Source of the DNA: a virus
Taxonomy: Duplodnaviria > Heunggongvirae > Uroviricota > Caudoviricetes
Length of the DNA: 64,000 nucleotides
Reading direction: 5' to 3' (one strand)
Virus record (IMG/VR): IMGVR_UViG_3300017971_007904
Shown here: piece by piece, positions 1 to 64,000 of the stretch
Layout of the letters: the number at the start of each line of letters is the position of its first letter
How positions within the stretch are numbered: the stretch's first letter is position 1
The notes under the pieces: model-generated
What the model saw: the letters and a program-made list of their open reading frames with translations, nothing else
The model's database searches: none
What the model was told of the DNA's origin: nothing
Translations under genes and position numbers: made by a program

Positions 1-684
1 TCATGGTGCCAAATCTAAGGTGGCCGCTTGTCTGATACCTGCGGCAAATTGGTTGCGTTTGTGATCTGGAATGTCTGGGAGCACCTTTGCTAGGATATCT
101 GCTAGCTCTTCTACGCTCATATCGGCGATCTCCTCAGTACCCAGTTGGGCCCGCATACCCAACTTGTTTCTCAGGCTGTCGATGTAGGATTTTGTCCACT
201 CATCTTGATTGAGGGGCACCCCTGGCTCACGAGGTTCGTCTGGTTGGGCTTTACTTAATGCGGCCATAATTGCCTTCGCACCGATAGCGATACGATCAGG
301 TTCGATGTTTTTGGCTTGATCGGTAAGGGTACCCAGCGCTTCATCTCTATCGACAATCTCTACTCTGTCGATGTCATCTTTGTAGAAGATGTCCGGAGAA
401 GCCATTTTCCCCGATAAGGCTTTTGTGAGGTTGAACGCTTTGAAATGGGCTTGTTCAAACCCTAGATCGATATCATCATCATCGCTAGGATTCTTCATCC
501 GGGCGAAGGTGACTCGCTGGGGTTCATGAGTGGCGTAGATATCGCCCTCGAACTTGAAGTAGAAGACAAAATTCTGGCCATCAACAAGCAAACGGATGTG
601 ATTATCCCGTTTTTCTTGGATACAGACGGCATCCCACTTGTCGAGGAGTTCACGAAATTCATTACCTACGGGTGTTCGCCACAC
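1..684 (-). CDS. hypothetical protein (GTG start)
   Basis: 227-aa ORF; GGGAGA Shine-Dalgarno 6 nt upstream of GTG at 684; no recognisable motif. Confidence 0.45.
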   Translation of the reverse strand: MWRTPVGNEFRELLDKWDAVCIQEKRDNHIRLLVDGQNFVFYFKFEGDIYATHEPQRVTFARMKNPSDDDDIDLGFEQAHFKAFNLTKALSGKMASPDIFYKDDIDRVEIVDRDEALGTLTDQAKNIEPDRIAIGAKAIMAALSKAQPDEPREPGVPLNQDEWTKSYIDSLRNKLGMRAQLGTEEIADMSVEELADILAKVLPDIPDHKRNQFAAGIRQAATLDLAP

Positions 685-1143
685 AGTTCTTCTCCCATTA
701 TCAAACCTATCGTAGTATATACCTGTATGAGGTGTAAATTGCTTAAAAGCATCAATGAGTGGATGGAAGACGTTGAGAAATCCAAGAAGCCGAGCTTCGG
801 CGATTGGATGACGAGAGAGTTCGGCGTCGAGGATAAAGATTTCGCTGATATAGGCGACATTTGGCTGGCGAACACACTGTTGAAACCTGACGGCTCTGAC
901 GAGGAGATAGAAATCAAACGGCCCACGCTCTTTACGCTCTCAAGGAACGACGATGGCACTGTGTATAAACTGGTAGTTCAAGGTAAACCCGATCCTAGTG
1001 ATCCTAGAAAAGCGGCCTTTCCGCACGCTGCGGAAAGCCCGTATCACGGTAAGGAGTTCACCCTCACCAAGGATGAGTACGAGAAGTTGATAATGCCTGT
1101 TGCTCGCCAAGGTGGCGGACCAGGGCTAGGGCTTGGAATTTAG
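526..1143 (+). CDS. hypothetical protein (start uncertain: 526 or internal ATG 727)
   Basis: 205-aa ORF ending 8 nt before the REC-PAS gene; 459 nt of it lie outside any other ORF; overlaps the minus ORF 1..684 by ~160 nt if the 526 start is used. Confidence 0.4.
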   Translation: MSGVDIALELEVEDKILAINKQTDVIIPFFLDTDGIPLVEEFTKFITYGCSPHSSSPIIKPIVVYTCMRCKLLKSINEWMEDVEKSKKPSFGDWMTREFGVEDKDFADIGDIWLANTLLKPDGSDEEIEIKRPTLFTLSRNDDGTVYKLVVQGKPDPSDPRKAAFPHAAESPYHGKEFTLTKDEYEKLIMPVARQGGGPGLGLGI

Positions 1144-1151
1144 GAGGCAGA

Positions 1152-2012
1152 ATGGGGATGGCGTGCAATAAGAGATTGTTATTGCTCATAGCTGATTATG
1201 ATGAAGAGGAGCGGACGATGCTCGTGGAATATCTTCGTCCGATAAGTGCCAAGATCAAGGAGACGGATTCGGGGGAGGAGACGATTGCGCTCCTACAACA
1301 AGAACCTTTCGATTGTCTGATCACAGATTACATCCTTCCGGATTATGATGCCGTCGCCCTAATCGAGGACATCAAGAAGCTGGGAGTGAAAGTGCCCATC
1401 GTGGTTATTACGAAGAACGGGGACGAGATGACCGCTGTGAGCGTTATGAAGGCCGGGGCACATGACTACATCCCAAAAAGTAAGCTCAGTCCCGAAACGC
1501 TAACCCGTGGTGTCACCTCAGCCATCCGTTTCCAGAAATCGGCGGAAGAGGCGAACTTCTACCGGGATTTCTACGATACGGCACCAGTTGGTTTCTACAT
1601 GACGACGGTGGAGGACGGTACCTTCATCAAGGCAAATCAGCAGTGTGTGAAGATGTTCGGATACCGAACCTTCGAGCAGATGAAGGCGGATGTGAAGACT
1701 TCCGAGTTGTACTCCAAAGAACGTCGTTCAGAACTGATTGACCTGTTGAGAACTTGGGGGCAAGTAGGTCGCTTCGAGATCAAAATGATCCTCAAAGATG
1801 GTAGTGTGAAATATTTCCTGGTATCCGCCAAACTTTGTGATGACTTTGGTTGCGACTTGTGTTCTAAGGATCAGTGCATTAGGGGATCGATTATGGATAT
1901 AACTGATCAACGCATGTTGGAATTGCAACTCGATGAGTATAAGCAACAACAGCTTGAGAACATCAAGCATCTACGAGAATCCATTGAAATTAGGTTAGCA
2001 GAAGCGGTATAG
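1152..2012 (+). CDS. stand-alone response-regulator receiver (REC) domain fused to a PAS domain
   Basis: N-terminal CheY-like receiver sequence (LLLIADYDEEE...DCLITDYILPDYD...KVPIVVITKNGD...KAGAHDYIPK); C-terminal PAS-like fold (FYDTAPVGFYMTTVEDGTFIKANQQCVKMFGY...KDGSVKYFLVSAK); SD AGGAGG upstream. Confidence 0.8.
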   Translation: MGMACNKRLLLLIADYDEEERTMLVEYLRPISAKIKETDSGEETIALLQQEPFDCLITDYILPDYDAVALIEDIKKLGVKVPIVVITKNGDEMTAVSVMKAGAHDYIPKSKLSPETLTRGVTSAIRFQKSAEEANFYRDFYDTAPVGFYMTTVEDGTFIKANQQCVKMFGYRTFEQMKADVKTSELYSKERRSELIDLLRTWGQVGRFEIKMILKDGSVKYFLVSAKLCDDFGCDLCSKDQCIRGSIMDITDQRMLELQLDEYKQQQLENIKHLRESIEIRLAEAV

Positions 2013-2014
2013 AT

Positions 2015-2485
2015 ATGCGGTTTGCTGAATGGTTGCATAATATTGAAGAGAACAAGAAGCGAATGTCAGGCGGCGGTGGCGGCTCCTCTGGAGGCGGCGG
2101 TGCCGGTGGTGGTGGATCGGCTGGCGGCGGCGCAGCAGGCGGTGCTGCTGGTGGCTCTTCAGGTTCCTCAAGTAGCTCCTCAGGAGGAAGCGGCGGTGGT
2201 AATGGTGGCCCGTCAGCGGCCAGTACTTCCACAACGTCTGCTAACGGTAATGGCAACGGTTCAGATGGCGATGGTGACGGTGACGCCGGTGACGCCGGTG
2301 ACGGCGACGAGGATGGCGCAACCACTACGAAAGATATTGCCCGACGTTACCATTACTGGCCCGGTGTCTTTGCTCCCTTTTGGCGTCCTCTGAGGACCGG
2401 AAAAGAGGGTAAGCGTAAGAAGAAAAAGAAGGAGTGCAAATGGGGTCGCAAGAACGATGGGAAGTGCCGCAAGAAACCTAAGTGA
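2015..2485 (+). CDS. Gly/Ser-rich intrinsically disordered protein with aromatic motif and Lys-rich C-terminus
   Basis: Starts 3 nt after previous stop; long G/S/A low-complexity tract, then YHYWPGVFAPFWRPL and KRKKKKKECKWGRK tail; the antisense Pro-rich ORF 1990..2325 is judged its shadow. Confidence 0.45.
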   Translation: MRFAEWLHNIEENKKRMSGGGGGSSGGGGAGGGGSAGGGAAGGAAGGSSGSSSSSSGGSGGGNGGPSAASTSTTSANGNGNGSDGDGDGDAGDAGDGDEDGATTTKDIARRYHYWPGVFAPFWRPLRTGKEGKRKKKKKECKWGRKNDGKCRKKPK

Positions 2486-2669
2486 CTTCGTCTAGCTTCA
2501 TAACAATAAAGTTTTCCTTCAAATGTTCCATTCCGATAAGTCTCAGGTGATCAAAGAGGTCGAGTAAAGCTTCATCAGCCTCTTGTTTACTCATTGTATA
2601 CCAAGTCCCTACTTTAGGATGCGTTAGGACTCGTTTACTCTCTTTGTTGTAGAGTGTATACCCGGTCAT
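2478..2669 (-). CDS. hypothetical small protein
   Basis: 63-aa ORF with 4-nt overlap to the upstream minus-strand gene. Confidence 0.4.
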   Translation of the reverse strand: MTGYTLYNKESKRVLTHPKVGTWYTMSKQEADEALLDLFDHLRLIGMEHLKENFIVMKLDEVT

Positions 2670-3001
2670 ACTGTTGGTACCTGTTGCCCAGTAGTTGGTT
2701 GCACCGTTCCTGTGCCCGTGCTTAACGCCCCTGTCTTACCAGCGCCTTGTTGTAGTTGAGTTAGCCTATCCTGTAATTTCTTTTGTAGGGCCTGAATGTC
2801 TACGTCGGTGACTTTCGACGCTTCCTCTTCACCCTGTTGGTAGAGCCGTTGTTTTGACGTACCAGGAGGTGCTTTCGATGCTTGGTTTAGCTTATCTAAT
2901 GCACTGCTAATTTGTTGAGACATCGCAGCGGTGGTTGCTTCGGGGCCCTGGATATTAGGGTTGGCTAGCTCTCTTAGCTGGAAATATTCTTCAAAAGTCA
3001 T
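2666..3001 (-). CDS. hypothetical protein
   Basis: 111-aa ORF in the minus-strand gene block. Confidence 0.5.
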   Translation of the reverse strand: MTFEEYFQLRELANPNIQGPEATTAAMSQQISSALDKLNQASKAPPGTSKQRLYQQGEEEASKVTDVDIQALQKKLQDRLTQLQQGAGKTGALSTGTGTVQPTTGQQVPTV

Positions 3002-3034
3002 TGTTTGGCCTCATTTACACCGGATTCACAGTAT

Positions 3035-3361
3035 TTAGGGACCCTTCCATATTTCTTCGCCATTATCGAAGAAGTGGACTACCTCTCCACCAGTACTTTT
3101 GTACTTGCCCTCGATGACGATTTCGCCCGCATGTATGCGCCTGTGACAGTGACAACAGATGCAAAGTGTGTTGTGTTTGCGGTATTTACCACCTTCGGTG
3201 GCTGGGACGATGCGATGGACATCAAGAACATCGTAATTAGACTCGCCACATAACTGGCAAGCCTTCTCGATTCGCTTTCGACACTGTTGAAAAGACAATC
3301 TCTTTTTCACTTCCGTACTCCGTCTTAACAGAGTGCGGAGGTCAAAGTCTATGGAGACCAA
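3035..3361 (-). CDS. HNH homing endonuclease
   Basis: CQLCG...LDVHRIVP...HN..CICCHCHRRIH matches the HNH Cys/His/Asn signature. Confidence 0.8.
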   Translation of the reverse strand: MVSIDFDLRTLLRRSTEVKKRLSFQQCRKRIEKACQLCGESNYDVLDVHRIVPATEGGKYRKHNTLCICCHCHRRIHAGEIVIEGKYKSTGGEVVHFFDNGEEIWKGP

Positions 3362-3762
3362 TACTCAAAAAGAGATGCGTCATAGATGGGGAGGTCTGAA
3401 ACATCAGTAGACTCCTCTGGGGAGTCCTCTGGAGACTTCTCTGGCGGCTCCGGTCGCTTTGTATTAACGGTTTTGAGTTCCGAGAGGGCTTCCTTGTAGA
3501 TTCTGGCGATCTCTTGGTTCATCATTTCCACAGGAGACTCGTAACCGGCGATAAAAGCGTCTTCGAGCATCTTCTTCAATTTCTTCGGGGAGAGGATGTA
3601 CTGATCCATGGGTTGCTCCTTTTTAACCGGCAAGGTTTCTCTGGTGGTATCAGAGCTATAACAGCTAGAAGAAGTCGCAGAATAGTTGGAATAAGTTCCG
3701 TAATTGGAGTAAGGCGAGCCCAATGCAGAAGAAGTTGTGCTTATTGGAATATACTTAGGCAT
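3349..3762 (-). CDS. hypothetical protein (Ser/Tyr-rich N-terminus)
   Basis: 137-aa ORF overlapping its neighbours by a few nt in an operon-like arrangement. Confidence 0.45.
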   Translation of the reverse strand: MPKYIPISTTSSALGSPYSNYGTYSNYSATSSSCYSSDTTRETLPVKKEQPMDQYILSPKKLKKMLEDAFIAGYESPVEMMNQEIARIYKEALSELKTVNTKRPEPPEKSPEDSPEESTDVSDLPIYDASLFEYWSP

Positions 3763-4345
3763 CGATCTCTTTCTCCTTTACCTGTTCTAGGTTGACGCCC
3801 GCCATGCGGAACAAACCCCGGCTTGATTTACTATAGTCAGCCGCCGTTTGGAGACATACGACCTTGGCAATCTTAGCTTGAATGATCTGAATAGCACATT
3901 CATGACAAGGAACACCACAGTAGCAGTACATCGTCGAACCAACCGTGCTTACGCCCGATTGGTTCGCCGATGCGAGGGCATTTCGTTCTGCATGAGCACA
4001 CGGACAGAGGTCGAGTCGCTCCCCTGAGGGGACGCCCATAATTCGTCTGGGGCAAACTTTTTTTCCTTCATAGGCTTCGAGGAACTGTTCGAGATTGTTG
4101 ACCTTTTGAAGTTTCAGGAAGTTCTTATCGTCACCCGTTAGGAGTTCTTCCCACATGTAGGTTAGGTATTCAGCAGAATCCGGATGTGGTACCTTCTCCG
4201 CAGCGCCGTTGTACCCTAACGAAATGATGCGATTATGCTTACTGACGAGTACAACGCCTATTTTGCGTGAATAGCATGCGTCGTTATCATCAGCTAGTGT
4301 TCGTGCTAGCTTCAGGTACTTCTTAGTCCACTTATTCATACTCAT
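3755..4345 (-). CDS. dCMP (deoxycytidylate) deaminase
   Basis: Intact zinc-deaminase motifs CAHAERNAL (HAE) and PCHEC (PCxxC); GYNG motif. Confidence 0.8.
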   Translation of the reverse strand: MSMNKWTKKYLKLARTLADDNDACYSRKIGVVLVSKHNRIISLGYNGAAEKVPHPDSAEYLTYMWEELLTGDDKNFLKLQKVNNLEQFLEAYEGKKVCPRRIMGVPSGERLDLCPCAHAERNALASANQSGVSTVGSTMYCYCGVPCHECAIQIIQAKIAKVVCLQTAADYSKSSRGLFRMAGVNLEQVKEKEIDA

Positions 4346-5322
4346 TCCTTTCCGAGAACCTTCTTAAGTGATGAAGTCATATAGAATTGCCCTCCGGTTT
4401 CGTACCATGTCTCTTCGTACATGCGACTGAAGTCCTTGATATCATCTACTGCCGCCTTGATGATACCGCCTCTCGACCCGATTAGGTCAGCGCAGGATAC
4501 GATCCAGGCTTCATTAGTCATGGGCTCAGCAGCGGCTCCGAACTCTCTTCGGGTGTGATGGCTGGCTACGATGTGACTCACCTCCCTCACGAACCAGTCA
4601 TCTGTTTGGAGCTTCCTGGCCACAAGCTGAATAAAGTTAAGACCTTTACAAGCATGACCAATGAGTGTTTCTTCGGGTCGATAGGCGGGTTGTCCGACAT
4701 CATTGATGGTGTAGGTGAATACTTTGCCGATATCATGTAGGGAGGCTCCTGCAAATACGACATCGCCGCTAAGTTGTTCTTTCCAGGGGAAGTATTCCAC
4801 GATACCCTTACAGATGTTTAACACTTCTGCCGTGTGGATGATGAGCCCCCCTTGGTAAGCGTGGTGAACTTTCTTTCCTGCTGGGCACTTCAACCACTCT
4901 TCCTTATGAATCCCTAAGCATGCTGCGACAAATTGGAAGTGTCGTTCATCGGCATAAAGGCTTTGGTCCATGATAGTCTTGTATGCTTCGGCGATATCTT
5001 CTTCCTCTGCTTTCGGGACCGCCAGAAGTATTTCGAGAATCTCGGGAGGAAGCTCGCTTCTATCGACACGTTGGAACATACCTGGGTCGAAGCTGATATC
5101 GTTATATTGGCCACCACGGTTATCACGCACGCCTTTGGTGTCGGTGTTGAAGCGAATAACTTCCCCCAATCTTGGGACATCTTCTTTGTCGGGATTCACA
5201 ATACCCCACATTGTGACTTTTACCTTCTTGTCTTTGTATGTTTGCAACATAAGCTGCCAGAAGGTAGTGCTTGGGAGTTTTTTGAAGTCTTCGTGTGTTA
5301 CGAGTCCAAGTATCTCACTCAT
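4342..5322 (-). CDS. HD-domain metal-dependent phosphohydrolase
   Basis: His (LIIHTAEV) ... HD (ASLHDIGK) ... downstream His/Asp pattern typical of the HD superfamily. Confidence 0.7.
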   Translation of the reverse strand: MSEILGLVTHEDFKKLPSTTFWQLMLQTYKDKKVKVTMWGIVNPDKEDVPRLGEVIRFNTDTKGVRDNRGGQYNDISFDPGMFQRVDRSELPPEILEILLAVPKAEEEDIAEAYKTIMDQSLYADERHFQFVAACLGIHKEEWLKCPAGKKVHHAYQGGLIIHTAEVLNICKGIVEYFPWKEQLSGDVVFAGASLHDIGKVFTYTINDVGQPAYRPEETLIGHACKGLNFIQLVARKLQTDDWFVREVSHIVASHHTRREFGAAAEPMTNEAWIVSCADLIGSRGGIIKAAVDDIKDFSRMYEETWYETGGQFYMTSSLKKVLGKE

Positions 5323-5563
5323 TGTTTTCCTCGTTGTCTGTAAAGATGTTACATATCTCCTGCTTCCAGGCGGTGTCGACGGTGCCTAGGAACTCGCATA
5401 GGACGACGGAGGTACCGGACCACCAGAAAGCGATAGCTTCAGGCGCAGCCCAAGCAAGATTTTGCTTACTTTCTTCAAGTGCGGCTGCCAAGTCTTCTTG
5501 ATACTCGAAGTCGTCAGGGATGAGGGGAATGATTCGGTCGATCACGTTTTGTAGGTTTCGCAT
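5315..5563 (-). CDS. hypothetical small protein
   Basis: 82-aa ORF overlapping the hldE 3' end by 50 nt. Confidence 0.35.
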   Translation of the reverse strand: MRNLQNVIDRIIPLIPDDFEYQEDLAAALEESKQNLAWAAPEAIAFWWSGTSVVLCEFLGTVDTAWKQEICNIFTDNEENNE

Positions 5564-6989
5564 CTTTGATCTTTTCTATCGTTTTGGTTGTCGAAAAGTC
5601 CTCTAATAAAGGGCATATGATAACCTCATCCACGAGGTTACCCCCTATTACTTTATCGGCATGATAGTCCCCTCCCTTTACCAAAATCTCCATGGGAGAG
5701 AGATTTCTGATCAAATTGTACACATCACCATCGAAAGGTACGACAAAGTCAACATGCTGCATAGAAGCGATAAGCCGCATTCTTTCATCAAGTGACTTAA
5801 TCGGTTTATCTGCGCCTTTCAAACGTTTGACGTTAGCATCGCTATCGATACCAACGATTAAGATATCGCCTTGTGCCTTAGCAAACTCCAGAACCCTGAG
5901 ATGCCCTTGGTGAAGTAGATCGAAGCAACCGTTTGTAAAAACCTTGGTGCCTCGCAATGTATCAAGATGTGGACCTAACCACTTGGCGTTGTTGAAAATC
6001 TTCGCTTCTATCGGGTCAATATGAGCGTGTAGTTCCCAAGGTGTTACAGGGTCGGTGTGTTTCTTCTGGACAAAGATGGATGAGGCGTGATTGGCGATAA
6101 TGGCTGACTCTTGGAAGTCGAAGTTCAATGCGTATGCCATTGCATAAACCGCAGCAAAGCAATCCCCCGCTCCGCTGTAACCTAATGGGTGACCAACCAC
6201 TGGCTTGTCCGACTTGTATGAAAGGGGAGGTTTCTTAGGAAGGTACGTTTGGACACCATCTGCGCCTTGTGTGATAACTAGTGCCTCGCAACGCACCTCA
6301 CTGAGAATATCCTCGTTGTAACCATTGATAGTTCGGCAGAAGTCTTCTGCTTCTTTTGCATTAGGTTTGAAGATGGTACAGTTCAACCATTGATCTATAG
6401 GTTCCAACTTGGGATCAACTAGTGTGGGCACACCATACTCGCTGCATAGCTCGATCAGGTCTTGGGCCATAGTTTCGTAGAACAAACCTTTGCCATAGTC
6501 GCTGAGTATGATGATATCGGGGTCTGATCCATAGACATACTTCTCAAATTTCTCAACGAGTTGTTTGCGAGCTTTGATAAGTGGGGCCCACTCGGGATCA
6601 TAGGATTCGATATCCCATCGGCATAGCGGTAGGTCTTTGTCGAAGAACCGTCGCTTCCTAGGTGTTTGATAGCCAAATGTTATGAGGTCGCACTTGAATC
6701 CAAAATCATGCAAAAGGCTTGCGGCGTTCTTATCGGTGATACCGAACAGGGTACAATCGACGTTAAATCCCGCAAATTGATACGCCACATTCGCAGCCCC
6801 GCCCGGTAATGTCATGGTGGGTTCTTGCACTTCAGACGCCAGAACAGGTATGGGAAATTCTGGGCTAATACGATTTACTGCGACCTGATAGAATTGGTCA
6901 AGCAACACATCGCCAACGACGGCGATCTTGAGTTTTTCGTCCTCTTGAGTGTTAAGGAACTCGTGGATAAGCGAAGTGATATTTCTCAT
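5514..6989 (-). CDS. hldE: bifunctional D-beta-D-heptose 7-phosphate kinase / D-beta-D-heptose 1-phosphate adenylyltransferase (ADP-heptose synthase)
   Basis: N-terminal pfkB/ribokinase-like domain (LAVVGDVLLDQF...GAGDCF) plus C-terminal cytidylyltransferase motif (FTNGCFDLLHQGHLRVLEFAK); 491 aa, matching HldE/RfaE size. Confidence 0.85.
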   Translation of the reverse strand: MRNITSLIHEFLNTQEDEKLKIAVVGDVLLDQFYQVAVNRISPEFPIPVLASEVQEPTMTLPGGAANVAYQFAGFNVDCTLFGITDKNAASLLHDFGFKCDLITFGYQTPRKRRFFDKDLPLCRWDIESYDPEWAPLIKARKQLVEKFEKYVYGSDPDIIILSDYGKGLFYETMAQDLIELCSEYGVPTLVDPKLEPIDQWLNCTIFKPNAKEAEDFCRTINGYNEDILSEVRCEALVITQGADGVQTYLPKKPPLSYKSDKPVVGHPLGYSGAGDCFAAVYAMAYALNFDFQESAIIANHASSIFVQKKHTDPVTPWELHAHIDPIEAKIFNNAKWLGPHLDTLRGTKVFTNGCFDLLHQGHLRVLEFAKAQGDILIVGIDSDANVKRLKGADKPIKSLDERMRLIASMQHVDFVVPFDGDVYNLIRNLSPMEILVKGGDYHADKVIGGNLVDEVIICPLLEDFSTTKTIEKIKDAKPTKRDRPNHSPHP

Positions 6990-7016
6990 ACCGTTAACAA
7001 AGTAACGGTGTTATTA

Positions 7017-7316
7017 TTATTCGCCTAGCACGAGATCGAGGAGTGCATAGTATGTATCGGAGATCAACTTGATACGATTAACCGGTGATCGAAATCGCCA
7101 CAACCATGATTTCTCTAGCAGACCGATTGCTTGTTGAAGAATCACAAAGTTGATCTTATTTTCTTCGAGGCTAATCTCTGAACGCTTCCATTGTTGAATC
7201 AAATCAGCAGGAATTGCGCCGCCCACGATAGCTTCGTGTTCGCCTCCGTAATCCTCATCGTACTCAAAATGTTGGTCTTCGTCTCCGAAAAAGTCACCCT
7301 CTCCAAATCTTTTCAT
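7017..7316 (-). CDS. hypothetical acidic protein
   Basis: 99-aa ORF adjacent to hldE. Confidence 0.45.
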   Translation of the reverse strand: MKRFGEGDFFGDEDQHFEYDEDYGGEHEAIVGGAIPADLIQQWKRSEISLEENKINFVILQQAIGLLEKSWLWRFRSPVNRIKLISDTYYALLDLVLGE

Positions 7317-8080
7317 TATTTAACCATTTGATAGGTGTATCTCATTTGTTGCCACAGTTTCACTACCTGTAGCTCATCTGCCGAGAGGTCTGCGTTCTTA
7401 ACGAACTCACTCACCTGGGCAAATGGAGCCTGTAACGTCTTACTGCGAATCCATTCATCTTTTACGAAAAGACCGAATTTGTTATAACGGGTGAAGACGC
7501 CCATCTCGGAGGTTTCGGACTTACAACAAAGTTGTGATATCATATCAGGAGGTCCCATGACGGATTCCATCATCTTCATCACGGCTTGTTTATCATCCTT
7601 ATTTTCATTCCAAAACTCTCCAAAGGTATTTAGTGCTTTAACGAACCTTTCATTGTCACCACTTTTGAAGTACCATAATGGGTCGCAAACACCGAATGTA
7701 ATGTTCGGATCATTGAGTTGTTCTAACACGTCTTTTGAAAGTGATCTCACCGCCATTACATCGGGGTCAATTACAAGAAGGGGCTCTTGTACGAAGCCCT
7801 CTTTCAGAGCAATACAAGTGGCGTAGAGTTTGTTCAGCGCCGGACAGTTGTGTTTGTTTCCTAAATTTTCATGCTGAAAGAAGCGGATGCCGCATCGGTA
7901 AGGCCAGTTGAAGGATAGCTGACTTCCTGTGAAGTTGCGGGAGCACAGCACACTTACCTCAGCGTCCGGTAGATGTTGATATATCGAAAACCACGAGGCA
8001 AATGCCATCCAATCCTGGTGTTGCGAGTAATCGCAAGACAGTAGTATATTGAGCCGGTCGCCGCCTGATGTAATTTCCAT
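7316..8080 (-). CDS. hypothetical protein
   Basis: 254-aa ORF, first gene of the leftward block. Confidence 0.55.
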   Translation of the reverse strand: MEITSGGDRLNILLSCDYSQHQDWMAFASWFSIYQHLPDAEVSVLCSRNFTGSQLSFNWPYRCGIRFFQHENLGNKHNCPALNKLYATCIALKEGFVQEPLLVIDPDVMAVRSLSKDVLEQLNDPNITFGVCDPLWYFKSGDNERFVKALNTFGEFWNENKDDKQAVMKMMESVMGPPDMISQLCCKSETSEMGVFTRYNKFGLFVKDEWIRSKTLQAPFAQVSEFVKNADLSADELQVVKLWQQMRYTYQMVK

Positions 8081-8191
8081 GCCTTAATATAGTGTGGTCG
8101 TCAGGGTCTTCGGGCAAATTAGTCTTGCCCCAGTTTTACTATGAAAGTACACTGACTGGCTGACACACTGACACAAACTAAGAGGTTTATC
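8081..8191. promoter_or_regulatory. divergent intergenic/promoter region between leftward and rightward gene blocks
   Basis: 111-nt gap between divergent starts; AGAGG SD before the ATG at 8192. Confidence 0.4.
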
Positions 8192-8635
8192 ATGTCCGAA
8201 GAGCCATTGCGAGAGAAGTTAAGCGAACAATTTCTGGAAGATTGGTCGCCTGATGATGCTCAGGTCCTTTCCATGTTAGACGGAAGCGTTCAATCACAAG
8301 GTCTCGCAGTCAGTCACCGGGATTGGCTTGATATGGGTTCTGAAAGTTGGGGTGACACTCCCGACAATGTAAAAGCCGCAGCATATCAAGCCGCACACCT
8401 TACTGGCTGGGATGATGCTCGACTACGACAGATAATGCTTCACGCCTACACACATCTGACCGACCATCTAATGGATACGACAATGGAATGTCTCCGTGGC
8501 TTGGCTATGAAGTTTCCTCTTCACGTCGAAGCCGATTCTGAGAAACCGGTTGAGGTTGAAATTCGTCGTGGCTTGCAACAAGTCAAAGAGATACGTGACG
8601 AAGACGCCGATGCCGAACAAGCCGAAGCAAAGTGA
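8192..8635 (+). CDS. hypothetical acidic protein
   Basis: 147-aa ORF with SD; first gene of the rightward operon. Confidence 0.55.
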   Translation: MSEEPLREKLSEQFLEDWSPDDAQVLSMLDGSVQSQGLAVSHRDWLDMGSESWGDTPDNVKAAAYQAAHLTGWDDARLRQIMLHAYTHLTDHLMDTTMECLRGLAMKFPLHVEADSEKPVEVEIRRGLQQVKEIRDEDADAEQAEAK

Positions 8636-8644
8636 GGATATGCC

Positions 8645-9463
8645 ATGGCCCGCCGCAGAAAAGTAGTGATAGGTTGTACGGAACCTTCATATTTCACCAA
8701 CGATGTCATTCGGATGATCGAGTTGTTCTACAAAGCCAACCCCATCAAACTTTGTCAGAACGACAGCACAAACCTGAGATACTGGCTCGATCAATGTGAT
8801 GCCGTCATCCTTTCGGGAGGAAAGGACATTCATCCACGCTGCTATGGCTTCTCGGTGATGAATGAATATGGTTACAGCAACTTCGATGTTGATCGTGACC
8901 ATCGTGAGATACGGATCATCAACTATTGCTTCAAGAAAAAGAAGCCGATGTTTGGTATCTGTCGGGGGCACCAAATGTTAGGTATTCGTCACAAGGTCAG
9001 GTTTATTCCCGATCTTTCCGGTGGCGTTGTTTGCCACCAACCGATGGCGCAGAAAATCAGTCACGATAGGAATGAGCCCATGCACTGGGTTCAACTCCTC
9101 AAAGACGCCGACAAGAAGTTCCAGGTCGAAGACCCGGATGCAAAGTCCCTTCCTTCTCGGCGTGCATCAGATACGCATTGGCTCTGGGTGAACTCTTTCC
9201 ACCACCAGGGCTTGTACTACGAAGAGGGTGAGAACGATCTCGTCGAGGTACTTGGTATTACCTCTGGTACTCGCAAGCACCAGATCATCGAACTCATGCG
9301 TGGAAAGAAGAATCCGTGGTTGTCATGTCAATGGCATCCCGAGTACGACTGGGAGTTCAACGCCGCCTCCCGAATGGTTTTGACTCGCTTCGCCGAGATG
9401 ATTAAAGGGTCACTGGCAAAACCCCCGGTCGACAAAAGGGCTGCCGCCATAACCAAGAGATAA
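8645..9463 (+). CDS. class-I glutamine amidotransferase-like / peptidase C26 (gamma-glutamyl hydrolase-like) protein
   Basis: Nucleophile elbow FGICRGHQMLG and downstream WHPEYD (His-Pro-Glu) consistent with a GATase1 Cys-His-Glu triad. Confidence 0.75.
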   Translation: MARRRKVVIGCTEPSYFTNDVIRMIELFYKANPIKLCQNDSTNLRYWLDQCDAVILSGGKDIHPRCYGFSVMNEYGYSNFDVDRDHREIRIINYCFKKKKPMFGICRGHQMLGIRHKVRFIPDLSGGVVCHQPMAQKISHDRNEPMHWVQLLKDADKKFQVEDPDAKSLPSRRASDTHWLWVNSFHHQGLYYEEGENDLVEVLGITSGTRKHQIIELMRGKKNPWLSCQWHPEYDWEFNAASRMVLTRFAEMIKGSLAKPPVDKRAAAITKR

Positions 9464-9476
9464 GGAGAAACGTGAG

Positions 9477-10994
9477 ATGAACAGAAACGCTGTTCTAGCA
9501 GGCGTCGTAGGAGCCGTCTGTTTGTTTGGTGTCCTAATGGTCATCATTGTCTACAACTGCTTCAGGATCGACGTGCCTAGCAAACACATCGCCGTCCTAA
9601 CGAAGCGAACTGGTCTCGATATCGAGAACCATCAGGAGATTTCCCCAGATGCCGACCACAAAGGTATCCAGCGGGACATCCTGACTGAGGGTCGATATTT
9701 CCGGAATCCCTACTCGTGGGACTGGGAGATCATCCCCATGATCGAGGTTCCCACTGGTAAGCTTGGGGTCCCCGTGCGGCTCGTGGGGGATGACTTACCC
9801 TACGGTGATATCATCGCATGGAAAGAGGAACAGAAAGGCGTTGTCCCTAATGTTCTGCGACCTGGACGATACGCCATCAACCCCTGGATTGAAAAGGTGG
9901 AGATGCACACGCCCGTGACGGTTCCTGCCGGTTTCAAGGGAATTGTCACATTGCTTGCAGCCCCGATGCCAACCGACCCCAATGTCTTGTTGGTCGAAGC
10001 GGGTAAACGAGGTCCACAGAAAGAGACGTTGAATCCGGGGACGTATTACGTCAACCCGTATGTCAAGCGAATCAATCTTATGGACTGCCGTAGCCAACGA
10101 TTCAATCTCGGCCAGAACAAGGACTTTGGCTTTCCGAGTAAGGACGGCTTCTGGGTGAAGCTGGATGGTATCATCGAGTTCCGAGTCAAGCCCGATATGG
10201 CAGCGGAGGTTTTCGTCACCTACAACGAAGTTAGCAATGACTACGAAGGTGAGCGAGTGGACGCCGAAGTGATCAACAAGATCATCCTGCCTAACGCCCT
10301 ATCGTTCTGTCGTTTGAGAGGCTCAAATAACACCGGACGGGACTTTGTTGGTGGGGATACACGTATCCAGTTCCAAGAGGATTTCCAAAAGGCGATGCGA
10401 GCGGCCTGTGATCCGCTTGGCGTTGAGATTATTCAGGCTCTTGTTACGAAGATCGAACCGCCCGATGCCATCGCCTCCCCGATTCGGGATCGAGAGGTCG
10501 CCGAACAACGCTTGGGTCAGTACACACAACAGATCATTCAGCAGCAAAGTGAGAAGGCTCTTGAGATCGAGAAGGCACTCATCGAGCAGAAGAAGGAACT
10601 TATTGGTGCTGAACAGGAAGTTGTCGTGATGACGGTTAAGGCAAAAGAGGAACAGCAAGTTGCTGTGACTAAGGCCAATGAGAACCTTGGTGTGGCCCAA
10701 TTCAAACTGGAGGCCGCTAAGGATGAAGCACTTGCCATCGAAGCAAGAGGTAAGGCTACGGCGGACGTGATCATGTTCGACAACGCAGCCGAGGCTGCGG
10801 GGTGGAAACGTGCTGTCGCTGCGTTTAGTGGTAGCGGTCACGAGTACGCCAAGTATGTCCTCTACACCAAGTTGGCACCCGGCTTTAGGAGCATCATGGC
10901 CAATACAGCCGACTCGCCGCTGATGGAAATCTTCAAGGATTTCCGAAAGACCTCCCAATTCGCCCCGGTTCGATCTGCCCCGGCGACCCGTTAA
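9477..10994 (+). CDS. SPFH/band-7 (flotillin/YqiK-like) membrane protein, paralog 1
   Basis: N-terminal transmembrane helix; long C-terminal coiled coil with Ala/Glu-rich flotillin-like tail (EQRLGQY...KATADVIMFDNAAEAAGWKRAV..FSGSG). Confidence 0.65.
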   Translation: MNRNAVLAGVVGAVCLFGVLMVIIVYNCFRIDVPSKHIAVLTKRTGLDIENHQEISPDADHKGIQRDILTEGRYFRNPYSWDWEIIPMIEVPTGKLGVPVRLVGDDLPYGDIIAWKEEQKGVVPNVLRPGRYAINPWIEKVEMHTPVTVPAGFKGIVTLLAAPMPTDPNVLLVEAGKRGPQKETLNPGTYYVNPYVKRINLMDCRSQRFNLGQNKDFGFPSKDGFWVKLDGIIEFRVKPDMAAEVFVTYNEVSNDYEGERVDAEVINKIILPNALSFCRLRGSNNTGRDFVGGDTRIQFQEDFQKAMRAACDPLGVEIIQALVTKIEPPDAIASPIRDREVAEQRLGQYTQQIIQQQSEKALEIEKALIEQKKELIGAEQEVVVMTVKAKEEQQVAVTKANENLGVAQFKLEAAKDEALAIEARGKATADVIMFDNAAEAAGWKRAVAAFSGSGHEYAKYVLYTKLAPGFRSIMANTADSPLMEIFKDFRKTSQFAPVRSAPATR

Positions 10995-11027
10995 GTCAAC
11001 CATTCCGAATAAGTAAGGAGAAATATC

Positions 11028-12620
11028 GTGAATATGCAAAAGCTTAAGCTGATTGCAATAAGCATCGGCGTTGTGTTGTTTGTTGCGTTCTTTTTCGTCT
11101 GGACCGTCAACAGGGTCTACGTCCCCGAGGGCAAGAGTCTCTTGCTTCGATACAAGGGCCCACTGGTCTTCGGTAAGCGAGATATGGCCCCGAAGGGCCA
11201 CTTCGCCGCAGAGGGCCAAATCGGTGTTCGAGCAAAGCTGCGAGGTCCTGGTCGCCACTTCTACTGTCCCGTTTGGTGGGAGAGGACGATTGTGGATGAT
11301 CAAGTTGTCAAGCCGGGACAAGTGGCCATTGTTCGTTCCATGCTTGGTGACAATTTACCCTCTGGCCAATATCTCGTCGACGGCGAGCTTGGACAAACAA
11401 AGCACAAGGGTATTCTCCGCAAGGCGTATGCGCCAGGACGATACAGGGTTAACCCTTATGCCTACGAGTTTCAGATCGTAGAAGTCGTGAAGCAGAATGT
11501 CGGTAAACAGGTGAAGCATTCGGGGTGGGTAAGTATCCCCACCGGCTATGTCGGTGTTTGTACGAACCTTACGGATATCCCCCAACGCAAGCAAGTGACC
11601 GGTATCCAATCGAAAGTTCTGCCGCCCGGCATCTATCCTGTTAATAGTAAGGAACAACAGATCGACATCGTCGAGATCGGTTTCAGAGAAACCAGTGTTC
11701 ATGCCGAGCTACAACGGGATAGTGACGGTCAAGTGATACTGGACGATACTGGTGAACCGCAAATTGCGGATCAATCAACCGGCATCAACTACCCGAGTAA
11801 CGACGGGTTCCCCATCGTGATGGATTGGACCGCCATCTGGGGTATCATGCCCGATCAGGCACCGGAGGCCATCCGTACTTTCGGAGACGTTGATGCGGTC
11901 GAACAGAAGGTTGTCCTTCCTCAGACCGAGTCCATATGTAGGAATAAGGGCTCTCAGCACTCCGCTGTTGAACTCCTGGTTGGCGAACAACGCCAACAGT
12001 TCCAACTGGACGCCTCCGATGCCTTCCGTAATGTGCTGAAAGAGAAGAACCTCACTCTTCTCTACGGTTTGGTAAGCCACATCTACATTCCCCAAAGTGT
12101 GCGCAAGCCAATCCAGACAAAGTACATCGCCGACGAACTCAAGCTAACCAAAGACCAAGAGCAGAAAACTGCGAAGGTCGAAGCTGATCTGCGTGAGGCG
12201 GAAAGGCAGGTGGGCTTGGAAGGTGAACGAGTGAAATCTGACACGAGGAAGAAAGTTGCGGAAGCTATCGCCATGGGTCGTAAGACGGTTGGTGAAACGC
12301 ATGCCGAAACTACGAAGCTCGTGGCAGCCATCGATAAGGAGGTGGCCGAGTTAGAAGCCCAAGCAACCGTCGTGTTGGGTGAGGCGAGAGCCAACGCTGA
12401 GAAGATGCAAAAGGAGGCGAGATCGCAGAAGTTTGCGCTCGCCGTCGAAGCGTTTGGTTCCGGTTCCGCCTACAACGAGTGGGTGTTCGCTACTGGCCTG
12501 CCGGATGATGTAGACCTCAAGCTGCTATACGCAGGGGAGGGTACGTTCTGGACCGATGTCGACGGGTTCACGAACAAGCTCCTAGGCAAGCAGGAGAGGG
12601 AGCGTCAGAAGAGGAAATAA
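11028..12620 (+). CDS. SPFH/band-7 (flotillin/YqiK-like) membrane protein, paralog 2
   Basis: N-terminal TM helix; same domain order and similar C-terminal tail (…ANAEKMQKEARSQKFALAVEAFGSGSAY…) as the upstream paralog. Confidence 0.65.
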   Translation: MNMQKLKLIAISIGVVLFVAFFFVWTVNRVYVPEGKSLLLRYKGPLVFGKRDMAPKGHFAAEGQIGVRAKLRGPGRHFYCPVWWERTIVDDQVVKPGQVAIVRSMLGDNLPSGQYLVDGELGQTKHKGILRKAYAPGRYRVNPYAYEFQIVEVVKQNVGKQVKHSGWVSIPTGYVGVCTNLTDIPQRKQVTGIQSKVLPPGIYPVNSKEQQIDIVEIGFRETSVHAELQRDSDGQVILDDTGEPQIADQSTGINYPSNDGFPIVMDWTAIWGIMPDQAPEAIRTFGDVDAVEQKVVLPQTESICRNKGSQHSAVELLVGEQRQQFQLDASDAFRNVLKEKNLTLLYGLVSHIYIPQSVRKPIQTKYIADELKLTKDQEQKTAKVEADLREAERQVGLEGERVKSDTRKKVAEAIAMGRKTVGETHAETTKLVAAIDKEVAELEAQATVVLGEARANAEKMQKEARSQKFALAVEAFGSGSAYNEWVFATGLPDDVDLKLLYAGEGTFWTDVDGFTNKLLGKQERERQKRK

Positions 12621-12625
12621 CCCCC

Positions 12626-12961
12626 TTGTCGCCCCACCACCACCGGCGAAGCGAAAGCCGGTGGTGGTGGTTTTGTTATTCGAGGTATGTAGTGGTTAAG
12701 AAAAAAAGACGGCGAAAACGAAAGCGGGAACTCCGTTACGTTGCAGTTTGTGTTGACGGTCGACATATCGTTATCGGTCTGGATACGATCAGGGAGTATC
12801 GAGAGTTAGACAACGGCTTCATGTTCAAGTCGGGCTCGTTAGACTACTACTCTCCGTACTTCTTTCCTCACCATGACCTTGATATGGCTTGGCGATTCGC
12901 CAACAACTGTGCCGACGCCGAGAAGAAAGCTGACAAGATGATATGTCCCGATAAAGCATGA
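12626..12961 (+). CDS. hypothetical ORF (N-terminus coincides with terminator hairpin; real start probably internal or ORF spurious)
   Basis: 111-aa ORF whose first ~18 codons are the terminator stem; no SD. Confidence 0.2.
   Translation: MSPHHHRRSESRWWWFCYSRYVVVKKKRRRKRKRELRYVAVCVDGRHIVIGLDTIREYRELDNGFMFKSGSLDYYSPYFFPHHDLDMAWRFANNCADAEKKADKMICPDKA
12634..12680 (+). terminator. Rho-independent terminator
   Basis: CCACCACCACCGGC / GCCGGTGGTGGTGG 14-bp stem, 9-nt loop, then TTTTGTTATT. Confidence 0.75.
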
Positions 12962-12970
12962 GGTGACGCC

Positions 12971-13210
12971 ATGTTCAAATGTGGATTCTGTGGAAAGGAT
13001 GTTCCCCCTGGCATCAAAAGCACGGAGGTTATTACAAGAAGACGAAAGAAGGTTTATCCGTTTCGCCAAGATGCAAACCGGACGGCCACATGGAAGGAAG
13101 AGAAGGCCGACCGGCTGGCAAGTCAGAACGACAGTGGTGGCATCGGATGGGAGGCTGCGGAGACAGAGATCGCATGTCCTCAGTGTGTTAGAGCACGAGC
13201 CGAGAGCTAA
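12971..13210 (+). CDS. small zinc-ribbon protein
   Basis: CGFCG ... CPQC paired CxxC motifs. Confidence 0.5.
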   Translation: MFKCGFCGKDVPPGIKSTEVITRRRKKVYPFRQDANRTATWKEEKADRLASQNDSGGIGWEAAETEIACPQCVRARAES

Positions 13211-13229
13211 CAGTGTCTGCGAGGGAGCG

Positions 13230-13266
13230 AAATGCCCGCCCCGTCTAACGGGGCGGGCATTTCTAT
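13230..13266 (+). terminator. Rho-independent terminator
   Basis: AAATGCCCGCCCCG / CGGGGCGGGCATTT stem with 5-nt loop followed by T-rich tract. Confidence 0.8.
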
Positions 13267-13296
13267 TGACCTACAGGTCCTTGGTGTGGTTTAATG
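13266..13296 (+). promoter_or_regulatory. sigma70-like promoter (TTGACC, 18 nt, TGgTTTAAT extended -10) giving a near-leaderless transcript
   Basis: -35 TTGACC at 13266-71 and extended -10 TGGTTTAAT at 13287-95; ATG of the downstream gene at 13304 is only ~8 nt past the -10. Confidence 0.5.
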
Positions 13297-13303
13297 AGAT
13301 ATC

Positions 13304-15139
13304 ATGTTTGGATCAGAAGCTACACACGCCTTGGTGCAAGACAAAGAGTTTGTTAGCTGGGCCAGGAATTATCTCGTTCAGATGGCAAACAATGTGGTGG
13401 TTAAGGATTTCGACTTACTGGATAAACTCAAAGCGTCAGCCAAGTTGATGTACAATGAGTTGCAAGCGATTCATTGGACAACGTTTTACAGGCACAACTA
13501 TGCGACTGACGGTAATCTCGATTTCACGTCTCCATTCATGAAGGATTTTCTTCCGGCTCTGAGACACATTTACAACTTCACCCCTGGTATCGTTAAAGTA
13601 CATGAAGATATGAAGCGTTTAGGAAGAAAAAAACAACGTGGCAAGAAGCGGCGGCGGAAGGACCTACCACCGTTTAAGAAATTTGCGTCTGCTTGGCTCA
13701 AACGATTCTTCATCGAGGTTGTTCCTGAACCCAACCATATGCATTTCATGTGGGGCGATTTGAAGAATGCCGCTAGGCTTATCAAGTCGAAAGAAACATT
13801 TCAGAATATCGACCGGTTTCAACACGTCTCTCCACAGGATGCACATGTCAAAAACAAGGCGTTGAAGGTTTTCATTGCACCTTTGCGACATATCTACGAT
13901 AACCTTCCCGTCAGTCGCAGTGCTTTTGTTAATAAAGGTGGGGAGATCGGTTTTTCTTGGTCGCAGGTACCTTATGGCGGTAATCACCAGCAGGTGGTTA
14001 GTGGTAACGGTAAGACTACCAAACTCACCGATCTAAGAGATATTCCTGCTGATGAAATCGATGTGGTAGCGTATCCCGTTGAACTCAAGAGTAAGATGGA
14101 GGATGAGGCGTTCCGTCCGCTTGTGATAAAGGTATTGACCCACATGCTTAAGAAAGGGTATAAGTCAATATCGAGTGAGCAGTTAGCCGACTTCTTCAAA
14201 GTAGATCAGAGGGAGTTTGAGAAGTGGGCAGACGCTTGTCCGGATTTAGTTTGTAAAGAAAGCCTTCATACCAGTCGAATCTACTACGGCCTCAAACCAT
14301 TGGGGGATTTGAAAATGTCCAAGCGAGTAACTTCTGACGTTTCAGGACATACTGAGACATGCCGATGCCAGTCTTGTTGTGAGATGAGGTCTGAGGATTT
14401 TCACGCTGAGAACTGCATATGTTCGCTTTGCCGGAATACGGATTGCGAGTGCGAGTTCTGCACCAAAAAGAAAGCGAAGGCAACCGAATATGCCCTCAAT
14501 CACCCTGAGACAGAACTGGGGAGAGAGTTGGCTACGGAAGCTGCTGAGGCCGACCTCAAAAGTGCTGCGAAGTCGCTTGTTGACGAGCGCCCCGCTATGG
14601 GTACCGATGAGTTCGATACGTTTATCACGAAGTTCCTTTCTGAAGACAAAGATAAGCCTTGGCGGTCATCCGACGCCGTTACGATGTTGGGTTACGATGA
14701 GAAAAAGTTCGATGACTGGGCGTTGAAGAACCCGGCGATCACTCGACGCATCAGCACTAAGGCGACCAACGAGAAGCCGAAGATGTTATATGCCCTCGTC
14801 GCCCGGCTTGTACCGAAGCAGGAGCCTGCGGCGAAGGTAGAGCCTGAGAAGAACGGAGAGAAGAAGGAAGAGAAGAAGGACAAGAAGAAAGATGACAAAA
14901 AGAAGGTCGATGGCTCCTCTATTACAATGCAAGAGGTATTGGCCTTTGCCATGATACATAATATCTCCGATTCGCTGGTACGCACGATGAACTTCTATGC
15001 GAACAGTCTTGCGACTCGGCACCCGGAGGCATTCAGTCATCTGACAAAGGCCCAGAAGGATATGATGGCGGCTGTCGCTTTACTACAAAAAGGTGCGAAG
15101 GTAAACGACAACAAGCTACCCCCTCTAACGGATATCTGA
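13304..15139 (+). CDS. large hypothetical protein with internal duplication, Cys-cluster and Lys-rich C-terminal tract
   Basis: 611 aa; duplicated PALRHIYNF / APLRHIYDN motif; Cys cluster CRCQSCCEMRSEDFHAENCICSLCRNTDCECEFC; basic RKKQRGKKRRRK and KKEEKKDKKKDDKKK tracts. Confidence 0.6.
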   Translation: MFGSEATHALVQDKEFVSWARNYLVQMANNVVVKDFDLLDKLKASAKLMYNELQAIHWTTFYRHNYATDGNLDFTSPFMKDFLPALRHIYNFTPGIVKVHEDMKRLGRKKQRGKKRRRKDLPPFKKFASAWLKRFFIEVVPEPNHMHFMWGDLKNAARLIKSKETFQNIDRFQHVSPQDAHVKNKALKVFIAPLRHIYDNLPVSRSAFVNKGGEIGFSWSQVPYGGNHQQVVSGNGKTTKLTDLRDIPADEIDVVAYPVELKSKMEDEAFRPLVIKVLTHMLKKGYKSISSEQLADFFKVDQREFEKWADACPDLVCKESLHTSRIYYGLKPLGDLKMSKRVTSDVSGHTETCRCQSCCEMRSEDFHAENCICSLCRNTDCECEFCTKKKAKATEYALNHPETELGRELATEAAEADLKSAAKSLVDERPAMGTDEFDTFITKFLSEDKDKPWRSSDAVTMLGYDEKKFDDWALKNPAITRRISTKATNEKPKMLYALVARLVPKQEPAAKVEPEKNGEKKEEKKDKKKDDKKKVDGSSITMQEVLAFAMIHNISDSLVRTMNFYANSLATRHPEAFSHLTKAQKDMMAAVALLQKGAKVNDNKLPPLTDI

Positions 15140-15161
15140 TTTTAGGAAATAAAGGAGGCAC

Positions 15162-15575
15162 ATGCCTTTCTACACGTTTGCGACCATAGACGAGGATGTT
15201 GACAAGAAGGTTTTTGAGGTTCTTCTAACTTTTACCGGATATGACGAAGTAATGGCGGGCGATAAGCCCCTGATTCATCCGGACACTGAGAAGCCAGTAA
15301 AGGAATGGAAGCGAATCTTAGATAATGTCAACGTCCAGTTTGCACAACCTTGGGAATCATCTAAGTGGGACAACTTTGAGTACAGAGCCGCCTATAACCT
15401 CTACAAAGCACAAGATGAAAGACGAAACGCCGTGAATCGAAGTCATGTTGGAGGACAGCCATATGAGCGAACCGAACAACAATACATTGAGGGCGGACAC
15501 GTTCACGGCGTCGATTCTGGGTATTCTAACATCGCCGATCATGACATGGCAAATTTTGATGGAAAAGTGGTCTAG
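15162..15575 (+). CDS. hypothetical protein
   Basis: 137-aa ORF with SD AAGGAGG. Confidence 0.55.
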   Translation: MPFYTFATIDEDVDKKVFEVLLTFTGYDEVMAGDKPLIHPDTEKPVKEWKRILDNVNVQFAQPWESSKWDNFEYRAAYNLYKAQDERRNAVNRSHVGGQPYERTEQQYIEGGHVHGVDSGYSNIADHDMANFDGKVV

Positions 15576-15630
15576 CTTTAGATGTGAGATTTCAGTATGA
15601 TAACTTGCATCTAACCAAACGATTCTACCT

Positions 15631-15694
15631 CCGTTTTTTACTTGCGTTTTTTTTACCTGCGTTTTTTTTACCTGTTCATTGTGACTTGTGTCAC
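15631..15694 (+). repeat. three tandem T-rich ~15-nt repeats (CGTTTTTTT(T)ACYTG) followed by a 14-nt perfect palindrome GTGACTTGTGTCAC
   Basis: Direct reading of the intergenic sequence upstream of prkA; candidate UP-element or operator array. Confidence 0.6.
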
Positions 15695-15735
15695 TTGGAA
15701 ACCAGCAGGATTGACCCGCAATTTTGGAGGTAGCT

Positions 15736-17898
15736 ATGTCCACCGAGAATCCGGCCCCAGCCAGTGCCGTCGACAATGGTCAATCGACCTTTGATAAACT
15801 GGCCAAATCTTTCGACTGTGAAGAGTTCCGCAAGCTCACAACTGAGATGACCTTCTCCGAGTATCTCGAAGAGGCCGAGCGGAACCCCCTGGTGTGCCTC
15901 AGCGCCTACCAGAGAATCTACGACATGGTTCTTTCCGCTGGTGTCGAGCGCATCAAGCGGTTCAACAGAACCTTCACCCGCTACAAGTTCTTCGCCGAAC
16001 ATCCGGAGTTTCCGATCTACGGCCTGGAACAGGCCATCGACGGCTTCGTTGGCAACCTGAAAGGTGCCGCTGGGTACTATGGTACCGAAAAGCGAATCCT
16101 CCTGTTGCACGGCCCGGTCGGCTCGTCGAAGTCCACCGCTGTCCGAGCGCTCAAGCGGGGCTTGGAAGAGTACACCATGACGGATCGGGGTGCCCTCTAT
16201 ACCTTCGATTGGATTGACCTACCCGTCGAAGACGACGACGACGGCCCCGGCCTGGAGCTTCGCAAAATTGCGCCGTGCCCCATGCAGGACGACCCCGTCA
16301 AACTCATCCCGCCCGGCCCGATGCGAAAAGAGATGGAGAAGAAGCTCAACGTCGCATTGGAGAACATGAAACTCAGCGATGACGAAGCCGTCGACGCCGA
16401 GCTTCACCGCATCTTCAAGATTCGCCTGGATGGTGAACTCAACCCGCACGACAAGTTCTTCTACCGTGAGTTGCTTCGTCGCTACAAGGGCGACTGGCGG
16501 AGGGTCATGGAGAAGCACATTCGTGTGCGGCGTGTCGTCCTCTCCGAGTCCGACCGTGTCGGCATCGGTACGTTCAGCCCCAAGGACGAGAAGAACCAGG
16601 ATTCGACGGAGTTGAGTGGCGATGTCAACTATATGAAGTTGGGCCAGTACGGTGTCGACTCCGACCCCCGTGCCTTCAACTTTGATGGTGAGTTCGAGGT
16701 GAGCAACCGAGGGCTCTTGGAGATGATCGAAATGCTCAAACTCAACCAGGAGTTCTTGTACGACCTCCTGGGGGCAGCACAAGAGCGACAGATCAAACCC
16801 AAGAAGTTCCCGCAGGTTGGCATCGACGTGTGCATCCTCGGCCACACCAACGATCCGGAATACCAGAAGCTCCTCAAAAACGAGTGCATGGAGGCGCTGA
16901 AGGATAGGACGATTCGGGTCGACTGGCCCTACGTCCTTCGTTGGGAAGACGAGATCAATGTCCTTCGTCACGACTACAACCAGGAAAGGGTTCGACAGCA
17001 CATCGCTCCCCACACCATCGAGATCGCAGCGCTGTTCGCAATTCTCACCCGGTTGAAGACCGACAAGAACATCAAGCTCGATCCGGTCAAGAAGGCCAAG
17101 CTCTACAACGGCCAGACCGTCCCCGGCTATACGGAAGAAGCCGTCAAGGAGTTGATGGACGCCGAACCGTCCGAGGGTATGGACCAGGGCATCAGCGCCC
17201 GTTACGTCCAGAACAAGCTGTCGAACTCCCTCGTGTCCCACCACGACTACGTCAACCCGTTCATGGTTCTCCACGAACTGAAAGAGGGTCTGAAGACCTA
17301 CTCCCTCGTCGGTGACAACGAAAACCGTCGTGCGTTCTACGAGACGTGCGTCGACCTCGCCAAGAAGGAGTTGGACGAGATTCTCAAGAACGAGGTTCGT
17401 CGGGCTCTCGTTATGGACGATGAAGCCATCAGTCGGATGTTCACCTCGTACTTGGACAACGTCTTCGCCTATATCAACAACGAGAAGGTGAAGAACGAGT
17501 ACACCGGTGAGTTCGAGGAACCGAATGAGCGGTTGATGCGGTCCATCGAAGAGAAGATCGACGTTCCCGATCAGGGTGTCGACGACTTCCGCCGCAGCAT
17601 CGCCGCTTACGTCGGCCACATCACCCGCAACGAGGGCGAGAAGGCCCTCAAGTGGGACAGCAACCCCGATCTTGCAAGGGCACTGGAATTGAAGCTGTTC
17701 GAGGAAACGAAGGACAGCATCAAGCTCAGCAGCCTTACCAAGGTCACCGGCGTCATCGACCCGGATATGCAAGAGAAGATCAACCAGATCAAAACCCGGT
17801 TGGTCAAAAACTACGGTTACGACGAGCGCAGTGCGACCGACGTGTTGAACTACGTCGGCTCCATCTTCGCCCGTGGTGACATGGTCGAACAGCAGTAA
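15736..17898 (+). CDS. prkA: PrkA/YeaG-family serine protein kinase (AAA+ N-terminal domain)
   Basis: Walker A LLLHGPVGSSKST in a PrkA-type AAA domain; 721 aa from the ATG at 15736 (GGAGG SD); the C-terminal half matches the PrkA kinase region. Confidence 0.85.
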   Translation: MSTENPAPASAVDNGQSTFDKLAKSFDCEEFRKLTTEMTFSEYLEEAERNPLVCLSAYQRIYDMVLSAGVERIKRFNRTFTRYKFFAEHPEFPIYGLEQAIDGFVGNLKGAAGYYGTEKRILLLHGPVGSSKSTAVRALKRGLEEYTMTDRGALYTFDWIDLPVEDDDDGPGLELRKIAPCPMQDDPVKLIPPGPMRKEMEKKLNVALENMKLSDDEAVDAELHRIFKIRLDGELNPHDKFFYRELLRRYKGDWRRVMEKHIRVRRVVLSESDRVGIGTFSPKDEKNQDSTELSGDVNYMKLGQYGVDSDPRAFNFDGEFEVSNRGLLEMIEMLKLNQEFLYDLLGAAQERQIKPKKFPQVGIDVCILGHTNDPEYQKLLKNECMEALKDRTIRVDWPYVLRWEDEINVLRHDYNQERVRQHIAPHTIEIAALFAILTRLKTDKNIKLDPVKKAKLYNGQTVPGYTEEAVKELMDAEPSEGMDQGISARYVQNKLSNSLVSHHDYVNPFMVLHELKEGLKTYSLVGDNENRRAFYETCVDLAKKELDEILKNEVRRALVMDDEAISRMFTSYLDNVFAYINNEKVKNEYTGEFEEPNERLMRSIEEKIDVPDQGVDDFRRSIAAYVGHITRNEGEKALKWDSNPDLARALELKLFEETKDSIKLSSLTKVTGVIDPDMQEKINQIKTRLVKNYGYDERSATDVLNYVGSIFARGDMVEQQ

Positions 17899-17923
17899 CG
17901 CTCGCTGGGTTAGGGACGACCAG

Positions 17924-17966
17924 CCCCCACCTGTCGCTGCACGCTGCGACAGGTGGGGGCATTTTA
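17924..17966 (+). terminator. Rho-independent terminator after prkA
   Basis: CCCCCACCTGTCGC / GCGACAGGTGGGGG 14-bp stem followed by ATTTT. Confidence 0.7.
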
Positions 17967-17979
17967 CCCGAGGTTTGTC

Positions 17980-18258
17980 ATGGTCAAGTACGTTAACTTT
18001 CAGGTTCCCGGTTTTGGTTCGGTTGTGTCGGTCGAGTCGGGGCATTCGCTCGTCCGGTTGGCCCAGTTGCCGTTAGAAGATGCTATCGTTGCCCTGAAGG
18101 ATTGGGGTAAGAAGTTTCGCAAAAGGTTGATACAGCAATCAGCAACCCCACGAGACCGTTATACCGAATTGGCCCCTTATAACAACCCTCAAGGTTACAC
18201 GGAGCAATCTGCCCAGGATGTTTTCAATCACGTAGGTCAACTACTGGCCACTTCGTAG
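17980..18258 (+). CDS. small protein resembling the PrkA C-terminal tail
   Basis: ATG with GAGG SD; C-terminus GYTEQSAQDVFNHVGQLLA parallels the PrkA C-terminus GYDERSATDVLNYVGSIFA. Confidence 0.4.
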   Translation: MVKYVNFQVPGFGSVVSVESGHSLVRLAQLPLEDAIVALKDWGKKFRKRLIQQSATPRDRYTELAPYNNPQGYTEQSAQDVFNHVGQLLATS

Positions 18259-18268
18259 GAGGTGCAAC

Positions 18269-19501
18269 ATGCCACGGCGCATACAAGAAGATCATAAGAT
18301 GTTCCGAGACGTAGTGTCCGGAACCACAAGACGGGAGTTGAAGAAGTGGATTAAGAGTGGTCGTATCGTCCGCCGTCGAGGTAAGGACAAGCTTGCCATT
18401 CCGATCCCCCGAATCGACCTCCCGCATTTCATATTCGGTAGGCCGACCGAAGGCATCGGTCGGGGGCCCGGCAAGGATGGTGACAAGGTCGGTGAAGAAC
18501 CTGCCCCAAATCAAGGCGACGGGGCCAGCACCGATCCAGGTGATGCCATCCTGGTCGATGTCGACATGGAACGAATCCTCAAGGAAATGGGCGAGGATTG
18601 GGGCTTGCCGAACATGCTCCCGAAAGAGAACGCCACTTTCGAGGAAGTGAAGATTCGGTACAACAGCTTGTCGAAGATCGGCCCGCCGAGTTTGCTTCAC
18701 AAGCGGAAGACCATTCTTCAAACCCTCAAACGTATGTCGGCCATGGGCCAGTTGGGTCCGGAGAACGCACGGATACTCCCCGGTTACAACGTGCCCGTCA
18801 CGCCGCTGATTCCAATCAAGGATGATATGCGGTTTCGCAAGTGGACGGAGCAGCGCATCCCGTCCAGCAACGCCGTCATCTTCTTCGCCCGTGATATCTC
18901 GGGTTCGATGACGACATACAAGTGCGAGATCGTTTCGGACATGGCGTGGTGGATCGATATGTGGATTCGCCAGTTCTATGAAAAAACTGAGCGGGTCTAC
19001 GTTGTTCACGACACCCGTGCCAAAGAAGTCGACGAAGAACGGTTCTACAAGCTCAGGATGGGTGGTGGAACCATTTGCAGTAGCGCACTGAGGTACATCG
19101 CCAAACAGTTGAAGCATCGCTATCCCCCGGAGAAATGGAACGTGTACGTGTTCTATTTTTCGGACGGCGACAACTGGATGGACGACAACGACAAGTTCGT
19201 CAAGGTTCTCCGTGATGACCTTCCGCCCGACAAGGTCAACTTGTTTGGCATGACGCTGATTCTTCCCTGGTGCCAGGAGGGGCTCAAGGAACACCTGGAT
19301 GCTTTGATCAAGAATGGCAAGCTTGACAACAAGTTCATCCGTACCACCGGCATTGATCGTCCGGACAAGGATAAGAACGACCGGTGGGGTTGGTGGTGGT
19401 GGGACGAAACCATGGATGAAGATGCCCGTAACGATGCCATCCGCAACGCTATCCGAGAGTTGCTGGGGGCTCACGATCAGGCTTCCGAAAAAGCCGCATA
19501 A
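18269..19501 (+). CDS. yeaH: YeaH/YhbH-family DUF444 (vWA-like) protein
   Basis: vWA-like core FFARDISGSM...YVFYFSDGDNW; size and position between prkA and spoVR as in bacterial yeaG-yeaH-ycgB loci. Confidence 0.85.
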   Translation: MPRRIQEDHKMFRDVVSGTTRRELKKWIKSGRIVRRRGKDKLAIPIPRIDLPHFIFGRPTEGIGRGPGKDGDKVGEEPAPNQGDGASTDPGDAILVDVDMERILKEMGEDWGLPNMLPKENATFEEVKIRYNSLSKIGPPSLLHKRKTILQTLKRMSAMGQLGPENARILPGYNVPVTPLIPIKDDMRFRKWTEQRIPSSNAVIFFARDISGSMTTYKCEIVSDMAWWIDMWIRQFYEKTERVYVVHDTRAKEVDEERFYKLRMGGGTICSSALRYIAKQLKHRYPPEKWNVYVFYFSDGDNWMDDNDKFVKVLRDDLPPDKVNLFGMTLILPWCQEGLKEHLDALIKNGKLDNKFIRTTGIDRPDKDKNDRWGWWWWDETMDEDARNDAIRNAIRELLGAHDQASEKAA

Positions 19502-19515
19502 TTGGAGGTGCAACC

Positions 19516-21144
19516 ATGCCCAGTACGATGTTGCACGGGTCGCCGATTTTACTCGACGACAATACCGTGCCCGGCGTGAAGTACACGCCAGAACTTGAGG
19601 AGGTTATTCCAAAGGTCATCCAAGCGTGCTTGGACTTCGGGCTCAAGCCCTACAAGCCTGTTGTCGAGGTCCTCACATACGATGACATTTCGGAGGTGGC
19701 TGCCTACGGGGGCTTCCCCGTGAGGTTCCCCCACTGGTCCTTTGGGATGGAGTATGAAGAACTCAGCAAAGGCTATGAGTTCGGCATGCACAAGATTTAC
19801 GAGATGGTAATCAATACCAATCCGGCATACATCTACTGTCTCGATTCCAACCCCCTGCTCGACCACGTTACGGTCATCGCTCACGCCACAGGCCACAGCG
19901 ATTTCTTCCGCCAGAACGTCTGGTTCGAGCCGACTACCGAGAACGCTCTGAACGAATTGGCCAACCACGGCAGCCGGATTCGGCGGTACATGGACCGCTG
20001 GGGCCGGGAGAAGGTCGGCCAGTTCATCGATTGGGTCCTTTGCGTCGACGATCTGATCGACCTATCCGCATCGTGGCGGTCGAGGCAGGTCAAAGAGCTA
20101 CGAGTCAAGGATAGGCGGGAATACCACTACCCCCGTCGACTCAAGCTGCCGTCGACCGAGGACGAAGAGCACGATTACATGGAACCCTGGATCAACGACG
20201 ATCAGTGGAAGAAGTTCGAGAAGGAACGTCTGGCTCGCCTGGAAGCGGCGCAGACCTTGAACATCTTCAAAGGTAACGACAAGGATGTCCTGGGTTACCT
20301 CGTCAAGAACGCTCCGTTGGTCCCCTGGCAACAGGACATCATCAGTATGCTCTACCGGGAGGCGCAATACTTTGCCCCCCAAGCCTTGACCAAGATGATG
20401 AACGAGGGCTGGGCGTCCTACGTCGATTACAACATCATGGCCCGAAAGCATTGGGCTGGTGGTGGTGGAATCTACGACTACTCCAAGCACAAGATGGGTG
20501 TGCTGGGTGGTAAGTACTCGACCAACCCGTATGCCGTTGGGTTTAAGCTCTTCCTTTACATTGAAGAGCGATGGAACAAGGGCCGCTTCGGAAGGGAATA
20601 CGAGCAGTGCGAAGACATGACCAAGAGGAAGAATTGGGACACGAAGGCCGGTAAGGGCCACGAGAAGGTGTTCGAGGTTCGGGAAATCCACAACGACCTG
20701 ACGGCGATCCAGCAGTTCGTCGACCAGGAGTTCGTGGACCAGTACGAACTCTACGTCTGGGAGAAGTTCCCACGACCGGACGGCGGGTTCGACTACCGGA
20801 TCAAGACACGGGATGCCAAGGAGATCAAGAAAATCCTCATGCAGAGGTACTCCAACGGTGGTCGTCCCGACATCCGCCTTACCGACCCGAACTACGCCAA
20901 CAAGGACATCCTCTTATTGCAACACTTTTGGGAGGGACGAATCCTCGCCCGGCGCTACGCCCAGGCCACCCTCGTCTGCCTCTGGAACCTCTGGAACCAG
21001 GGTGGCGTGGCCGGAAAGCGGCCTGTCGCCGTTGCGACGAAGGACAAGGACGGCGAAGAATTTGTCTACGTCTGCACCGGTACCAAACCGGAGCAGAACC
21101 AGATTCTCCGTCGCAAGAAGTTCGAGGAAGAGTTCGGCTCCTAA
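19516..21144 (+). CDS. spoVR: SpoVR/YcgB-family protein
   Basis: Conserved FPHWSFGMEYEEL, IYEMVINTNPAYIY, HATGHSDFF motifs; 542 aa. Confidence 0.88.
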   Translation: MPSTMLHGSPILLDDNTVPGVKYTPELEEVIPKVIQACLDFGLKPYKPVVEVLTYDDISEVAAYGGFPVRFPHWSFGMEYEELSKGYEFGMHKIYEMVINTNPAYIYCLDSNPLLDHVTVIAHATGHSDFFRQNVWFEPTTENALNELANHGSRIRRYMDRWGREKVGQFIDWVLCVDDLIDLSASWRSRQVKELRVKDRREYHYPRRLKLPSTEDEEHDYMEPWINDDQWKKFEKERLARLEAAQTLNIFKGNDKDVLGYLVKNAPLVPWQQDIISMLYREAQYFAPQALTKMMNEGWASYVDYNIMARKHWAGGGGIYDYSKHKMGVLGGKYSTNPYAVGFKLFLYIEERWNKGRFGREYEQCEDMTKRKNWDTKAGKGHEKVFEVREIHNDLTAIQQFVDQEFVDQYELYVWEKFPRPDGGFDYRIKTRDAKEIKKILMQRYSNGGRPDIRLTDPNYANKDILLLQHFWEGRILARRYAQATLVCLWNLWNQGGVAGKRPVAVATKDKDGEEFVYVCTGTKPEQNQILRRKKFEEEFGS

Positions 21145-21193
21145 GGGCACGAAGCACCTCCTTGGGTCAAGTTCGCTGAACAGGGCCCTGCAC

Positions 21194-21233
21194 AGCCAGC
21201 CACCAGACATTGTCTGGTGGCTGGCTTTTTTTC
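21194..21233 (+). terminator. Rho-independent terminator after spoVR
   Basis: AGCCAGCCACCAGACA / TGTCTGGTGGCTGGCT stem followed by TTTTTTT. Confidence 0.8.
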
Positions 21234-21320
21234 TCATCTTTCTTGTCTCTCCTGCCGATACCTAGAATAGGAAGCATATTGCTACCTTAAGGATGAGGGT
21301 AACGTGTCCTTGGAGAAACC

Positions 21321-21989
21321 ATGCCTAGAGGTCCTAAGAAGCAAATCCCGCAATCAGAGGTGTCACAACTAATCAATGACGTGCATGGTTTGAATATCAA
21401 TGCACGAACCAGAGAACTCTTCTTAATGGGATATGCGGGAGATTCGCAGGAAGAAGACCCTGGAGTTGATTACCGTTCAGCCGGTACCTTTTTGAAGAAC
21501 TTGCACATCTTAGAGACCCTTGGCCGCTCCAAAATCATCGTCCACATGCAAATCACGGGCGGTGAGTGGAGTTATGGTATGGGCATTTACAATGCCATCC
21601 AGGCGGCAAAATCTTCTGTTACGATAGTCGCCTATGCTCACGCCACTTCGATGAGTGGTGTGATCCTTCAGGCGGCTGATAACCGCATCCTGATGCCGGA
21701 TACGCACTTCATGTTGCACTACGGTTCTCTGGGGATCGAATCGACCTCACAGGCCGTTTTAGCGTGTGTGGAGCAGAATGAGCGGGATAACAAGCGGATG
21801 CTTGAAATCTTCGCTGAGCGGGCCGTAGAGGGCCCACATTTCCGTGCCAAGCGGTGGGGCGTGAAACGAGTGTCCGATTACATCGACCACGAGATGCGGC
21901 AGAAAGGTGATTGGTACCTGAGCGCCACGGAGGCTGTGGAGTATGGCTTTGCGGATGGTGTCTTAGGACGAGACATTACGAAAGTATGA
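21321..21989 (+). CDS. ClpP-family (S14) serine peptidase
   Basis: ClpP-like core with catalytic Ser in ATSMSG and His in MPDTHFMLHYG; 222 aa. Confidence 0.75.
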   Translation: MPRGPKKQIPQSEVSQLINDVHGLNINARTRELFLMGYAGDSQEEDPGVDYRSAGTFLKNLHILETLGRSKIIVHMQITGGEWSYGMGIYNAIQAAKSSVTIVAYAHATSMSGVILQAADNRILMPDTHFMLHYGSLGIESTSQAVLACVEQNERDNKRMLEIFAERAVEGPHFRAKRWGVKRVSDYIDHEMRQKGDWYLSATEAVEYGFADGVLGRDITKV

Positions 21990-22000
21990 AAGGAGTAGAA

Positions 22001-22390
22001 ATGATTCAAGCATATAATATTGCTGAGTTCAGCAAGGTGACACTTTGGCACGAGTCGGAAGTGCTAAAAGCTAGACGAAAACGTAATTTGGCTCGCTTTT
22101 ACAAACAGTATGACGACTCGGATGGCTCTGGAACCCTTTGGCGGATATGCCTTAATTCGGATCACAACGAAAGTCTCGATATGGAGAAGGGTGGTTGCTA
22201 CGAGGTTCCTTTGTCTCGAATGACGACACCCGCAGCGTTTGTTAATTGGTTGGTCCATTTGAGTGACAAAGAGTGGTTCACGGCCCAAATGCAAGCCGAT
22301 TTTATCACAGAGTTATTTGATGCCTTAGTGGCGATAAATGTATCACCGCATGACTGCGGTAACGAGTGGAACTGGCCTGAAGGAGAATAA
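22001..22390 (+). CDS. hypothetical protein
   Basis: ATG at 22001 with AAAGGAG SD (listed ORF 21911..22390 starts inside clpP). Confidence 0.5.
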   Translation: MIQAYNIAEFSKVTLWHESEVLKARRKRNLARFYKQYDDSDGSGTLWRICLNSDHNESLDMEKGGCYEVPLSRMTTPAAFVNWLVHLSDKEWFTAQMQADFITELFDALVAINVSPHDCGNEWNWPEGE

Positions 22391-22391
22391 A

Positions 22392-22625
22392 ATGCCAAGA
22401 AAGAAAGAGGAACCTATGGATATCATGAACATTGACATCTTGAATCCAGAGTTTATAGCCTTAGCTACGGAAGCCAAGGAGCTTCACGACAAAAAAGAGG
22501 CTACCACCGCTGAGTTCAAGAAGCTTTATGTGAAGCACAAGGCCGACATGGCTGAACTCGAACACGAGGCCGAGGAACTCAAGAAGAAGATGGCTGCGCT
22601 AACCACAGAAAAAGCTTCAGAATGA
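22392..22625 (+). CDS. hypothetical coiled-coil protein
   Basis: ATG at 22392 with GGAGAA SD; charged helical sequence. Confidence 0.45.
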   Translation: MPRKKEEPMDIMNIDILNPEFIALATEAKELHDKKEATTAEFKKLYVKHKADMAELEHEAEELKKKMAALTTEKASE

Positions 22626-22664
22626 CCCCCGTATTCTCCGATACTTAAGAAGACGGAGGATGAC

Positions 22665-25193
22665 ATGAAGAAGTGTGAAACGTGTGGCCTAGAGCATTTG
22701 CATCGACACTCAGATTTCTCTCTCCTAGACGGGTTTGCTACCGTCGAGGAGTATGCGGCTTACTCCGAGGCCGCTAATCAGAAGTATCTGTGTATCAGCG
22801 ACCACGGTATGCTTGGTTGCATCCCCCGCCAGATTCGGGCTTGTGACGAGTACAATCTTCAGCCGGTATTTGCCTGTCTTACCGCTGGCCAGCCGATATA
22901 TCTAAAGGATGGAATCAAGCCAATCGAAGAGGTATTGGTTGGTGATCAGGTGTTGACCGATAAGGGTCGTTATCGCAAAGTACTACGAGTGATGAGTCGG
23001 CGGTATCAGGGAAGTCTTTATAAAGTCAAGTTGGCGAACCAAACTGGTAGAGCCTTGATGCAAACGCTAACAGGGGAGCATCCGATTCTCATAAGGAGCT
23101 ATAATGGTCAATATAGCTGGATACCAGTATCGCAAATATTGACAGGCCGTCCCACTACGAAGCGTGGACTTAAAAACCACAATTCGTATGTCTGTTATCC
23201 GCAGAGCAGATCGTCACGTTCTGTAACTTTGAAGATTAGTGACTATCTTCCTGATATTTTTGAATGCGGTGATACCATTGTTCGTACTGGTTGGAAAGGG
23301 GTAGCTGCTTATGAGTGGGAAATTCCACCTGAGTTTGAATTAGATGAGAATTTTGCATATTTCTTGGGCTTATATGTGGCGGAAGGCTCATCGACCACCA
23401 ATAAAAAAGGTTTGCCAAATGGAGCTATGAGGTTGTCATTACATGCCAAAGAGTCTCCTTTGGTGGAAAGGTGCCAACCTGCTGTTGAAGCATTTGGTAT
23501 CAAATTTCATTTGTATCCACGACCTGAGATCAATCGTTTAGATGTTCATTTTGGTTGTCTACCCTTATCTTACATCATTAGGCAACTGTGCGGTATTGGA
23601 TCGCATTGCAAAAAAGTACCCTCCCCAATCTTTCAAAGCTCACTTTCGGTGAAAAAGGCTTTTATGGAAGGTTTGATGGATGGCGATGGCAAAATTAGTG
23701 GTGTGCAAGATGTGTTGAGGGTAGCGTCAAAAGAGTTGGCGTGGGGTGTCAAGAGATTGTTATCCGATTTAGGGTATTGGTCTAATGTTGGGCTTTCTAA
23801 GGATGGTGACAAGGAGTGCTACCATCTCAGTTATTGTCCGGAACGAACATATGCTAGAAGTTTTGTCGAAGATGGCTCTGTAATGTCACCGGTTCAAGAC
23901 ATTGTTGAATTACGTGATCAAGATGTCATGGTATACAATTTAGAGGTAGAAGAGGACAACAGCTATGTCAGTTATTTCGCTGTACATAACTGTGAGTTGT
24001 ACGTCAACAACGCACAACCCATTTGCCGAGACCCAGAAGACTACGTCAAATACGTCGAAGAGAACTCTCCCGAGACGAAGGAGACCCTTCGTAAGTCCTA
24101 TCATCTACTGGCGATAGCTTACACGAATCAAGGTTACAGCAACCTCGTACAGCTTGCGTCGTGGGGCCACATTTATGGTTGGGGTGGCGTACCACGTCGA
24201 CCACGGATCACGCACGAGCAGTTGATGAAGCACAAAGAGGGCTTGATCTTTTCATCGTGTTGCTATCTCTCGGAGATTGGTCAAACCTTTGATCGGTACG
24301 GTCGAGATGCCGCTTTTGCCATGATCGAGAAGTACATGGCCATGTTTGGCGATAACTTCTATCTGGAGTTGATGCTCTTGGACTTCAAGAAGCAAAAGCC
24401 ATACGACCAGTTTCTTATTGAGGCTCATGACCGGTATCACATCCCTCTGAACATCACGCAGGATTGCCACTACTGCAAACAAGAGGATGCTAAGTACCAG
24501 CAGTATATGCTGATGATACGCACGAAGCACACGGTGGCTGACATTGAGGCGGCTATCGAACAGGGTGAGGCAAGGGAAGGTTTCTTTGAGTTACAGGATC
24601 AGCAACTTTGGATGAAAACTGAAGAGGAGTTGAACGAAAAGTGGAACGAAGATTACACCGACGCAATCCCGTATGAACTCTTTTGTCAGGCTAAGCATAA
24701 CACGGTCGAGATATGTCGGAAAGCCGAAGGAGTTGAGATCGACCGTACCATCAAGTTGCCCGAAATCGACGAGGCTGACGAGAAGCTCTGGGAGGGGCTT
24801 TGTAAAGGTTTCAAATGGCGAGGTTTGGAGGGTAAGGCTGACTATATGCAACGCTTGAGAGAGGAGTATGAGCTTATCTGCCGCAAAGACTTCTCCAGTT
24901 ACTTTCTCTTGACAAAGATGTTTACGGATGAGGGTCGTCGAGCGTGCCCCAAACTGATTGGTTGGGGAACTGGCGAAGAGGCAATTAGCCCTGGCCGAGG
25001 GTCGGGTGTGAGCTTCCTATCCAATTACGTCTTGGGTATTACGGATGTTGATCCAATCCGCCACGACTTAGTCCCAGAAAGGTTCCTCAGTGATGCACGG
25101 GGTGGTCGTCAACTGAAGCTACAGTTTGATAGTGAGCCGATTAGTACGGCTCATAGTCATCCGGAATCTCCCAATCATCCGGAATCGGAATGA
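22665..25193 (+). CDS. dnaE: DNA polymerase III alpha subunit (DnaE), N-terminal fragment (PHP domain through the GPGRGSG region), interrupted by an intein
   Basis: PHP motif LHRHSDFSLLDG; after the intein, SYFLLTKMF...SPGRGSGVSFLSNYVLGITDVDPIRHDLVPERFLSDAR aligns with E. coli DnaE ~residues 300-400; the last ~30 aa are non-homologous. Confidence 0.85.
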   Translation: MKKCETCGLEHLHRHSDFSLLDGFATVEEYAAYSEAANQKYLCISDHGMLGCIPRQIRACDEYNLQPVFACLTAGQPIYLKDGIKPIEEVLVGDQVLTDKGRYRKVLRVMSRRYQGSLYKVKLANQTGRALMQTLTGEHPILIRSYNGQYSWIPVSQILTGRPTTKRGLKNHNSYVCYPQSRSSRSVTLKISDYLPDIFECGDTIVRTGWKGVAAYEWEIPPEFELDENFAYFLGLYVAEGSSTTNKKGLPNGAMRLSLHAKESPLVERCQPAVEAFGIKFHLYPRPEINRLDVHFGCLPLSYIIRQLCGIGSHCKKVPSPIFQSSLSVKKAFMEGLMDGDGKISGVQDVLRVASKELAWGVKRLLSDLGYWSNVGLSKDGDKECYHLSYCPERTYARSFVEDGSVMSPVQDIVELRDQDVMVYNLEVEEDNSYVSYFAVHNCELYVNNAQPICRDPEDYVKYVEENSPETKETLRKSYHLLAIAYTNQGYSNLVQLASWGHIYGWGGVPRRPRITHEQLMKHKEGLIFSSCCYLSEIGQTFDRYGRDAAFAMIEKYMAMFGDNFYLELMLLDFKKQKPYDQFLIEAHDRYHIPLNITQDCHYCKQEDAKYQQYMLMIRTKHTVADIEAAIEQGEAREGFFELQDQQLWMKTEEELNEKWNEDYTDAIPYELFCQAKHNTVEICRKAEGVEIDRTIKLPEIDEADEKLWEGLCKGFKWRGLEGKADYMQRLREEYELICRKDFSSYFLLTKMFTDEGRRACPKLIGWGTGEEAISPGRGSGVSFLSNYVLGITDVDPIRHDLVPERFLSDARGGRQLKLQFDSEPISTAHSHPESPNHPESE
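22875..23990 (+). mobile_element. intein (372 aa) with LAGLIDADG homing-endonuclease domain inserted in the DnaE PHP domain
   Basis: N-splice block CLTAGQPIYL, block B TLTGEHPIL, LAGLIDADG-like FAYFLGLYVAEGS and FMEGLMDGDGKIS, C-terminal VYNLEVEE...FAVHN followed by extein Cys (CELYV). Confidence 0.8.
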
Positions 25194-25653
25194 ATTGTGG
25201 TGGTTTGTCGGCCCGGTACATGATGACTTCGGCGTGGGTTTCTTGTATATCGATATCCCAGCCCAACATGTCTTGTTCGGGCATTATCACAAAGAAGCAA
25301 TTACTGCCGTAGCTACCACCCATGCCCCATCGATCACTACCGAATGGTTCGCTTTTTGAAACAAAGACCCATCGTATTCCGTTATCCCATAGGAACTCTT
25401 CCATCTTTTCGGCCCACTCTTCATACTCACCGGAGTATTTGTCGTTGTTTGGAGGTTCTTGGATGCCTAAGTCGTAAAGTTTATCAGTTAGATTGTAAGG
25501 TATGTGCTCCAGAATCCAATTACCCCATTGTGACTGGGTAAAGTAACTGGCTACGATACGGCCATCTGGCTTTTCGTACTTGCTACAATGAAAACCCCTG
25601 AAGTCGGGACTCTCCATTGGATCGTTCTGTTCAAGCCATAGTCGGAATTGCAT
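25141..25653 (-). CDS. hypothetical protein (Trp/acidic-rich), overlapping the 3' tail of the dnaE N-fragment
   Basis: 170-aa ORF with protein-like composition; overlaps the non-homologous tail of the DnaE N-fragment by 53 nt. Confidence 0.5.
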   Translation of the reverse strand: MQFRLWLEQNDPMESPDFRGFHCSKYEKPDGRIVASYFTQSQWGNWILEHIPYNLTDKLYDLGIQEPPNNDKYSGEYEEWAEKMEEFLWDNGIRWVFVSKSEPFGSDRWGMGGSYGSNCFFVIMPEQDMLGWDIDIQETHAEVIMYRADKPPQFIPIPDDWEIPDDYEPY

Positions 25654-25718
25654 GTCATATCTACTGGGAGAAAGGAGAAAATTGCCCTCCCGATGCTAAA
25701 TAACAAACAGACTAGGAG

Positions 25719-25904
25719 GTGGTTATGATCAAACGTGACGTAGACAACGCTCTGGTATTTGGTGTGTGTGCTGGCATAGCGAAGCACCTGGATGTCAGTG
25801 TGGCGTTAGTGCGTGTGCTAACGGTTTTGAGTTTCATTTTCACGGGCTCCATTACGTTTTGGGCCTATATCATAGCTGCGATTTTGCTGCCAAAAGAAGA
25901 ATAA
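25719..25904 (+). CDS. PspC-domain small membrane protein
   Basis: GVCAGIAKHLDV...VRVLTVL followed by a TM segment; SD AGGAGG. Confidence 0.6.
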   Translation: MVMIKRDVDNALVFGVCAGIAKHLDVSVALVRVLTVLSFIFTGSITFWAYIIAAILLPKEE

Positions 25905-25919
25905 TGTGTAGGAGAAGCA

Positions 25920-27149
25920 ATGGGTAAATACCGTGCTTTTGATGATTTCGTTGAAGGTAAGAAGCTTGATGACAAGCCCCCTAAGAAGGCGAAGGTGAGT
26001 GCTGATGTGCCACCACAAGGTAAGAACCCCACGCCTTATTACGGCCCTCATGCGAAGAACGACCCCAAGCCGAAGCTGAGAGTTGTCGAGAAGCCAGCTA
26101 ATGCACTTGGCGATGAGGCAACACCGGCGCTGAAAAAACCCGAAGATAACCTTCCCTCTGGTAAGAAGCCGTCTCACGACCATATGACAATCGAGAGATA
26201 CATCGAAGCTAGGAATAAGGGTAAGAAGATCAAGGATGAGTACGATGGCAAAGTTCGTGTCAGGGTGACTGATAAGGTTGAAGCGGGTCTCGGCGACGAG
26301 GCTAGCCCCCGCATGGAGAAGCCAGATACGAACCTCCCCACGGGCAAAAAGCCGACTCGAAAGGGTTTGACTACTGAGGAATACTTGAGGGAAACGGAGG
26401 AGCTTTCCGACTCCGAGTTCATCATCTCTGAGGTAAAAAAAACGAAAAACGACGATGAAGATGTCGGCCCGGTAATGCATTGCCAACGAAGGGGTATCGC
26501 AATAGTCCCCTCATCGAGTGAGGCAGCTAGTTACATGGCCAGCGTTATACCCATCAATGATCGTGCGGTGCGAACACTCGTACACGAAGTGATAAACACT
26601 CCGGGTGCATTGGGAGCTTTGATCGCAGAATTGGCAGCACATAATGATACCTACTCAGAACTTGTAGGTCAGATGAATGGTCCTGATTCAAGAGTACCAC
26701 GTCGTTTGGTGAAAGCAATGAGAGAAGACTATGATAAGTTCATGTCAGACCTCGGGCTCAACGAAGCGGTGAATGCACCAATGGATGATCGGGATAAGGC
26801 TGCCGACCCGGTCCCGGCCCCGGCCCCCGAAGGAGCAGCCTCACCTACGTCTGAGATTACAGCAGGTGCTAGTTTAATGGGACCGGAAGGTGTTCCCGGT
26901 GGACCAGCCCCAGCAGCAGGACCAGGACCAGGACCAGGACCAGGACCAGTAGGGCCGCCTCCAGCACCGGCACCGGGACCTCCAGCGCCAGCGGCAGGTG
27001 CGCCAGCAATGCCGCCAGCAACGCCGCCAACAGCGGGTGGACGACAGCCACTAGCGGCAAACAGGAAGTTTGCATACCATCACGTCCTGAAAGAGATGGG
27101 CAAACACGATAACATGATGAATTATATGAGAGAGATAATAGGTGGTTAA
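25920..27149 (+). CDS. repeat-containing Pro/Ala/Gly-rich protein
   Basis: Two ~45-aa repeats (ALGDEATPALKKPEDNLPSGKKPS... / GLGDEASPRMEKPDTNLPTGKKPT...) and a C-terminal PAPAPGPGPGPGP tract; SD AGGAGA. Confidence 0.6.
   Translation: MGKYRAFDDFVEGKKLDDKPPKKAKVSADVPPQGKNPTPYYGPHAKNDPKPKLRVVEKPANALGDEATPALKKPEDNLPSGKKPSHDHMTIERYIEARNKGKKIKDEYDGKVRVRVTDKVEAGLGDEASPRMEKPDTNLPTGKKPTRKGLTTEEYLRETEELSDSEFIISEVKKTKNDDEDVGPVMHCQRRGIAIVPSSSEAASYMASVIPINDRAVRTLVHEVINTPGALGALIAELAAHNDTYSELVGQMNGPDSRVPRRLVKAMREDYDKFMSDLGLNEAVNAPMDDRDKAADPVPAPAPEGAASPTSEITAGASLMGPEGVPGGPAPAAGPGPGPGPGPVGPPPAPAPGPPAPAAGAPAMPPATPPTAGGRQPLAANRKFAYHHVLKEMGKHDNMMNYMREIIGG
26919..26948 (+). repeat. (GGACCA)x5 hexanucleotide tandem repeat inside the CDS (encodes GPGPGPGPGP)
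   Basis: Direct reading of the sequence. Confidence 0.8.
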
Positions 27150-27150
27150 C

Positions 27151-27582
27151 ATGACAAGATTCAAATCGTGGAACGAGTACGCTACGGAACGTGCGGCAAA
27201 CGAAGGTAAGGAGCCAACAAACGAAAGTAAGGACACCAAGAAGGAGTTCATCCATCTTTCTAAGACGCCTGAAGAGCAGAATGCTACGTGCTCTGGTGAG
27301 CCCCTTGATCTGACTTACCGTGAGGAAGACGAGTATAAGAAGATGTTAGACTTCCTTCGAGGTAAGAAGAATGTCCCCGATCCTCCGAAACCACCCGCCG
27401 AAGCACCGAAAGGTTGGTTCATCGCCGATGAGCAGAGCCGTGGTTTCTGGTATGACAATGGTTGGACTCAAGACACTAGTTTCCTCAATGAAGCGGTTAT
27501 CGATTCAGAGCGAGCAGCACACGCTTTAGCCCAGGTTGTGGGCGGCGTTGTCATCCCCGCTGAAGAGGTAATGGGTAACTGA
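27151..27582 (+). CDS. hypothetical protein
   Basis: ATG at 27151 with AGGTGG SD; 143 aa. Confidence 0.5.
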   Translation: MTRFKSWNEYATERAANEGKEPTNESKDTKKEFIHLSKTPEEQNATCSGEPLDLTYREEDEYKKMLDFLRGKKNVPDPPKPPAEAPKGWFIADEQSRGFWYDNGWTQDTSFLNEAVIDSERAAHALAQVVGGVVIPAEEVMGN

Positions 27583-27635
27583 CATTGACTCAGTTTTCTC
27601 CATAAATTACAATACGTCTACTCCATTGGGAGTAA

Positions 27636-27985
27636 GGGGGCGACAGGTATCGATTGGCTATGTCGATAACGGGTTGCCTGCCGTGGTTGGTCAGCAGGCC
27701 ACGTAAAAAGCCGACCACTAAACTTTAAGTGCCGAACCGGTACGAATGGCTGCTTAAGAGTAGCCCAGGCCAAGGAAGCCCGCCAGCGGCGTCCGGAAGC
27801 CTGCCGAAAATGTTGGCTGGATTCAGGTCATTGTCGACTACGCCTGGGTTGAGATCAGTTGTCATGACTAGCCGTTAGAACTTTGTTCGCCGAGGTCGAA
27901 TCGGTAAAACCAAAAGACGAACTATTGCAGGTAGACGCCTTTTTGAGACTAGTGCAACACAGCGGTTCGAGTCCGCTCGCCTCCA
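27636..27985 (+). ncRNA. ssrA: tmRNA (ssrA)
   Basis: 5' GGGGGCG pairs with 3' CGCCUCC as a 7-bp acceptor stem carrying the G3:U70 alanine identity pair; T-arm AGCGG-UUCGAGU-CCGCU; internal GGUUGG...CGUAAAAAGCCG closely matches E. coli tmRNA upstream of the tag ORF; candidate tag reading frame GCC GAA CCG GUA CGA AUG GCU GCU UAA (AEPVRMAA) at 27730-27756; discriminator A; CCA not fully encoded. Confidence 0.8.
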
Positions 27986-27994
27986 CTTTCTACA

Positions 27995-28040
27995 CCACCA
28001 CCCTTCCAGCCTAGTGGCTGGAAGGGTGGTGGCCCCTTTC
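27995..28040 (+). terminator. Rho-independent terminator after the tmRNA
   Basis: CCACCACCCTTCCAGCC / GGCTGGAAGGGTGGTGG 17-bp stem, 4-nt loop, then CCCCTTTCT. Confidence 0.7.
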
Positions 28041-28053
28041 TGAGGACGAACCG

Positions 28054-28260
28054 ATGAAAAGTCTTCCCTACCTTATCATGTTGTTCGTTATTTTTCCACT
28101 TGGCATCTGGCATCATTTTTGCAATAAAGTGGTGGTAACAGGCCCGGCAACTCCCCACGAGTTCATGATTGCGAATTACAGCCAACACCCCGTCTTCACA
28201 GGGGTCTTTTTCGGAGTCTTTGTACTAATACTCGTCTTGATGGCGATTACTTGGAAGTAA
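28054..28260 (+). CDS. small hydrophobic membrane protein
   Basis: 68 aa with two predicted TM helices. Confidence 0.4.
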   Translation: MKSLPYLIMLFVIFPLGIWHHFCNKVVVTGPATPHEFMIANYSQHPVFTGVFFGVFVLILVLMAITWK

Positions 28261-28283
28261 CCCTTTTATCAGGAGGTATCACG

Positions 28284-28418
28284 ATGAAACGGCTTTCAAT
28301 GTTAATCTATGATGTTTATCCGTGTGAAGGTTATCTTGCCGCCGACCCTCCTGACAACCCAGAGATTTCGGCACCGGACTCCATCGACTTATCAGAAGTT
28401 GGAACGGAACGAGAATGA
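28284..28418 (+). CDS. 44-aa upstream ORF translationally coupled to the GluRS-like gene (possible leader peptide)
   Basis: Strong SD AGGAGGT 6 nt upstream; its stop TGA overlaps the ATG of the next gene (gaATGa); its first 15 nt ATGAAACGGCTTTCA nearly duplicate the start of the next gene (ATGAAAACGGCTTTCA). Confidence 0.4.
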   Translation: MKRLSMLIYDVYPCEGYLAADPPDNPEISAPDSIDLSEVGTERE

Positions 28419-29743
28419 AAACGGCTTTCATTTACCACGCCTCCTGGGTGCCCGGATTGCATCTTGGAGCAGCCCGACTTGCGCTGTTGAACTACCTTTA
28501 TGCCAAAAAGCATGGTGGTTCGTGTGTTCTTATCTGTAATGATATCGCATCGCCGCCCAAGCCGTTCCACGACAGCCTCCCAATGTTGTTGGAGTGGCTG
28601 AACATCCGCTGGGGGGAAGGCCCATACCACAACGTCCACTTCAGGGGGAAGTATCGTGAGGTGGTAGAGCGTCTGCTCAGTTGCAACTTGGCCTATTACG
28701 ATTACGCCACACCGGAGGAGATTCACAGCGAGCAGCAAGCTGCTCGTAAGTCGAAGGAGCCATTCCTTTACAGTCGCTTGTATGAAGGTCACACGCCCAC
28801 TGACTGCCGGAACTGGGAGGCAGAAGGCCGGAAAGCTGTTATTAGGCTTCGGATGCCTCGGACGGATGATGAGACCTACCGTTACGAAGAGGCGATTATG
28901 GATGATATGATCTACGACCGCAAGATTACCGATCTGGCGACGGAAAATGACTACGTCATTCAGCGAACTGACGGCAGTTACACAACATATCTCACGCAAG
29001 CGGTTGATTACGATCTCCACAACATCGATGTTGTGTTCAGGGACATCAATGATCGGGCTTCGTTAGCCGCCGAAACCTTCATTGCCAGATGGGCGGGCTT
29101 GAAGCAGCCTAAGTTTGGCCATATTCCTTACTTTGCTGGGCCTGTTGGCTCTCATCGGTTCTCACCCAAGCACGATAAGGATTATGCCCGCCACGTCGAG
29201 TTTTGCGAGATGCTCGATCTGGTCATGGAGATTGACGCCAAGATTCCAACTTACTCACAATGGGGCGTTTTTCATCCGTGTTATGTGCGATTTTACGAGA
29301 AGGTTGGATTCCTCCCAGAGGCGGTTTCTCACTACCTGTATCAGTCGCTCCTGAAAACGTCTGTAGAATGCGATTCTAGGCCCCTCACAGCCTCTCAGAT
29401 GGCCTCTAAGCTCGAATTGGACTCAGTAGACCCTGGTATAAAACAATTCGATACAGAGGCTCTGGAAGCCTGCCAGAGGGAGGCTATGAAAGGCTGCGGA
29501 TTAGGGCGTAAAGCTAAGCTCATTCACTCATTGGCTCGCTCGATCCGCCCCTTCGATTACAAGCGTGATTTTGGAGGCGTGCAATCAGAAGCGGTTCAAG
29601 CCTTTAAGGATTTTGCTGAAAGCCAGGACCTCTTCTTGATAGGAGAGGCGGCTCTTCGCCCAAATGATCTTCCATGCGGCTTTGCACCTGAGCCTACGCT
29701 TGAAGAGGACGCTTTTACCAACGAAGGCTGTCCACACAGTTGA
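28415..29743 (+). CDS. class-I aminoacyl-tRNA synthetase catalytic-domain protein, glutamyl-tRNA synthetase / GluQ-RS-like
   Basis: N-terminal WVPGLHLGAARLALLNYLYAKKHGGSCVLICNDI resembles the GluRS HIGH region (PSPTGxLHxGxARTALxNWLxAR..GGxFxLRIEDTD); 442 aa, no recognisable anticodon-binding domain. Confidence 0.65.
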   Translation: MKTAFIYHASWVPGLHLGAARLALLNYLYAKKHGGSCVLICNDIASPPKPFHDSLPMLLEWLNIRWGEGPYHNVHFRGKYREVVERLLSCNLAYYDYATPEEIHSEQQAARKSKEPFLYSRLYEGHTPTDCRNWEAEGRKAVIRLRMPRTDDETYRYEEAIMDDMIYDRKITDLATENDYVIQRTDGSYTTYLTQAVDYDLHNIDVVFRDINDRASLAAETFIARWAGLKQPKFGHIPYFAGPVGSHRFSPKHDKDYARHVEFCEMLDLVMEIDAKIPTYSQWGVFHPCYVRFYEKVGFLPEAVSHYLYQSLLKTSVECDSRPLTASQMASKLELDSVDPGIKQFDTEALEACQREAMKGCGLGRKAKLIHSLARSIRPFDYKRDFGGVQSEAVQAFKDFAESQDLFLIGEAALRPNDLPCGFAPEPTLEEDAFTNEGCPHS

Positions 29744-29780
29744 ATCTTGCTCGTGAATACGCTAAATAGGGCGAGCCACG

Positions 29781-30482
29781 ATGTCTGATAACATCCACAG
29801 ACCGAAAGATGTGAGAGCAGCCATCTTCGATTTGGATGGTGTGATCATTTCGTCGAAAGTGGCCGAGTACGAATCGTGGCGTAGGGTCTTCCGAGTCTTC
29901 AACTCTAACTTGACACTCCAACAGTGGGTCAAGATCATCGACAGTCCAGACGGTGTATTCGATCCCGCAACCGTCTTGAGGCAAAAATGCAAGATAGAGT
30001 TGCTTGCCAACGGCCAAATCGAGACCATGAGGACGAACCTGTATGAGTCGCTGCGCCGGGAGCTAGTAGCATTGCCGGGGATCGTGGGGCTCATCAAAGA
30101 ATGCACATCAATGGATTTGATGCTTGGTGTGGCCTCCAACGGAGACCACACCAAGGTAATGTACCACTTAGGTCGACTCAAGTTGCTTCGTTACTTCCAT
30201 GTGATCAAGTGTCGGGACGATGTTCGGAACAAGAAGCCCGCCCCGGATATCTATATGGCCACCGTGCGGGACTTGGGCGTGAATCCTGGGACCGTAGTTG
30301 TCTTTGAGGATTCCCCACCAGGGATCACTGCCGCCAAAGCGGCTGGCCTGTATTGCATTGGGTGCCCGAACAAGATCACGAAGTATCTCGACCTTTCTGA
30401 AGCGGACGAGATATGCAAGTCCTTCAAACGTTTCTCTATGCAAGAGTTCATTAACCCTGCCAACAAACTGACGAGGTTGTAG
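29781..30482 (+). CDS. HAD-superfamily hydrolase, beta-phosphoglucomutase/phosphatase-like
   Basis: Motif I AAIFDLDGVII; motif II GVASNG; motif III/IV KKPAPDIY...FEDSPPGITAAKAAG. Confidence 0.8.
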   Translation: MSDNIHRPKDVRAAIFDLDGVIISSKVAEYESWRRVFRVFNSNLTLQQWVKIIDSPDGVFDPATVLRQKCKIELLANGQIETMRTNLYESLRRELVALPGIVGLIKECTSMDLMLGVASNGDHTKVMYHLGRLKLLRYFHVIKCRDDVRNKKPAPDIYMATVRDLGVNPGTVVVFEDSPPGITAAKAAGLYCIGCPNKITKYLDLSEADEICKSFKRFSMQEFINPANKLTRL

Positions 30483-30507
30483 ATGAAACAGGAGGTTATC
30501 AAAAAGC

Positions 30508-31440
30508 TCATGGGGTGAGTAGACATCGGCGAATAGCTTCTTTTACCTTGACGGTAGGTTGAAAGCCCAGGTCTCTTTCGGCTTTTGATATGTCTGGAAC
30601 CCTAACCAACACATCGTCTTTGTATTCCTTCATCGTTTCAAACTTGAGTTCCTCTTTGCCTTGGTAGATCAACCTCGCTAGGTCTTTCATTGTGATGGGT
30701 TCTGGATTCCCGATGTTGTAGGTTTCATTGTTGGTTTTGTCTTCAAATGACCACTCACCAATGATGTTAGCAACATCCTCGATCCAGGTGAAACACCTTA
30801 TCTGGTTACCGTCACCAATGATGGGCAATGGGTTTCTACTTTCATTCGCTATCTTCTGAATGAAGTCGGCGAACACATGACTTAAACCCTGTTCTTTCCC
30901 GGCAATTTCATGTGGGCTTATTATGTTGAAAGGTCTCCAGATGACGTACCGGATGTCATATTGTTGAGCGAAAGCCCTACACATTCTTTCGCCGACCACT
31001 TTGGACAAGCCGTAGTCTGTGGAGGGTGTCGGTGACTCAAATGCATCTTCTTCTTTACTTGGCTGGTTATGGCACCTTTCGTAGACCATGGAAGAACTGA
31101 TGTATGCTATCTTCTTGACATGATGCTTCACCATAGCCCACAGAATGTTTTGGTGTAGAGCGACATCTTTCGATAGAATATCTGCTGCGTGCTTGTGGAA
31201 TCCGCCCACACCGTAGCACAGCGCCGCTGCCTGTACTACGCCGTCGACTCCCGTCATCACCTCATCCACGAACTTGCTATCGGTAAGATCGCCTCGATGA
31301 AAGGTATAGGTTCTAGTTCTATTGATTTCACCGTATCGAACAAAGTTATCCACCCCTAGAACTTCATGGCCGTTCTTCATCAAGACTGGGATCACGAATT
31401 GCATCAATGACCCTTCTGATCCCGTAACAAGTATCTTCAC
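30508..31440 (-). CDS. NAD-dependent epimerase/dehydratase (extended SDR) family protein
   Basis: N-terminal Rossmann VTGSEGSLMQFV; catalytic YGLSK (YxxxK); 310 aa. Confidence 0.75.
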   Translation of the reverse strand: MKILVTGSEGSLMQFVIPVLMKNGHEVLGVDNFVRYGEINRTRTYTFHRGDLTDSKFVDEVMTGVDGVVQAAALCYGVGGFHKHAADILSKDVALHQNILWAMVKHHVKKIAYISSSMVYERCHNQPSKEEDAFESPTPSTDYGLSKVVGERMCRAFAQQYDIRYVIWRPFNIISPHEIAGKEQGLSHVFADFIQKIANESRNPLPIIGDGNQIRCFTWIEDVANIIGEWSFEDKTNNETYNIGNPEPITMKDLARLIYQGKEELKFETMKEYKDDVLVRVPDISKAERDLGFQPTVKVKEAIRRCLLTP

Positions 31441-32234
31441 ATCTCCCTCATTCCGTCAAAAACAGTTGTCTCGAACTGTTCGTTATCGCTCAAGACAGCT
31501 TGAAAGAGTCTTCCCTTTGTCTGTAGTTCGTTTGCCAGTTGACTGATGGTATGAGTATCTTTCGGTAGACACACGCCGCCGAAACCCTTGAAGTTATCGT
31601 TGCAGTCTAAGTAACTATCTGTAATATGGCTTCTATTCACAGCGGCGTTTTTAACCGTAGTGTAATCAACATTCATCTTCTCGCATATTTCGTAGAAGTT
31701 GTTTGCGAATGTCACTAGGGTGGCGTTGTAGACATTGATGAAGTATTTCACCAATTCGGCCTCTGTGGGAAGAAGTCGGACTGTTTTCTTCGGATACTTC
31801 CCATGAGCGGATTTAATGATCTCAAAGACACAGGAAGTCTTTGTTCCGATTACGCATAGGTCATGATTCTCCATAAAGTCAGATATAGCACATCGCTCTC
31901 TTAGGAACTCGGGAACATAGCATAGAATCCTACTTGGGTATTCGTGCTGTAGCCTTTCAGTAAAGCCCGGTTCTACAGTTGATTTGATTGCTATTATCCC
32001 AGCGTAGTCGATTGCGTCTAATTCGTTTATTACACTTTCGACAATGCTAACATCGCACTTGCCAGTGCCCAGTGAGGGTGTGGGTACGCAAATGAATGCG
32101 ATTTCCGTATTTTCCAGGTCTCGAATTGAGGTCTCGCATTTCGTATCGTGAACGAAGACTCTGTGCCCTATCTTCTCAAAGCCTTCCTTTATGGCTGAGC
32201 CTACAACACCTAAACCGATTATTCCTATCTTCAT
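31437..32234 (-). CDS. UDP-glucose/GDP-mannose dehydrogenase-family protein, short form
   Basis: Start taken at MKIGIIGLGVVGSA (GxGxxG); IKSTVEPGFTERL and YVPEFLRERCAISDF...DLCVIG match the UDPGDH N-terminal and central domains; no C-terminal UDP-binding domain (265 aa). Confidence 0.65.
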   Translation of the reverse strand: MKIGIIGLGVVGSAIKEGFEKIGHRVFVHDTKCETSIRDLENTEIAFICVPTPSLGTGKCDVSIVESVINELDAIDYAGIIAIKSTVEPGFTERLQHEYPSRILCYVPEFLRERCAISDFMENHDLCVIGTKTSCVFEIIKSAHGKYPKKTVRLLPTEAELVKYFINVYNATLVTFANNFYEICEKMNVDYTTVKNAAVNRSHITDSYLDCNDNFKGFGGVCLPKDTHTISQLANELQTKGRLFQAVLSDNEQFETTVFDGMREM

Positions 32235-32299
32235 GCCATAAGAGAGGGTTTGTTGAGAAAATGCTAAGGTTTTTGGCCCGATAAGCCGATACATGAAGT

Positions 32300-34936
32300 A
32301 TGACGAAGAAGGAACTGCTGAAGAAGTTATGCCTTGGGCGAATGAAGAAACTAGGCATACTTGATGCTGCGCACCTTGCTCGTCTCAAGAATGAACTTAT
32401 CGAGATCGAAGTTCAGGACCAATACGAGTATTTTCTAGGCCATTGTAAGAGTGGAACCCGCTGGGAACACAACGACCACAATCTGTTGGTTCCTTATCTC
32501 CTCAATCTATGTCCCGAGTTTGATATCACGAAGGAAACCGCCTTTACGATGGGTGAGTTTCCGGACATCGATGTGGACTATCTGGCTGTCGTGCGTGAGT
32601 ATCTGATGAACGAGTGGGCTCCAAAAAAGTTCGGAGCCGACAAGGTTTGCCATATTGGCACCTATTCCACGTACAACCTCAAACAGTCGCTAATCGACAT
32701 GGCTCGCATCTTTGGCGAGAGTAGAACTGAAGTGATGAATGTCACGACCCAGTTTGGTGCGAAGGATGACGAGGGTGATGCTTTGACCTGGGAAAAAGCC
32801 CTAACCATCTATCCGTCCTTTCGAGAGTACGTCAAGAACCACCCCGACGTGGCGGATGCCGCAAAGAAGATTTGTGGTCGGAATCGCAATATGGGCCAGC
32901 ATGCTGGTGGTTTCATTGTGTCTCGAACGCCCCTGACTGGTTTTGTACCATTGGTCCGAAACAAGAAGGATAACCAGCTTATGACGGCGTGGCCCGAGGG
33001 GCAGTCGGCGCAGGAGCTACAGGCGGTGGGCTTGGTAAAGCTGGACTTACTTTCGAGCAAGATGTCGACCCAGATCAAGGACTGTATTGGTTTGATTCGC
33101 CAGCGTCACGGCGAGGTGAAGATTTCGGCAAGAGAGGGGGGCTCGAATTGGTCGGATCATTCGTACTTGGACGATCCGAAGTGTATGGAAATGGCCAATA
33201 AGGGTGACTTACGATTCATCTTCCAATTTGATTCAGATGGTATCCGTCGTCTCGTTAGGACTGGTGGCGTCGATGGGTTTCAGGACTTAGAGGCATATTC
33301 GGCGTTATATCGTCCTGGGACCCTGAGCATGGGCATGCATGACGTGTACTGCAACCGGAAGAAAGGTAAGGAGGTATTCGACATACACCCTGTCTTGGAG
33401 CCGTATTTGCAAAAGACGTATGGTGTAGCAGTCTTCCAAGAGAGCGTGATGAAGGTTCTAAACAAGGCGGGCGGAATCCCGCTGCGGGATTGTATGGCGG
33501 TAATTAAGGCCATCAGCAAGAAGAAAATCGAGAAGTTTGCGAAGTACAAAGAGCTATTCATCCGGAACAGCCAGAGGATTCTGGGGATCAAGAAGGAGGC
33601 TGCCGGGCAGTTTTGGGAGCAGATTGAGGCGTTTGCTGGTTACGGGTTTAACAAGGCTCACTCTTGCGTCTATACGCATGTAAGCGCCCGACAGCTATAT
33701 CTGAAGTGTTACTATCCACTGGAGTACTATTGTAGTTATCTGAATCACATCAAAGGCGCAGACGCAAAGATGCGTGATTGTGTGCGGGATGCTGCTCGAC
33801 ACAATGTAACGGTTAACTCAATCGACATCAACAAGTCGGAAGAGCATTTTCAGATTGCGGATGACGATGAAATCTACTTCGGATTTGCCAACGTCAAGCA
33901 TGTGGGCGAGAAAGTGGCTACGAGGTTAGTAGAAGAGCGACGTAACGGCCCCTTTACGGACTTCCAGAACTTCCTAGATCGATTTGGGACGGATGCCAAG
34001 ATCATCCAGGCCCTTGTTTCTCTGGGGGCCTTTGAGGGTGATCCGGTTTGTCTCTACGAGTATTACGAGTACTACAAGGATTATCACACGAAGCAGACGC
34101 AGCGACGGAAGAGGTATGAGGTAGCACTTAAGAGGTACGAAGATCAATTCCATGAATTTGCCGGTCACAATTTCGCCTTTGGTACTGAGGAGCAGATTAC
34201 CTTCGCAATCGATAATATCGATGATGAGGAGGCTAAGGCAAAGCTTCGTCGCCTGCGTGGGAACTATCGCCGTACCTTGACGAACAATACAAACAACGAG
34301 CGGAACGATACAGGCCCTGTATCATTTGAAAATTTCGTTTCGCCAAAGAAATCTGCTATCAAAGAGGACCTTCGCAAGATTCTACAAGACAAGGCAGTAG
34401 CCGAAATTGAGTATTACGGTTTCACATGGTCCAGCCCGCTGGAAAGTTGCCCTAATCTCGAAGGGGACACGTTTGCGGAATACCGGTCTGCCCGTCTAGC
34501 TTTGGGCCCCGTGGAGGGAGCTATACAGGATGTGCGGGAGGTGAAGAGCCGAAAGGGTAATAAGTACTACGTTGTACAGCTTCTGGATGCTAACTGGGAA
34601 CTTGGGTTCGTCAATGTCTGGACGGCAGACATGGCTGAGTTTACCGATAAGTTGAAACCTGGGAATATTGTCCGCATGCGGCTTCAGGCTCCCAATCCTA
34701 AGTTTGCTTCTGAGCGGTACAGTCTGGAAAGCTACCCTCGGAAGCGACGGGGTATCACACGAGAACAGTCAAACGCTCGTGTTATGATACTACGTTCTCC
34801 GGATCAAGAGGTAAAGGTCGTGACCAATGAGCCCCCAATTACTCTTGATAAGGAAAGGGAAAAGAAATTGGAGGTAAAAGAGGATGTCGAAACAGCCGAA
34901 CTGTACCAAGACCTCGACAAACTCCTCGGCTTATGA
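32300..34936 (+). CDS. dnaE: DNA polymerase III alpha subunit (DnaE), C-terminal fragment (palm/fingers/thumb core)
   Basis: PDIDVDY, GQHAGGFIVSRTPL and FNKAHSCVYTHVSARQLYLKCYYPLEYY catalytic-core motifs; its N-terminal ~80 aa re-encode the helical region (ARLKNELIEIEVQDQYEYFL) also present at the end of the N-fragment. Confidence 0.88.
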   Translation: MTKKELLKKLCLGRMKKLGILDAAHLARLKNELIEIEVQDQYEYFLGHCKSGTRWEHNDHNLLVPYLLNLCPEFDITKETAFTMGEFPDIDVDYLAVVREYLMNEWAPKKFGADKVCHIGTYSTYNLKQSLIDMARIFGESRTEVMNVTTQFGAKDDEGDALTWEKALTIYPSFREYVKNHPDVADAAKKICGRNRNMGQHAGGFIVSRTPLTGFVPLVRNKKDNQLMTAWPEGQSAQELQAVGLVKLDLLSSKMSTQIKDCIGLIRQRHGEVKISAREGGSNWSDHSYLDDPKCMEMANKGDLRFIFQFDSDGIRRLVRTGGVDGFQDLEAYSALYRPGTLSMGMHDVYCNRKKGKEVFDIHPVLEPYLQKTYGVAVFQESVMKVLNKAGGIPLRDCMAVIKAISKKKIEKFAKYKELFIRNSQRILGIKKEAAGQFWEQIEAFAGYGFNKAHSCVYTHVSARQLYLKCYYPLEYYCSYLNHIKGADAKMRDCVRDAARHNVTVNSIDINKSEEHFQIADDDEIYFGFANVKHVGEKVATRLVEERRNGPFTDFQNFLDRFGTDAKIIQALVSLGAFEGDPVCLYEYYEYYKDYHTKQTQRRKRYEVALKRYEDQFHEFAGHNFAFGTEEQITFAIDNIDDEEAKAKLRRLRGNYRRTLTNNTNNERNDTGPVSFENFVSPKKSAIKEDLRKILQDKAVAEIEYYGFTWSSPLESCPNLEGDTFAEYRSARLALGPVEGAIQDVREVKSRKGNKYYVVQLLDANWELGFVNVWTADMAEFTDKLKPGNIVRMRLQAPNPKFASERYSLESYPRKRRGITREQSNARVMILRSPDQEVKVVTNEPPITLDKEREKKLEVKEDVETAELYQDLDKLLGL

Positions 34937-35552
34937 AAAGCTATTCGGGGAGAATCAGGACATTTTAGAGGAAGTGGAGAGCCGAGGGCATTCAATCAAT
35001 GAGTTCAAAGGTTGGTTGATGCGCAATGACGACCCGGCTCCCGACAAGTTGACACTCACAGATGTTTGCCATTTCCTTGACTGGAAAGAGTCCTTGAAAA
35101 CTGTCGAGATTGATGAATCTAACTTTGAGCAATACTTCTTTGACATTAGAAAGAACGGGCCAAAGCCTGGGCAGGTGCTGGCATGTTATGAAGCAATGGC
35201 AGATTTCGTGGATGGGAATATGAAGCGGGATGTCATCCACATACTCATGCACAGTGACAAAGGTGGCGAAGCGGGCCCGAGGTTACTTCGGAAGCTTGCC
35301 GGTGCCACAGAATCGTCTGCCTTTCGTGTTATTCGGGAGATGGTGAAGGACTTACTTTCCGGTATGAGTTCTGAAGAGGTAGCGAAGAAAGCGTATGAAA
35401 TGCGGTGCCAACACTTCTATTACACGCAAAAGGAGTGCCTTCCAGAGGATGATCCCCACTGGTGGAGCACCTGTTTGATTGATGTTAACCACCCATCACA
35501 GGAAGAAATCAACCGTGTAATGTCTGAACTTTCGCAAGAATCGCAAAATTAG
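34884..35552 (+). CDS. hypothetical protein
   Basis: 222 aa; GGAGG SD; overlaps the dnaE-C end by 53 nt. Confidence 0.5.
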   Translation: MSKQPNCTKTSTNSSAYEKLFGENQDILEEVESRGHSINEFKGWLMRNDDPAPDKLTLTDVCHFLDWKESLKTVEIDESNFEQYFFDIRKNGPKPGQVLACYEAMADFVDGNMKRDVIHILMHSDKGGEAGPRLLRKLAGATESSAFRVIREMVKDLLSGMSSEEVAKKAYEMRCQHFYYTQKECLPEDDPHWWSTCLIDVNHPSQEEINRVMSELSQESQN

Positions 35553-35602
35553 TAGTTCCTTGCTAAATACTACTGTGGTCATATACACAAAGGTCGATTG
35601 CT

Positions 35603-36157
35603 ATGGAACACGAAAATATACGAGACGAGTTGGAATACTACCAGGGCTTGTGGGACAATGCCCAAGACAAGATGCAAGTAGAACCAATCCACCCCCACCC
35701 CCAATCTGAAGAGGCTCCCAAGAGAATTGACGCCAATGAGCTTTTGAATGAGCGACGGGCGGCGGCTGACCGTGAACTGGATTGGCGGGATATGTTACTG
35801 GTGTCTGAGAACATCGATAAGATATTCAACCCCGAACGGATTGACGAAGCCGAAAGGAGTAAGTCAGCAGTAGCCGATGTCGCCAAACGAGCGGCCAGTG
35901 CCCCCAACCCAGTTGAGAAGTGGACTTTAGGGAAAGATCAGGCTTTGCGGGTTACTCCGAATTTCAACGATAGTGAAGCTCTTCGAGAATTGGCCGATCT
36001 GAAAATTCGTTTTGAGGCTCTGGAGCGGGAAATACATGCCTCTAATGTGCATGGTGAAGAAAAACAAGAAAATAAACTAAACAAACAGCTTGATTCTCTC
36101 CGATCTAAACTAGAGGAGCTTAACGATCAGTTAACTCCACACATGTACGACCTTTGA
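35603..36157 (+). CDS. hypothetical coiled-coil protein
   Basis: 184 aa, charged/helical. Confidence 0.5.
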   Translation: MEHENIRDELEYYQGLWDNAQDKMQVEPIHPHPQSEEAPKRIDANELLNERRAAADRELDWRDMLLVSENIDKIFNPERIDEAERSKSAVADVAKRAASAPNPVEKWTLGKDQALRVTPNFNDSEALRELADLKIRFEALEREIHASNVHGEEKQENKLNKQLDSLRSKLEELNDQLTPHMYDL

Positions 36158-36177
36158 TCTAGTTTCGGAGAAAGACA

Positions 36178-36708
36178 ATGCCAATTCGTCACGTAAAGGC
36201 TCCAGCCGCTATTATGGAGCGCATGGCCGCTGTCCAGGCCAAGAACCACCCGCACCTCGATGATGCACTCATCTGTATCGAGTTCGTCGACTCGAAGCCC
36301 TACCTGAAGGACAGGCTCAACCTCGGTAAGGTTGCTAAATTCTCAGCAGCCTTGAAGCTCTGGCTACACAACAGCTACGATTTTCGCCTGAGTATCTGTA
36401 GCGATGTGTGGTACGATCTACTGGATGATGACCAGCGAGAGGCGTATCTCGACCTCCTACTCACCCGGTGCCAGATCGAATACGAACCGAACACCGTGGT
36501 GGTGAATGGTAAGAGGCAGGTTGTGAAGGATGAGTGGGGTCGGATCGAATACACCGACGAACCCAAGTATGATGATGAGGGCCATCCGGTATGGAAAGTG
36601 TCGCCCTTGGACATCGCCGTCATCTCACAGAACATCAAACGGTATGGCTTGTGGTTTGATGATTTGGTAGAATTGAAACAAGCCATTGAATCCCATGAGA
36701 AGGAATGA
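36178..36708 (+). CDS. hypothetical protein
   Basis: 176 aa with SD. Confidence 0.5.
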   Translation: MPIRHVKAPAAIMERMAAVQAKNHPHLDDALICIEFVDSKPYLKDRLNLGKVAKFSAALKLWLHNSYDFRLSICSDVWYDLLDDDQREAYLDLLLTRCQIEYEPNTVVVNGKRQVVKDEWGRIEYTDEPKYDDEGHPVWKVSPLDIAVISQNIKRYGLWFDDLVELKQAIESHEKE

Positions 36709-36709
36709 G

Positions 36710-37153
36710 ATGTTCCGACAAATCCTAAAGGATAATGCGATCATTATCGGCATTGTGGTGGTAGTGGCCGTTGTCGGCCTCATCTTTACCGCTGTTTCGA
36801 GTCATGCGCCACCGCCCCCTTCTACATCCATACCTGGAAAAACCCTCGAAATAGGGAATAGGTACAAGGTATTGAAGGTTCGTGTATTGGAAGGCCACGT
36901 TTTTGATGTTTACTTGGAAAACCAGAAGCGGTATCTTGTAGCGTTGGAGGGGGTGATCGGTACGCCCCCAGAGGCGAAAGAACATGTCGTTCGATTACTC
37001 AATAAATCTCAGGACGAGGGCCATTTTGTCACGATCATTCCACGAGAGTGGAATGATCGTGAATACTGGTGGATGGTTGATATGTACTTCAACTCCCAAG
37101 ACGTTACATTAGCCGAGTGGCTTAGGGCGAGGGAGTTGGTGTATAACCAATAG
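36710..37153 (+). CDS. hypothetical membrane-anchored protein
   Basis: ATG at 36710 just after the previous stop; N-terminal TM helix. Confidence 0.5.
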   Translation: MFRQILKDNAIIIGIVVVVAVVGLIFTAVSSHAPPPPSTSIPGKTLEIGNRYKVLKVRVLEGHVFDVYLENQKRYLVALEGVIGTPPEAKEHVVRLLNKSQDEGHFVTIIPREWNDREYWWMVDMYFNSQDVTLAEWLRARELVYNQ

Positions 37154-37164
37154 CAGGTGTAACA

Positions 37165-38277
37165 ATGGCCAAAACCGATAAAGAACCATTGCCTAGCAAT
37201 GGTAAAGGGAAGTCCGTGGCAACCTCTGACTCGCAGAAGTTAGACGACTTTCTGACTAAAAAGCTCGTTTCTGTGAAGGGGACGAAGAGGGTAGCGATCT
37301 TTAGTCATGCAACACCCGACCCAGATACCATAGGGTCGTTTGTAGCGTTGCGGCATCTGCTCCTTCACTCTCATGATCTGGAAGCCGACTGCTTCTATGA
37401 CGGCGACATTTCACACCCCCAGAATAAGACGGCGGTTCAGCTTCTGAACCCTGATATGAAACGGGTGAGGAACTACAAGGCGAGTGACTATTTGGTGAAT
37501 ATTCTGGTGGATACCATTCCAAGTCATGCTGGCACCGGCGATCACGATATCGATTTCGATATCGTGATCGACCACCACAAGGAGCTTCCTGGTGAGGAGT
37601 TCAAAGGGCTCTGCATACACCATCATAGTGGAAGTTGCACTGGCATCATCCATAGTTTGATGGAAGAGTATAGTCTGGAGTGGCAGGATGATGACGAGTC
37701 GCATATCCAGGTGGCGTCGGCTATCCTCGTCGGGATTATGACTGATACGGACTTTTGCACAAGGCCCGACACGACATACCGTGACTTCCAAGCCCAACAA
37801 CACATGTTTCGCTACAGCGATGCTGACATTGTGCGAAAGGTAGTGCGGTTCAACTGGCCTATGAGTTGGATCAAATTGATGGGCACGGCAATCAATGAAT
37901 ATCACGTTCAAGAGGGTGTCGCTGTTGCTGGTCTCGGTGCGTTAGAGGCGAACCAAAAGGATGCCGTTGCGTCCATCGCTGACTGGATGCTGACGTGGGG
38001 GAATATCCAAACGTCGGTTGTATTTGCTTTCTTTGATGGCGAGTACATTTCTGGGTCCATTCGGACGGTCGACCCAACGATTGAGGTCCACGAACTCTGC
38101 GCTAAATTGGGTGGCCGATTTGGTGAGGGGGGCGGAAAGAGTTTCGCCGGGCGGTACGCTAAGCCACTGGGTGCATTCGAGTTCGATCACGAGGAGGACC
38201 CGGAAGTGGTTGATCGCTGGTGGAGCCTCCAGAAGGAGCGTGAGATCGGCAAGATATTCAAGCTTCTCAATAAGTAG
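37165..38277 (+). CDS. DHH-family phosphoesterase (NrnA-like nanoRNase / pAp phosphatase)
   Basis: Motif I VAIFSHATPDPDTIGS, DHH motif IVIDHHK; DHHA1-like C-terminal region with GGG..FAG; 370 aa. Confidence 0.75.
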   Translation: MAKTDKEPLPSNGKGKSVATSDSQKLDDFLTKKLVSVKGTKRVAIFSHATPDPDTIGSFVALRHLLLHSHDLEADCFYDGDISHPQNKTAVQLLNPDMKRVRNYKASDYLVNILVDTIPSHAGTGDHDIDFDIVIDHHKELPGEEFKGLCIHHHSGSCTGIIHSLMEEYSLEWQDDDESHIQVASAILVGIMTDTDFCTRPDTTYRDFQAQQHMFRYSDADIVRKVVRFNWPMSWIKLMGTAINEYHVQEGVAVAGLGALEANQKDAVASIADWMLTWGNIQTSVVFAFFDGEYISGSIRTVDPTIEVHELCAKLGGRFGEGGGKSFAGRYAKPLGAFEFDHEEDPEVVDRWWSLQKEREIGKIFKLLNK

Positions 38278-38304
38278 ATCGACCACTCCTCACTCTAATA
38301 GGGT

Positions 38305-38610
38305 ATGGCACAACGACTATACCTTATCTACTGCTCACACTGTCACTTCAAGAAGTTGACAGACGGTTCTGACCTCGCCAATTTCGTTGAGGTTAAGACC
38401 TGCAAAGACTGTGGCGGCGCTCGCAAGTTCAAGTGTCCCCAATGTGGCCGTTTAGCGAAGGCTACAAAGGCGAATATCGGTACGCAAACCGAATCGCAAA
38501 AGCACATAGAGAAGATACGGGCGCAGCAAGAGTTGGAAAAAGAGAAGCGTAAGAAAGATCATCGCCGCTGGGTTAAAGAACGGTACGAAAAGGAGAAACG
38601 AGACGAATGA
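38305..38610 (+). CDS. small zinc-ribbon protein with Lys/Glu-rich tail
   Basis: CSHCH ... CKDCGG...CPQCG. Confidence 0.5.
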   Translation: MAQRLYLIYCSHCHFKKLTDGSDLANFVEVKTCKDCGGARKFKCPQCGRLAKATKANIGTQTESQKHIEKIRAQQELEKEKRKKDHRRWVKERYEKEKRDE

Positions 38611-39812
38611 AATTAAAGACGCTGCCCGGCGTACTTTACAACCCCGGTAATAGGGTTGAGGTTGATTCAGAAGAACCGTTACAAGATGTTCAATTCAACG
38701 TCCATAAGTTCACCAACCGTCCCAAACCGCCGAAGTCGAAGATTGTGATTATGTCAGCCTTCTCCGAGTTTGGGTGCGAATCGCTCATCCCCCTATATTG
38801 CATCCCTAGTTTACTTCAGAAGAAGTATCGTGGGTACTATTCTGTCGTTATGGGTTGGTATGGACGGGAATATCTCTACCGTCACCTAGTGGACGAGTTT
38901 TGGGAGTTGAAGGAGGAGTTTCAACCGCTACGGGATTACTGTCGGGCGTTTCACCACACGTCAAAAAACTTGAAGAACGTGGAGCGAAAGGCTGCTGAGT
39001 TCGGTAACGTAGTCAATGCGGGCGAGATCGGCGCTGTGGCGACTTACCCTCGTTTCTTGGTATGCGTGGTAGAACGGAAGGGTGTAAAGTGTGGCGGGCG
39101 TGTGACACAATTTCAAGAGTTTCAACAATGTCAAAAGTGTGGTTTCAGATATCAAGCTGCTGGAGTATTTGCGGATTGCGAAAAGGCTAGGAAGTCGGCA
39201 CGTTGGCTACCAATGCCTGCGAGCGAGAAGATGGAGCATGCGAAATCCATACTTCCGCCTAACGCCGTTGGTGTAACCGCTCGTGGTCGCAAGTGTTATG
39301 GTCGGAACTTGACCCCGGAGTTTTACGAAAGGCTCATTTGGTTGCTTGAGGATTTGGGGTATTCGCCCGTTTGGTTAGGAGAGAAGGTCACTACGTTACC
39401 ATGTCCTTGTTCTCACATTCTTGACATGAGTCGAAATACTGGGGCGAGGGATTTTGAACAAACACTGGCGTATGTGTCGCATATGACTTTTACAATCCAG
39501 TTTTGGACAGCATCGACACGTTTGGCCGGTCTAGTTGGTACGCCATTTGTCCTTTTCGAGTCGCCGGATCAGATATGGGGAGGTGGCCAGGAGGGTTACC
39601 GGTTACATCTTACAACGAGAGGTTCAAAGAAACTTGTCGCCGCTGATTACTTAACTGTAAATGAGAACAATACGAAGGCCCTTAAAGTGGTGGAGTCCGC
39701 AGTCCATGGTGTTGAAGAGGGGGACTTCTCGACAATGATAGGCCCCGTGGCGGACGAGTCAGCCGTCAAGAACATAATGCGTGGACGGCGTCATGAAATT
39801 AGTTGGTTTTAA
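38607..39812 (+). CDS. hypothetical protein
   Basis: 401 aa; ATGA overlap with the upstream gene. Confidence 0.55.
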   Translation: MKLKTLPGVLYNPGNRVEVDSEEPLQDVQFNVHKFTNRPKPPKSKIVIMSAFSEFGCESLIPLYCIPSLLQKKYRGYYSVVMGWYGREYLYRHLVDEFWELKEEFQPLRDYCRAFHHTSKNLKNVERKAAEFGNVVNAGEIGAVATYPRFLVCVVERKGVKCGGRVTQFQEFQQCQKCGFRYQAAGVFADCEKARKSARWLPMPASEKMEHAKSILPPNAVGVTARGRKCYGRNLTPEFYERLIWLLEDLGYSPVWLGEKVTTLPCPCSHILDMSRNTGARDFEQTLAYVSHMTFTIQFWTASTRLAGLVGTPFVLFESPDQIWGGGQEGYRLHLTTRGSKKLVAADYLTVNENNTKALKVVESAVHGVEEGDFSTMIGPVADESAVKNIMRGRRHEISWF

Positions 39813-40933
39813 GGAGAGCAATGTCAGAAGTACTTGATTTCATCCAGCGGGTTATCGATAGGACGGGGTTCACACGAGAGGTCTTTGTCGATAGGAAACT
39901 GCCGCTCAATCTCTCACGCTTGAGGATTATCCCCTTTTTCGGAGATAGCCGATCCGAATTTGTTTTAGCGACACTGATCCTTCCGAGACTCTTCCCAGAG
40001 GATTACACGATAGTGTGTTCGTGGCCCGGCCATGGTGGTCTTTATTCTGGCATTTCCGAGTACTGGTCAATTACTGACGAGGATGCCTTGTCTGATCTTG
40101 CTCGCAATCTCGATGGGTTTAACAACTTCAAAGCGGGTCAATACGAGCGGTTATTACTTCGCTACTTTGACAACGTCACAACCATTGACCAGTTGGTTCC
40201 CCAGTACTATCTGCACGGTTTCGGAGAGATGTTTTTCGAGAATTTCGATAAGATCGAGTATCACTTACCTTCGCTACCCTCAGTGAGCCTGGGGTGGGAT
40301 GATACCGCTGCTTTGAATCGTAAGGAGCGAATCTTTCTGATGCCGACGAAGTATATTACCCGTTGGTCCAACAAAGGTAGCTCGTCACAAATGTTTGTCG
40401 AGGAGAAGTTCTGGAGTAATCTTGTTAATAAGCTTCTCGCTAGAGATTACATGCCGATCCTCATGCAGAATTATATGACATACGACCTGTCACCGGAGTT
40501 TGCGAGCCAATGTGCTTACATCACCGAGAGGAATATCCTTGCTCGTCTCGGCGTTATGCGGGCTTGCGATTGCGTATTGGATGTCTTCAATGGTTTGTCA
40601 CGTTATGCTTTGGCGGCTCGATGTCCTTATTTCATTTGTGACGAAAGACAAAGGTACTTTTCGACGAGAGACTACATCCTTGACGACTTGTGTGGTAGTG
40701 AGTTACCAAAGGGTTTCTTGTTCTCTTTTGCTCCCATGGCGACAACTGATGCGGCTGAAAGGGTGAATAGTGCTATTGTGAATCGTTTGTATGACTTCCT
40801 TCTCAAGGTGAATCGTAATAGCTTGCCATCCACGGTTGAATGCACCCAGAGTCTTTCATATGACAACATTCGCAAGAGAGAGATCAATCGCATAGGCGTG
40901 CGTTTCATTTCATTACCACAAGAGGATAAGTAA
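39803..40933 (+). CDS. hypothetical protein
   Basis: 376 aa, overlapping the upstream gene by 10 nt. Confidence 0.55.
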   Translation: MVLRRAMSEVLDFIQRVIDRTGFTREVFVDRKLPLNLSRLRIIPFFGDSRSEFVLATLILPRLFPEDYTIVCSWPGHGGLYSGISEYWSITDEDALSDLARNLDGFNNFKAGQYERLLLRYFDNVTTIDQLVPQYYLHGFGEMFFENFDKIEYHLPSLPSVSLGWDDTAALNRKERIFLMPTKYITRWSNKGSSSQMFVEEKFWSNLVNKLLARDYMPILMQNYMTYDLSPEFASQCAYITERNILARLGVMRACDCVLDVFNGLSRYALAARCPYFICDERQRYFSTRDYILDDLCGSELPKGFLFSFAPMATTDAAERVNSAIVNRLYDFLLKVNRNSLPSTVECTQSLSYDNIRKREINRIGVRFISLPQEDK

Positions 40934-40999
40934 TTTGAGGAGGTTCATACTTTAATAATGCGGGTAAGCAAGCCCGTAACCTGAGGAAGAAGAACGAAT

Positions 41000-41206
41000 A
41001 TGAGCGTTTGCAATGTAAGAGTAGTTAACAGGCGGGGCTTTGAGCAGATGTTGAGAGCTTTCCGCCGAGCTTGTACCGAACACGGTATTCTGCATGAATG
41101 GAAAAGGCATGAATACTATGAGAAACCATCAGAGAAGCGAAGAAAGAAGGTTCGACAGATGGAGCGAGAAAAGAAGAAGGCCCAGCGTAAAAGAGGGAAA
41201 CGGTGA
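41000..41206 (+). CDS. rpsU: ribosomal protein bS21 homolog
   Basis: VRVVNRRGFEQMLRAFRRACTEHGILHEWKRHEYYEKPSEKRRKK parallels bacterial S21 ([39 protein letters not shown]..RKR). Confidence 0.8.
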   Translation: MSVCNVRVVNRRGFEQMLRAFRRACTEHGILHEWKRHEYYEKPSEKRRKKVRQMEREKKKAQRKRGKR

Positions 41207-41209
41207 TTT

Positions 41210-41566
41210 ATGAGTAAAACAACGAAAGTAATCAGTTTGTCAGTGCCGCCTCCCATCGATGATCACCTCACCGAAGTAGCGACCTTGCACGGACACGGTA
41301 ATCGGTCTAAGATAGCATGTGAAGTATTTGGGGATTTCCTCGACTTGAGTCCAAAGTCCCAAAGTGCCCTGCGGCGTGCTGCTGAGAAGCGTGGCGCTAC
41401 GGTGGCCGAACTGGTTGAATTTTTAGTCGACAAATTTCCTTTAGAAGATGATAGTGTTAGGCCGATAGTACTAAAGGTACCGGTGGATGTTTTGCGAGAC
41501 CCAGTGATGCTTGAATCCTGGCTTAAACGGAAAGTCGCCGCTTTGGTAAACCATCTTCATTCGTAA
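41210..41566 (+). CDS. hypothetical protein, possible ribbon-helix-helix N-terminus
   Basis: Beta strand (VISLSVP) followed by helices, weakly Arc/CopG-like. Confidence 0.4.
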   Translation: MSKTTKVISLSVPPPIDDHLTEVATLHGHGNRSKIACEVFGDFLDLSPKSQSALRRAAEKRGATVAELVEFLVDKFPLEDDSVRPIVLKVPVDVLRDPVMLESWLKRKVAALVNHLHS

Positions 41567-41585
41567 CGGTTAGCACAACGTAACC

Positions 41586-42059
41586 ATGCAAATTGTCGAA
41601 TCTAACGCAATACCAACTGATGTACGTCCGGTAATCGCCGAGGAGGTTGTGGAGGCGTTTAAGGTGGCTACACAGATGGAGAAAATTTGCCGGGAACATG
41701 ACGGTTTAGGAGTAGCAGCAGTCCAAGTCGGAATCCCTTGGCAACTTTTTGTTATTGCATTAAACGGCGATTTCCGCTATTGTGTTAATTGTACATACGA
41801 GCCAACGCCGGGCACATCTCGTGCCAGTAGTATCGAGGGTTGCCTGTCGTTACCAGGAAGGTTTTTTACTGTTGAAAGGTGGGCTGAAGTTCAAGTGGAG
41901 GGTCAGGAGATCATTCTGGAGGATGGGAAGCCAGCATTTACCGCATTCAGCATGTTAACGAACTTCATCGCCTTTCAGCACGAAATTGATCATCAGAACG
42001 GAATCTTGATTAGTGACTGTGGGGGTGAAGTGTTTCTTAGGCCCCTTAAGAGAAAGTAA
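41586..42059 (+). CDS. def: peptide deformylase
   Basis: All three PDF motifs: GVAAVQVG, EGCLSLPG, HEIDHQNG. Confidence 0.88.
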   Translation: MQIVESNAIPTDVRPVIAEEVVEAFKVATQMEKICREHDGLGVAAVQVGIPWQLFVIALNGDFRYCVNCTYEPTPGTSRASSIEGCLSLPGRFFTVERWAEVQVEGQEIILEDGKPAFTAFSMLTNFIAFQHEIDHQNGILISDCGGEVFLRPLKRK

Positions 42060-42067
42060 GGATTGTC

Positions 42068-42415
42068 ATGCCACTCACCGAAAAACAAGTACAACACGTT
42101 TGCCTTGCACACGTTGGTGCCAGAACCTGTCGTTACCTGGAGAACGACAAGAAGAATTGGCGGCTTCATCACTGTGTAAAGAAGGTATCTGGCAAGAAGA
42201 GGGCTATCGACAAAGAAGTCGCCAAGTATCTTGCCGATTGTAAAGCCAATCACAGCGACCCGAAGCAAGGTTGGAAACCCATTGGAGACGGTGGCACTTG
42301 TCAGGGCTATGCCTACCTGCCAACTGTTCTTCAGGGTTATGATATGAGTCATCAGAATGTCAACACGAGCCCGCCAAAGGTGAAGAAGGCGAAAAAGTTG
42401 CATTCGCATCCGTAA
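42068..42415 (+). CDS. hypothetical basic protein
   Basis: 115-aa ORF in an operon with def. Confidence 0.45.
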   Translation: MPLTEKQVQHVCLAHVGARTCRYLENDKKNWRLHHCVKKVSGKKRAIDKEVAKYLADCKANHSDPKQGWKPIGDGGTCQGYAYLPTVLQGYDMSHQNVNTSPPKVKKAKKLHSHP

Positions 42416-42429
42416 CCCAGGAGGCAATC

Positions 42430-42666
42430 ATGCCGAACCCCGAACTACGAGAGACAAAACCTGAACTCGCTGACGTGGTCGAACAACTTGAAGCTCGATA
42501 CGGAAGGGCTTTTGACCTTGGCGAAATGGCCGACCAAGCGACTTGCGCCGAAGGTATGCAGGAGCTTGGAAGGCACATCGCTAGGAACAGTTCGCAGGCC
42601 ACCATCAGCATTGGCGTCGGAGCCAAGGGTATCACACAAGTGACCATCACCGCAAACCCCAAGTAA
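42430..42666 (+). CDS. hypothetical small protein
   Basis: 78 aa, SD AGGAGG. Confidence 0.45.
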   Translation: MPNPELRETKPELADVVEQLEARYGRAFDLGEMADQATCAEGMQELGRHIARNSSQATISIGVGAKGITQVTITANPK

Positions 42667-42701
42667 TCAGGGAAACCCCGTAGAATCGCCCTGGTTAGAT
42701 G

Positions 42702-42731
42702 CCCTCGCACGCATGGCGTGCGAGGGTTTTT
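42702..42731 (+). terminator. Rho-independent terminator (between convergent genes)
   Basis: CCCTCGCACGC / GCGTGCGAGGG stem followed by TTTTT. Confidence 0.75.
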
Positions 42732-43177
42732 CATTTGATCATTTTGTATACGGTCTTCTCAACCTCGGTGTTCCAGGCGGCAGCCATAATGTCATCCTTC
42801 AAGTCCCAGTCGTCCACCATCCGAACTTGATCTGCGAGGATCGTAGAGACCTTCTTGTACTTCGATGACTTGTACATGTAGAACAGCAACAGGCCGATAG
42901 TGCCGATACCAAAAACTCCGATCAAGATACCGTCAGCTTGGATGTTAAGCCAGCCTTGCTGGACCTCATTATTTTCACCCTGGATTTCCAGAGCGTTTTG
43001 CAAACGGCCCAGTTCGATTTTGATGGCGTTCTGGTTGTTTTCTAGTGTGTTTTGATTCCCCTTAAGCTCTTCCAGTTGTTGTTCGAGTTCTGGGTTAATT
43101 CGGGGTGATAAATTGCCGCATCCGGATAGTGCTATCACACATATGACAGCTATCATAGCGATTGCGAGTCTAACCAT
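42731..43177 (-). CDS. lipoprotein with coiled-coil region and C-terminal TM helix (unimolecular-spanin-like architecture)
   Basis: Start at MVRLAIAM with AAGGAGG SD; lipobox LSGC; heptad-like QQLEELKGNQNTLENNQNAIKIELGRLQNALEIQ; TM segment ILIGVFGIGTIGLLLFYMY near the C-terminus. Confidence 0.55.
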   Translation of the reverse strand: MVRLAIAMIAVICVIALSGCGNLSPRINPELEQQLEELKGNQNTLENNQNAIKIELGRLQNALEIQGENNEVQQGWLNIQADGILIGVFGIGTIGLLLFYMYKSSKYKKVSTILADQVRMVDDWDLKDDIMAAAWNTEVEKTVYKMIK

Positions 43178-43264
43178 GTTCCCTCCTTTGTGAATATCTA
43201 TTGACGTAGATTGAAACTTCTGGTTCAATAAGGGTGTCAACCAAGTTCTGTGTGAGGTAGTCCT

Positions 43265-43750
43265 ATGTCTATACAACCAACGGACCCGTCTAAGCAACGG
43301 GAAATGGAGTCGTTTTTTCTGTCAGAAAGCGAACAGGACGACACTTTTACGGATGAAAGTGACGTAATGGAATTGATCGCTGTAGCGCCCAAGTCTCGTA
43401 TCCTTGAAGATGGCGATGAAGATGACACACCGGACGAGTCCGTAACAATGGAAGATGCGGCGGATTTCCTTACTCGTTTTTTCGAGGGCAAACGATGGCA
43501 TTGTGGTGGTCCGATCCCTAAAGCGGTTCTTCTATGTGACCGCCACCTGCAAATGGTTTTACGGCTTGAAATGAACGATTGCGTTGACCTCTTTTATGAG
43601 GCGCTGGGTGTTCCCAAACGATTTACTCGTAAAGAAACAAAGTTGCTATCATCTCTTTTGGATGAGGCGTACCAGAAGTCAATTCCGAAACATCATACTG
43701 GAGGTTTGGTGTTGGTGTATTTGCGGCTTTGCATCGGTCTGGATATCTGA
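43265..43750 (+). CDS. hypothetical acidic protein
   Basis: 161 aa. Confidence 0.5.
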   Translation: MSIQPTDPSKQREMESFFLSESEQDDTFTDESDVMELIAVAPKSRILEDGDEDDTPDESVTMEDAADFLTRFFEGKRWHCGGPIPKAVLLCDRHLQMVLRLEMNDCVDLFYEALGVPKRFTRKETKLLSSLLDEAYQKSIPKHHTGGLVLVYLRLCIGLDI

Positions 43751-43772
43751 TCGCAACATACTCCAATAGTGC

Positions 43773-44102
43773 ATGGACCTAGAATTGATATCAGGTGCGT
43801 TCTTTTACGATGATATCGTGCCGAAAGACAAGCGATACCTATTTAAGTACTTCAGTGGTGATCCACAACGGAGGTTTGTTGCATACGCATTTACTTTCGA
43901 GAAATTCAGAGATCGTCATGGGTCGTACAAGTTCTGCCGTGGCTTTGTAGACCATACTGGGTTTCAGGTGACACGGCGTGTCATTTTCAAATGGCTAGCA
44001 CGGATTAGAGACATCGAGGCAGCGCTATCAGAAGCCACCAAAGCTTTTGATATGCAGACGATAGAGACCATCAGGACAGGTAAATTTCGCTTTAGGTGTT
44101 AA
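43773..44102 (+). CDS. hypothetical protein
   Basis: 109 aa. Confidence 0.45.
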   Translation: MDLELISGAFFYDDIVPKDKRYLFKYFSGDPQRRFVAYAFTFEKFRDRHGSYKFCRGFVDHTGFQVTRRVIFKWLARIRDIEAALSEATKAFDMQTIETIRTGKFRFRC

Positions 44103-45073
44103 CAATGCCACAGCTTCGAGCGGTTCTCATAATGGGTTCCCCGTCTTCTGGGAAGACGAGCTATGCAATGTCGGATGTCTTCTCCAACTTTGTTCGCATA
44201 TCGCCTGAGGCATTTGACAGCAAAGAGGCATTACGAGAGACGATCCAGATCGTAGTGGAGAAAGGTCGGCACCTCGTCATCGATGCTTGTAATGGAACGG
44301 TTTCCCAGAGAAAGTTCTACATCGATATCATTCAGCCCAGTGGAAAGTATCAGATCGAATGCCACCACCTAAAGACCACCATGAGGGAAGCCAGAGACAA
44401 CGCCCGTGTTCGCCAGAAACGTGGTGGGCATCGTTTGAACACGGCTCAATTCATCAAGTACAGAAATGGCCTCGTTTCGCCGTCTGCCGAGGAAGGTTTT
44501 TCCGTTGTAGTGGAGATTGATTTTGTTCGCCGGGCCGAGCGGGAGTTTCACAATATTGGCGTCTTCTTGTCGTTATGGTCTATATGTTTCTCCAAGGTAC
44601 CGAAGGAATTTCCCCGTCATCCTGACGAGTTGGAGATGCATTCGGATATCGACGACATCTTGTTAGCGTACTTCAAGCGGGGTTACAAGTTTGTGATCTT
44701 GGCCAACATACCTGAAATTGCCGAGAGGGTTGTGACCGAGACAATGGCGCAGAATTGTATCATCGAGGCTATCAAAAGGTTATCGGTGCCCGTTGATGCG
44801 TTCTACTACAGCCCCCACGCATTGACTGAAGCTCACGATACAACCCTTCCTAACACCAAGTTTGCTATCTTGGCGAGAGACAAACACAAGATCGACCTGG
44901 GTCGGTCTACCATGGTGGGCCACTCAGAAGTAGAGAGGTGTTTCGCTCGCCAAGCCGGATTTGGATTGTACCTGCCAAGAGATCAGTTCTTTTGGAGTGG
45001 CAGGAACCGCCTGACGGAAGAAGAGCCGGATGGCGAAGCAAAAGAAGCCCTCAAAGTGGTGGAAGACTCATGA
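44096..45073 (+). CDS. P-loop kinase-like protein (polynucleotide-kinase-like N-terminus)
   Basis: Walker A MGSPSSGKTS within the first 25 aa; C-terminal half sits where T4 Pnk carries its HAD phosphatase, but the DxDGT motif is not conserved. Confidence 0.5.
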   Translation: MLTMPQLRAVLIMGSPSSGKTSYAMSDVFSNFVRISPEAFDSKEALRETIQIVVEKGRHLVIDACNGTVSQRKFYIDIIQPSGKYQIECHHLKTTMREARDNARVRQKRGGHRLNTAQFIKYRNGLVSPSAEEGFSVVVEIDFVRRAEREFHNIGVFLSLWSICFSKVPKEFPRHPDELEMHSDIDDILLAYFKRGYKFVILANIPEIAERVVTETMAQNCIIEAIKRLSVPVDAFYYSPHALTEAHDTTLPNTKFAILARDKHKIDLGRSTMVGHSEVERCFARQAGFGLYLPRDQFFWSGRNRLTEEEPDGEAKEALKVVEDS

Positions 45074-45705
45074 GTGTTTTGAAGATTCGAGATGATGACC
45101 TTCTTTGGAAGTACTACCAGAAGTATTACACGGTGGATGACCTTAAGGTTCCACATCCGCAGAACCTCTGTAACTACTTTTGGACGGCGGTCTTTGGTGC
45201 TATTCGATCCTTCTATATTGAAAAGCCGCTGTGGGTCGTTTGGCTGTCCGCCATTGTCTTGATTGGTGGGGTGCAGATGCTATTCTCTTGTTTGGGAACT
45301 TGGAATTTACCCGTGTTCATTCGTGTGTTCTTTGTTCCGCTTATTTTTGTCATACCTATAAGCGGGGCATTAACACTCGCCTCGACAGGGGGACGATTAA
45401 AGGGTTGGGCACTTTCCATCTATGCTGGTCTTCTACTGGGGGCGGTCATCGGTATGTTCATCGGGGCTCTGATGCTGGCGTTCAATGATCCTAACCTCAC
45501 ATGGGAGTCGTTTCTATTGTGCTTTGCTGCTCTCGCAGGTGCCGCTCTGGTGGTCGGCGTGTTCATAGGTCTAGGCTTCTTGATATATACCATCTGTAAA
45601 CCGGTGGCTGGCTGGCGGTTTGTTAAGACGATAGGCGTTTACCTTATGGCCGTCAAGCATCGTATGTGTCCTTTGATGGAACCTCCCCAGTCATTCAAAG
45701 AATAA
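45070..45705 (+). CDS. integral membrane protein (about 4 TM helices)
   Basis: ATG at 45070 overlapping the previous stop (ATGA); hydrophobic segments. Confidence 0.5.
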   Translation: MSVLKIRDDDLLWKYYQKYYTVDDLKVPHPQNLCNYFWTAVFGAIRSFYIEKPLWVVWLSAIVLIGGVQMLFSCLGTWNLPVFIRVFFVPLIFVIPISGALTLASTGGRLKGWALSIYAGLLLGAVIGMFIGALMLAFNDPNLTWESFLLCFAALAGAALVVGVFIGLGFLIYTICKPVAGWRFVKTIGVYLMAVKHRMCPLMEPPQSFKE

Positions 45706-46150
45706 CCGAATCTTCATCGACACAGATACCTCGATAGACATTCACACAGTCAGAATCTTCCGACACCATGAGGTAGTCGAGATGGTAGTCGGAGGTGAAA
45801 TACTCGCAAAATGAAGGGGTGTCGCTGGTGGCGTAGGCTGCTTGACCCTTTTGATAGACGAAGTCTTCCTCGCCGCCACACAAGACAATTTCGTCAGCAA
45901 AGTCGTCGCTATCAAAACAGTCGATTTCTTCGCCGAAACCCTCACAAATGGCGCAAATCATGCTACCGCTTAGATACGTCACGATCAAGGAGTAGTCACC
46001 GAGTTCGGCGATTGCGATATCCACACCGTCGACATCGTACCTCTCAACTTGGTTGATCACAAAGTCCTCTTGACCAGTGAACTGCTTTGATATTTCATCG
46101 TCGACCGATATCATTGCACCGCTTTTCAGCATGGCCAGTTCGTCAATCAT
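45695..46150 (-). CDS. hypothetical acidic protein
   Basis: 151 aa, Asp/Glu/Cys-rich. Confidence 0.45.
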   Translation of the reverse strand: MIDELAMLKSGAMISVDDEISKQFTGQEDFVINQVERYDVDGVDIAIAELGDYSLIVTYLSGSMICAICEGFGEEIDCFDSDDFADEIVLCGGEEDFVYQKGQAAYATSDTPSFCEYFTSDYHLDYLMVSEDSDCVNVYRGICVDEDSVIL

Positions 46151-46273
46151 GCGTATCTCCCTTTTCGTATATCTAGTAACATCCCAGATTTTATGACTAA
46201 TTTGCCTAAGGAATGTGGGTTCTGGATGCCGATAAAGGAAATAGACCCAATTTATCTCCTAAAGGATTAACTG

Positions 46274-46849
46274 ATGCCTGGCTCATTACCCTTCGTTAAA
46301 GCTGAGATGCAGAGACTGTATGAGAAATACCTAGGAAGTGATCTTGTGCAAAGACGGCGTTTAGGCGACAATAACTTAGACGATGATGAGTCGTTAGCTA
46401 AAGCTGGAGCATCTACCATGAACGAAGATACAAGACAGAAAGATATCGTCGACATACAGGAATCACTTGAGATTCAAGCGATTCCTGGTAGGACGTATCT
46501 GTGCGTTGTGGTTTTGGACTCTCCCAAAGAGGGTCAGAGGCGTATGCACAAAGTGCGGCATGTTCGGTGTTATCACGGTTCGGCTTTCACTCAAGGCTAT
46601 CCCTACGATCAGAATAGCGACTCATATCTAATCAACTGCGTAGAGGCTCTACACATAGGCCACATTTCACTTGCATTTCAAGTGGCCGTGCCTGATACGG
46701 AATGGAAAGTGACGATTCCCGTGCCGCCATCTGTTGTGGATCGCCACCTGTCCGATTCTCAGAAAGCAGAACTCAAAATGATACGAGACAGGTATAAGGA
46801 CGACCGGTTTCAACTTAAGATGGTACAAATGTCGGGGTGTGAGTGCTAA
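46274..46849 (+). CDS. hypothetical protein
   Basis: 191 aa. Confidence 0.5.
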   Translation: MPGSLPFVKAEMQRLYEKYLGSDLVQRRRLGDNNLDDDESLAKAGASTMNEDTRQKDIVDIQESLEIQAIPGRTYLCVVVLDSPKEGQRRMHKVRHVRCYHGSAFTQGYPYDQNSDSYLINCVEALHIGHISLAFQVAVPDTEWKVTIPVPPSVVDRHLSDSQKAELKMIRDRYKDDRFQLKMVQMSGCEC

Positions 46850-47415
46850 CAATGGCTGCTATCGATAAGAAAGAACGAAGGCTGCAAGCTAGAATAACGC
46901 CTGCGAAGGAAGAGTACTTCATGGGCGTTTTGTTCATGCTATCCGCCATATGCAAGGACCCACATGGCCAGGAAGCGGCCCTATTGATCGATAACAAGGA
47001 TCGGCTAATCACCTTTGGAGTCAACCATATCTCACAGCCCGCAGGTTACCAGAACAGAAAGCTCAGTTGGGACCCCGAGGATCGGTACCTTGGGATGACC
47101 GCTTCCGGCGACTCAGCAATGGATCGGGCTTTGAAATTGTATGTCCCAGCGTCGACGATGTGCGAACCGTTTACAAGCCACACGATGTATCTGACTGGAC
47201 CGCCGACTTTGCGGTTGGTTAACCGAGCGGCGGCGAATGGTCTCAAGAATTTCATATATGGGCCACTAAGGTCTCAGATGTTTGACGAAGACGATTGGAA
47301 GCAGGCGGTCGAGCTTGCCAAAGTACACGACATGACACTGAAGGAGTTTAATGGGAATTTAGGTTGGTTGCGTGATCGCACGAAAGCCCTATCTGAGACA
47401 TTCCGTTTATTCTAA
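46843..47415 (+). CDS. dCMP-deaminase-fold protein with degenerate zinc/catalytic motifs
   Basis: KEEYFMGVLFMLSAICKDPHGQEAALLIDNKDRLITFGVNH parallels the dCMP deaminase N-terminal core (EYFMxVAxLSAxRSKDPxxQVGAxIVxxxNKIVGIGYNG), but the HAE and PCxxC positions read GMTASGD / PASTMCEP. Confidence 0.45.
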   Translation: MLTMAAIDKKERRLQARITPAKEEYFMGVLFMLSAICKDPHGQEAALLIDNKDRLITFGVNHISQPAGYQNRKLSWDPEDRYLGMTASGDSAMDRALKLYVPASTMCEPFTSHTMYLTGPPTLRLVNRAAANGLKNFIYGPLRSQMFDEDDWKQAVELAKVHDMTLKEFNGNLGWLRDRTKALSETFRLF

Positions 47416-48256
47416 CGGTTTGCCGCTGGATAGGATCAATGTTCAATCACTATATACTTACATGACAAATTCCTGCTCAACAACTAGTGGTGTGAATCAG
47501 TTAGGTTGTCCCGACCCATCGTTGGGCATCTGTCCTGACTTTCGCATCAAACGACATGACACGAAACCACCCTTCGAGGTAGTAGTAAAAGATTGTAACG
47601 AGCCGATTGACTTGACCAATACAGTTGTCGAGGCTTCCATGTGGGCTACGGCAAAATTCAAGTCGGCAGTTGCGGAAACGGATACGTACTTCCGTTTGGC
47701 TGATGACATCGGATTTGAGCAATCTATGGTTGGAGATATCATCGTAATCGCAAATCAGGTACGAGCACCAGAGCAGATGCTTGTAACTGGTTTCGATGAA
47801 GAGAATAAGTTGATTCGGGTTCAAAGGGAATACAACGGAACGAAAGCTTGGCCATACAAGAAAGGCACCCCAATCAGGATATTTAGATTCATCAATTCGG
47901 TCGGTTCGACCGAGATGACGTATATGGATATCGCACAGGTGGATGGAACAACTGAAGAAGATGTTCTGGTTGAAAGCAAATTGATTTATGAGTGGACATC
48001 ACAGGACACCTGCCTTCCTGGCTGTTATTATCTGGAGTTGAAATTACTGAAAATGGTTTTACCTAACGGTTCTCCAAGTAATGTGTCTTCAATGTACCTT
48101 ACATCGCCTATAGTACCGAGTTTTGTTAGTCCCAGTGCCTCTGATCTAGGGTGCGACCTTGGATTGGGGGTTGAATGGGTTCGTCGATTTCCGGTGGACA
48201 AACCCGGTTTCCTTATCGAAATTGTCGATTCTCCGACAAATGAAAACCTTGTGTAA
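47372..48256 (+). CDS. hypothetical protein (start ambiguous: GTG 47372 or ATG 47462)
   Basis: 294-aa ORF; no clear SD at either start. Confidence 0.45.
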   Translation: MIARKPYLRHSVYSNGLPLDRINVQSLYTYMTNSCSTTSGVNQLGCPDPSLGICPDFRIKRHDTKPPFEVVVKDCNEPIDLTNTVVEASMWATAKFKSAVAETDTYFRLADDIGFEQSMVGDIIVIANQVRAPEQMLVTGFDEENKLIRVQREYNGTKAWPYKKGTPIRIFRFINSVGSTEMTYMDIAQVDGTTEEDVLVESKLIYEWTSQDTCLPGCYYLELKLLKMVLPNGSPSNVSSMYLTSPIVPSFVSPSASDLGCDLGLGVEWVRRFPVDKPGFLIEIVDSPTNENLV

Positions 48257-48270
48257 AGGGGGTTAAACTC

Positions 48271-49893
48271 ATGCCTAGTGTAGCGCAGTTCCTAATGGAG
48301 CGACTCGATCCATTAGTAGATTCAATCTTCGGTATTCCAGGCGACTACATCCTAAATTTCTACAACCAAATAGACCAGAAATTCGATGTGATCAATACCA
48401 CGGATGAGCAATGCGCCGGGTTTGCGGCGGATGCTTATGCACGAGTCCACGGCTTTGGCGTGGTATGTGTCACCTATTGTGTTGGCGGCTTTAAGTTACT
48501 CAACTCAGTAGCGTGCGCCTACGCTGAAAAGTCGCCAGTCTTGATTATCAGTGGTGCCCCTGGCGTAAAGGAGAGGCATGCTGGGTTACTACTCCATCAT
48601 GCTGCTGGGCCGTATGAGTGCCAACGACGTGTCTTCGAGCACGTCACCTGCGCAAGCGCTATCCTCGATGACCCAACATGGGCTGGTCACGAGATTGACC
48701 GTGTCATTGATGCGATACAGCACTTCAAGCAGCCCGGCTACTTGGAGATACCTAGGGACATGGTCGACAAGAACGTCAAGTACGATGTGTACGCTCAGGG
48801 TACGCCACAGTCCTTCGTGGGAGACCCGGAGAATCTCCAAGAGGCTCTCGAAAAGTCCATCGAGTGGATCAGCAACAGCGAAAAGCCGGTGATCCTCGCT
48901 GGTGTTGAACTCGCCCGTTTCGATCTGGGTTCAGAGTTGATTAAGTTCGCAGAGCGAACTAACATTCCTGTGGCCACGACAATTCTCGGCAAGTCAGTTG
49001 TCAGCGAGTACCACCCGCTCTGCCTCGGTGTGTACGGCGGAACGATGAGTCGTGATGTGGTACGGGAAATGGTCGAGACCTCCGATTGCGTTCTACAGTT
49101 GGGCGTGATGCAAACCGACATGAACTTGGGCTTCCGACCCTTCCAATGCAATCAAACCAACGTGATCATGGCGAACACGGATCGAGTTCGTATTCGTCGG
49201 AGTACCTACGAGAACGTTGCCTTCTTGGAGTTCGTTAACAGCCTTCTCAAGTCCGAAGTCGAACCGAAGGTCTCGGTGAAGGTTCCCCGAAAGCAAGTCA
49301 CTAAGTTTGTTCCGCAAAATTCGCCGATCACTGCGGAGCGGTTGTTCGAGAAGATCGATTCGATCCTCGACACCAACACAGCTATCATCGCTGATGTCGG
49401 CGACAGTTTGTTCGGCGCAACGGACCTGACCGTCCGCCACCACAACCACTTTCTGGCCCCGGCGTTCTACACCAGTATGGGCAATGCCGTGCCCGGAGCC
49501 CTCGGCGTCCAGACGGCCATCCCTGATGTTCGTCCAGTCGTCATCGTCGGCGATGGGGCGTTCCAGATGACTGGTATGGAAATATCGACCATTGTGCGGC
49601 GAGGTTTGAACCCCATTATCATTGTCCTCAACAATGACGGGTATGGGACAGAGCGATGCCTGGGCAATGATGGCCAATACAATGACCTACAGCGGTGGGA
49701 TTACCACCGGGTCACAGAAGTCGTAGGTGGTGGTAACGGTTTTCTTGTTGAAAATGAGCGAGAGTTGGATGCGGCGATGACCGAAGCTTTAGCAGATAAA
49801 AAATCGGTCTCGATCCTCAACGTCGTTATTGATAGGATGGACGTTACGCCAGCCCTGAAACGAATGACAGCCAATTTGAAAGATAGAGTATAG
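48271..49893 (+). CDS. thiamine-diphosphate-dependent 2-keto-acid decarboxylase (indolepyruvate/pyruvate decarboxylase family)
   Basis: N-terminal PYR domain GIPGDYILNF...; C-terminal TPP-binding motif GDGAFQMTGMEISTIVRRGLNPIIIVLNNDGYG; 540 aa. Confidence 0.85.
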   Translation: MPSVAQFLMERLDPLVDSIFGIPGDYILNFYNQIDQKFDVINTTDEQCAGFAADAYARVHGFGVVCVTYCVGGFKLLNSVACAYAEKSPVLIISGAPGVKERHAGLLLHHAAGPYECQRRVFEHVTCASAILDDPTWAGHEIDRVIDAIQHFKQPGYLEIPRDMVDKNVKYDVYAQGTPQSFVGDPENLQEALEKSIEWISNSEKPVILAGVELARFDLGSELIKFAERTNIPVATTILGKSVVSEYHPLCLGVYGGTMSRDVVREMVETSDCVLQLGVMQTDMNLGFRPFQCNQTNVIMANTDRVRIRRSTYENVAFLEFVNSLLKSEVEPKVSVKVPRKQVTKFVPQNSPITAERLFEKIDSILDTNTAIIADVGDSLFGATDLTVRHHNHFLAPAFYTSMGNAVPGALGVQTAIPDVRPVVIVGDGAFQMTGMEISTIVRRGLNPIIIVLNNDGYGTERCLGNDGQYNDLQRWDYHRVTEVVGGGNGFLVENERELDAAMTEALADKKSVSILNVVIDRMDVTPALKRMTANLKDRV

Positions 49894-49903
49894 GAGAACA
49901 GTT

Positions 49904-50431
49904 ATCGATAAGAAGCGTTCACACCAACCAGATCAACGACGCCCTACAAACAATAATATCAGGGCGTCCAAGGTTCGAGTAATCTTGGAAGGTCGCAATA
50001 TGGGTATTGTTTCAAGGTATGATGCCCTTACTCTCGCCAGAGAGCGAAAGCTTGACCTCGTCCAGGTCTCGGAAAGTAAGAAAGGGGAACCTCCCGTTTG
50101 CCAAATCATCGATTACGGTAAGTTCTGTTACAACCAGAAGAAACGGGCGAAGAAGAATAAGCAGAAACAAATTGACTGGAAGGAAGTGCGAATGACGCCC
50201 GGTACGGGTGAGCACGATATCCAGACTAAGATACGCCAGATTCGACAGTTTTTAGAACAGGGCAAGTATGTAAAGCTCGCTATCAAATATCGAAGGCGAC
50301 AGATTGTCCATGTTGACGAAGGTCACAAGATCATGGAGAGCGTGCTTGCTGCCATTGAGGATGTGGGGAAATCACAAAATCGACCCCGTATGGAAAACAG
50401 ACAGCTTACCATCCACATCGTTCCCAAATAG
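49904..50431 (+). CDS. infC: translation initiation factor IF-3 with a non-AUG (AUC) start codon
   Basis: Translated sequence RRPTNNNIRASKVRVILEGRNMGIVSRYDALTLARERKLDLVQVS..EPPVCQIIDYGKF aligns with E. coli IF3 ([61 protein letters not shown]); the conserved N-terminus has no in-frame AUG/GUG/UUG upstream, only ATC at 49904 preceded by AGGAGA SD with a 6-nt spacer. Confidence 0.75.
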   Translation: MDKKRSHQPDQRRPTNNNIRASKVRVILEGRNMGIVSRYDALTLARERKLDLVQVSESKKGEPPVCQIIDYGKFCYNQKKRAKKNKQKQIDWKEVRMTPGTGEHDIQTKIRQIRQFLEQGKYVKLAIKYRRRQIVHVDEGHKIMESVLAAIEDVGKSQNRPRMENRQLTIHIVPK

Positions 50432-50439
50432 GCTCACCG

Positions 50440-51879
50440 ATGCCTACTACCAACGAGAACATCGCTCTTAAATTAACGAGGTTGCTTCGTGAAGGTCGCT
50501 TCCTTGATGCTGCGCACTTCTACCGGGATCAGAGTGGGGTTAGTCGTGATGAAGCATCGGGTTTCATTGCCGACCTCATCCAAGGGATTCATGTGGATAA
50601 GCCTGATCTTTTTGGCCACCTTAAAGCTAAGAACAAAATCCCAGATGATGTCGAAGAGGCTCAGGAGATAGCCCTCTCTACACTAGGTAAACCCTCGAAG
50701 TGTCTCCCAAAATCGAAGGTGAGTATTCTGGAGAAGCTCGCTGACTATGATGCGGACCTCATTGTATTCGCTCTCGGTGATCTGGGTCGAGATTTCTTAA
50801 GATTTCGAGATAGCGTGAATGCTGGACATCCGTGTTTGAGTCGGATCAACAGTGGTACACTTGTGGAAGGGGGTAAAGTTTTTGAACGGCTCTACGAGTC
50901 GGTCGTGCTGGCGAAGTTCGCCAAAGAAAACAAACTTTGCACGATGCCGCTTGTGATACGTGATTGGCTCAATCGAAACCATGGCCGCATCCGCAAAGTC
51001 ATGCAGAAACCACCCGCCTCTATATACAAGAGTCCGGCGTCCCGTAAGGCGGCTCGTAGTATCGCCAAGCAGAAAGACATTAACTTGAGTGAGGTGCTTG
51101 AGCGAGGCCGTCGAACAAGTTGGGATGGCCTCCCAAAGTCATTTGTACCCTTTGTTCGCCAAGGCCCTGGCTTCCGAAAGGAAAAGGAGAGGATAGGCAA
51201 AATGGCTAGCGAGTTCAAGTCGCTAGGAATGATTAACCAGGAAAGTGCAATGTTGGTGTCTGTGTCTGCTATGGACGACTGTATCTCCGATCAGTATTGT
51301 GGCTTCGTCCGAATCAAAATGACCGACGCCGCTCTCATAGCTGCCAAGACTATGAGGGCCGAATGGAACAGAGTTCTGGGCACCCGCATCGCCATCCCAA
51401 CAAGTCACTTTACCGTCCCCGTATGGTTAACTAACAACACCGGCGATAAGATGGAGGACGATCCGCTCCTTACGGATGTTTACGAGCGACACATCCAAGT
51501 TGAGGCTAACTACCCCCAGACGGGAAGTTCTGTCATATCGCTCACCTACGCCCCCAGAGCGTATCCCCTGTGTCATTTTACAGCCGAGATGCCCGAGAGG
51601 GCGTCTCGGCTCATCGAAGCCGTAGAAAGCCACCCAGACGCCGCAGGGGGCCCCCTGTTCGATAATCTGTGGGTGATCGTCCCCTCGGTGCATGTCAACC
51701 CAAAAAAAGGAGATCATTACGAGTTCTTTGACGGGGCGACACACCGCAAGTACTATGAGTATTGGGAATACTGCAAGGCGCTCGATACCTACCTTGTCGA
51801 AACACAACAGGTTTTTCCGTTGCTCCTAGGCGAACAAGTTATGCTGAAGAAGTGTTACTTCTTAGGATATTGGGCATAG
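50440..51879 (+). CDS. hypothetical protein
   Basis: 479 aa immediately downstream of infC. Confidence 0.55.
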   Translation: MPTTNENIALKLTRLLREGRFLDAAHFYRDQSGVSRDEASGFIADLIQGIHVDKPDLFGHLKAKNKIPDDVEEAQEIALSTLGKPSKCLPKSKVSILEKLADYDADLIVFALGDLGRDFLRFRDSVNAGHPCLSRINSGTLVEGGKVFERLYESVVLAKFAKENKLCTMPLVIRDWLNRNHGRIRKVMQKPPASIYKSPASRKAARSIAKQKDINLSEVLERGRRTSWDGLPKSFVPFVRQGPGFRKEKERIGKMASEFKSLGMINQESAMLVSVSAMDDCISDQYCGFVRIKMTDAALIAAKTMRAEWNRVLGTRIAIPTSHFTVPVWLTNNTGDKMEDDPLLTDVYERHIQVEANYPQTGSSVISLTYAPRAYPLCHFTAEMPERASRLIEAVESHPDAAGGPLFDNLWVIVPSVHVNPKKGDHYEFFDGATHRKYYEYWEYCKALDTYLVETQQVFPLLLGEQVMLKKCYFLGYWA

Positions 51880-51890
51880 TCTTTGTTGAA

Positions 51891-51924
51891 CCACCACCCG
51901 CACGCCTAGGCGTGCGGGTGGTGG
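51891..51924. terminator. strong GC hairpin between convergent genes (putative bidirectional terminator; weak U-tract)
   Basis: CCACCACCCGCACGCC / CGTGCGGGTGGTGG stem with 4-nt loop. Confidence 0.5.
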
Positions 51925-51934
51925 TGGTGGGTAC

Positions 51935-52294
51935 TCAAACTGGTGATTGGCTCCAAGAGTTTCCTAAGGTATCAAGGTCTTGGATGATTTGGGGTAATTG
52001 CTGTTGCTGCCAAGATGATGGCATATCGACTGCCGTGCGTTGAAGTCTATCTTTCACGAGTCGCACATTTCGTGCTGACCGTTTCCCAAAGCTTTTCAGG
52101 TTATCGTTGATACTCTTGATCATATCACGCATCCTCTTAGCCTCTCCTGTAAATGAGCTTCCGCCATAACCGGTAACGCCCGTTGCGCCGCCTCCAACGA
52201 CATCTTGAAAAGCTTGCCAAGTGCGGTTCAAGATTTCTTCTTCTTCGGCGGTTGCCCTGCCCATCTCGGCTAAGAATTGCTTGAATTTCTCCAT
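51935..52294 (-). CDS. hypothetical protein
   Basis: 119 aa. Confidence 0.45.
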   Translation of the reverse strand: MEKFKQFLAEMGRATAEEEEILNRTWQAFQDVVGGGATGVTGYGGSSFTGEAKRMRDMIKSINDNLKSFGKRSARNVRLVKDRLQRTAVDMPSSWQQQQLPQIIQDLDTLGNSWSQSPV

Positions 52295-52350
52295 GACATA
52301 TCCTCTGGTGATATGTAGTTGGATTTGCTGGATTATTACTCATTCACGGT

Positions 52351-52743
52351 ATGAAGAAGATACATTACCTGATATTTGGGTGGGTGAGTTTCCTGCTACT
52401 ATATGCCGCAGCATTGGGTTGGTATGTGCGGTATTGGTCTCAGTCGCCCCAAACCCAGCTACCAACAGCGAGTGTCTTACTGTTGGAAGAAGTGTCACCC
52501 GCCTCCTACCAGAATCTTGCCCTGGATGTTTTCCTCTTTCCAGAGGTGAAGCCATTGATCGAGATGGCGATGGAAGATGATAAAGTGACTATGTTGGAAC
52601 TGCATTACATTTACAGTAGTTGGGAGTGGTGGCTAAGTTACGAATCGCCTAATCCCCTCGTCCGAAAATGGGTCGAGCGCAAGGGTGAGGCGACGAAATT
52701 GTACAAACGAGAGTTGAGAGAAGCCTTAAAGGAGGCAAGATGA
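52351..52743 (+). CDS. hypothetical membrane-anchored protein
   Basis: N-terminal TM helix; ATGA overlap with the downstream gene. Confidence 0.5.
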   Translation: MKKIHYLIFGWVSFLLLYAAALGWYVRYWSQSPQTQLPTASVLLLEEVSPASYQNLALDVFLFPEVKPLIEMAMEDDKVTMLELHYIYSSWEWWLSYESPNPLVRKWVERKGEATKLYKRELREALKEAR

Positions 52744-53633
52744 AAACCATTGGTGTTGTTGGTTGTGGGTTTGTGGGTACGGCGGTTGCCAAGGGTATGT
52801 GTCATGCATTTCAGGTATATGGTGTAGACAAGAAGGACCCTGGCTTGTTAAAGAAGTGGTGTGGCTTAGACGACCACGTAGTTTCAGCAGGGGGAAACGA
52901 TTCGTTAGAGGAACTTATCGAGAGGGTGGATGGACCCATCTTCATTTGTGTGCCGACGCCGATGAGACCTAATGGTAGTTGTGACACTACCATTGTGCAG
53001 TCGGTGATATCTGGTATCGACTCTTTAGCTCTTGTGGCGAAACGTCAGATTGTGGTAGTAATCAAATCGACGGTACCGCCCGGCACAACAGATCGTTTGA
53101 ATGGGCAGTTTCACCATGTACATGTGTGCTTCAATCCTGAGTTCTTAAGGGAGGCTACGGCGGTGGAGGACTTCAAGAACCAAGATAGAATCATTCTAGG
53201 TGGCCCTCGTTCTGGTACGAACATCTTGAAGCAAATGTACCAACATGCGTATCCCGATGTTCCCACCACGAAGACACACTCGACAATCGCAGAGATGGTC
53301 AAATATGTGACCAACTGCTTTCTCGCCACAAAAGTGAGTTTCGCTAATGAGGTTTACCAGTTGTGCGAGGCTCTGGAGATCGATTATGACAAGGTCGTAG
53401 AGTATGCAACTAAGGATAAGCGGCTTGGCATATCGCACTGGGCGGTGCCAGGACCTGATGGGCATTACGGTTTTGGTCTAACGTGCTTCCCTAAGGATTT
53501 GAATGCACTCATGTACAAGGCCGGGGAGTTGGGTGTGGAACCGACAATCATGCAAGCTGCTTGGCGTAAGAATTTGGAAGTTCGACCAGAAAAGGATTGG
53601 GAGCAGATGAAGGGCCGTGCTGTTAGCGAATAG
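52740..53633 (+). CDS. UDP-glucose/GDP-mannose dehydrogenase-family protein, short form (paralog of 31437..32234)
   Basis: MKTIGVVGCGFVGTAVA Rossmann fold; VIKSTVPPGTTDRL; FNPEFLREATAVEDF...RIILGG; 297 aa, no C-terminal UDP-binding domain. Confidence 0.7.
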   Translation: MKTIGVVGCGFVGTAVAKGMCHAFQVYGVDKKDPGLLKKWCGLDDHVVSAGGNDSLEELIERVDGPIFICVPTPMRPNGSCDTTIVQSVISGIDSLALVAKRQIVVVIKSTVPPGTTDRLNGQFHHVHVCFNPEFLREATAVEDFKNQDRIILGGPRSGTNILKQMYQHAYPDVPTTKTHSTIAEMVKYVTNCFLATKVSFANEVYQLCEALEIDYDKVVEYATKDKRLGISHWAVPGPDGHYGFGLTCFPKDLNALMYKAGELGVEPTIMQAAWRKNLEVRPEKDWEQMKGRAVSE

Positions 53634-53641
53634 GAGGTTGC

Positions 53642-54127
53642 ATGGATTTTGAATCATTTCGGATCAAGAAGGATAAATTGGCGGTCAAATCGCATGAGGA
53701 GTACATGGGAATTGCGATAACTGCGGCTAAGGCTGCCAAGTCGAAAGGATTTGCGCCTATCGGTGCGTGTTTAGCTTTCACCAGTAGCCACCTAAGTGAG
53801 CACTCTACTGGCGATGTGCTGCGAACCGCTGGTATCAACGTCATTCGGAAGGCGATGGATATGTTGCCATACAAAGTGCCTAATAGTGTTTTGTATTGTA
53901 CCGTGGAGCCTGACGCTCTTACGGCGCTGGCGGCATACAAAAGTGGTATCAATGAGATTGTATTTGGTGCATTCGACCCCAAGAATGGGTTTGTTAGTTC
54001 TACTTCAAGGAATCTAAATCCCGAACTTTGCGCCATAAAGCAACGGGGTGGCGTTCTAGCGAATGAGTGCTGTGAGCTTTTATCTGAAGATATGAGGGAA
54101 TATTGTGAGACCGACCCCCAAACCTAA
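53642..54127 (+). CDS. TadA/cytidine-deaminase-fold protein with degenerate active site (predicted catalytically inactive)
   Basis: Aligns with TadA (HEEYMGIAITAAK..PIGACLAF; LYCTVEPDALTALAAYKSGINEIVFGAFDPKNG; LANECCELLSE), but PCxxC reads PDALT and HAE reads HST. Confidence 0.55.
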   Translation: MDFESFRIKKDKLAVKSHEEYMGIAITAAKAAKSKGFAPIGACLAFTSSHLSEHSTGDVLRTAGINVIRKAMDMLPYKVPNSVLYCTVEPDALTALAAYKSGINEIVFGAFDPKNGFVSSTSRNLNPELCAIKQRGGVLANECCELLSEDMREYCETDPQT

Positions 54128-54410
54128 GCGTGTGCATTGCACCGAAAAGGACATTCTATTGGCTCTAAGGGAAGCCTTCGAGGCGGGGCTGTCCAGTCCT
54201 TATGAATTGAAGTCACAAGAGGTCAATAGGATTTACAAGAAGTTGGCCGAGTCGCCTAAACCACGACCTCCTAAGGTCAAACCGTCCATCTGTCCAAATT
54301 GTTCTTCCTCTAATCTTGAGCACATGGTAGAATCGTGTGGTTTTGTTGGGCCTATTTACACCACAAAATGCAAGGACTGTTGGTATCGGTCATTTGGATC
54401 GGGGGTTTGA
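54105..54410 (+). CDS. hypothetical protein with C-terminal Cys pairs
   Basis: GTG start with GAGGGA SD; CPNC...CKDC. Confidence 0.4.
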   Translation: MRPTPKPKRVHCTEKDILLALREAFEAGLSSPYELKSQEVNRIYKKLAESPKPRPPKVKPSICPNCSSSNLEHMVESCGFVGPIYTTKCKDCWYRSFGSGV

Positions 54411-54412
54411 AC

Positions 54413-55501
54413 ATGGCACAAGACTACTACGAAACTCTTGGTCTCAAAAAAAACGCCTCGCCCGACGAGATTAGCGATGCTTACCGTGAGATGGCAAAGC
54501 TATATCACCCGGATCGCAACCCTGGTGACGAAGAGTCGGTGAAACGGTTCAAAGCTTGCGCTGAAGCTTTCGAGGTCCTGAGCGATCCCGTGAGGCGACG
54601 GGAGTTCGATCAGTATGGTAAGGTCGGGGGTGGACCGTCCATTCATATTAACCCATTCGATGTTTTCAACAACATCTTTGGCGATCCATTTGGCGACCGT
54701 CCCCGAAAAGGCGCAGATATTCATAGAGAGGTTCGGCTCTCACTTAAAGAGGCGTTCACCGGTTGCAAGCGAACGATTACCTCATGTGCTCACGTCAACT
54801 GCGAGCCGTGCGCCGGTACCGGGGTTTCAAAATGGGATTCTTGTCCGACATGTGGAGGTGAAGGTCAGGTTGTTACCCAAAGAGGGCCGATTTCTATCGC
54901 CGTTACCTGCACCCGTTGCCAGGGTAGAGGAGAGCTTCCTGTTGTCAAGTGTGAAGAATGCGGCGGCGAAGGTCGCATAGCTTGTAATGAGAAGGAACAC
55001 GAAATCAATCTTCCCCCTGGAATTGATACCGGCGTCAGTGTGAAGTTGCCAGGAAAGGGAGAGGTTTCTCAGAGCGGTTATGCAGGTGACCTGTATTGCA
55101 CCGTGTATGTAGACCCTGATGACCTCTTTGAGCGAGATGGTCCCGATCTATTCTGTGCGGTACCCATAACCTACGCCCAGGCTATTCTCGGCCACAAGAT
55201 GAAATTGCCATTGCTTTCGGGAAATCAATGTACTGTTAAGATTCCGCCCGGCACCCGATCTGGACAACTCCTGCGCATTGCCGGGATGGGAATGCCAACG
55301 ACGGTCGACCGGATGCGCAAGAAAAAGCCCTTTGGAGACTTGATAGTTCGTGTCGACATACAAATCCCCACCGAGCCTAGCAAAAAATATCTGGATTTGG
55401 TTAAGAAATTGGCTGATTTAGACGATAACGAATCATATGGGAGGATTCTGTCGTTTGAATCCTGTGTTGACAAATGCCGAGCTTTAGAAAAAGGAGCCTA
55501 A
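54413..55501 (+). CDS. dnaJ: DnaJ (Hsp40) co-chaperone
   Basis: J domain with HPD motif (DYYETLGL...LYHPDRNPGD); four CxxCxGxG zinc-finger repeats; C-terminal substrate-binding domains; start at ATG 54413 with GGGGGT SD. Confidence 0.88.
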   Translation: MAQDYYETLGLKKNASPDEISDAYREMAKLYHPDRNPGDEESVKRFKACAEAFEVLSDPVRRREFDQYGKVGGGPSIHINPFDVFNNIFGDPFGDRPRKGADIHREVRLSLKEAFTGCKRTITSCAHVNCEPCAGTGVSKWDSCPTCGGEGQVVTQRGPISIAVTCTRCQGRGELPVVKCEECGGEGRIACNEKEHEINLPPGIDTGVSVKLPGKGEVSQSGYAGDLYCTVYVDPDDLFERDGPDLFCAVPITYAQAILGHKMKLPLLSGNQCTVKIPPGTRSGQLLRIAGMGMPTTVDRMRKKKPFGDLIVRVDIQIPTEPSKKYLDLVKKLADLDDNESYGRILSFESCVDKCRALEKGA

Positions 55502-55503
55502 CT

Positions 55504-55707
55504 GTGCAATTTCTCACAAAGTCATGGCTATTCCCAGCTATTTTGGTTATCTTCGCATTGATTGCTATCGTCCATCAGACCAACTTCTCAGTTGTGGATT
55601 GTCTTCCGGATCGGCTCGTGGATCGAGTTGCGGATCGAGTGATCGAGAAGCTGGATGCTGACTACAGTCCATTTGGACCCTCGGGACCTGTGGAACCCGG
55701 CAACTAG
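55504..55707 (+). CDS. small membrane protein
   Basis: GTG start with AAAGGAG SD; hydrophobic N-terminus. Confidence 0.4.
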   Translation: MQFLTKSWLFPAILVIFALIAIVHQTNFSVVDCLPDRLVDRVADRVIEKLDADYSPFGPSGPVEPGN

Positions 55708-56156
55708 TGGCCGTATTGGTCTGTTGGGCCGACAGAGCCACTCGTGGGCGACTTATGTCCCCATGTGCGGACGAACACATCAGGTTTGGCTTGTACTAGC
55801 TTGTAGTCGCTTAGGCTGCCGTCTTGGTCGAAGACGACATGGATAATATCACCTTCTTTGGGTGGCTCCGTGTCTTTCGATACGAATTTGTCGTATGGAA
55901 TGTTGACCTCTGCGGAGTTCCCATTCGGGTCTTCAACAGAGAGGGTGACGGTATCTCCCTCCACCTCTTTACTGCGAATGACACCTTGGATATCGCTCTG
56001 TCCGAGGACCATCCGCACCCCAGGCATTTCTTGTTGACGGCCTGAGCCAGTAGGTTTGGTTCCTTCGGGCTCGAAGTAACCCGCCGTTATCTCTAGGAAT
56101 TTTCGGAATCTCATTTCTCTGATGTATATAGGAGAACCAATGAGAATCAAGAACAT
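55704..56156 (-). CDS. hypothetical protein (start uncertain)
   Basis: 150-aa ORF; an alternative start at 56114 gives 136 aa. Confidence 0.4.
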   Translation of the reverse strand: MFLILIGSPIYIREMRFRKFLEITAGYFEPEGTKPTGSGRQQEMPGVRMVLGQSDIQGVIRSKEVEGDTVTLSVEDPNGNSAEVNIPYDKFVSKDTEPPKEGDIIHVVFDQDGSLSDYKLVQAKPDVFVRTWGHKSPTSGSVGPTDQYGH

Positions 56157-56454
56157 TCATCCACTTATACCGTTCTGCGTAGAACTAGAATCTGGCGGTT
56201 CGGCCTTCTTCTTTGTTGATAAGGATTGCCGAGAACTTATTCCGTTGAACTCGTCCACCTCACAGGGGTGGTATGAGGATTCATGGAATGAATTGACGGA
56301 GGCCGTTTTTGCCGAGCTTGATGAGCAAGACGCCACAGTTTTCAAAGCCCCGGTAATTCCGAAGCAGGTATTGGAATCGGCCAATAAGTGTACGTTGAAG
56401 ATGAATCAATACCGGGAAGAGGCGGTAAAGAAAGCGGGTCCTAATGCATTTTGA
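56140..56454 (+). CDS. hypothetical protein
   Basis: ATG at 56140 with AGGAGA SD. Confidence 0.45.
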   Translation: MRIKNIHPLIPFCVELESGGSAFFFVDKDCRELIPLNSSTSQGWYEDSWNELTEAVFAELDEQDATVFKAPVIPKQVLESANKCTLKMNQYREEAVKKAGPNAF

Positions 56455-56710
56455 AAATTTCAAATCGGAAGTCACGATGCCGGGCGACCGACCTAGGTCG
56501 AAAAGGCAGAATGTGCTCAGCCCGGATAAGCTTACGCATTATCATATGCGCAACTGGGTTCAGAATGCTGCCCTCGATGAAGAGACCAAAGTTGAGCTTC
56601 TCAAAGAGATTGCGAAGTACCCCGCCAACACGATGCACCACTTCTTTGACAACATCCACAAACATATCGCTCGTATTCACAAGAAGCGAAACAAAAAAGA
56701 AGAAGATTGA
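56444..56710 (+). CDS. hypothetical basic protein
   Basis: 88 aa. Confidence 0.4.
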   Translation: MHFENFKSEVTMPGDRPRSKRQNVLSPDKLTHYHMRNWVQNAALDEETKVELLKEIAKYPANTMHHFFDNIHKHIARIHKKRNKKEED

Positions 56711-56754
56711 TACTCATATACTCATAATAACCCCTTAAGATTGTGAGTGTATGT

Positions 56755-57240
56755 ATGGCAACGATTGATACAGAAAACCCTGTTGTCCATCTGGACGAAT
56801 TGAAGGAATTAGCGGGAAGAGTGGCGGAACTTGAGAAAGACGCCGTCAAAGTAATGAAGCAACGTGTTGAACAGGTCAAAATCTACGCCAGTGATGAAGC
56901 TTGCTTCCCCACGCCTGATGGAAGTCATGGCTTTGATTTGAAGTTCAGTTCCGACTCGCCAGAACCAGCAATTCCACCACGGATGGCTTTTCCCCTTGAC
57001 TGCGGCTTCTCGGTTGAACTACCCAAGGGAATGCGGGTAGCAGTACAAGTAACCGAAGATTGGGCCAAGAAGGGCCTTATCCTTACCGTCAATACGTATG
57101 ACGAGTCCGTAGAACGCCGTCAGGTTACCGTTATGGCTTACAATGTCGGAAGGCAAATTCTGGCCTTTGAGCACGGTCAAATCCTTGGCAAAATCTGGTT
57201 TGTGAAAGCCGACCAAGTAGCTTTGGTGAGTTGCAAATGA
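56755..57240 (+). CDS. hypothetical protein, possibly dUTPase/dCTP-deaminase-like beta-barrel fold
   Basis: Weak resemblance to dUTPase motifs (DGSHGFDL; AKKGLILTVNTYDES); no SD. Confidence 0.3.
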   Translation: MATIDTENPVVHLDELKELAGRVAELEKDAVKVMKQRVEQVKIYASDEACFPTPDGSHGFDLKFSSDSPEPAIPPRMAFPLDCGFSVELPKGMRVAVQVTEDWAKKGLILTVNTYDESVERRQVTVMAYNVGRQILAFEHGQILGKIWFVKADQVALVSCK

Positions 57241-57452
57241 AACAAGCTTGGGTAGTTTGGCAAGTAGCGAGACAAGTCGAAGGAGACAATCTCAGTCCGT
57301 TGATCGAATTGGTTACGACGAATAAGCAACGGGCCGAGCAATTTGTACAAGACAATCAAATCAAAGATAGATTCGTCAACATCGGCGGTCACCAATATGC
57401 CGTAGTTCAACGTGCAATTATTGAAGTTGATCTTGACGATAGCGAAGAATAA
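57231..57452 (+). CDS. hypothetical small protein
   Basis: 73 aa. Confidence 0.4.
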   Translation: MQMKQAWVVWQVARQVEGDNLSPLIELVTTNKQRAEQFVQDNQIKDRFVNIGGHQYAVVQRAIIEVDLDDSEE

Positions 57453-57460
57453 GGAGTTGC

Positions 57461-58198
57461 ATGACAACAGTATACAATCCTTTAGAGGGAGATCGTGCCG
57501 AACTAAGTATCGATGTGGCCGAACAGGGTTCTGAAGAGCGAATCTCGATCATCATCATACACAAAGATCGACCAGAGTACTTAAACATCTGCCTCCAGAC
57601 CATTACAGTTACCAGTCTTAATAACAACTATGAGTTAATTGTGGTCGATAATGGTTCGGGTCAAAGAACTCAAGACTTCCTCACTGAACTAGAGGAAGAT
57701 GGTGTTAAGGTCATCCGGAATGATGAGAATGTTTGGTGGGCCGAGGCTGCGAATCAAGGGGTAAAAGCCGCTAGTAAGAACTCGAAGTACCTCGTATTCC
57801 TCCACCACGATATCAACGTGACTAATCCAGCGTGGCTTGATCTCATGATCAATGTATCAGAGGCTACAAAGTCTGGGCTCGTGGGAATGAATCTGCGACG
57901 TTACGAGTTGAATAACCAGTTTATTCCGTTTGTTGACGAGAGTTGTATGATGGTTAGTCGAGAGTGTTGGAATGATGTTGGTCCCTTTGTTGAAGATTTC
58001 AAACAAGAGGGGGCACCGTTTTTCTTTACATTCAAAGCCAACAAGTTGGGTTACAACCCTCAGGCAATCGATCAGAAGCACACGCCGTGTGTACATCATT
58101 TTCGTATCTTCGCTTTGGATTATAGTGATTACGAAAGGTTCTGTGAGAAGGCCCGAATTACCCTCCCGCAACACATTGGTGAATTGCAAAAGGTATGA
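57461..58198 (+). CDS. family-2 glycosyltransferase (GT-A fold)
   Basis: ISIIIIHKDRPEYLNICLQTI...YELIVVDNGSG and a DxD-like region; 245 aa. Confidence 0.75.
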   Translation: MTTVYNPLEGDRAELSIDVAEQGSEERISIIIIHKDRPEYLNICLQTITVTSLNNNYELIVVDNGSGQRTQDFLTELEEDGVKVIRNDENVWWAEAANQGVKAASKNSKYLVFLHHDINVTNPAWLDLMINVSEATKSGLVGMNLRRYELNNQFIPFVDESCMMVSRECWNDVGPFVEDFKQEGAPFFFTFKANKLGYNPQAIDQKHTPCVHHFRIFALDYSDYERFCEKARITLPQHIGELQKV

Positions 58199-58500
58199 AG
58201 TATTGCACCGCAGAGGACATTGCGACACGTATCATAAGGAGGTACCCAGATGCGGGTTACTTCCCCGAGGCTTCTCGCCTTGTTGTAGGGACACCAGGAA
58301 GGCGACATTCGCAGCCCGGTTGGTGTGCGATTGGGCTTTTGTATGAAGTCGAGGCTAATTCATGGGCCATTTTGACTGGCTTGATGGATGAGGATGGCTA
58401 CCGACCGCTATGGGATGTATACGCCAACCGGGAGTTGGTAGAGGAAGAACTGGCGAAAGCATGTAAGGGTCTGGGCGGCGTGTACGCTAAAGGTTATTAG
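58195..58500 (+). CDS. hypothetical protein
   Basis: 101 aa; ATGA overlap with the upstream gene. Confidence 0.45.
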   Translation: MKYCTAEDIATRIIRRYPDAGYFPEASRLVVGTPGRRHSQPGWCAIGLLYEVEANSWAILTGLMDEDGYRPLWDVYANRELVEEELAKACKGLGGVYAKGY

Positions 58501-58946
58501 ACCATTTTCTTGATGAATCTCTCCCATTCGGGATGGTTGTGAACTTCGATCTTATTCTTGGCATATGTGTTGGCATAAGCGTGACAGAATAACTCTTCGG
58601 CTCCCTGATTCACCTTACCTTTTGTCTTTTTGACGATTGCTTTCCATTGCCTTTTCGTATGCGCACACATCAGGTGACACCAGACGAGGTGTCCTATCTC
58701 ATGGAGAATGGCAAACTCACGCCCATAATTCCAAGGTGCCGCAATTACAATCTTTTTATGATCAAGATCATTTGAGCCGATATTGTCGTCTGAGCCTGAT
58801 AGCACGTTATCGCCTTGGAAGTCGAAGCTGTAACCCTTTAGGAATTTGCGGTGACTCTTAGGTATCTTTCCCAGCGTGGTACTCAGGTCCCCAGACTCTT
58901 TTTTGCTCTTAGCTTCGTTCAGATAGTAGAAAACTCGGAATTGCAT
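58497..58946 (-). CDS. putative zinc metallopeptidase (HExxH)
   Basis: FAILHEIGHLVWCH HExxH motif with a downstream His/Glu. Confidence 0.5.
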   Translation of the reverse strand: MQFRVFYYLNEAKSKKESGDLSTTLGKIPKSHRKFLKGYSFDFQGDNVLSGSDDNIGSNDLDHKKIVIAAPWNYGREFAILHEIGHLVWCHLMCAHTKRQWKAIVKKTKGKVNQGAEELFCHAYANTYAKNKIEVHNHPEWERFIKKMV

Positions 58947-59462
58947 GTGTTATTTAGCCAAGAAAAACTCAAATTGCATTACGATCTTGCCGATGGTATA
59001 AATAGGGGCAACGGCAACGATTTGTTTCCGTTGCCCTGATTGTCCAGAAAGGTGGAAACCGCCATTAGTCATCACGGGTCTGCTATCTATCTGCGGCGGC
59101 GAGGTTTGTCATTGAGTGATCATAACACGTCATATCCCTCACGTCGCAGAGAAGTAGAGACAAAGCATCAAAGGTGATCCCAAATATGCGAAACTATCAT
59201 GTTTGTCGTTTCATGATACTACGCAGACCGAGGAGATTCGGAGGTGTCAACGGCCTGACCCAAATGACCAAGCACCTATTGTAAGGATCGGTGCCGTAAT
59301 TTTGCATTACGTGGCTTCGGTGTCGTCACCCACCTTTCATTGACTCCGGAAACGGACAGTGGACCACTCTTTATGGCCACTGCCCAATTCCGGAGTCTTT
59401 ACTTGTGAAAAGGCACTTTATCTTGGCTATTATAAAGAAAGACTTCAGAGGAAAGTTCATAC
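58947..59462. promoter_or_regulatory. 516-nt noncoding region with several hairpins/inverted repeats upstream of phoH
   Basis: Hairpins at ~59013-59037 (GGGCAACGG/CCGTTGCCC), ~59195-59218 (TATCATG/CATGATA) and a nested inverted repeat at 59342-59397 (GACTCCGGAA ... TTCCGGAGTC with inner CAGTGGACC/GGCCACTG); TATTATAAA -10-like element and AGAGGAAAG SD precede the phoH ATG. Confidence 0.5.
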
Positions 59463-60137
59463 ATGCCAAGACGTAGTGCGAGACGCAAGGAACAGGAATC
59501 ATCCCACGTTCCAATACCGCAAGAGTTTGCGTTAGAGTTTTTACACCCATCACAGGAGTTAGCATACCGTCAGTACCAACGACATGACCTACTGTTTTTG
59601 CTGGGTCCCGCTGGAACTGGAAAAACGCATTTAGCGACTGGGTTTGCTATTCAGGAGATTCTGCAAAAGAGAAAAGAACGTATCATTGTGACAAGGCCAG
59701 TCGTAGAGTCGGGGGAAAGCCTTGGCTACCTCCCAGGAGATTTCTACGAGAAGGTTTTACCATATATGATGCCGGTCTACGATTGCATCGATAAGATTGT
59801 CGGAAAAGGTAGTGTAAACTGGGAGAAGGTTCGAGCCGCCCTCGAAATCGTACCTATCAATTACATGAGGGGGCGAACATTTGATTCATCAGTATTCATT
59901 TTGGACGAGGCGCAAAATTGCACATATGACCAAATCAAGCTAGCCATCAGCCGGTTGGGTTTTGATAGTAAAATGGTCATTACCGGTGATCCGCAACAAT
60001 CGGATTTAGTTGGTGAAGTTGCGTTGGAGAATGTTGTAGCGAAAATTAGCCCACTTTCGGGAGTTGCAACCATGCGGTTCAAGGAGAACGATATCGTAAG
60101 GCATTCTCTTATTGCACGTATCCTTAAAAGGTTGTAG
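59463..60137 (+). CDS. phoH: PhoH-like ATPase
   Basis: Walker A GPAGTGKT and the typical PhoH core (VTRPVVE...LGYLPGD...DEAQN...ITGDPQQSD). Confidence 0.9.
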   Translation: MPRRSARRKEQESSHVPIPQEFALEFLHPSQELAYRQYQRHDLLFLLGPAGTGKTHLATGFAIQEILQKRKERIIVTRPVVESGESLGYLPGDFYEKVLPYMMPVYDCIDKIVGKGSVNWEKVRAALEIVPINYMRGRTFDSSVFILDEAQNCTYDQIKLAISRLGFDSKMVITGDPQQSDLVGEVALENVVAKISPLSGVATMRFKENDIVRHSLIARILKRL

Positions 60138-60156
60138 AATACTGTACGGTGATGAT

Positions 60157-61071
60157 ATGGATGAACCGATAACATATCCTACATGGTCCGATGTGAACAT
60201 CCCCCAATCGCTCATTCATGATGTGCGCCGATTGGGTACCGGGATCATTCTCGATTACCTGATCCTGAATCGCATCTATCGATTCCAGATCAAGGCTCAG
60301 TATGTTTATACCTGTCAGAGTTGCGGTTACCAAAAGCGGATAAGTCGAAACTACGAGAGCTATCTGCAATGCGAACAGTGTAGGTCGGGCTTGATATCTT
60401 CCCTTGCCAACTGGCGTATGGGTAAGGATCGGATCGAAGGGTGGAGCCGAAAGACTAACGATGGTTTATTGAGAAAAACCATTCGCCAGATGTCGGCGAA
60501 CTATACCCACTACTTTAGAGATTACCCGCCTGAGGATTTCTTGAAGTGTGATTGGGTCATGAAAAAACCATCGTTTGATATTCCTGAAAACGGAGTTGCA
60601 TGGGGTCAAAATTCGCCGGACCTTATGGACCTTCCTTCCGAAATGCCGTCATTCGCAGCGAAGTTCTGTTGTGGCGAGCAGGTGGTGGGTGGTAACCAGC
60701 AGATATGCATTTACAAAGCCGCTGTGTTGTGTCCGTTTCTTTGGGATGACTGTTTCGATTGGAAATACCTATCACCCAAGGATTCTGGTCGAGAGACGCA
60801 CATTTTTCCCGTCTTAAACCTTTGGTGTAAACTAAAGGGTGATCGTAAATCTAAGAAGTCCGCTTGGGCCTCCTCATCAGAAGGATTCCAATTCGCCGAT
60901 GAGGAGGAAGTTCCTATGTACAATCCTCCCCAACCTTTGCATGCCCCAGATCAGCAGAACGAAGCGCCCGCACCAGTGGAAGCTGCTCCTGTTGGACCCA
61001 ACTCTGTACCTGCGGCTGTTCTCGAAGCTCTTGCCGATGATCCCGATATATTGAATGAAATGTTCCAATGA
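60157..61071 (+). CDS. hypothetical protein with Cys pairs (start uncertain: TTG 60112 or ATG 60157)
   Basis: CQSCG...CEQC motifs; Pro/Ala-rich C-terminus. Confidence 0.45.
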   Translation: MDEPITYPTWSDVNIPQSLIHDVRRLGTGIILDYLILNRIYRFQIKAQYVYTCQSCGYQKRISRNYESYLQCEQCRSGLISSLANWRMGKDRIEGWSRKTNDGLLRKTIRQMSANYTHYFRDYPPEDFLKCDWVMKKPSFDIPENGVAWGQNSPDLMDLPSEMPSFAAKFCCGEQVVGGNQQICIYKAAVLCPFLWDDCFDWKYLSPKDSGRETHIFPVLNLWCKLKGDRKSKKSAWASSSEGFQFADEEEVPMYNPPQPLHAPDQQNEAPAPVEAAPVGPNSVPAAVLEALADDPDILNEMFQ

Positions 61072-61616
61072 GTAACTTGCTTGAAGAATACCGCCGACGC
61101 CATCGCATTCCCAGCGTGTGGCCGGTGAACGAGGGTATGTTGTTTTTCGACTTCAAGAAGAAGCCGGGTTTGATCGCAATTACAAGTTCATTCAGCAAGA
61201 GCGTGCATGCGTGTCCTGCCTGTCCGGAGAATACGGAAGCAATCGTGTTGGAAATCTTTCGATCATATCGCTTCCCACATTGCGTCCAACGGGTGATTCA
61301 TACTCACATGCCACCGGATGCCGACCTACTTCAGTATGTTCGTAACCACGTTCCGAAAGGGGATAAATTCGATCCTTATATTTCGCCAGGAGAGCGTAAT
61401 CAAGAGCGGTGGTTGTGGGAGTTCTTCCTTCAATCAAACCCGCTTAGTTCAAAGGCCCACGAGCAAATGGCTAAACTTCCATGCGAGCGACCTGACCTGC
61501 TCTGGTTGGAGCAGGCAATATGGATGATGAATAGGCAGCCGGAACAGTTCCGTACATTCTACCAAAATGTTTACTCGATATGCATGGTAAACCGCCGTTA
61601 CATTCTCATGGCTTAG
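61068..61616 (+). CDS. hypothetical protein
   Basis: 182 aa; ATGA overlap. Confidence 0.5.
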   Translation: MSNLLEEYRRRHRIPSVWPVNEGMLFFDFKKKPGLIAITSSFSKSVHACPACPENTEAIVLEIFRSYRFPHCVQRVIHTHMPPDADLLQYVRNHVPKGDKFDPYISPGERNQERWLWEFFLQSNPLSSKAHEQMAKLPCERPDLLWLEQAIWMMNRQPEQFRTFYQNVYSICMVNRRYILMA

Positions 61617-61882
61617 ACCTTGAGATTTGGCATGATTGCCTCGGCGATCCGGTGCTGTTCAAAAGCGGCTTGTTCCTGCTCCTTCTGAACGATAAATCGA
61701 CCGATCAACCAGCGTCGGTATTCACCATCAAGTGCTCTGGCTTCGCTTGGTGCCATTTGTAGGTGGTAGATTAGGAAAAAGCACTCTTCGTCTTGTTCGG
61801 TGGCTTGGTAAGTCACTTCGAGGACGTGCTCGCCATCGTTTTGATCTTTATCGCTGGGCTCTGGCATGATGATTTTGGGCAT
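61613..61882 (-). CDS. hypothetical small protein
   Basis: 89 aa, convergent with the upstream gene. Confidence 0.4.
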   Translation of the reverse strand: MPKIIMPEPSDKDQNDGEHVLEVTYQATEQDEECFFLIYHLQMAPSEARALDGEYRRWLIGRFIVQKEQEQAAFEQHRIAEAIMPNLKV

Positions 61883-61914
61883 TATTCTCTCCTTTTGTGT
61901 TAATGTAGTATTGG

Positions 61915-62442
61915 GTGTCTAAATACCACATGCGATGCTTCAAGGAGTCTAGCTGGGACGAACTTTACCAAAGTGCTGTGGATGCATTTCCACGTACTAC
62001 GATGCGACAACATGCGACCGATCCGATTGATATCACCAACTTGACGGTTGTTCCATTTCTCGGGTTCAAGACATTGTTTCTGCGCTCTAGGGCTTTGAAT
62101 GAAGATCGTGAATACTCGCCAATCGTACTCGTGAAAGGTGTTATTTATCGAGAGGATCGGCAGCCCGGTGTGATAGAAATTGAGGCGTCAGACGGGGAGA
62201 CTTATCTATTTGATCGCTTGTCGTTGGCAGACCATGACGTTTTACTGCGGTGTAATTGTCCCGACTTCTATTGGCGGTTCAATTATTACGACCACTTGGA
62301 TCACTCATTGTACGGACGGAAGCGAGCGTCCTATACAGCGACGGTGAACCCAGGATCGGCCAATCCTCTTCATATGCCTGGGGCCTGCAAACACATCATG
62401 AAGATGATGCAAGTTCTATTTAACAGTGGCATTTTTAGGTAA
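61915..62442 (+). CDS. SWIM zinc-finger-containing protein
   Basis: CNCPDF ... CKHI matches the SWIM CxCxnCxH pattern. Confidence 0.5.
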   Translation: MSKYHMRCFKESSWDELYQSAVDAFPRTTMRQHATDPIDITNLTVVPFLGFKTLFLRSRALNEDREYSPIVLVKGVIYREDRQPGVIEIEASDGETYLFDRLSLADHDVLLRCNCPDFYWRFNYYDHLDHSLYGRKRASYTATVNPGSANPLHMPGACKHIMKMMQVLFNSGIFR

Positions 62443-63373
62443 CCAAATTGACCATTTCATCTAAAAGGGACTCGAAGGTATAATCGGCTTTCCAACCTAG
62501 TACGGATTTCGCCTTGTTGGCATCCCCTTTGATACGTTGCGATTTCTTGGGCGGATCGGGTGTTACATACTGTTCATAATTGATGTCGAGTTTCTGGAAC
62601 ACGTACCTACACATATCTTCGATGGTATGTTCGTCCCCGGATGCAAGAACAAAGTCATCTGGTTCCTTGTGGTGCATTATAAGATGTATTGCACGAACAT
62701 AGTCTTTAGTGTGTCCCCAGTCTCTATACTCATTCACGTTAGGTAACTTGAGGTTTGATTGCTTACCCGCCTTGATTGCTTTGGCTGCCCTTATCACTTG
62801 TACGGTAATAGAACTGGGGTTGCTACGGGGGCTTTCGTGATCAAAGATGATACCGTTAACCGCAAATATTTTGTGCGACATACGGTAGTTCCGAACCATA
62901 TGGTATCCAAATAGCTTTGAACAACCATATGGTGTGACGGGATTCATTCTGGTAGCTTCCCTTTGATAACCATCTTCATCCGTTTCAATGCCAAACATCT
63001 CTGCTGAGGCCGTGTTATAGAACTTACAATAGGGTGCATTCAATCTACATGCCTCTAATATGTTCACGGTGCCTAGGATATTCGCTTTGGTTGTCATCAT
63101 CGGCCAATGGTTATTTGGCCGTACTGAGGCGAGGTGGTACACCTCGTCGGGCTGTATCGAGCGAATGAATCTTTCAACACCACTCGCATCGGTGATATCT
63201 CCATACTCCACGTCGATTGCGTCTTCTATGTGCCTTAGCCGTGAAGGGTGGTGGTCCGCCAGGGAGTTTTTGCGGGCTAGACCATGCACCTTGTAGTTTT
63301 TTTTCAGCAGATGTTCTGCGAGATAACTTCCGTCTTGACCGCAGATACCCGTGATAATAGCAGTTTTCTTCAT
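62435..63373 (-). CDS. gmd: GDP-mannose 4,6-dehydratase
   Basis: MKKTAIITGICGQDGSYLAEHLLKKNYKVHG, PDEVYHLA, YGCSKLFGY, NGIIFDHESPRSN, RDWGHTKDY closely track E. coli Gmd. Confidence 0.9.
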   Translation of the reverse strand: MKKTAIITGICGQDGSYLAEHLLKKNYKVHGLARKNSLADHHPSRLRHIEDAIDVEYGDITDASGVERFIRSIQPDEVYHLASVRPNNHWPMMTTKANILGTVNILEACRLNAPYCKFYNTASAEMFGIETDEDGYQREATRMNPVTPYGCSKLFGYHMVRNYRMSHKIFAVNGIIFDHESPRSNPSSITVQVIRAAKAIKAGKQSNLKLPNVNEYRDWGHTKDYVRAIHLIMHHKEPDDFVLASGDEHTIEDMCRYVFQKLDINYEQYVTPDPPKKSQRIKGDANKAKSVLGWKADYTFESLLDEMVNLVT

Positions 63374-63447
63374 ACATCACCCCCAACGTTTGATGTCCTA
63401 AGTTAGTGTAAGATTCTATCTAATTACTCCTTTATCTCATAAAAACA

Positions 63448-63699
63448 ATGAGGTTTGCCATGGAAATTGCCATTCTCGTATTAGTCTGCATATCACTCTT
63501 CTTTCACATCGTAATGGGTATCTTCCTGGTACGGATGCGTGAAAACCACGAAAACATAACGAAAGACCTGAACCGCCGCATAGAGAATCTCACAAAGGAG
63601 TTGCTTGTTAGATTGCCACCTCGACCTTATGGAGTAAATGTTGAAGAGAGGGAACCGGCTCTCACAACGGGGCCGATGGATTGGCGCACGCCAACGTGA
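63448..63699 (+). CDS. small membrane protein
   Basis: N-terminal TM helix. Confidence 0.4.
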   Translation: MRFAMEIAILVLVCISLFFHIVMGIFLVRMRENHENITKDLNRRIENLTKELLVRLPPRPYGVNVEEREPALTTGPMDWRTPT

Positions 63700-63770
63700 G
63701 ATTGACATTCACTTCTTCGTGATTTACACTGCCTGTGTAAGGATAAGTTCTCACAGGAGTTGGTAGGTCC

Positions 63771-64000
63771 AATGAAGGTGAAATATCTCAAGTTCAACAC
63801 GAAGCGTCGGTTTGGAGTTGAAATAGAACTGAACCGCCACTTAAGCCAGCAAGGTCTTCGTGAGGTAGTCGGTGATGTTGTCGGTTATGATAATACGGCG
63901 ATCCATGGATGGGGTTATACCTGTAATAACACCCAATGGATCATCAAGCCGGATTCCTCATGCGGAGATTTAGGAAACAAAAACAAAGACGGCGGCGGTT
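63771..64000 (+). CDS. hypothetical protein, 3'-truncated by window edge
   Basis: ORF running off the end; AGGT upstream. Confidence 0.4.

Follow-up and report, generated by a model that had tools for sequence, protein, structure and literature searches.

A phage-borne, atypical REC-PAS response regulator and the Gly-rich, Lys-tailed protein encoded next to it

Stand-alone REC-PAS regulators form a large class that is common in methanogens and other archaea and occurs also in bacteria, as documented in the census of Galperin (PMC5847659). None of its members has been examined by experiment, and the class is expected to act by dimerization and protein-protein contacts (PMC5847659). A receiver that is missing any one of the five catalytic residues is termed a pseudo-receiver, and pseudo-receivers or otherwise atypical regulators include FrzS, RitR, and Hp1021; the characterized atypical regulators are enriched for orphans, and redox-active cysteines serve as an alternative input (PMC12632262). 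Among phage proteins, the internal proteins of T4 are diverse, basic, and non-essential, have nothing in common but their targeting sequence, and use lysines to contact DNA (PMC3012670; PMC8442874). That sequence is MKTYQEFIAE (PMC8442874), in which targeting depends on positions 4 and 7 and processing on positions 8 and 10 (PMC9026906). The propeptides of such proteins have 10 to 19 residues, with aromatics for targeting and an [LI]-x-E site for processing (PMC8442874; PMC9026906).

Here, we describe a locus in a 64-kb stretch of DNA (hereafter "the window," meaning the whole stretch that was analyzed) in which a REC-PAS protein is encoded by ORF1, with an AGGAGG sequence 6 nt upstream of its ATG (Table 1). 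The receiver matched Pfam Response_reg over residues 12 to 110 (E 1.7e-18; 67.2 bits against a cut-off of 30.2), and the AlphaFold2 model (pLDDT 77.6) consisted of a (beta-alpha)5 fold with five strands and five helices at residues 8 to 132, a five-stranded PAS domain at residues 146 to 249, and a C-terminal helix. Foldseek comparison with the PDB returned REC-containing structures as well as LOV/PAS structures, and the receiver superimposed on those of FixJ, PhoP, and CheY at 1.7 to 3 Å rmsd. We found no DNA-binding or enzymatic domain in ORF1 using Pfam, AlphaFold2, or NCBIfam/PADLOC, the NCBIfam and PADLOC collections giving generic receiver matches only. With its N-terminal REC, single PAS domain, and lack of a DNA-binding or enzymatic output, ORF1 belongs with the stand-alone REC-PAS regulators, and the sequence-only reading of this DNA, which had described a CheY-like receiver joined to a PAS domain without a classical output, is upheld by Pfam, AlphaFold2, and Foldseek. 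Unlike the described members of the class, ORF1 is phage-borne, has a Tyr at the second Mg2+ position, and possesses a conserved C-terminal helix of ~35 residues, a Cys-rich PAS loop, and a Gly-rich partner gene.

Table 1. Features of the locus, with positions numbered from the first nucleotide of the window.
Feature	Position	Strand	Remarks
Protein A, first gene of the cassette	727..1143	+	138 aa
ORF1, atypical response regulator (REC + PAS + C-terminal helix)	1152..2012	+	286 aa
Receiver domain of ORF1, residues 8-132	1173..1547	+	Alignments
D15, pocket	1194-1196	+	First acid of the DD pair (CheY D12)
Y16, pocket	1197-1199	+	Replaces CheY D13
D59, phospho-acceptor (CheY D57)	1326-1328	+	Alignments
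T87, pocket (CheY T87)	1410-1412	+	Alignments
K109, pocket (CheY K109)	1476-1478	+	Alignments
D17 and Y106 (switch residue), also listed in the receiver pocket		+	Alignments
PAS domain of ORF1, residues 135-250	1554..1901	+	Pfam, AlphaFold2, Foldseek
C-terminal helix, residues 251-286; proposed output/dimerization element	1902..2009	+	AlphaFold2 helix 251-285
Open antisense frame, Pro-rich; not a gene	1990..2325	-	111 aa
ORF2	2015..2485	+	156 aa; begins 2 nt past the ORF1 stop codon
ORF2 N-terminal motif MRFAEWLHNIEE	2015..2050	+	Resembles T4 capsid-targeting MKTYQEFIAE (hypothesis)

The receiver of ORF1 departs from the canonical pocket at one position. Three independent alignments (Pfam; HMMER against NtrC1, NtrC, and 6OAP; MAFFT with CheY) place Tyr16 in register with the second acid of the DD pair, the residue that in CheY (D13) is a direct Mg2+ ligand, and the same Tyr is present in the homologues P0002 and P0003. 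The pocket of the CheY-like receiver holds up for D15, D59, T87, and K109 but not for the second Mg2+-binding acid. Of the two findings that would have spoken against the sequence-only reading, one applies: the acid pocket is incomplete, yet a PAS fold is predicted. By the published definition, the receiver is a pseudo-receiver because its second DD position is Tyr (PMC12632262), and it is not aspartate-less, since D59 is present. Judging from its place in the sequence directly after Tyr16, Asp17 might stand in for the missing acid. Like the pseudo-receivers, ORF1 is without one of the five catalytic residues, is an orphan, and has no kinase gene nearby. It differs from regulators of the FrzS, RitR, and Hp1021 type in that it keeps the phospho-acceptor Asp, the Thr, the Lys, and the aromatic switch residue, and in that its output would be a PAS domain and a helix rather than a DNA-binding domain. 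Within the window clade, D59, T87, K109, and Y106 are invariant, and the REC is the best conserved part of ORF1 (69-73% amino acid identity, with dS saturated). A conserved REC with these invariant residues would also fit a phosphorylated receiver in which D15 and D17 are the metal ligands.

Over residues 135 to 251, ORF1 matched PAS_8 above its cut-off (27.1 bits against 21.8) and PAS_9 and PAS just under theirs (25.1 against 27 and 22.0 against 22.6, respectively). The PAS strands of the AlphaFold2 model lie at residues 146 to 152, 158 to 161, 204 to 213, 219 to 228, and 242 to 249, and the motif typical of the family, FYxxFYxxAPVGFY..DGTF.KAN, is present in the domain. Inspection of the PAS domain by eye showed neither a flavin nor a haem motif. 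In the alignments, the last PAS hairpin contains a Cys-rich insertion, C229-x4-C234-x2-C237-x4-C242, and the pLDDT falls below 50 at residues 232 to 239; from its cysteines, this loop qualifies only as a candidate site for a metal or for redox chemistry. The arrangement of a PAS core followed by a single C-terminal helix is also that of PpSB1-LOV and YtvA-LOV, which were among the Foldseek matches and in which the helix (J-alpha) mediates dimerization and signaling. ORF1 differs from these proteins in having no apparent flavin-binding motif and an extra receiver domain. The relatives of ORF1 that have no REC, which are 150 to 180 aa long, are laid out exactly as short PAS/LOV proteins with a J-alpha helix.

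The best match of the REC in both sequence and fold was the N-terminal receiver of multi-sensor hybrid histidine kinases; the best match of solved structure was a cyanobacterial dual-sensor kinase (PDB 6OAP/6OAQ), which has in common with ORF1 a GAxDY(I/L)xK motif and a long alpha5 helix that runs into the next sensor domain. The whole REC-PAS unit was matched by many giant REC-(PAS)n kinases; unlike hybrid kinases, ORF1 has neither DHp nor catalytic domains and ends after one PAS domain and a linker-like helix. In BFVD, the nearest viral structural neighbors were viral two-component proteins from Agrobacterium phage Atu_ph07 (a kinase), Alteromonas phage PT11-V22, Ectocarpus virus EsV-1 (kinases), and giant viruses (kinases and regulators), but none of these covers the whole REC-PAS-helix unit well (query-normalized TM-score <=0.42). 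Annotated REC, PAS, and kinase genes exist in other viruses, and the kind of protein represented by ORF1 is interesting, not unprecedented. When 5.8e9 proteins were searched, only 4 full-length close homologues of ORF1 were recovered. There were also ~10 further, more distant relatives of equal length; all of them were metagenomic, and no named cellular orthologue was found.

The window is likely viral, from a genome resembling those of huge phages. The contig to which it belongs measures up to 339,821 bp, the nearest GenBank phage by DnaE is an uncultured phage of 595 kb (LR756511), and homologues are found in IMG/VR contigs and beside T4-like tail genes. The assignment is indirect because no virion hallmark gene was seen among the scanned ORFs, with no match to a capsid, terminase, or tail family in the ~40 larger window ORFs that the scan covered. 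DNA positions 1 to 8000 gave no match to GenBank phages. The presence of tmRNA, DnaE, DnaJ, and PrkA genes makes an archaeal host unlikely.

The protein encoded by ORF2 opens with a helix motif, MRFAEWLHNIEENKKRM (residues 1-17), which is followed by a G/S/A-rich region with a net charge of 0 (residues 18-82), a D/G-rich region with a net charge of -9 (residues 83-101), and a C-terminal region with a net charge of +17 (residues 102-156), in which the aromatic motif YHYWPGVFAPFW precedes a K/R-rich tail. The overall pI is 9.7, and the polybasic tail contains C-x9-C. The original description of a G/S-rich, low-complexity protein with an aromatic motif and a polybasic tail immediately after ORF1 was correct. 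An ORF2 homologue lies downstream of every ORF1 homologue in the clade (L002, L003, L004, L023, and L028), the REC-less ones included; the N- and C-terminal ends are conserved, and the low-complexity middle differs by in-frame indels only. At all six loci, ORF2 opens with a conserved start codon and (R/Q/D)-F, which makes it unlikely that ORF1 and ORF2 are fused by frameshifting. We obtained no family match for ORF2 in Pfam, PHROG, NCBIfam, or PADLOC, no tblastn match among phages, and no confirmed relative in the IMG/VR and JGI metagenomes with back-translated ORF2 motifs. A search of the 5.8e9-protein index with the ORF2 C-terminus also returned nothing, a null that is uninformative because ORF2-type proteins are missing from that collection, even as exact sequences. 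A double-glycine leader, as in bacteriocins and Gly-rich microcins, was considered and rejected for ORF2. Ahead of the G-G, such leaders conserve a hydrophobic residue at -4, a Leu at -7, and a Glu at -8, and they are served by an exporter with a C39 peptidase; compared by eye, the window protein is a poor fit, its residues at -4, -7, and -8 being Met, Lys, and Asn, the homologues in L023, L028, and L004 do not fit at all, and no exporter gene is found near ORF2.

Upstream of ORF1 lies the gene for protein A, for which a start at 727 rather than 526 was chosen from the called gene in L001 and the homologue alignment. Protein A combines a beta-rich core of small size with a C-terminal tail rich in Gly and Pro (of the GGMPGMG type in relatives), and its AlphaFold2 model was poor (pLDDT 59.7). 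It gave no match in Pfam, PHROG, NCBIfam, or PADLOC and none by tblastn against phages, and a homologue search returned only the protein itself. By synteny, it directly precedes the (REC)-PAS gene in L001, L002, L003, L023, L019, and L028. The conserved unit consists of three genes, protein A, the (REC)-PAS-helix protein, and ORF2, and this cassette is conserved with or without the REC; in the syntenic phage L023, for instance, a gene for the PAS domain and helix only is followed by ORF2. A scan for promoters and terminators gave results at chance level.

Further relatives of ORF1 were located using a degenerate DNA pattern for FYxxAP[VI]GFYxT; five pattern matches, including both from GTDB (L030 and L031), were due to chance, being full of stop codons, and were discarded. 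In four independent relatives (L005/L013, L010, L029, and L033), an ORF1 homologue with a complete pocket has, directly upstream of it, genes of the phage for a histidine kinase and a single-domain REC. The order in L005/L013 is REC, then a CHASE3-HisKA-HATPase_c kinase, then REC-PAS, and the kinase adjoins in every kinase-bearing relative. In the kinase-less relatives, the receiver has decayed. L022 is without the REC-kinase segment found in its close relative L013 and carries D59N, as does the kinase-less clade of L008, L016, L018, L024, and L025. The kinase-less L006 is a REC-helix protein with the PAS domain missing and reads D-H-D in its pocket, and the kinase-less L012, L019, L020, L023, and L028 encode a PAS-helix protein with no REC at all. 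From these sequences, the receiver is dispensable in the relatives, and the C-terminal helix is the sole module common to the REC-helix, PAS-helix, and REC-PAS-helix forms. For the locus studied here, neither the window nor the 8.8 kb immediately upstream yielded a HisKA/HATPase_c-like ORF or a second REC.

Our overall account, which we hold with a little more belief than doubt, is that ORF1 is an orphan atypical response regulator whose output goes through its PAS domain and helix and which is coupled to ORF2. ORF1 would have descended from a phage-borne operon of a histidine kinase, a single-domain REC, and a REC-PAS-helix protein that is intact in other large phages, with the kinase and the small REC no longer linked to it in the window lineage. 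Because a Tyr stands where the second Mg2+-binding Asp should be, it is doubtful that a kinase could phosphorylate ORF1 efficiently; phosphorylation has probably been lost, and the receiver is more probably a module for conformational change or interaction. The effector part of ORF1 would be the PAS domain together with the C-terminal helix, expected to dimerize and to bind partners via protein-protein contacts, and the natural dissection across the phage family points to the helix as the element through which ORF1 would produce its output. Control could possibly be exerted by a ligand, a metal, or the redox state sensed at the Cys-rich PAS loop. ORF2, which is predicted to be mostly disordered, should bind DNA, RNA, or an anionic membrane through its polybasic, aromatic C-terminus. 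ORF2 and protein A form a conserved cassette with the PAS-helix protein, and ORF2 would be the best candidate for a functional partner; from their conserved adjacency, ORF1 and ORF2 may interact.

The coupling to ORF1 has to be weighed against a different role for ORF2, that of an internal (ejection) protein sent to the capsid in the manner of the T4 IPs, in which a prohead protease would cut the targeting peptide after Glu and the basic protein would be packed with the DNA and injected. The pattern aromatic-x-x-aromatic-[LIV]-x-E, which is that of the T4 sequence, is present in four of the six ORF2 N-termini (L002, L004, L023, and L028), and the other two (window and L003) have I-E-E three residues later; the N-terminus in the window has F3, W6, and L7, with Asn at the expected Glu. 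Three other small ORFs of the window open with the motif, for example MEKFKQFLAE in the ORF at 51935-52294 on the minus strand, and there are 4 motif starts against ~0.3 expected for a pattern that was defined after seeing the data. Like T4 IPI-IPIII, ORF2 is basic and rich in lysine, with a body that varies and a short aromatic/[LI]xE motif at the N-terminus, but it has no sequence homology to these proteins, is mostly Gly-rich and disordered, and has an acidic patch. Furthermore, no prohead protease, capsid, or scaffold gene was visible among the scanned ORFs of the 64-kb window, the replication genes (DnaE) do not resemble those of T4, the motif is both short and post hoc, and packaging in the capsid would leave the tight, conserved pairing with the PAS protein unexplained. 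We consider this role unlikely, if worth keeping in view.

A second alternative concerns the input to ORF1. The sequence-only reading had proposed that a receiver implies phosphorylation by a host histidine kinase, in which case ORF1 would accept phosphate from such a kinase or from acetyl phosphate and the phage would read the physiology of its host. This is in line with the invariance of D59, T87, K109, and Y106, the presence of D15 and D17, and the strong purifying selection on the REC, and, since no phage kinase is encoded within the window or 8.8 kb upstream, any kinase for ORF1 would be encoded elsewhere. However, a direct Mg2+ ligand is replaced by Tyr, and substitutions of D13 in CheY cripple its phosphorylation. 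The relatives with a complete pocket use a kinase of their own, encoded in the same operon in all four cases, the orthologous cassettes of L023 and L028 work without a REC, and in sister phages either the phospho-Asp or the entire REC is gone. Because some large phages carry kinase-plus-regulator operons, a viral receiver alone does not imply eavesdropping on a host kinase, and we regard phosphorylation of ORF1 from the host side as rather improbable.

It is also conceivable that ORF1 works in a two-component system of the phage itself, with the kinase and the small REC encoded elsewhere in the 340-kb genome. The ancestral arrangement of kinase, REC, and REC-PAS is seen in the four independent relatives, and a kinase may lie elsewhere because inspection covered about a quarter of the parent contig. 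Against this, the kinase gene is adjacent in every relative that has one, the receiver is degenerate wherever the locus has no kinase, the ORF1 receiver has a non-canonical residue of its own at the second DD position, and neither the window nor L001 yielded a HisKA/HATPase_c-like ORF. We therefore think a distant phage kinase still harder to credit, and prefer the orphan regulator.

The orphan regulator and the capsid-targeting role of ORF2 could be combined, although we view the combination as a long shot: the cassette would be the remnant of a phage-owned sensory pathway whose new task is the control of virion cargo. Its PAS-helix protein, the receiver of which would be independent of any kinase, would sense a redox or metal cue via its Cys-rich loop and govern two low-complexity proteins, A and ORF2; these would bear T4-like capsid-targeting peptides and be packed with the DNA for injection into the next host. 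Related huge phages would still drive the regulator by their own sensor kinase in the membrane, its input being of the CHASE3 or ethylene-receptor-like kind. If this were true, phages would run complete two-component systems of their own.

Finally, the strand of ORF2 had been left open by the sequence-only reading, which rightly pointed out that the antisense frame is open as well. The 111-aa antisense frame, which does not reach beyond the low-complexity stretch within ORF2, results from the GGN/GCN codons; the wobble positions are common to both frames, and third-position variation alone cannot tell them apart. Between the ORF2 genes of the window and L002, 55 codon differences were synonymous and 42 were non-synonymous, and at the ORF2 locus of L004 the plus frame alone is open, with stops in all five others, the antisense frame included. 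Codon differences, in-frame indels, and the L004 frames agree that the plus strand is coding. It is thus scarcely credible that the antisense frame is the gene or that the region is a non-coding GC-rich repeat, despite the open frame and the shared wobble positions, because the plus frame is unbroken between conserved ends in two genomes with ~33% DNA divergence and five in-frame indels, has homologues at five loci (L002, L003, L004, L023, and L028) with a conserved start that abuts or overlaps the upstream stop codon, and is the only frame free of stops in L004, whereas the antisense ORF has no conserved ends and would overlap ORF1.

A search of the literature on phage two-component systems returned nothing on an operon of kinase, REC, and REC-PAS or on its stepwise decay, and, to our knowledge, such a phage operon has no known description. 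The absence of the Gly-rich, Lys-tailed partner from a large protein collection indicates that low-complexity genes can be overlooked. The phage family amounts to a natural dissection of the REC-PAS class, leading from a kinase with a complete pocket, through kinase-less loci in which the Mg2+ ligand or the phospho-Asp is gone, to proteins in which the PAS domain or the REC alone is left with the helix.

ORF1 (286 aa), the receiver-PAS-helix gene, lies between protein A (138 aa) and ORF2 (156 aa) in a plus-strand trio that is flanked by minus-strand genes, and is preceded by a strong Shine-Dalgarno sequence. Pfam Response_reg matched residues 12-110 (E 1.7e-18) and PAS models matched residues 135-251, with PAS_8 exceeding its cut-off. 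The AlphaFold2 model, computed from a four-sequence alignment (pLDDT 77.6), contains a receiver (REC), a PAS domain and a terminal helix. In PDB searches with Foldseek and HMMER, receivers ranked first (best, the REC of the dual-sensor kinase 6OAP, and NtrC1), and LOV/PAS proteins were also among the matches. Because REC and PAS were both found and no output domain was detected by Pfam, AlphaFold2 or the PDB searches, the sequence-only reading described ORF1 correctly as a REC-PAS protein without an output domain. The Cys-rich insertion in its last PAS hairpin, modelled with low confidence, could serve in metal binding or redox chemistry; the Cys count at this hairpin is 2 to 5 in relatives and 0 in the T4-like clade.

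Coordinates of the cassette, its parts, the kinase-linked operons and other genes (window positions unless a locus or residues are named)
Feature	Position	Strand	Description
Protein A	727-1143	+	first gene of the trio
ORF1	1152-2012	+	REC-PAS-helix
ORF1 receiver	residues 8-132		textbook (beta-alpha)5, AlphaFold2
ORF1 PAS	residues 146-249		five strands, AlphaFold2
ORF1 Cys-rich insertion	1836-1877 (residues 229-242)		C-x4-C-x2-C-x4-C (C229, C234, C237, C242), last PAS hairpin
ORF1 C-terminal helix	residues 251-285		single long helix, AlphaFold2
ORF2	2015-2485	+	Gly-rich, Lys-tailed
ORF2 N-terminal motif			17 residues
ORF2 G/S/A stretch			65 residues
ORF2 D/G patch			net charge -9
ORF2 C-terminal 55 residues			YHYWPGVFAPFW plus K/R tail with C-x9-C; net charge +17
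L005/L013 operon	L005 3973-6810		REC, CHASE3-HisKA-HATPase_c kinase, REC-PAS; 527-kb IMG/VR contig
L010 operon	L010 2965-5715		kinase with ETR1_N-like (ethylene-receptor-like) and PAS input, REC, REC-PAS
L029 operon	L029 2954-6205		kinase, single-domain REC, REC-PAS-helix
L033 operon	L033 1454-3777		kinase (PAS input), single-domain REC, REC-PAS-helix
PrkA (AAA_PrkA + PrkA), DUF444/YeaH, SpoVR	15724-21144	+	trio
Split DNA polymerase III alpha (DnaE)	22665-25193 and 32300-34936	+	two genes ~7 kb apart
tmRNA gene	27636-27988	+	full-length; ARAGORN tag peptide AEPVRMAA; Rfam RF00023, 95.6 bits, model positions 1-374
ORF starting MQFRLWLEQ	25141-25653	-	ORF2-like start
ORF starting MEKFKQFLAE	51935-52294	-	ORF2-like start
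ORF starting MRFRKFLEI	55704-56114	-	ORF2-like start

The kinds of protein concerned (REC-PAS regulators, pseudo-receivers, short PAS-helix proteins) are established, and both phages and giant viruses already have annotated PAS, REC and kinase proteins; among the nearest viral structural neighbours of ORF1 are an uncultured-phage "PAS domain" protein, a kinase of Agrobacterium phage Atu_ph07 and EsV-1 kinases. Literature searches on phage two-component systems returned no description of a phage kinase/REC/REC-PAS operon or its stepwise reduction, nor of a REC-PAS protein paired with a Gly-rich protein.

Three independent alignments (Pfam coordinates; HMMER against NtrC1, NtrC and 6OAP; MAFFT with E. 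coli CheY) agreed on the pocket register, in which ORF1 D15, Y16, D17, D59, T87, Y106 and K109 correspond to CheY D12, D13, F14, D57, T87, Y106 and K109, respectively. The conserved R21 fits the same register, lying five residues past the second acid, a rule also true of CheY, PhoB, OmpR and Spo0F. ORF1 thus keeps four of the five catalytic residues: the proposed CheY-like phospho-acceptor Asp and K/T residues are present, but the second acid, the direct Mg2+ ligand, is a Tyr. This Tyr recurs in the two closest homologues (61-64% identity), and the homologue P0004 (41%) has Asp. A recent review counts as a pseudo-receiver any receiver in which one of the five catalytic residues is missing, and states that most of the atypical regulators characterised so far are orphans (PMC12632262). 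The ORF1 receiver shows no decay: within its clade no other portion of the protein is as well conserved (identity 69-73% in REC, 58-65% in PAS and 36-44% in the helix), with a dN of 0.19-0.26 and saturated dS.

Close full-length relatives of ORF1 number only four among 5.8e9 indexed proteins, and an exhaustive profile search added ~10 more distant proteins of the same layout (265-290 aa, all metagenomic) along with many giant REC-(PAS)n hybrid kinases. Related loci were found through protein look-ups and with a degenerate nucleotide pattern encoding the PAS motif. At four independent loci (L005/L013, L010, L029 and L033) a kinase and a single-domain REC stand directly upstream of the REC-PAS-helix gene, and the REC-PAS protein of each has all five pocket residues. 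The kinase input domains vary among these operons (CHASE3 in L005, ETR1_N and PAS in L010, PAS in L033). L022 (802-2785), a close relative of L005/L013, is without exactly the ~2.6-kb segment of L013 (6931-11399) in which the kinase, the REC and two small ORFs lie, and D59N is present in the L022 REC-PAS protein; the pair represents a natural deletion or insertion. D59N and absence of the kinase also characterise a myovirus clade (L008, L009, L016, L018, L024, L025) in which the gene lies amid T4-like baseplate, sheath and tube genes. In the same clade, two loci (L006, L007) retain REC and helix only, with the acid pattern D-H-D, and three (L012, L014, L026) retain PAS and helix only. Within the window's own group, L023, L019 and L028 have PAS-helix proteins without any REC, and L023 shares the window's neighbours on both sides (protein A, ORF2, 61-aa and 111-aa minus-strand genes, dCMP deaminase and an HD protein). 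Neither a kinase (HMM of phage kinase cores, tblastn) nor a second REC was found in the window or the 8.8 kb upstream. The C-terminal helix is the only module common to all family variants. Comparison of the loci therefore reveals that a complete pocket accompanies an adjacent phage kinase, and that where this kinase is missing the receiver is changed or gone, but the PAS and above all the C-terminal helix persist.

In the T4-like clade (L006, L008, L012, L016, L018), the family gene always adjoins a conserved 124-aa gene (MRKVGLLDVKAALQDERF...). The second constant neighbour is a 182-aa gene in convergent orientation; it matches Sigma70_r2 weakly and may encode a gp55-type late sigma factor.

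The ORF2 start codon lies 2 nt past the ORF1 stop codon, and the encoded protein has an overall pI of 9.7. An antisense ORF (1990-2325) is open in a register whose wobble positions coincide with those of ORF2. The coding strand, a question raised in the sequence-only reading, therefore cannot be told from third-position variation alone. ORF2 is nevertheless a plus-strand gene, because its frame is unbroken in the window and in the related locus L002, with conserved N-termini and almost the same C-terminus in the two despite ~33% DNA divergence and five in-frame indels (55 synonymous vs 42 non-synonymous codon changes), because homologues lie downstream of the ORF1 homologue in L002, L003, L004, L023 and L028, each with a start codon that abuts or overlaps the upstream stop codon, and because the less Gly-rich L004 copy has stops in all five other frames. 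On the conserved plus frame and the L004 stops, the antisense ORF was rejected as a gene; its openness results from the use of GGN/GCN codons. The 3' ends of ORF2 and a convergent 63-aa minus-strand gene (2478-2669) overlap by 8 bp (2478-2485), as they do in L002, leaving no space for a terminator.

No ORF2 homologue of known function was found in the protein index, by phage tblastn or by metagenome motif searches, and ORF2-type proteins are absent from the collection of 5.8e9 proteins. Judging by its polybasic, aromatic tail, ORF2 may bind nucleic acid or anionic lipid. At its N-terminus it is similar to MKTYQEFIAE, the capsid-targeting sequence of phage T4 (PMC8442874), in which residues 4 and 7 serve targeting and residues 8 and 10 cleavage after Glu (PMC9026906). 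Aromatic-x-x-aromatic-[LIV]-x-E occurs in four of six ORF2 homologues; the remaining two, those of the window and L003, carry I-E-E instead, placed three residues further on. Three other small window ORFs open with the motif, MEKFKQFLAE being almost in register with the T4 sequence; with ORF2 this makes 4 starts vs ~0.3 expected, for a pattern defined post hoc. T4 internal proteins are likewise basic, lysine-rich and diverse, with only the targeting signal in common (PMC3012670). Head or protease genes, however, were not found among the window ORFs scanned, and we consider it rather unlikely that ORF2 would be a capsid-targeted internal protein of the T4 type. Protein A bears a related F/I-x-[DE]-W-M-E motif, and it ends (1090-1143) in a Gly/Pro/Met-rich tail, GGGPGLGLGI (GGGMPGMGMPPGLPPGM and GGMGGGMGMGGGLG in the L023, L019 and L028 homologues), reminiscent of the GGM tail of GroEL.

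On indirect evidence, the window sequence is likely viral: ORF1 homologues occur in IMG/VR contigs and beside T4-like tail genes, and its DnaE has as nearest GenBank phage the 595-kb uncultured phage LR756511 (40% identity); Hint and LAGLIDADG domains (an intein) lie inside the PHP region of the first DnaE gene, and the tmRNA gene sits between the two halves. The PrkA-DUF444/YeaH-SpoVR trio is a bacterial stress or sporulation-associated operon, here in a phage-like genome. Other cell-like genes (9477-12620, 48271-49893, 54335-55501, 28415-29743, 5514-6989) include two tandem SPFH/Band 7 proteins, a three-domain thiamine-pyrophosphate enzyme, a full DnaJ (J domain, CXXCXGXG, C-terminal domain), a class I Glu/Gln-tRNA synthetase catalytic domain and a PfkB-cytidylyltransferase fusion. 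On the same contig, ~2.4-6.1 kb upstream of the window start (L001 2753-6454), runs a set of metabolic genes: isocitrate/isopropylmalate dehydrogenase, a PEP mutase/isocitrate lyase family member and both aconitase subunits, large and small.

The proposal that ORF1 senses host physiology through a host histidine kinase is unsupported as stated, given Y16 at the Mg2+ ligand position and the phage kinases adjoining its complete-pocket relatives. Domain content, residues, synteny and coding strand were observed directly; all functional statements on the cassette that go further are inference. ORF1 is most likely an orphan atypical regulator, in which the PAS and C-terminal helix would dimerise and bind a partner and the receiver would act as a conformational module, not as a kinase-driven switch. 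Dimerisation and partner binding have already been suggested for REC-PAS regulators as a whole, a class with no experimentally studied member (PMC5847659). The four cysteines of the PAS hairpin insertion are a possible input, and atypical regulators under redox control are known (PMC12632262). No genes other than ORF2 and protein A constantly accompany the PAS-helix gene, and by this adjacency the two are the best candidate partners of ORF1.

Follow-up and report, generated by a model that had tools for sequence, protein, structure and literature searches.

The locus described here, found in a window of 64,000 nucleotides (the whole stretch of DNA analyzed), is probably a composite operon of a huge phage that carries two unrelated cargo modules, in which an SPFH cassette captured from Planctomycetota would form a membrane cage while the adjacent hydrolase would serve a separate purpose. 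Module 1 would comprise an acidic 147-aa protein and a cytoplasmic PuuD/Peptidase C26-type gamma-glutamyl hydrolase, and module 2 would be a cassette of two anciently diverged SPFH paralogs that appears in Planctomycetota as a widespread self-contained chromosomal operon. An earlier note had not recognized the locus as a described system, which was overstated, since paired SPFH operons (HflK/HflC) and virus-encoded SPFH proteins were already known.

Organization of the Locus

The open reading frames lie on the plus strand at the coordinates originally assigned to them, and gene calling on the source contig returned the same genes. The features are as follows.

8081–8191, no strand assigned: presumed promoter region, intergenic between the operon and a divergent 254-aa gene on the minus strand
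8192–8635, plus strand: acidic helical protein, 147 aa (pI 4.5, 31 Asp + Glu)
8645–9463, plus strand: Peptidase C26/PuuD-type class-I glutamine-amidotransferase-fold hydrolase (GATase), 272 aa
9477–10994, plus strand: SPFH1, first SPFH/Band_7 paralog, 505 aa, with Band_7 match
11028–12620, plus strand: SPFH2, second SPFH/Band_7 paralog, 530 aa, GTG start, with Band_7 match
12634–12680, plus strand: intrinsic terminator closing the four-gene operon (14-bp stem, UUUUGUUAUU tail)
12692–12961, plus strand: basic protein, 89 aa, without assigned function, also called on the source contig
12971–13210, plus strand: zinc-ribbon-like protein, 79 aa (C4-x2-C7 and C69-x2-C72)
13229–13268, plus strand: second intrinsic-terminator-like hairpin (16-bp stem)

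Co-transcription of the first four genes is suggested by intergenic gaps of only 9, 13, and 33 nt and by a strong terminator directly 3' of SPFH2. Both terminators that had been proposed were recovered. The first is a perfect 14-bp stem at 12634–12670 with a 9-nt loop, followed by UUUUGUUAUU; none of 200 shuffled sequences was as stable (−32.6 kcal/mol, z −5.0), and a simple scanner missed it because of its 9-nt loop. The second, which was also on the scanner list, is a perfect 16-bp stem at 13229–13263 with a 3-nt loop (−33.2 kcal/mol, z −7.8). The promoter region postulated 5' of position 8192 did not emerge from the motif search, which found two sigma-70-like sites against 4.2 expected, none above chance, and the hairpin at 8112–8130 is weak and not significant (z −0.6). 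We place a putative promoter of the composite operon near 8100–8190, from which modules 1 and 2 would be transcribed together up to the terminator at 12634–12680. Of the two small proteins previously called zinc ribbons, the description fits the 79-aa protein with its two CxxC pairs, which is kept in the related loci L091 (62% identity) and L093 (50%) and has no homolog beside the SPFH pair in host genomes. It does not fit the 89-aa protein, which contains three Cys but no CxxC pair and, among the relatives' loci compared, has a homolog only in L091/L092 (52% identity).

The Acidic Protein and the Peptidase C26-Type Hydrolase

The assignment of the 272-aa protein to the class-I amidotransferase/C26 family was borne out by Pfam matches above the curated cut-offs to Peptidase_C26 (1.2e-24) and GATase (1.5e-12), and the triad Cys106-His231-Glu233 is unchanged across 28 homologs. 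By sequence it matches Lin1909 (3fij, 2.6e-9) and PuuD (6vtv, 3.3e-7) in the PDB, and it shares with these enzymes and with gamma-glutamyl hydrolase the class-I fold and the location of the triad in GICRGHQ and QWHPE motifs; like them it is a stand-alone enzyme lacking a synthase domain. Against the NCBIfam PuuD equivalog model it reaches 42 bits (cut-off 266). Unlike PuuD, its homologs are all metagenomic (154 of 154, none with the name of a cultured organism), many of them on huge-phage-sized contigs of up to 585–614 kb, and its neighborhood of ThyA/ThyX and DHFR is not a polyamine-utilization context. Neither a signal peptide nor a membrane segment was found in the GATase. Homologs of the acidic protein are likewise exclusively metagenomic.

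In nine GATase loci without SPFH genes (L095–L103, some of them near-duplicates), the gene order is acidic protein, GATase, ThyA/ThyX, DHFR: the acidic protein lies upstream in seven, ThyA or ThyX follows directly downstream in eight, and DHFR comes next in six. The acidic protein is a conserved upstream partner of the GATase, and only in the clade of the window (four contigs) does the SPFH pair fill the ThyA/DHFR slot. Because module 1 stands upstream of ThyA/ThyX and DHFR in related phages, its role most likely lies in thymidylate/folate or nucleotide metabolism, with the folate role drawn from gene neighborhood only; the hydrolase might trim gamma-glutamyl conjugates, which would be its putative substrates.

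A possible but less likely reading is that the GATase does not serve folate metabolism but acts together with an HldE-like kinase/nucleotidyltransferase and an HD phosphohydrolase in a gamma-glutamyl pathway linked to nucleotides, candidates being a route of the CDP-glutamine type, like the one used to make phosphoramidate, or one of DNA-base hypermodification. HldE-like PfkB + cytidylyltransferase and HD genes do lie within a few kb of this hydrolase, both in the window and in L091, L093, L095, L096, and L101, and thymidylate-synthase homologs also start base-hypermodification pathways. The best NCBIfam match of the GATase is moreover gamma-glutamyl-CDP-amidate hydrolase (1.9e-11), but this match spans only residues 42–114 and scores 44 bits where the cut-off is 250. 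Adjacency to ThyA/DHFR is also steadier than that to HldE: in L097, L098, L099, L102, and L103, ThyA and DHFR are present, whereas the region read contains no gene resembling HldE.

Architecture and Topology of the SPFH Proteins

The SPFH identity of both paralogs was confirmed by Pfam Band_7 matches above the curated cut-offs (SPFH1, 4e-28, residues 179–359; SPFH2, 4.7e-19, residues 169–386). Each has the single N-terminal hydrophobic helix and the flotillin-like tail that had been noticed, a long helix rich in Ala, Glu, Gln, and Lys (Ala 17–19%, Glu 14–15%), and they are about 25% identical over nearly their full length. In trees, the SPFH1 and SPFH2 clades are reciprocally monophyletic, and SPFH2 is an ancient paralog of SPFH1. 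The AF2 model of SPFH1 (pLDDT 79.8, about 90 across residues 1–330) consists of the N-terminal transmembrane (TM) helix, three homologous beta-modules, the SPFH core, and the long helix, and SPFH2 has the same architecture. Triplication of the N-terminal beta-module, backed by hhalign at 95–98% probability, is an unusual feature of this family. Foldseek matches of SPFH1 include prohibitin, major vault protein (MVP), HflK/C, erlin, flotillin, QmcA, and stomatin (E 1e-11 to 1e-8).

With regard to topology, K + R in the 15-residue flanks of the TM helix amount to 2.95 on the N-terminal versus 1.47 on the C-terminal side in SPFH1 homologs and to 2.11 versus 1.28 in SPFH2 homologs. This family-wide charge bias of the bacterial homologs suggests that the bulk of the proteins lies outside the cytoplasmic membrane; in the phage copies, the N-terminal tails are very short and their own bias is ambiguous (1 versus 2 K/R).

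Comparison With Known Systems

The SPFH pair resembles Escherichia coli HflK/HflC, which constitute SPFH3 of Hinderhofer et al. 2009 (PMC2636767), in being adjacent, apparently co-transcribed, anciently diverged paralogs, each with one N-terminal TM helix, a bulk predicted to be periplasmic, and an SPFH core followed by a long helix. HflK/HflC structures are also among the Foldseek matches (7vhq, 7wi3, 9cz2, 9paw; E 1e-10 to 1e-6). However, no NCBIfam HflK or HflC model matches at E < 0.01, the hhalign probability against E. coli HflK is 3.4%, and the BLASTP match to HflC is confined to the C-terminal helix; the pair furthermore has about 150 extra residues from the triplicated module and no linkage to hflX. 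Prohibitin-1/2, erlin-1/2, and flotillin-1/2 are likewise paired paralogs, which build one ring or cage, and their cages are among the top Foldseek matches (9o9z, 2.6e-11; 9vvg, 3.8e-10; 9l3g, 2.9e-9), with prohibitin as the only PDB match by sequence profile (E 0.009). These are, however, eukaryotic organelle or plasma-membrane proteins of 11–21% identity that lack the triplicated N-terminal module, and a Pfam Flot domain was not detected in SPFH1 or SPFH2. In MVP, too, small beta-repeats in series lead into an SPFH-like shoulder and then a long cap helix, and its Foldseek alignment of 550–590 columns is the longest of any family (9r86, 3.5e-11). TM-scores are nevertheless low (0.15–0.2), Pfam Vault or MVP_shoulder domains do not match the SPFH proteins, and MVP is soluble with nine repeats while the proteins of the pair are membrane-anchored with three. 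The resemblance is limited to domain order.

Databases already contain many SPFH proteins encoded by viruses. Stand-alone SPFH/Band 7 genes of phages and giant viruses are represented by PHROG 200 and occur in the T4-like phages 44RR, Aeh1, and RB43, Rhizobium phage Pasto, Vibrio phage pVa5, and mimivirus-like viruses; as in the present case, they encode viral membrane proteins of the SPFH type. Database records and the ORF list of PMC1524935 give them as single proteins, mostly of 170–510 aa, with one Harvfovirus protein of 802 aa, and in GenBank phages the sole tblastn match to SPFH1 is 21% identical.

Distribution and Origin of the SPFH Pair

Of 92 loci whose downstream sequence extends far enough, 91 have SPFH2 immediately 3' of SPFH1 (median gap between the two tblastn matches 178 nt); these loci come from some 80 genomes of Planctomycetota together with several contigs of huge phages. 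SPFH1 and SPFH2 also show correlated pairwise distances (r = 0.95). Clustering of the host flanks in 79 loci revealed no conserved neighbor, the best cluster occurring in 10, and no linked FtsH or other client gene. The SPFH pair is thus a self-contained two-gene cassette. Among its 1519 homologs, all named ones belong to Planctomycetota, including the complete chromosomes CP036275 and CP087563. The window clade with L091, L093, and L094 (bootstrap 100, NJ, concatenated alignment) nests within the bacterial radiation in paralog-rooted NJ trees, although its placement beside any particular Planctomycetota lineage is weak (bootstrap 32–59). Because the window's copies are 56–66% identical to Planctomycetota chromosomal proteins and nested among them, the cassette is host-derived, a capture of host genes rather than a new three-part system. 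Compared with L091, SPFH1 and SPFH2 are 76 and 73% identical, while most adjacent genes reach 33–60%; this strong conservation in phages points to selection.

We consider it rather unlikely that the phage copy has a phage-specific membrane task unlike the host function, such as superinfection exclusion, lysis timing via holin/protease control, anti-defense membrane protection, or a membrane-bound infection compartment. The phage copies no longer carry the long, basic N-terminal tail that their bacterial counterparts have, the pair is kept in several distinct huge-phage lineages that differ in GC and gene context (L002, L084–L089), and stand-alone SPFH genes recur across many unrelated phages and giant viruses, all of which would suit such a task. 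Yet the 56–66% identity to host proteins and the retention of all invariant positions argue for a conserved biochemical function, PADLOC returned no match, and no linked phage-specific partner is conserved across phage lineages.

The hydrolase had been proposed as the partner of the SPFH proteins, with the trio as a conserved unit. Such a unit is indeed kept within one clade: the acidic protein-GATase-SPFH1-SPFH2 block recurs in L091/L092, L093, and L094 (SPFH1 66–76% identical), where the segment around it is inverted relative to the window. The close spacing, the shared terminator, and this persistence in all four contigs despite inverted surroundings would fit a single module in which the cage scaffolds or regulates the hydrolase, in parallel to stomatin-NfeD or HflK/C-FtsH. 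We nevertheless judge this improbable, as the clade has general synteny and, around the pair elsewhere, homologs of the GATase, the acidic protein, or the small proteins were absent within 8–10 kb in 80 Planctomycetota loci, seven IMG/VR loci, L002, and L003 (for the GATase, about 80 host genomes and eight other phage loci). Conversely, the GATase orthologs in L095–L103 have no SPFH gene nearby and keep the acidic protein and ThyA/ThyX, and a hydrolase without export signal or membrane segment is at odds with an SPFH bulk predicted to be periplasmic. The GATase hence belongs to a separate thymidylate/folate gene set.

Viral Context and Host

The source contig of about 340 kb has relatives in IMG/VR, one of which (L084) has Baseplate_J beside the SPFH pair, and several window proteins match PHROG families. 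No structural or virion gene was identified within the 64-kb window, and the phage assignment therefore rests on relatives and on gene content, which includes a DnaE that is split and carries an intein, a tRNA synthetase, overlapping genes, and numerous small ORFans. That the window instead stems from a chromosome or megaplasmid of Planctomycetota with a resident SPFH operon, as the lack of virion genes and a GC content of 49% (50–53% in some Planctomycetota loci) might suggest, is very improbable, given that the flanking genes are missing from all 80 Planctomycetota loci, that the GATase and acidic-protein homologs have the metagenomic, partly huge-phage distribution described above, that the DnaE-type polymerase is closest (40% identity) to that of the 595-kb uncultured phage LR756511.1, and that huge phages typically have such a gene content. 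The host of this huge phage is probably a member of the Planctomycetota.

Proposed Function of the Captured Cassette

By analogy to HflK/HflC and the paired prohibitins, erlins, and flotillins, SPFH1 and SPFH2 would co-assemble as an alternating hetero-oligomeric cage, anchored in the cytoplasmic membrane via the N-terminal helices and with its bulk in the periplasm. Three stacked beta-modules and the SPFH core would build the wall and the long helices the roof. An action on FtsH or membrane organization, as suggested earlier, is plausible, with an FtsH-type protease as candidate client. Most likely, the phage would thus supply an HflK/C-like, periplasm-facing cage, and this copy may during infection maintain or reprogram an enclosed patch of membrane, which would control the membrane proteins residing there.

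Organization of the Locus

The region 8192–13268 contains six ORFs on the plus strand, and gene calling on the public source contig (Logan SRR6963591) recovers the same six. These genes and two hairpins are arranged as follows:

8192–8635, plus strand: acidic protein, 147 aa, pI 4.5
8645–9463, plus strand: Peptidase_C26/class-I amidotransferase-like hydrolase (GATase), 272 aa; Pfam Peptidase_C26 (1.2e-24) and GATase (1.5e-12)
9477–10994, plus strand: SPFH1, 505 aa; Pfam Band_7 (4e-28) at residues 179–359
11028–12620, plus strand: SPFH2, 530 aa, GTG start; Pfam Band_7 (4.7e-19) at residues 169–386
12634–12670: hairpin 1, perfect 14 bp, followed by UUUUGUUAUU; -32.6 kcal/mol, z -5.0; directly 3' of the SPFH2 stop
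12692–12961, plus strand: 89-aa protein
12971–13210, plus strand: 79-aa protein with two CxxC pairs
13229–13263: hairpin 2, perfect 16 bp; -33.2 kcal/mol, z -7.8; 3' of the 79-aa gene

The first four genes are separated by 9, 13, and 33 nt, and the SPFH pair and the unrelated hydrolase module are predicted to share one transcription unit. The ORFs, the acidic character of the 147-aa protein and both terminator hairpins described in the earlier note are borne out by the sequence. The profile searches for which that note had called return Band_7 for both SPFH proteins and Peptidase_C26 plus GATase for the 272-aa protein, all exceeding the curated Pfam cut-offs. As ORFs, domains, isoelectric point, and hairpins all hold, the observation is confirmed apart from two details: of the two small proteins taken for Zn-ribbons the 79-aa protein fits the description while the 89-aa protein lacks the two CxxC pairs, and the supposed promoter region is not supported, a scan for sigma-70-like promoters yielding nothing above chance.

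The SPFH Pair Is a Planctomycetota Cassette

The SPFH pair is a host-derived and self-contained cassette of the Planctomycetota. SPFH1 has 1519 homologs, the best of which are metagenomic (66–76% identity), and the named homologs, such as those from Calycomorphotria hydatis, Maioricimonas rarisocia, Pirellulales, and Phycisphaeraceae, all belong to the Planctomycetota (56–66% identity). On the M. rarisocia chromosome a second Band_7 gene directly follows the SPFH1 homolog and no amidotransferase is found nearby. An alignment-based scan using one genome per species revealed 255 loci; the best 80 of these 255, which were taken further, are all from Planctomycetota except for two MAGs labelled Chitinophaga, and these two cluster with Planctomycetaceae sequences in the tree. 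Viral loci were likewise recovered by alignment-based scanning, while a single-sequence scan of IMG/VR found nothing. Among the GenBank phages, tblastn of SPFH1 gave one distant match (21% identity) and megablast of the 5-kb locus gave none.

All proteins of the window were compared by tblastn with the 80 host loci, with L002 (a phage contig carrying the pair), with L003, and with seven IMG/VR loci. SPFH2 lies immediately 3' of SPFH1 throughout, and within 8–10 kb of the pair none of these loci has a match to the GATase or the acidic protein, to either small protein, or to any of the downstream genes. The pair is present in 91 of the 92 loci having enough downstream sequence. The one exception is the viral contig L090 (IMG/VR 3300015360_000142), on which an SPFH1 homolog stops after its first 236 residues (1047–1772) and no SPFH2 follows in the 10 kb downstream; gene decay or an error of assembly may account for this truncated gene. 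Clustering of the flanking ORFs in 79 host loci showed no conserved neighbour of the pair, the best cluster being present in 10 of the 79, and neither NfeD nor FtsH nor a hydrolase partner recurs beside it there.

SPFH1 and SPFH2 share approximately 25% identity, their clades are reciprocally monophyletic, and their pairwise distances correlate with r = 0.95 (85 loci). The pair is therefore ancient and is both inherited and transferred as a unit; with this degree of identity between reciprocally monophyletic paralogs, a recent tandem duplication is rejected.

Phage Setting and Capture of the Pair

The window appears to derive from the genome of a huge phage. Its 64 kb revealed no virion gene, and the assignment therefore rests on gene content and on relatives. 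The gene content includes a PrkA-DUF444-SpoVR trio, a ClpP-like protein, an intein-bearing DnaE-type polymerase, the catalytic domain of a Glu/Gln-tRNA synthetase, and numerous ORFans, and proteins identical to the GATase and the acidic protein are encoded on a contig of 339,821 bp. The DnaE-type polymerase is split over two separate ORFs, of which the first (22665–25193) contains PHP, a Hint/LAGLIDADG intein and the pol III alpha NTPase domain, and the second (32300–34936) matches phrog_405 and has its best GenBank-phage match in LR756511.1, a 595-kb uncultured phage (40% identity). At 15724–21144, PrkA (AAA_PrkA plus PrkA C-terminal domain), a 92-aa ORF, DUF444/YeaH, and SpoVR follow each other; the trio is kept at 47–81% identity in all relatives of the window's phage group, and which side of the GATase locus it occupies varies between lineages. 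For the Ralstonia jumbo phage RsoM2USA, a comparable set has been reported (PMC8504454). Further genes encode a response-regulator receiver-PAS protein (1152–2012), a ClpP-like protease (21321–21989) situated away from the SPFH genes and without NfeD features, and the class-I Glu/Gln-tRNA synthetase catalytic domain (28415–29743). On the minus strand, at 3755–6989, a dCMP deaminase, an HD phosphohydrolase, and an HldE-like PfkB kinase/cytidylyltransferase fusion form a cluster. In the relatives, the HldE-like and HD genes follow the GATase or SPFH genes and share their strand; they may act in the metabolism of nucleotides or nucleotide sugars.

In neighbour-joining (NJ) trees the window groups with its closest SPFH-bearing relatives L091, L093, and L094 (bootstrap 100 for the concatenated and 92–93 for the single proteins), and L002 joins them with moderate support (65). 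The whole group falls inside the bacterial radiation, and its placement as sister to a group that contains a Phycisphaerales MAG as well as the complete chromosome CP087563 is only weakly supported (bootstrap 32–59). Six other viral contigs (IMG/VR L084–L089; 48–527 kb, GC 35–43%) carry the pair in unrelated contexts, in L084 adjoining Baseplate_J and an intein-bearing ribonucleotide reductase, and they are dispersed among bacterial sequences in the NJ tree. This scatter of the viral copies suggests more than one capture of the cassette, at an NJ resolution too low for counting the events. At least two distinct huge-phage lineages (L002 and L084), and probably others, keep the pair.

The phage was shown to maintain the Planctomycetota pair under strong constraint: compared with L091, SPFH1 and SPFH2 are 76 and 73% identical, whereas most adjacent genes reach 33–60%. 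The long basic N-terminal tail of the SPFH proteins is lost in the phage copies. Compared with L091, L093, and L094, the window has one segment in the opposite orientation, at approximately 7017–13270, from the 99-aa and 254-aa minus-strand genes through the 79-aa gene; inverted repeats were looked for at its borders and none was found.

The GATase Belongs to a Different Module

The earlier note had proposed that the hydrolase and the SPFH pair could work as a single membrane microdomain or protease-regulation module. Its survey of genomic context can be answered in two parts: the block of acidic protein, GATase, SPFH1, and SPFH2 is retained in L091/L092, L093, and L094, which stem from different samples, but in the loci compared outside the clade of the window the trio is absent and the pair occurs without a GATase. 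GATase orthologs with 42–51% identity are present in nine further loci of relatives (L095–L103, some being near-duplicates), none of which has an SPFH gene. An acidic-protein homolog precedes the GATase in seven of the nine, ThyA or ThyX follows it in eight, DHFR then comes in six, and an HldE-like kinase/nucleotidyltransferase gene is near in three, one of these also having an HD gene. Within the 64-kb window neither ThyA nor ThyX nor DHFR is found. Comparing these nine loci with the window clade, the SPFH pair thus fills the thymidylate synthase/DHFR slot, in one clade only. The GATase therefore belongs to a module other than the SPFH pair, together with thymidylate/folate genes, and the trio is not supported as a functional unit, since no GATase occurs within 8–10 kb of the pair in the 80 host loci and the GATase orthologs of the nine loci lack SPFH genes and mostly precede ThyA/ThyX.

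Membership of the GATase in its fold and family is supported by 87.8 bits for Peptidase_C26 (cut-off 20.5) and 48 bits for GATase (cut-off 22.8), and a Cys106/His231/Glu233 triad is invariant in 28 homologs. Among proteins of known structure, Lin1909 and PuuD are nearest to it. However, it scores 42.1 bits against the PuuD equivalog NF008471 (cut-off 266) and, over residues 42–114 only, 44.4 bits against the gamma-glutamyl-CDP-amidate hydrolase NF045546 (cut-off 250), and falls far below both cut-offs. All 154 homologs are metagenomic, on contigs of up to 585–614 kb, and no name of a cultured organism is among them; tblastn in GenBank phages finds generic GATases alone (25–28% identity). The protein has no hydrophobic segment, so it is presumably cytoplasmic. 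The gene context suggests a folate- or thymidylate-linked gamma-glutamyl hydrolase. The family of the acidic protein is very small, its representatives numbering 42 in a set of 1.84 billion proteins; the protein is helical with the invariant core GSVQSQG...WLDMGS...KAAAYQA, and a structural search gave no informative match.

Architecture and Topology of the SPFH Proteins

Both proteins are members of PF01145, with Band_7 scores of 99.1 bits for SPFH1 and 69.6 bits for SPFH2 (cut-off 23.6). The AF2 model of SPFH1 (mean pLDDT 79.8, approximately 90 over residues 1–330) comprises a TM helix at 3–29, a beta-rich part to approximately 237, the SPFH alpha/beta core to 331, and a long helix at 334–449; it thus combines the SPFH fold with an N-terminal membrane anchor and a long oligomerisation helix. 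The structural model covers SPFH1 alone, and SPFH2 aligns to SPFH1 over residues 10–491. Foldseek against the PDB matches SPFH1 to 62 chains at E ≤ 0.001, and the 50 of these that were listed are all SPFH-family proteins or major vault protein (MVP). Prohibitin (2.6e-11), MVP (3.5e-11; approximately 560 columns), and HflK/C (3.6e-10) lead, followed by erlin, flotillin, QmcA, and stomatin, at identities of 11–21%. These matches are of similar significance across the families, and the fold therefore picks no subfamily.

Residues 30–93, 94–150, and 151–212 of SPFH1 are homologous copies of each other (hhalign probability 95–98%, E 1e-12 to 3e-8), the third being the normal start of Band_7. The N-terminal beta-module is thus triplicated, in SPFH1 at residues 30–212 (window 9564–10112) and at the equivalent region of SPFH2, and this is common to host and phage copies. 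The triplication characterises the Planctomycetota family as a whole and is not specific to the phage copy. Lys/Arg residues flanking the TM segment amount to 2.95 on the N-terminal versus 1.47 on the C-terminal side for SPFH1 and 2.11 versus 1.28 for SPFH2 in approximately 90 homologs, the phage copies alone being ambiguous; the bias across the family favours an N-in orientation that would place the bulk of the proteins outside the membrane.

Relation to Known SPFH Systems

The locus is not a new kind of system. The earlier note did not recognise it as a described one; operons with two SPFH genes and hetero-oligomeric cages of SPFH proteins are well established, and viral SPFH proteins are already known. 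SPFH/Band 7 ORFs of T4-like phages have been listed since 2006 (PMC1524935), PHROG 200 matches both SPFH1 and SPFH2, and SPFH proteins are common among predicted viral structures, in giant viruses as well as in phages of Rhizobium and Vibrio. The classification of 2009 (Hinderhofer et al., PMC2636767) names Planctomycetes for SPFH5 only, and its small unnamed subfamilies, e.g., SPFH11a/b, may include the Planctomycetota pair. In a limited literature library, no description was found of the Planctomycetota pair, of the triplicated module, of an SPFH pair borne by any phage, or of the Planctomycetota pair in huge phages.

With HflK/HflC the pair shares the arrangement of two adjacent paralogous SPFH genes in one operon, with a gap of 33 nt in the window. 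However, neither protein matches any NCBIfam family at E ≤ 0.01, E. coli HflK is aligned by hhalign with a probability of only 3.4%, the BLASTP match to E. coli HflC is confined to the C-terminal helix (E 3e-4), and ftsH is linked to the pair in none of the 79 host loci. SPFH1 resembles MVP in domain order only: MVP forms a soluble shell, whereas SPFH1 has a TM anchor and the pair has no Vault or MVP_shoulder match in Pfam. The pair also differs from flotillin/FloT-YqiK, as Pfam at E ≤ 0.01 detects Band_7 alone and no flotillin-type C-terminal domain, and flotillin structures rank below prohibitin, HflK/C, and erlin in Foldseek. Stomatin-NfeD (SPFH1/STOPP) differs in that none of the window neighbours matches NfeD; as no neighbour family recurs in the 79 host loci either, partnership with an NfeD-type protease is rejected. 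An anti-phage defence system is rejected, PADLOC-DB giving no match at E ≤ 0.01 for any of eight proteins.

Proposed Function and Significance

By analogy to solved SPFH complexes, SPFH1 and SPFH2 would alternate in a membrane-anchored ring or cage, with the long helices as its roof and the triplicated module extending its wall. Such a cage would enclose a patch of the cytoplasmic membrane on the periplasmic face and control the proteins inside, and its client might, speculatively, be a protease, with FtsH as one candidate, or a transporter. The phage copy could sustain or re-programme this function once host expression fails, which is equally speculative.

A more far-reaching version can be formulated, according to which the cage on the periplasmic face would be vault-like and unusually tall, owing to three beta-modules stacked beneath the SPFH core. 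On this view, huge phages that infect Planctomycetota would have captured the pair repeatedly because it would allow them to remodel or compartmentalise the peculiar invaginated membranes of their hosts during infection, e.g., by setting apart a zone of membrane in which replication, assembly, or the control of lysis takes place. Lacking the cytoplasmic tail, the phage version would be an uncoupled or dominant form of the complex found in the host. That vault-like cage, repeated capture, and altered phage variant all hold jointly appears very improbable to us.

At this locus, close adjacency in a phage genome misled the functional reading, and the hydrolase goes with thymidylate/folate genes. 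Moreover, a well-sampled gene transfer points to Planctomycetota as the probable host lineage for a clade of uncultured huge phages. Being widespread in Planctomycetota, endowed with a triplicated N-terminal module, strongly conserved, and kept by phages, the pair is marked as important for membrane physiology. Some planctomycetes have been reported to be genetically tractable, and the SPFH pair is a tractable target in a phylum with unusual membranes.

Follow-up and report, generated by a model that had tools for sequence, protein, structure and literature searches.

A PrkA-YeaH-SpoVR gene trio from a huge phage related to LR756511, a putative ancient near-core module

The closest described counterpart of the locus studied here is the bacterial pathway of YeaG (PrkA), YeaH (YhbH), and YcgB (SpoVR), the genes of which are co-fit and have been assigned to one pathway by conserved cofitness in six species (Price et al.). 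PrkA is a clade-III AAA+ protein that has a pore loop and forms ATP-induced oligomers. Its biochemical activity has been disputed: early work described a kinase; ATPase activity is essential in the B. subtilis protein, for which casein proteolysis has been reported; and neither kinase nor protease activity was detectable in the B. anthracis protein.

The trio is already visible in public phage records, there without functional study, and we found no functional study of a phage-borne trio in the literature. The first-pass annotation of this DNA knew of no phage for which the whole module had been characterized; the idea that such a phage is unrecorded is not supported. In Thermus phage phiYS40 (deposited in 2006), a YeaH-like protein, SpoVR, and a "serine kinase" are annotated side by side; ORF28-30 of Ralstonia phage RsoM2USA are a contiguous trio; and the supplementary tables of the 2020 huge-phage paper list PrkA and SpoVR matches. 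In addition, a report on a marine virome ranked spoVR first in abundance among the "sporulation AMGs". phiYS40/TMA and RsoM2USA are bona fide plaque-forming phages in which all three families are adjacent, as they are in the window (the whole 64,000-nt stretch of DNA analyzed here). However, the window proteins are just 25-31% identical to theirs, the PrkA of RsoM2USA and of the 634-642-kb phages is of the short YeaG type whereas that of the window belongs to the long (~690-aa) subfamily, and the order in phiYS40 is yeaH-spoVR-X-prkA instead of prkA-yeaH-spoVR. The trios of phiYS40/TMA and RsoM2USA are probably separate lineages that go back to separate acquisitions.

The window shares its trio order and flanking synteny with LR756511 (SR-VP_PHAGE_COMPLETE_CIR-CU-CL_42_23), a curated, complete, circular 595-kb phage genome, and with IMG/VR relatives. 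The synteny with LR756511 covers the upstream ORF, the trio, dnaE, and two downstream genes, and the identities to the window proteins are 57% (PrkA), 47% (YeaH), and 51% (SpoVR). The window differs from LR756511 in belonging to a divergent subclade (relatives at 60-83%), in a dnaE split by 7.1 kb, and in a prkA-yeaH spacer of 370 nt that contains a hairpin and a mini-ORF mimicking the PrkA tail, a feature shared only with its nearest relative.

The prkA, mini-ORF, yeaH, and spoVR genes occupy positions 15736-21144 on the + strand of the window (Table 1), and the order of the trio is that of the bacterial operon, as checked against bacterial loci. The three ORFs were found where the first-pass annotation had placed them, and its family assignments (PrkA, DUF444, SpoVR) were upheld by Pfam profile search with scores far over threshold; the family-defining motifs that it had noted are all intact. 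The phage copies thus share with the bacterial proteins the three Pfam families, the gene order, and the Walker A, pore-loop, MIDAS, and SpoVR signature residues. They differ in that each of the three proteins falls into a deep clade of phage copies, that they score under the NCBIfam equivalog cut-offs, and that they have phage-specific neighbors, namely the upstream Zn-ribbon-like ORF, the ClpP-like gene, and DnaE.

Table 1. Features of the trio locus and its surroundings in the window
Feature	Position	Strand	Basis or remark
Small upstream protein, 137 aa	15162..15575	+	Degenerate zinc-ribbon-like; phage-specific prkA companion
5' leader / regulatory region of prkA	15576..15735	+	Repeats, palindrome, anti-SD stretch
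prkA, AAA+ ATPase with PrkA C-terminal domain, 720 aa	15736..17898	+	Pfam PF08298 + PF06798
G+C-rich 15-bp hairpin, weak U tail	17923..17960	+	Fold energy compared with shuffles
Mini-ORF, 92 aa from ATG; 101 aa from GTG 17953	17980..18258	+	C-terminus like PrkA C-terminal helix
yeaH / DUF444, vWA-domain protein with complete MIDAS motif, 410 aa	18269..19501	+	Pfam PF04285
spoVR, SpoVR family, 542 aa, predicted zincin-like fold	19516..21144	+	Pfam SpoVR 2.4e-101
Intrinsic terminator at module end	21194..21233	+	Stem-loop + T7 tail
ClpP-family serine peptidase gene, outside the trio proper	21321..21989	+	Pfam CLP_protease 2.5e-18

The start of prkA could be TTG 15724 or ATG 15736. A GGAGG at 15726-15730 precedes the ATG, from which the protein has 720 residues; the gene reported earlier is present, but its length of 721 aa was one residue off. 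The protein is 100% identical, over equal length, to a database protein (P0001) from a 234,261-bp JGI contig. It matches the Pfam domains AAA_PrkA (3.9e-73; 247 bits against a cut-off of 25) and PrkA C-terminal (4e-67), as well as the solved homologue PDB 9xip ("Serine protein kinase"; E of 1.2e-198). The motifs GPVGxxKS (Walker A), PKDEKNQD, the E329/E332 box, HTN, and DRT are present. Walker A, the Glu box, HTN, and DRT do not vary across 64 phage homologues, and the aromatic-Gly of the pore loop (F/Y/W305-G306) is likewise invariant among them. The C-terminal helix hardly varies among phage and bacterial copies.

The yeaH ATG is preceded by GGAGG at a distance of 7 nt. YeaH matches DUF444 at 1.3e-65 and the PRK05325-type NCBIfam model at 6e-92, under its equivalog cut-off, and its MIDAS residues (D209xS211xS213...T268...D299) show no variation across 64 phage and 56 bacterial homologues. 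The spoVR gene starts 14 nt past the yeaH stop. The signature residues of SpoVR are H123/H127 and N296-E297-G298, and the phage proteins have the specific residues A124, D304, and a G331-G332-K-Y-S block that set them apart from the bacterial YcgB. The histidine motif is HAxGH in phages and HVxGH in bacteria; because the glutamate of HExxH is missing, peptidase activity of SpoVR is doubtful. The motifs of the trio are invariant in 53-64 phage sequences, and in 18 loci of relatives SpoVR holds full-size inteins, placed at the two motifs that are conserved best in this protein. Both observations suggest that the trio is under purifying selection.

A regulatory region ahead of prkA had been proposed, and the leader indeed contains tandem repeats, a palindrome, and an anti-SD stretch. 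Two exact tandem copies of GCGTTTTTTTTACCTG are located at 15644-15659 and 15659-15674 (three matches at ≤3 mismatches in the window, with 0.6 expected), followed by the palindrome GTGAC-N4-GTCAC at 15681-15694. The anti-SD CTACCTCC (15625-15632) is able to pair with the Shine-Dalgarno sequence GGAGGTAG (15726-15733) in a predicted fold with a dG of −31 and a z of −2.9. The + strand of the leader (15576-15735) yielded no sigma-70-like promoter. Of the two terminators proposed earlier, at 17924 and 21194, only the latter stands: the stem-loop after spoVR (21194-21226; 15-bp stem with 10 G-C pairs, 3-nt loop, then U7; dG of −32 kcal/mol, z of −5.9) has the predicted structure of a canonical intrinsic terminator. 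The hairpin after prkA is strong (dG of −43.4 kcal/mol in context, z of −4.7, none of 200 shuffles as stable), but its U tail, CAUUUUAC, is weak, and the terminator pattern scan made no call there because the tail is CATTTTAC. We predict that it is an attenuator or an mRNA-stabilizing element rather than a full terminator.

The small ORF between prkA and yeaH, which had been noted to resemble the PrkA C-terminus, aligns co-linearly with PrkA over 69 aa. Its last 19 residues are identical to the PrkA C-terminal helix at 11 positions, and against 162 PrkAs the match always falls at the extreme C-terminus (E of 0.002-0.02). The mini-ORF is annotated as a gene on identical public contigs. The nearest relative (L256) has a homologous 66-aa ORF (57% identity over 49 aa, E of 4e-19) ending in GYTEQSAQDVIDHVGGLFARS, and no mini-ORF was found in relatives with a PrkA identity of ≤80%. 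The predicted C-terminus of the mini-protein mimics the conserved C-terminal helix of PrkA.

As to distribution, relatives were found in IMG/VR by the search of viral metagenomes that the first-pass annotation had proposed, and the order is kept: in phage loci found with PrkA, yeaH is downstream in 79/81 and spoVR in 76/81. A second locus set was gathered independently of PrkA, by DnaE alignment; here, loci with ≥9 kb of upstream sequence carry spoVR in 64/71, yeaH in 61/71, and prkA in 59/71 cases. About 90% of the DnaE-found clade members bear the trio just upstream of DnaE, and in 6 of the 69 members tested it was not found within 10 kb upstream. The proposed phylogenies, simple neighbor-joining (NJ) trees with a bacterial sample taken from the best 80 of >600 matches, placed each protein in one phage clade, with bootstrap values for the split between phages and the rest of 99/100 (PrkA), 100/100 (YeaH), and 100/100 (SpoVR). 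The phage clade branches as sister to the whole bacterial sample (45-79 sequences), and no donor phylum was identifiable in these trees. Pairwise distances correlate among the three proteins (r of 0.85-0.90) and with those of DnaE (r of 0.67-0.75, Mantel p of 0.001), and PrkA is more conserved than DnaE (mean p-distance of 0.35 and 0.44).

Among the neighbors, the 137-aa upstream protein has tblastn matches just 5' of prkA in 31/81 phage loci and in 0 true bacterial loci. Homologues in relatives weakly match Pfam Zn_ribbon_8, and the copy of the window has no match in Pfam, PADLOC, or NCBIfam. The ClpP-family gene lies between spoVR and dnaE in 28/81 phage loci and in 0 bacterial loci. In this clade the block is fixed: a small Zn-ribbon-like protein, prkA, yeaH, and spoVR are followed, often after a ClpP-like gene, by the DnaE replicative polymerase. 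Besides the trio, the proteostasis or stress genes of the window encode the ClpP-like peptidase, DnaJ, tmRNA, two SPFH proteins, and PhoH.

That the window is a bacterial chromosome fragment or a mis-binned scaffold is very improbable, although no capsid, portal, tail, or full terminase gene was found in it, many of its genes are cell-like (DnaE, DnaJ, tmRNA, a GluRS-like gene, and sugar-nucleotide enzymes), and some relatives were deposited within bacterial or archaeal MAGs. The phage context proposed earlier is borne out by the synteny with LR756511, 82% of whose genes lack a taxonomic affiliation, by at least 137 IMG/VR contigs with PrkA relatives at 51-80% identity, and by terminase-large-subunit-like ORFs (phrog_5989 at 1e-26, and phrog_2) adjoining prkA in two relatives (L056 and L041); only structural genes within the window itself are missing. 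True bacterial loci lack ClpP, DnaE, and heptose-kinase neighbors and have clearly more distant YeaH and SpoVR, and the "MAG" contigs of 340-546 kb show phage synteny and are more plausibly phages that were mis-binned. The window is accordingly read as viral DNA from a huge phage related to LR756511. It is also unlikely that the trio is a classical auxiliary set, captured fairly recently from a host and steering host dormancy, as the first-pass annotation had suggested, or sporulation by replacing the host YeaG/YeaH/YcgB. The bacterial pathway is tied to starvation adaptation and sporulation, spoVR has been read in this way in viromes, and other phages point to repeated capture (RsoM2USA and the 634-642-kb phages, YeaG-type at about 25% identity; Thermus phages, with another gene order). 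However, the trio within the clade is near-universal, fixed beside the polymerase, monophyletic, and co-diverging with it, no donor phylum emerges among the 45-79 sampled bacterial sequences, and the closest cellular copies among the best 80 of >600 matches are distant (PrkA 50-53%, YeaH 33-41%, SpoVR 36-44% identity). The G+C content of the trio (0.56) is 7.5 points over that of the remaining window (0.485), but this is no sign of recent transfer because the excess over the flanks is seen in 75/78 related phage loci.

A phage-internal assembly or maturation chaperone, in which the AAA+/vWA pair and SpoVR act on virion or replisome proteins, seems to us no more probable than recent capture. 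MoxR-vWA pairs have been proposed for jumbo-phage virion assembly, and an archaeal virus uses one in tail development; the ClpP-family gene scores equally (about 1e-14) as NCBIfam ClpP and as "ClpP-related head maturation protease"; TerL-like ORFs adjoin prkA in some relatives, and the phiYS40 trio adjoins terminase and tail sheath genes; and an essential phage function would agree with the near-core status and the inteins. Yet hundreds of bacteria that make no virions own the three-gene system with the same motifs, PrkA is outside the MoxR-class ATPases, and the usual neighbors of the trio are replication rather than structural genes. Somewhat less probable still is a signaling role in which PrkA is a Ser/Thr kinase of host proteins, regulated by YeaH and SpoVR, without proteolysis or remodeling. 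Autophosphorylation of YeaG and casein phosphorylation in vitro are described in earlier work as cited by Price et al., and the family and the 9xip entry bear the kinase name, but kinase activity was not seen with either the B. subtilis or the B. anthracis protein, the P-loop of kinase type is degenerate, and ATP has a single functional site, the AAA+ Walker A.

We favor, at a probability of roughly 0.55, the reading of an intact near-core huge-phage module whose products would form an AAA+/vWA/zincin-like machine acting on proteins in the infected cell. The observations speak against an accessory set taken now and then from a host and fit a near-core module co-inherited with replication genes; judged from sequence comparison, the trio is an ancient, vertically inherited, near-universal module of the large huge-phage clade related to LR756511. 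Known machines offer partial parallels. In MoxR-vWA systems (RavA-ViaA, NorQ-NorD), an AAA+ ATPase is likewise linked genetically to a vWA protein whose MIDAS is complete, but PrkA is no MoxR ATPase and its C-terminal domain is unique. PrkA is classed with clade-III AAA+ proteins like YME1 and the predicted SpoVR fold is zincin-like, which recalls the AAA+-zincin proteases FtsH/YME1, whereas the zincin-like module of the trio is a separate protein lacking the HExxH glutamate, with a coupling known from genes.

Gene linkage and cofitness suggest that phage PrkA, YeaH, and SpoVR may act jointly as in bacteria. PrkA, with Walker A, Glu box, and pore loop intact, would be the ATP-driven AAA+ motor; YeaH, by analogy with other AAA+/vWA pairs, a vWA/MIDAS adaptor; and SpoVR, which has HxxxH and NEGxAS but not the catalytic Glu found in true zincins, a zincin-like subunit that binds metal and serves as effector or handles substrates. 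The hairpin after prkA may set the ratio of PrkA to YeaH/SpoVR, and the mini-protein copying the PrkA C-terminal helix may tune the complex only in the subclade of the window. Within the infected cell, the trio would act on selected proteins by remodeling or degrading them, and the starvation and stationary-phase adaptation run by the bacterial pathway may in this way come under phage control through a long infection.

Taken together, our results describe the PrkA (YeaG)-YeaH (DUF444)-SpoVR (YcgB) trio as an old, co-inherited, near-core module of a huge-phage clade rather than an occasional accessory. Every long ORF between 15.1 and 22.0 kb of the window lies on the plus strand in the ORF map, and the three families named in the first-pass annotation stand as assigned, with Pfam matches far above the cut-offs and intact motifs. 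PrkA contains AAA_PrkA (PF08298; 3.9e-73, 247 bits) followed by the C-terminal PF06798 (4e-67, 227 bits), in the expected order and against a cut-off of 25. YeaH matches DUF444 (PF04285) at 1.3e-65 and 222.5 bits (gathering cut-off, 27), and SpoVR matches PF04293 over its full length (2.4e-101, 339.9 bits, profile positions 5-406 of 407). The SpoVR_C domain (PF24755), which many relatives do have, reaches 18.7 bits in the window copy versus a cut-off of 27.6. The start of prkA is the ATG at 15736, with GGAGG five bases earlier, and its product has the same length as P0001, a database protein 100% identical to it. P0001 lies on a JGI contig of 234,261 bp, and a SpoVR identical to that of the window is encoded on a contig of 339,821 bp. 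The ATP-site residues of PrkA, GPVGSSKS (K132), E329/E332, H370-T-N, and D390-R-T, do not vary among 64 phage and 79 bacterial sequences, and the aromatic-Gly pair of the pore loop, F/Y/W305-G306, is invariant as well. The MIDAS of YeaH is complete (D209, S211, S213, T268, and D299, all invariant), and the SpoVR signature residues are kept in the phage copies.

The window PrkA falls in the longer (~690-aa) subfamily represented by PDB 9xip. It matches 9xip, 9xiq, and 9xir, deposited as "Serine protein kinase," with an E value of 1.2e-198, and its score of 180.7 bits against PRK15455, the NCBIfam equivalog of enterobacterial YeaG (cut-off, 576), shows that it is not that equivalog. The NCBIfam equivalog models, which are based on enterobacteria and Bacillus, match the trio proteins but well under their cut-offs, and the three are therefore family members and not close orthologues of the model-organism proteins. 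A sequence search of the PDB found no solved relative of YeaH or of SpoVR. None of PrkA, YeaH, SpoVR, the ClpP-like protein, and the product of the ORF upstream of prkA matched a PADLOC model, and we rejected the reading of the trio as a defence or anti-defence system.

Features of the window and of related loci (L-numbers)
Feature	Position	Strand	Remarks
PfkB-kinase/cytidylyltransferase fusion	5514-6989		conserved upstream of trio in 70 loci
Two tandem SPFH/Band-7 genes	9477-12620		proteostasis/stress type
Upstream small ORF, 137 aa	15162-15575	+	
prkA leader	15576-15735		
prkA, 720 aa	15736-17898	+	Pfam
15-bp G+C-rich hairpin after prkA	17923-17960		z -4.7; weak U tail; not called by terminator scan
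Mini-ORF	17980-18258	+	between prkA and yeaH
yeaH	18269-19501	+	Pfam DUF444
spoVR	19516-21144	+	Pfam SpoVR
Terminator after spoVR	21194-21233		textbook
ClpP-family peptidase gene	21321-21989	+	downstream of spoVR; proteostasis/stress type
dnaE, first ORF	22665-25193		DNA_pol3_alpha 18-98
Insert in dnaE	25194-32299		7.1 kb
tmRNA	27636-27988	+	Rfam RF00023, 95.6 bits, full length; predicted tag AEPVRMAA, unusual (ARAGORN)
Sugar-nucleotide gene region	30508-32294	-	
dnaE, second ORF	32300-34936		DNA_pol3_alpha 100-259
TPP-dependent enzyme	48271-49893		strong PHROG match
Sugar-nucleotide gene region	52740-53633	+	
DnaJ	54335-55501		proteostasis/stress type; strong PHROG match
PhoH-like ATPase	59463-60137		proteostasis/stress type
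Sugar-nucleotide gene region	62435-63373	-	
SpoVR with intein, L036	13335-17396		Intein_splicing + LAGLIDADG_3
SpoVR with intein, L007	13287-16085		Intein_splicing + LAGLIDADG_3
SpoVR with intein, L006	13778-16660		Intein_splicing + LAGLIDADG_3
SpoVR with intein, L256	11726-14569		Intein_splicing + LAGLIDADG_3
TerL-like ORF, L056	8969-9766	-	265 aa; directly upstream of prkA
TerL-like ORF, L041	2647-3447	-	265 aa; directly upstream of prkA
TerL-like ORF, L223	~3556-4362	-	tblastn only; no prkA within fetched flank
YeaG + YeaH, L164	1-3308		enterobacterial; adjoining tail genes

The 64-kb window was found to lack capsid, portal, and tail genes and a full-length terminase gene, and it carries cell-like genes for DnaE, DnaJ, a TPP enzyme, a GluRS-like ORF, sugar-nucleotide enzymes, PhoH, SPFH proteins, and a tmRNA, so the viral assignment rests on relatives. 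The phage origin, which the first-pass annotation had asked to be confirmed, is supported by synteny with LR756511, by relatives in IMG/VR, and by TerL-like ORFs in those relatives, not by structural genes in the window. A nucleotide search of the phage collection gave one weak match, LR756511 (64.5% over 24% of the query), and protein-level searches were therefore needed. This closest public record, SR-VP_PHAGE_COMPLETE_CIR-CU-CL_42_23 from vernal-pool mud, is a circular genome of 595,163 bp that its authors curated as a phage, and 82% of its genes are without taxonomic affiliation. It shares with the window the order of the upstream small ORF, the trio, DnaE, and two downstream genes, at identities of 57% (PrkA), 47% (YeaH), and 51% (SpoVR). 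In IMG/VR, PrkA at 51-80% identity was found on 137 viral contigs, some of 250-570 kb. A local tblastn search located stand-alone TerL-like ORFs beside prkA in two related loci, which match phrog_5989 (1e-26) and phrog_2 and correspond to the ATPase half of the terminase large subunit only. Two strong PHROG matches in the window itself were uninformative as viral proof because they are DnaJ and a TPP-dependent enzyme.

The ClpP-like, DnaE, and heptose-kinase-like neighbours are missing from the true bacterial loci of the genome collection, which belong to MAGs of Calditrichia, Chloroflexota, Planctomycetota, Myxococcota, and Bdellovibrionota. Their YeaH (33-41%) and SpoVR (36-44%) are much more distant from those of the window, with PrkA still at 50-53%. 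Based on the shared gene order and the clade-specific branching of the proteins, the window belongs to the LR756511 huge-phage clade, and we regard it as almost certainly viral. The 546-kb contig CALFYV010000090.1 (L082), filed under a Bacteriovoracaceae MAG, was confirmed to carry the phage-type trio with its phage-specific neighbours and is best interpreted as a phage placed in the wrong bin. Phage-clade proteins were also seen on a 546,492-bp contig (P0047/P0160) and a 340,072-bp contig (P0185) deposited as parts of "Crenarchaeota"/"Proteobacteria" MAGs, and all of these contigs are probably mis-binned huge phages. In the record of Enterobacter phage LAU1 (MN688132.1, L164), a 30.8-kb "complete" entry, the YeaG and YeaH at the beginning appear to be host flank from a prophage boundary and not phage genes.

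The adjacent, same-strand order prkA-yeaH-spoVR is found in the window, in 45-56 bacterial loci, and in about 76 phage loci. Among 81 phage loci found through PrkA, yeaH follows immediately downstream in 79 and spoVR in 76, always in this order; a heptose-kinase/cytidylyltransferase-like gene lies upstream in 70, DnaE downstream in 53, and a ClpP-like gene in between in 28. As an independent census against ascertainment bias, IMG/VR was searched with an alignment of a DnaE segment, a single DnaE query having given only 11 loci. Where at least 9 kb of upstream sequence was available (71 loci), spoVR was present in 64, yeaH in 61, and prkA in 59, and two of the seven exceptions were distant polymerases outside the clade. 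The trio is thus present in about 90% of clade members.

Neighbour-joining trees were built from 147 PrkA, 122 YeaH, and 99 SpoVR sequences, in which the bacteria are the best 80 of more than 600 matches. The split between the phage clade and everything else received bootstraps of 99/100 (PrkA), 100/100 (YeaH), and 100/100 (SpoVR), and rooting with YeaG-type sequences places it as the sister group of the whole bacterial sample of the best 80 of more than 600 matches, so that no donor phylum can be named. Among members of the clade, pairwise distances in the three proteins correlate with one another at r = 0.85-0.90 and with those of DnaE at r = 0.67-0.75 (Mantel p 0.001), and the mean p-distance is lower for PrkA (0.35) than for DnaE (0.44). 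The reading of the trio as a sporadic, host-derived auxiliary metabolic gene does not fit its ~90% presence, its monophyly, and its position as sister to all sampled bacteria. Recent horizontal transfer, as read from the high G+C content, was also considered and rejected; the G+C content of the trio exceeds that of its flanks in 75 of 78 loci, an excess shared across the clade, and the step seen in the window therefore reflects the genes themselves and not a scar of transfer.

Inteins typically insert at the most conserved sites of proteins that are not dispensable. The SpoVR of 18 loci contains in-frame, full-size inteins (Intein_splicing plus LAGLIDADG). One insertion site follows residue ~100 and the other follows A300, within the invariant NEGWA|S motif; both are occupied in some loci. 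No intein is present in the SpoVR of the window itself; the nearest relative of the window, L256 (PrkA identity, 83%), has one. An intein in a bacterial SpoVR-like protein, from Chloroflexus, is already listed in InBase. The window DnaE is split into two ORFs by a break within the palm/NTPase domain, whereas dnaE of LR756511 is contiguous. The first ORF also contains a Hint plus LAGLIDADG intein, and no room was seen for canonical split-intein halves. The insert holds the tmRNA, a GluRS/GlnRS-like ORF, a HAD hydrolase, and two minus-strand sugar-nucleotide genes. Sugar-nucleotide genes are duplicated in the window, with two UDP-glucose-dehydrogenase-like and two epimerase-like ORFs, and a glycosyltransferase is also present.

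The gene layout, with only 14 nt between yeaH and spoVR, is consistent with a single transcription unit whose internal hairpin would attenuate or stabilise the message. The first-pass annotation had placed the module between two terminators, of which the one after spoVR has textbook form and the one after prkA is the hairpin with the weak U tail. Promoter prediction on the plus strand found no sigma-70-type promoter, either ahead of prkA or in the prkA-yeaH spacer. The prkA leader contains GCGTTTTTTTTACCTG twice as exact tandem copies, together with a short palindrome, and CUACCUCC (15625-15632) can base-pair with the Shine-Dalgarno sequence GGAGGUAG (15726-15733). With a leader fold of z -2.9, this pairing could conceivably act as a translational switch. 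The upstream 137-aa ORF is kept directly before prkA in 31 of 81 phage loci and is missing from bacterial loci; its homologues in relatives match Zn_ribbon_8 weakly, and the cysteines are gone in the window copy. It may encode a phage-specific fourth component.

The small ORF between prkA and yeaH does resemble the PrkA C-terminus, as proposed in the first-pass annotation. Its C-terminal 19 residues (GYTEQSAQDVFNHVGQLLA) are identical at 11 positions to the extreme C-terminal helix of PrkA, and a co-linear alignment of 69 residues is possible. This helix (G694-Y-x-E-x-S-A-T-D-V-L-x-Y-V-x-S-I-F-A-R-G-D) is among the most conserved parts of PrkA in phages and bacteria. The mini-ORF is also predicted by gene callers on identical public contigs, and L256 has a homologous 66-aa ORF (E 4e-19) with the C-terminal end GYTEQSAQDVIDHVGGLFARS. 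Searches of the spacer between prkA and yeaH in 80 IMG/VR loci by tblastn and blastp gave no counterpart, nor is the ORF present in relatives with a PrkA identity of 74-80%, and we rejected it as a widespread gene. Found only in the window and in L256 and matching the PrkA tail, the mini-ORF is a young gene, limited to this subclade and derived from the prkA 3' end, and its product would mimic the PrkA tail. A marginal match to ZorC (E 0.003), its sole PADLOC match, was treated as noise.

The window trio is not new in kind but adds a distinct subclade to phage-borne modules already visible in public records. The annotation of Thermus phage phiYS40 (GenBank 2006) names, within 6 kb and adjoining terminase and tail sheath genes, a "conserved bacterial protein" (YeaH-like by tblastn), a "SpoVR," and a "serine kinase." The Ralstonia jumbo phage RsoM2USA carries a contiguous trio (ORF30-29-28); in the paper on this phage, PrkA and SpoVR appear in different functional tables and are not linked. 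YeaG-type copies also occur in uncultured phages of 634-642 kb. The 2020 huge-phage paper has PrkA and SpoVR matches from several genomes in its supplementary HMM tables and GenBank files, absent from the main text, and in a marine virome study spoVR ranked first in abundance among the "sporulation AMGs." The trio families go unmentioned in a comparative review of 224 jumbo phages. Our literature search found no functional work on any phage copy, no paper treating the trio as a unit in phages, and none linking SpoVR to zincins. The near-core status, the monophyly and co-divergence with the polymerase, the phage SpoVR inteins, the zincin-like model, and the tail-mimic mini-ORF appear undescribed in the literature searched.

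In bacteria, the fitness of yeaG, yeaH, and ycgB mutants is tightly correlated in six species, from which the authors infer one pathway. Escherichia coli mutants in these genes have a phenotype with L-arginine as nitrogen source. The literature on PrkA activity is contradictory (kinase, protease, or neither). The Bacillus subtilis protein binds and hydrolyses ATP through a Walker A lysine that is required for sporulation, and ATP-dependent casein degradation was reported for it, but no kinase activity was found. Bacillus anthracis PrkA, which has been placed in clade III of the AAA+ proteins and has an aromatic-Gly pore loop, oligomerises with ATP, and the pure protein showed neither protease nor kinase activity. 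In SpoVR, the invariant H123-x3-H127 and N296-E297-G298-x-A300-S/T parallel the HExxH...NEGFAS pattern of gluzincins. However, the motif reads H-A-x-G-H in phages and H-V-x-G-H in bacteria, with Ala or Val in place of the catalytic Glu, and SpoVR is therefore not filed as a peptidase. Foldseek with a SpoVR model gave nothing significant against the PDB, and the zincin fold match was not reproduced; among viral predicted structures there was one unnamed match (E 1.4e-9). The zincin-like SpoVR is thus a lead, not a result.

We propose that PrkA would be an AAA+ motor, YeaH a vWA adaptor, and SpoVR a zincin-like metal-binding effector, all as predicted, and that the three would jointly act on protein substrates inside the infected cell. 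Such a three-part machine would explain why PrkA alone shows weak or no protease activity. The first-pass annotation had suggested that the module would serve to manipulate host dormancy or stress decisions; its observation is confirmed, and this interpretation is supported in part. Control of the starvation physiology of the infected cell is favoured by the proteostasis/stress-type neighbourhood and by analogy with the bacterial phenotypes, and a role in phage assembly is possible in view of the ClpP-like and terminase-like neighbours. The trio is kept, more conserved than the polymerase, fixed near replication genes, and invaded by inteins like essential genes, which argues for a self-sufficient unit that the phages need. 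We give a probability of about one in four to the reading that the trio may be an essential, self-contained remodelling or proteolytic machine (AAA+ motor, vWA/MIDAS adaptor, and zincin-like effector), core to this huge-phage clade since before its diversification and needed in every infection rather than as an optional dormancy switch, and that in the subclade of the window it would be regulated by a mini-protein copying the PrkA helix.

The newly seen features make the trio a reasonable experimental target. Deletions in the culturable carriers RsoM2USA and phiYS40 are open to phenotyping, the many divergent sequences are usable for co-evolution analysis and complex modelling, and structural leads come from the tail-mimic mini-protein and from SpoVR, which is zincin-like but lacks the catalytic Glu. 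Several 340-546-kb "MAG" contigs are flagged as probable huge phages, and viral "spoVR" matches in metagenomes should be taken with caution and not as evidence of sporulation control. Few bacterial proteins of unsettled molecular function are as widespread as PrkA/YeaG, YeaH, and SpoVR/YcgB, and, if the proposed reading is true, phages would provide a compact, host-independent system for the decades-old question of the biochemistry of this pathway.
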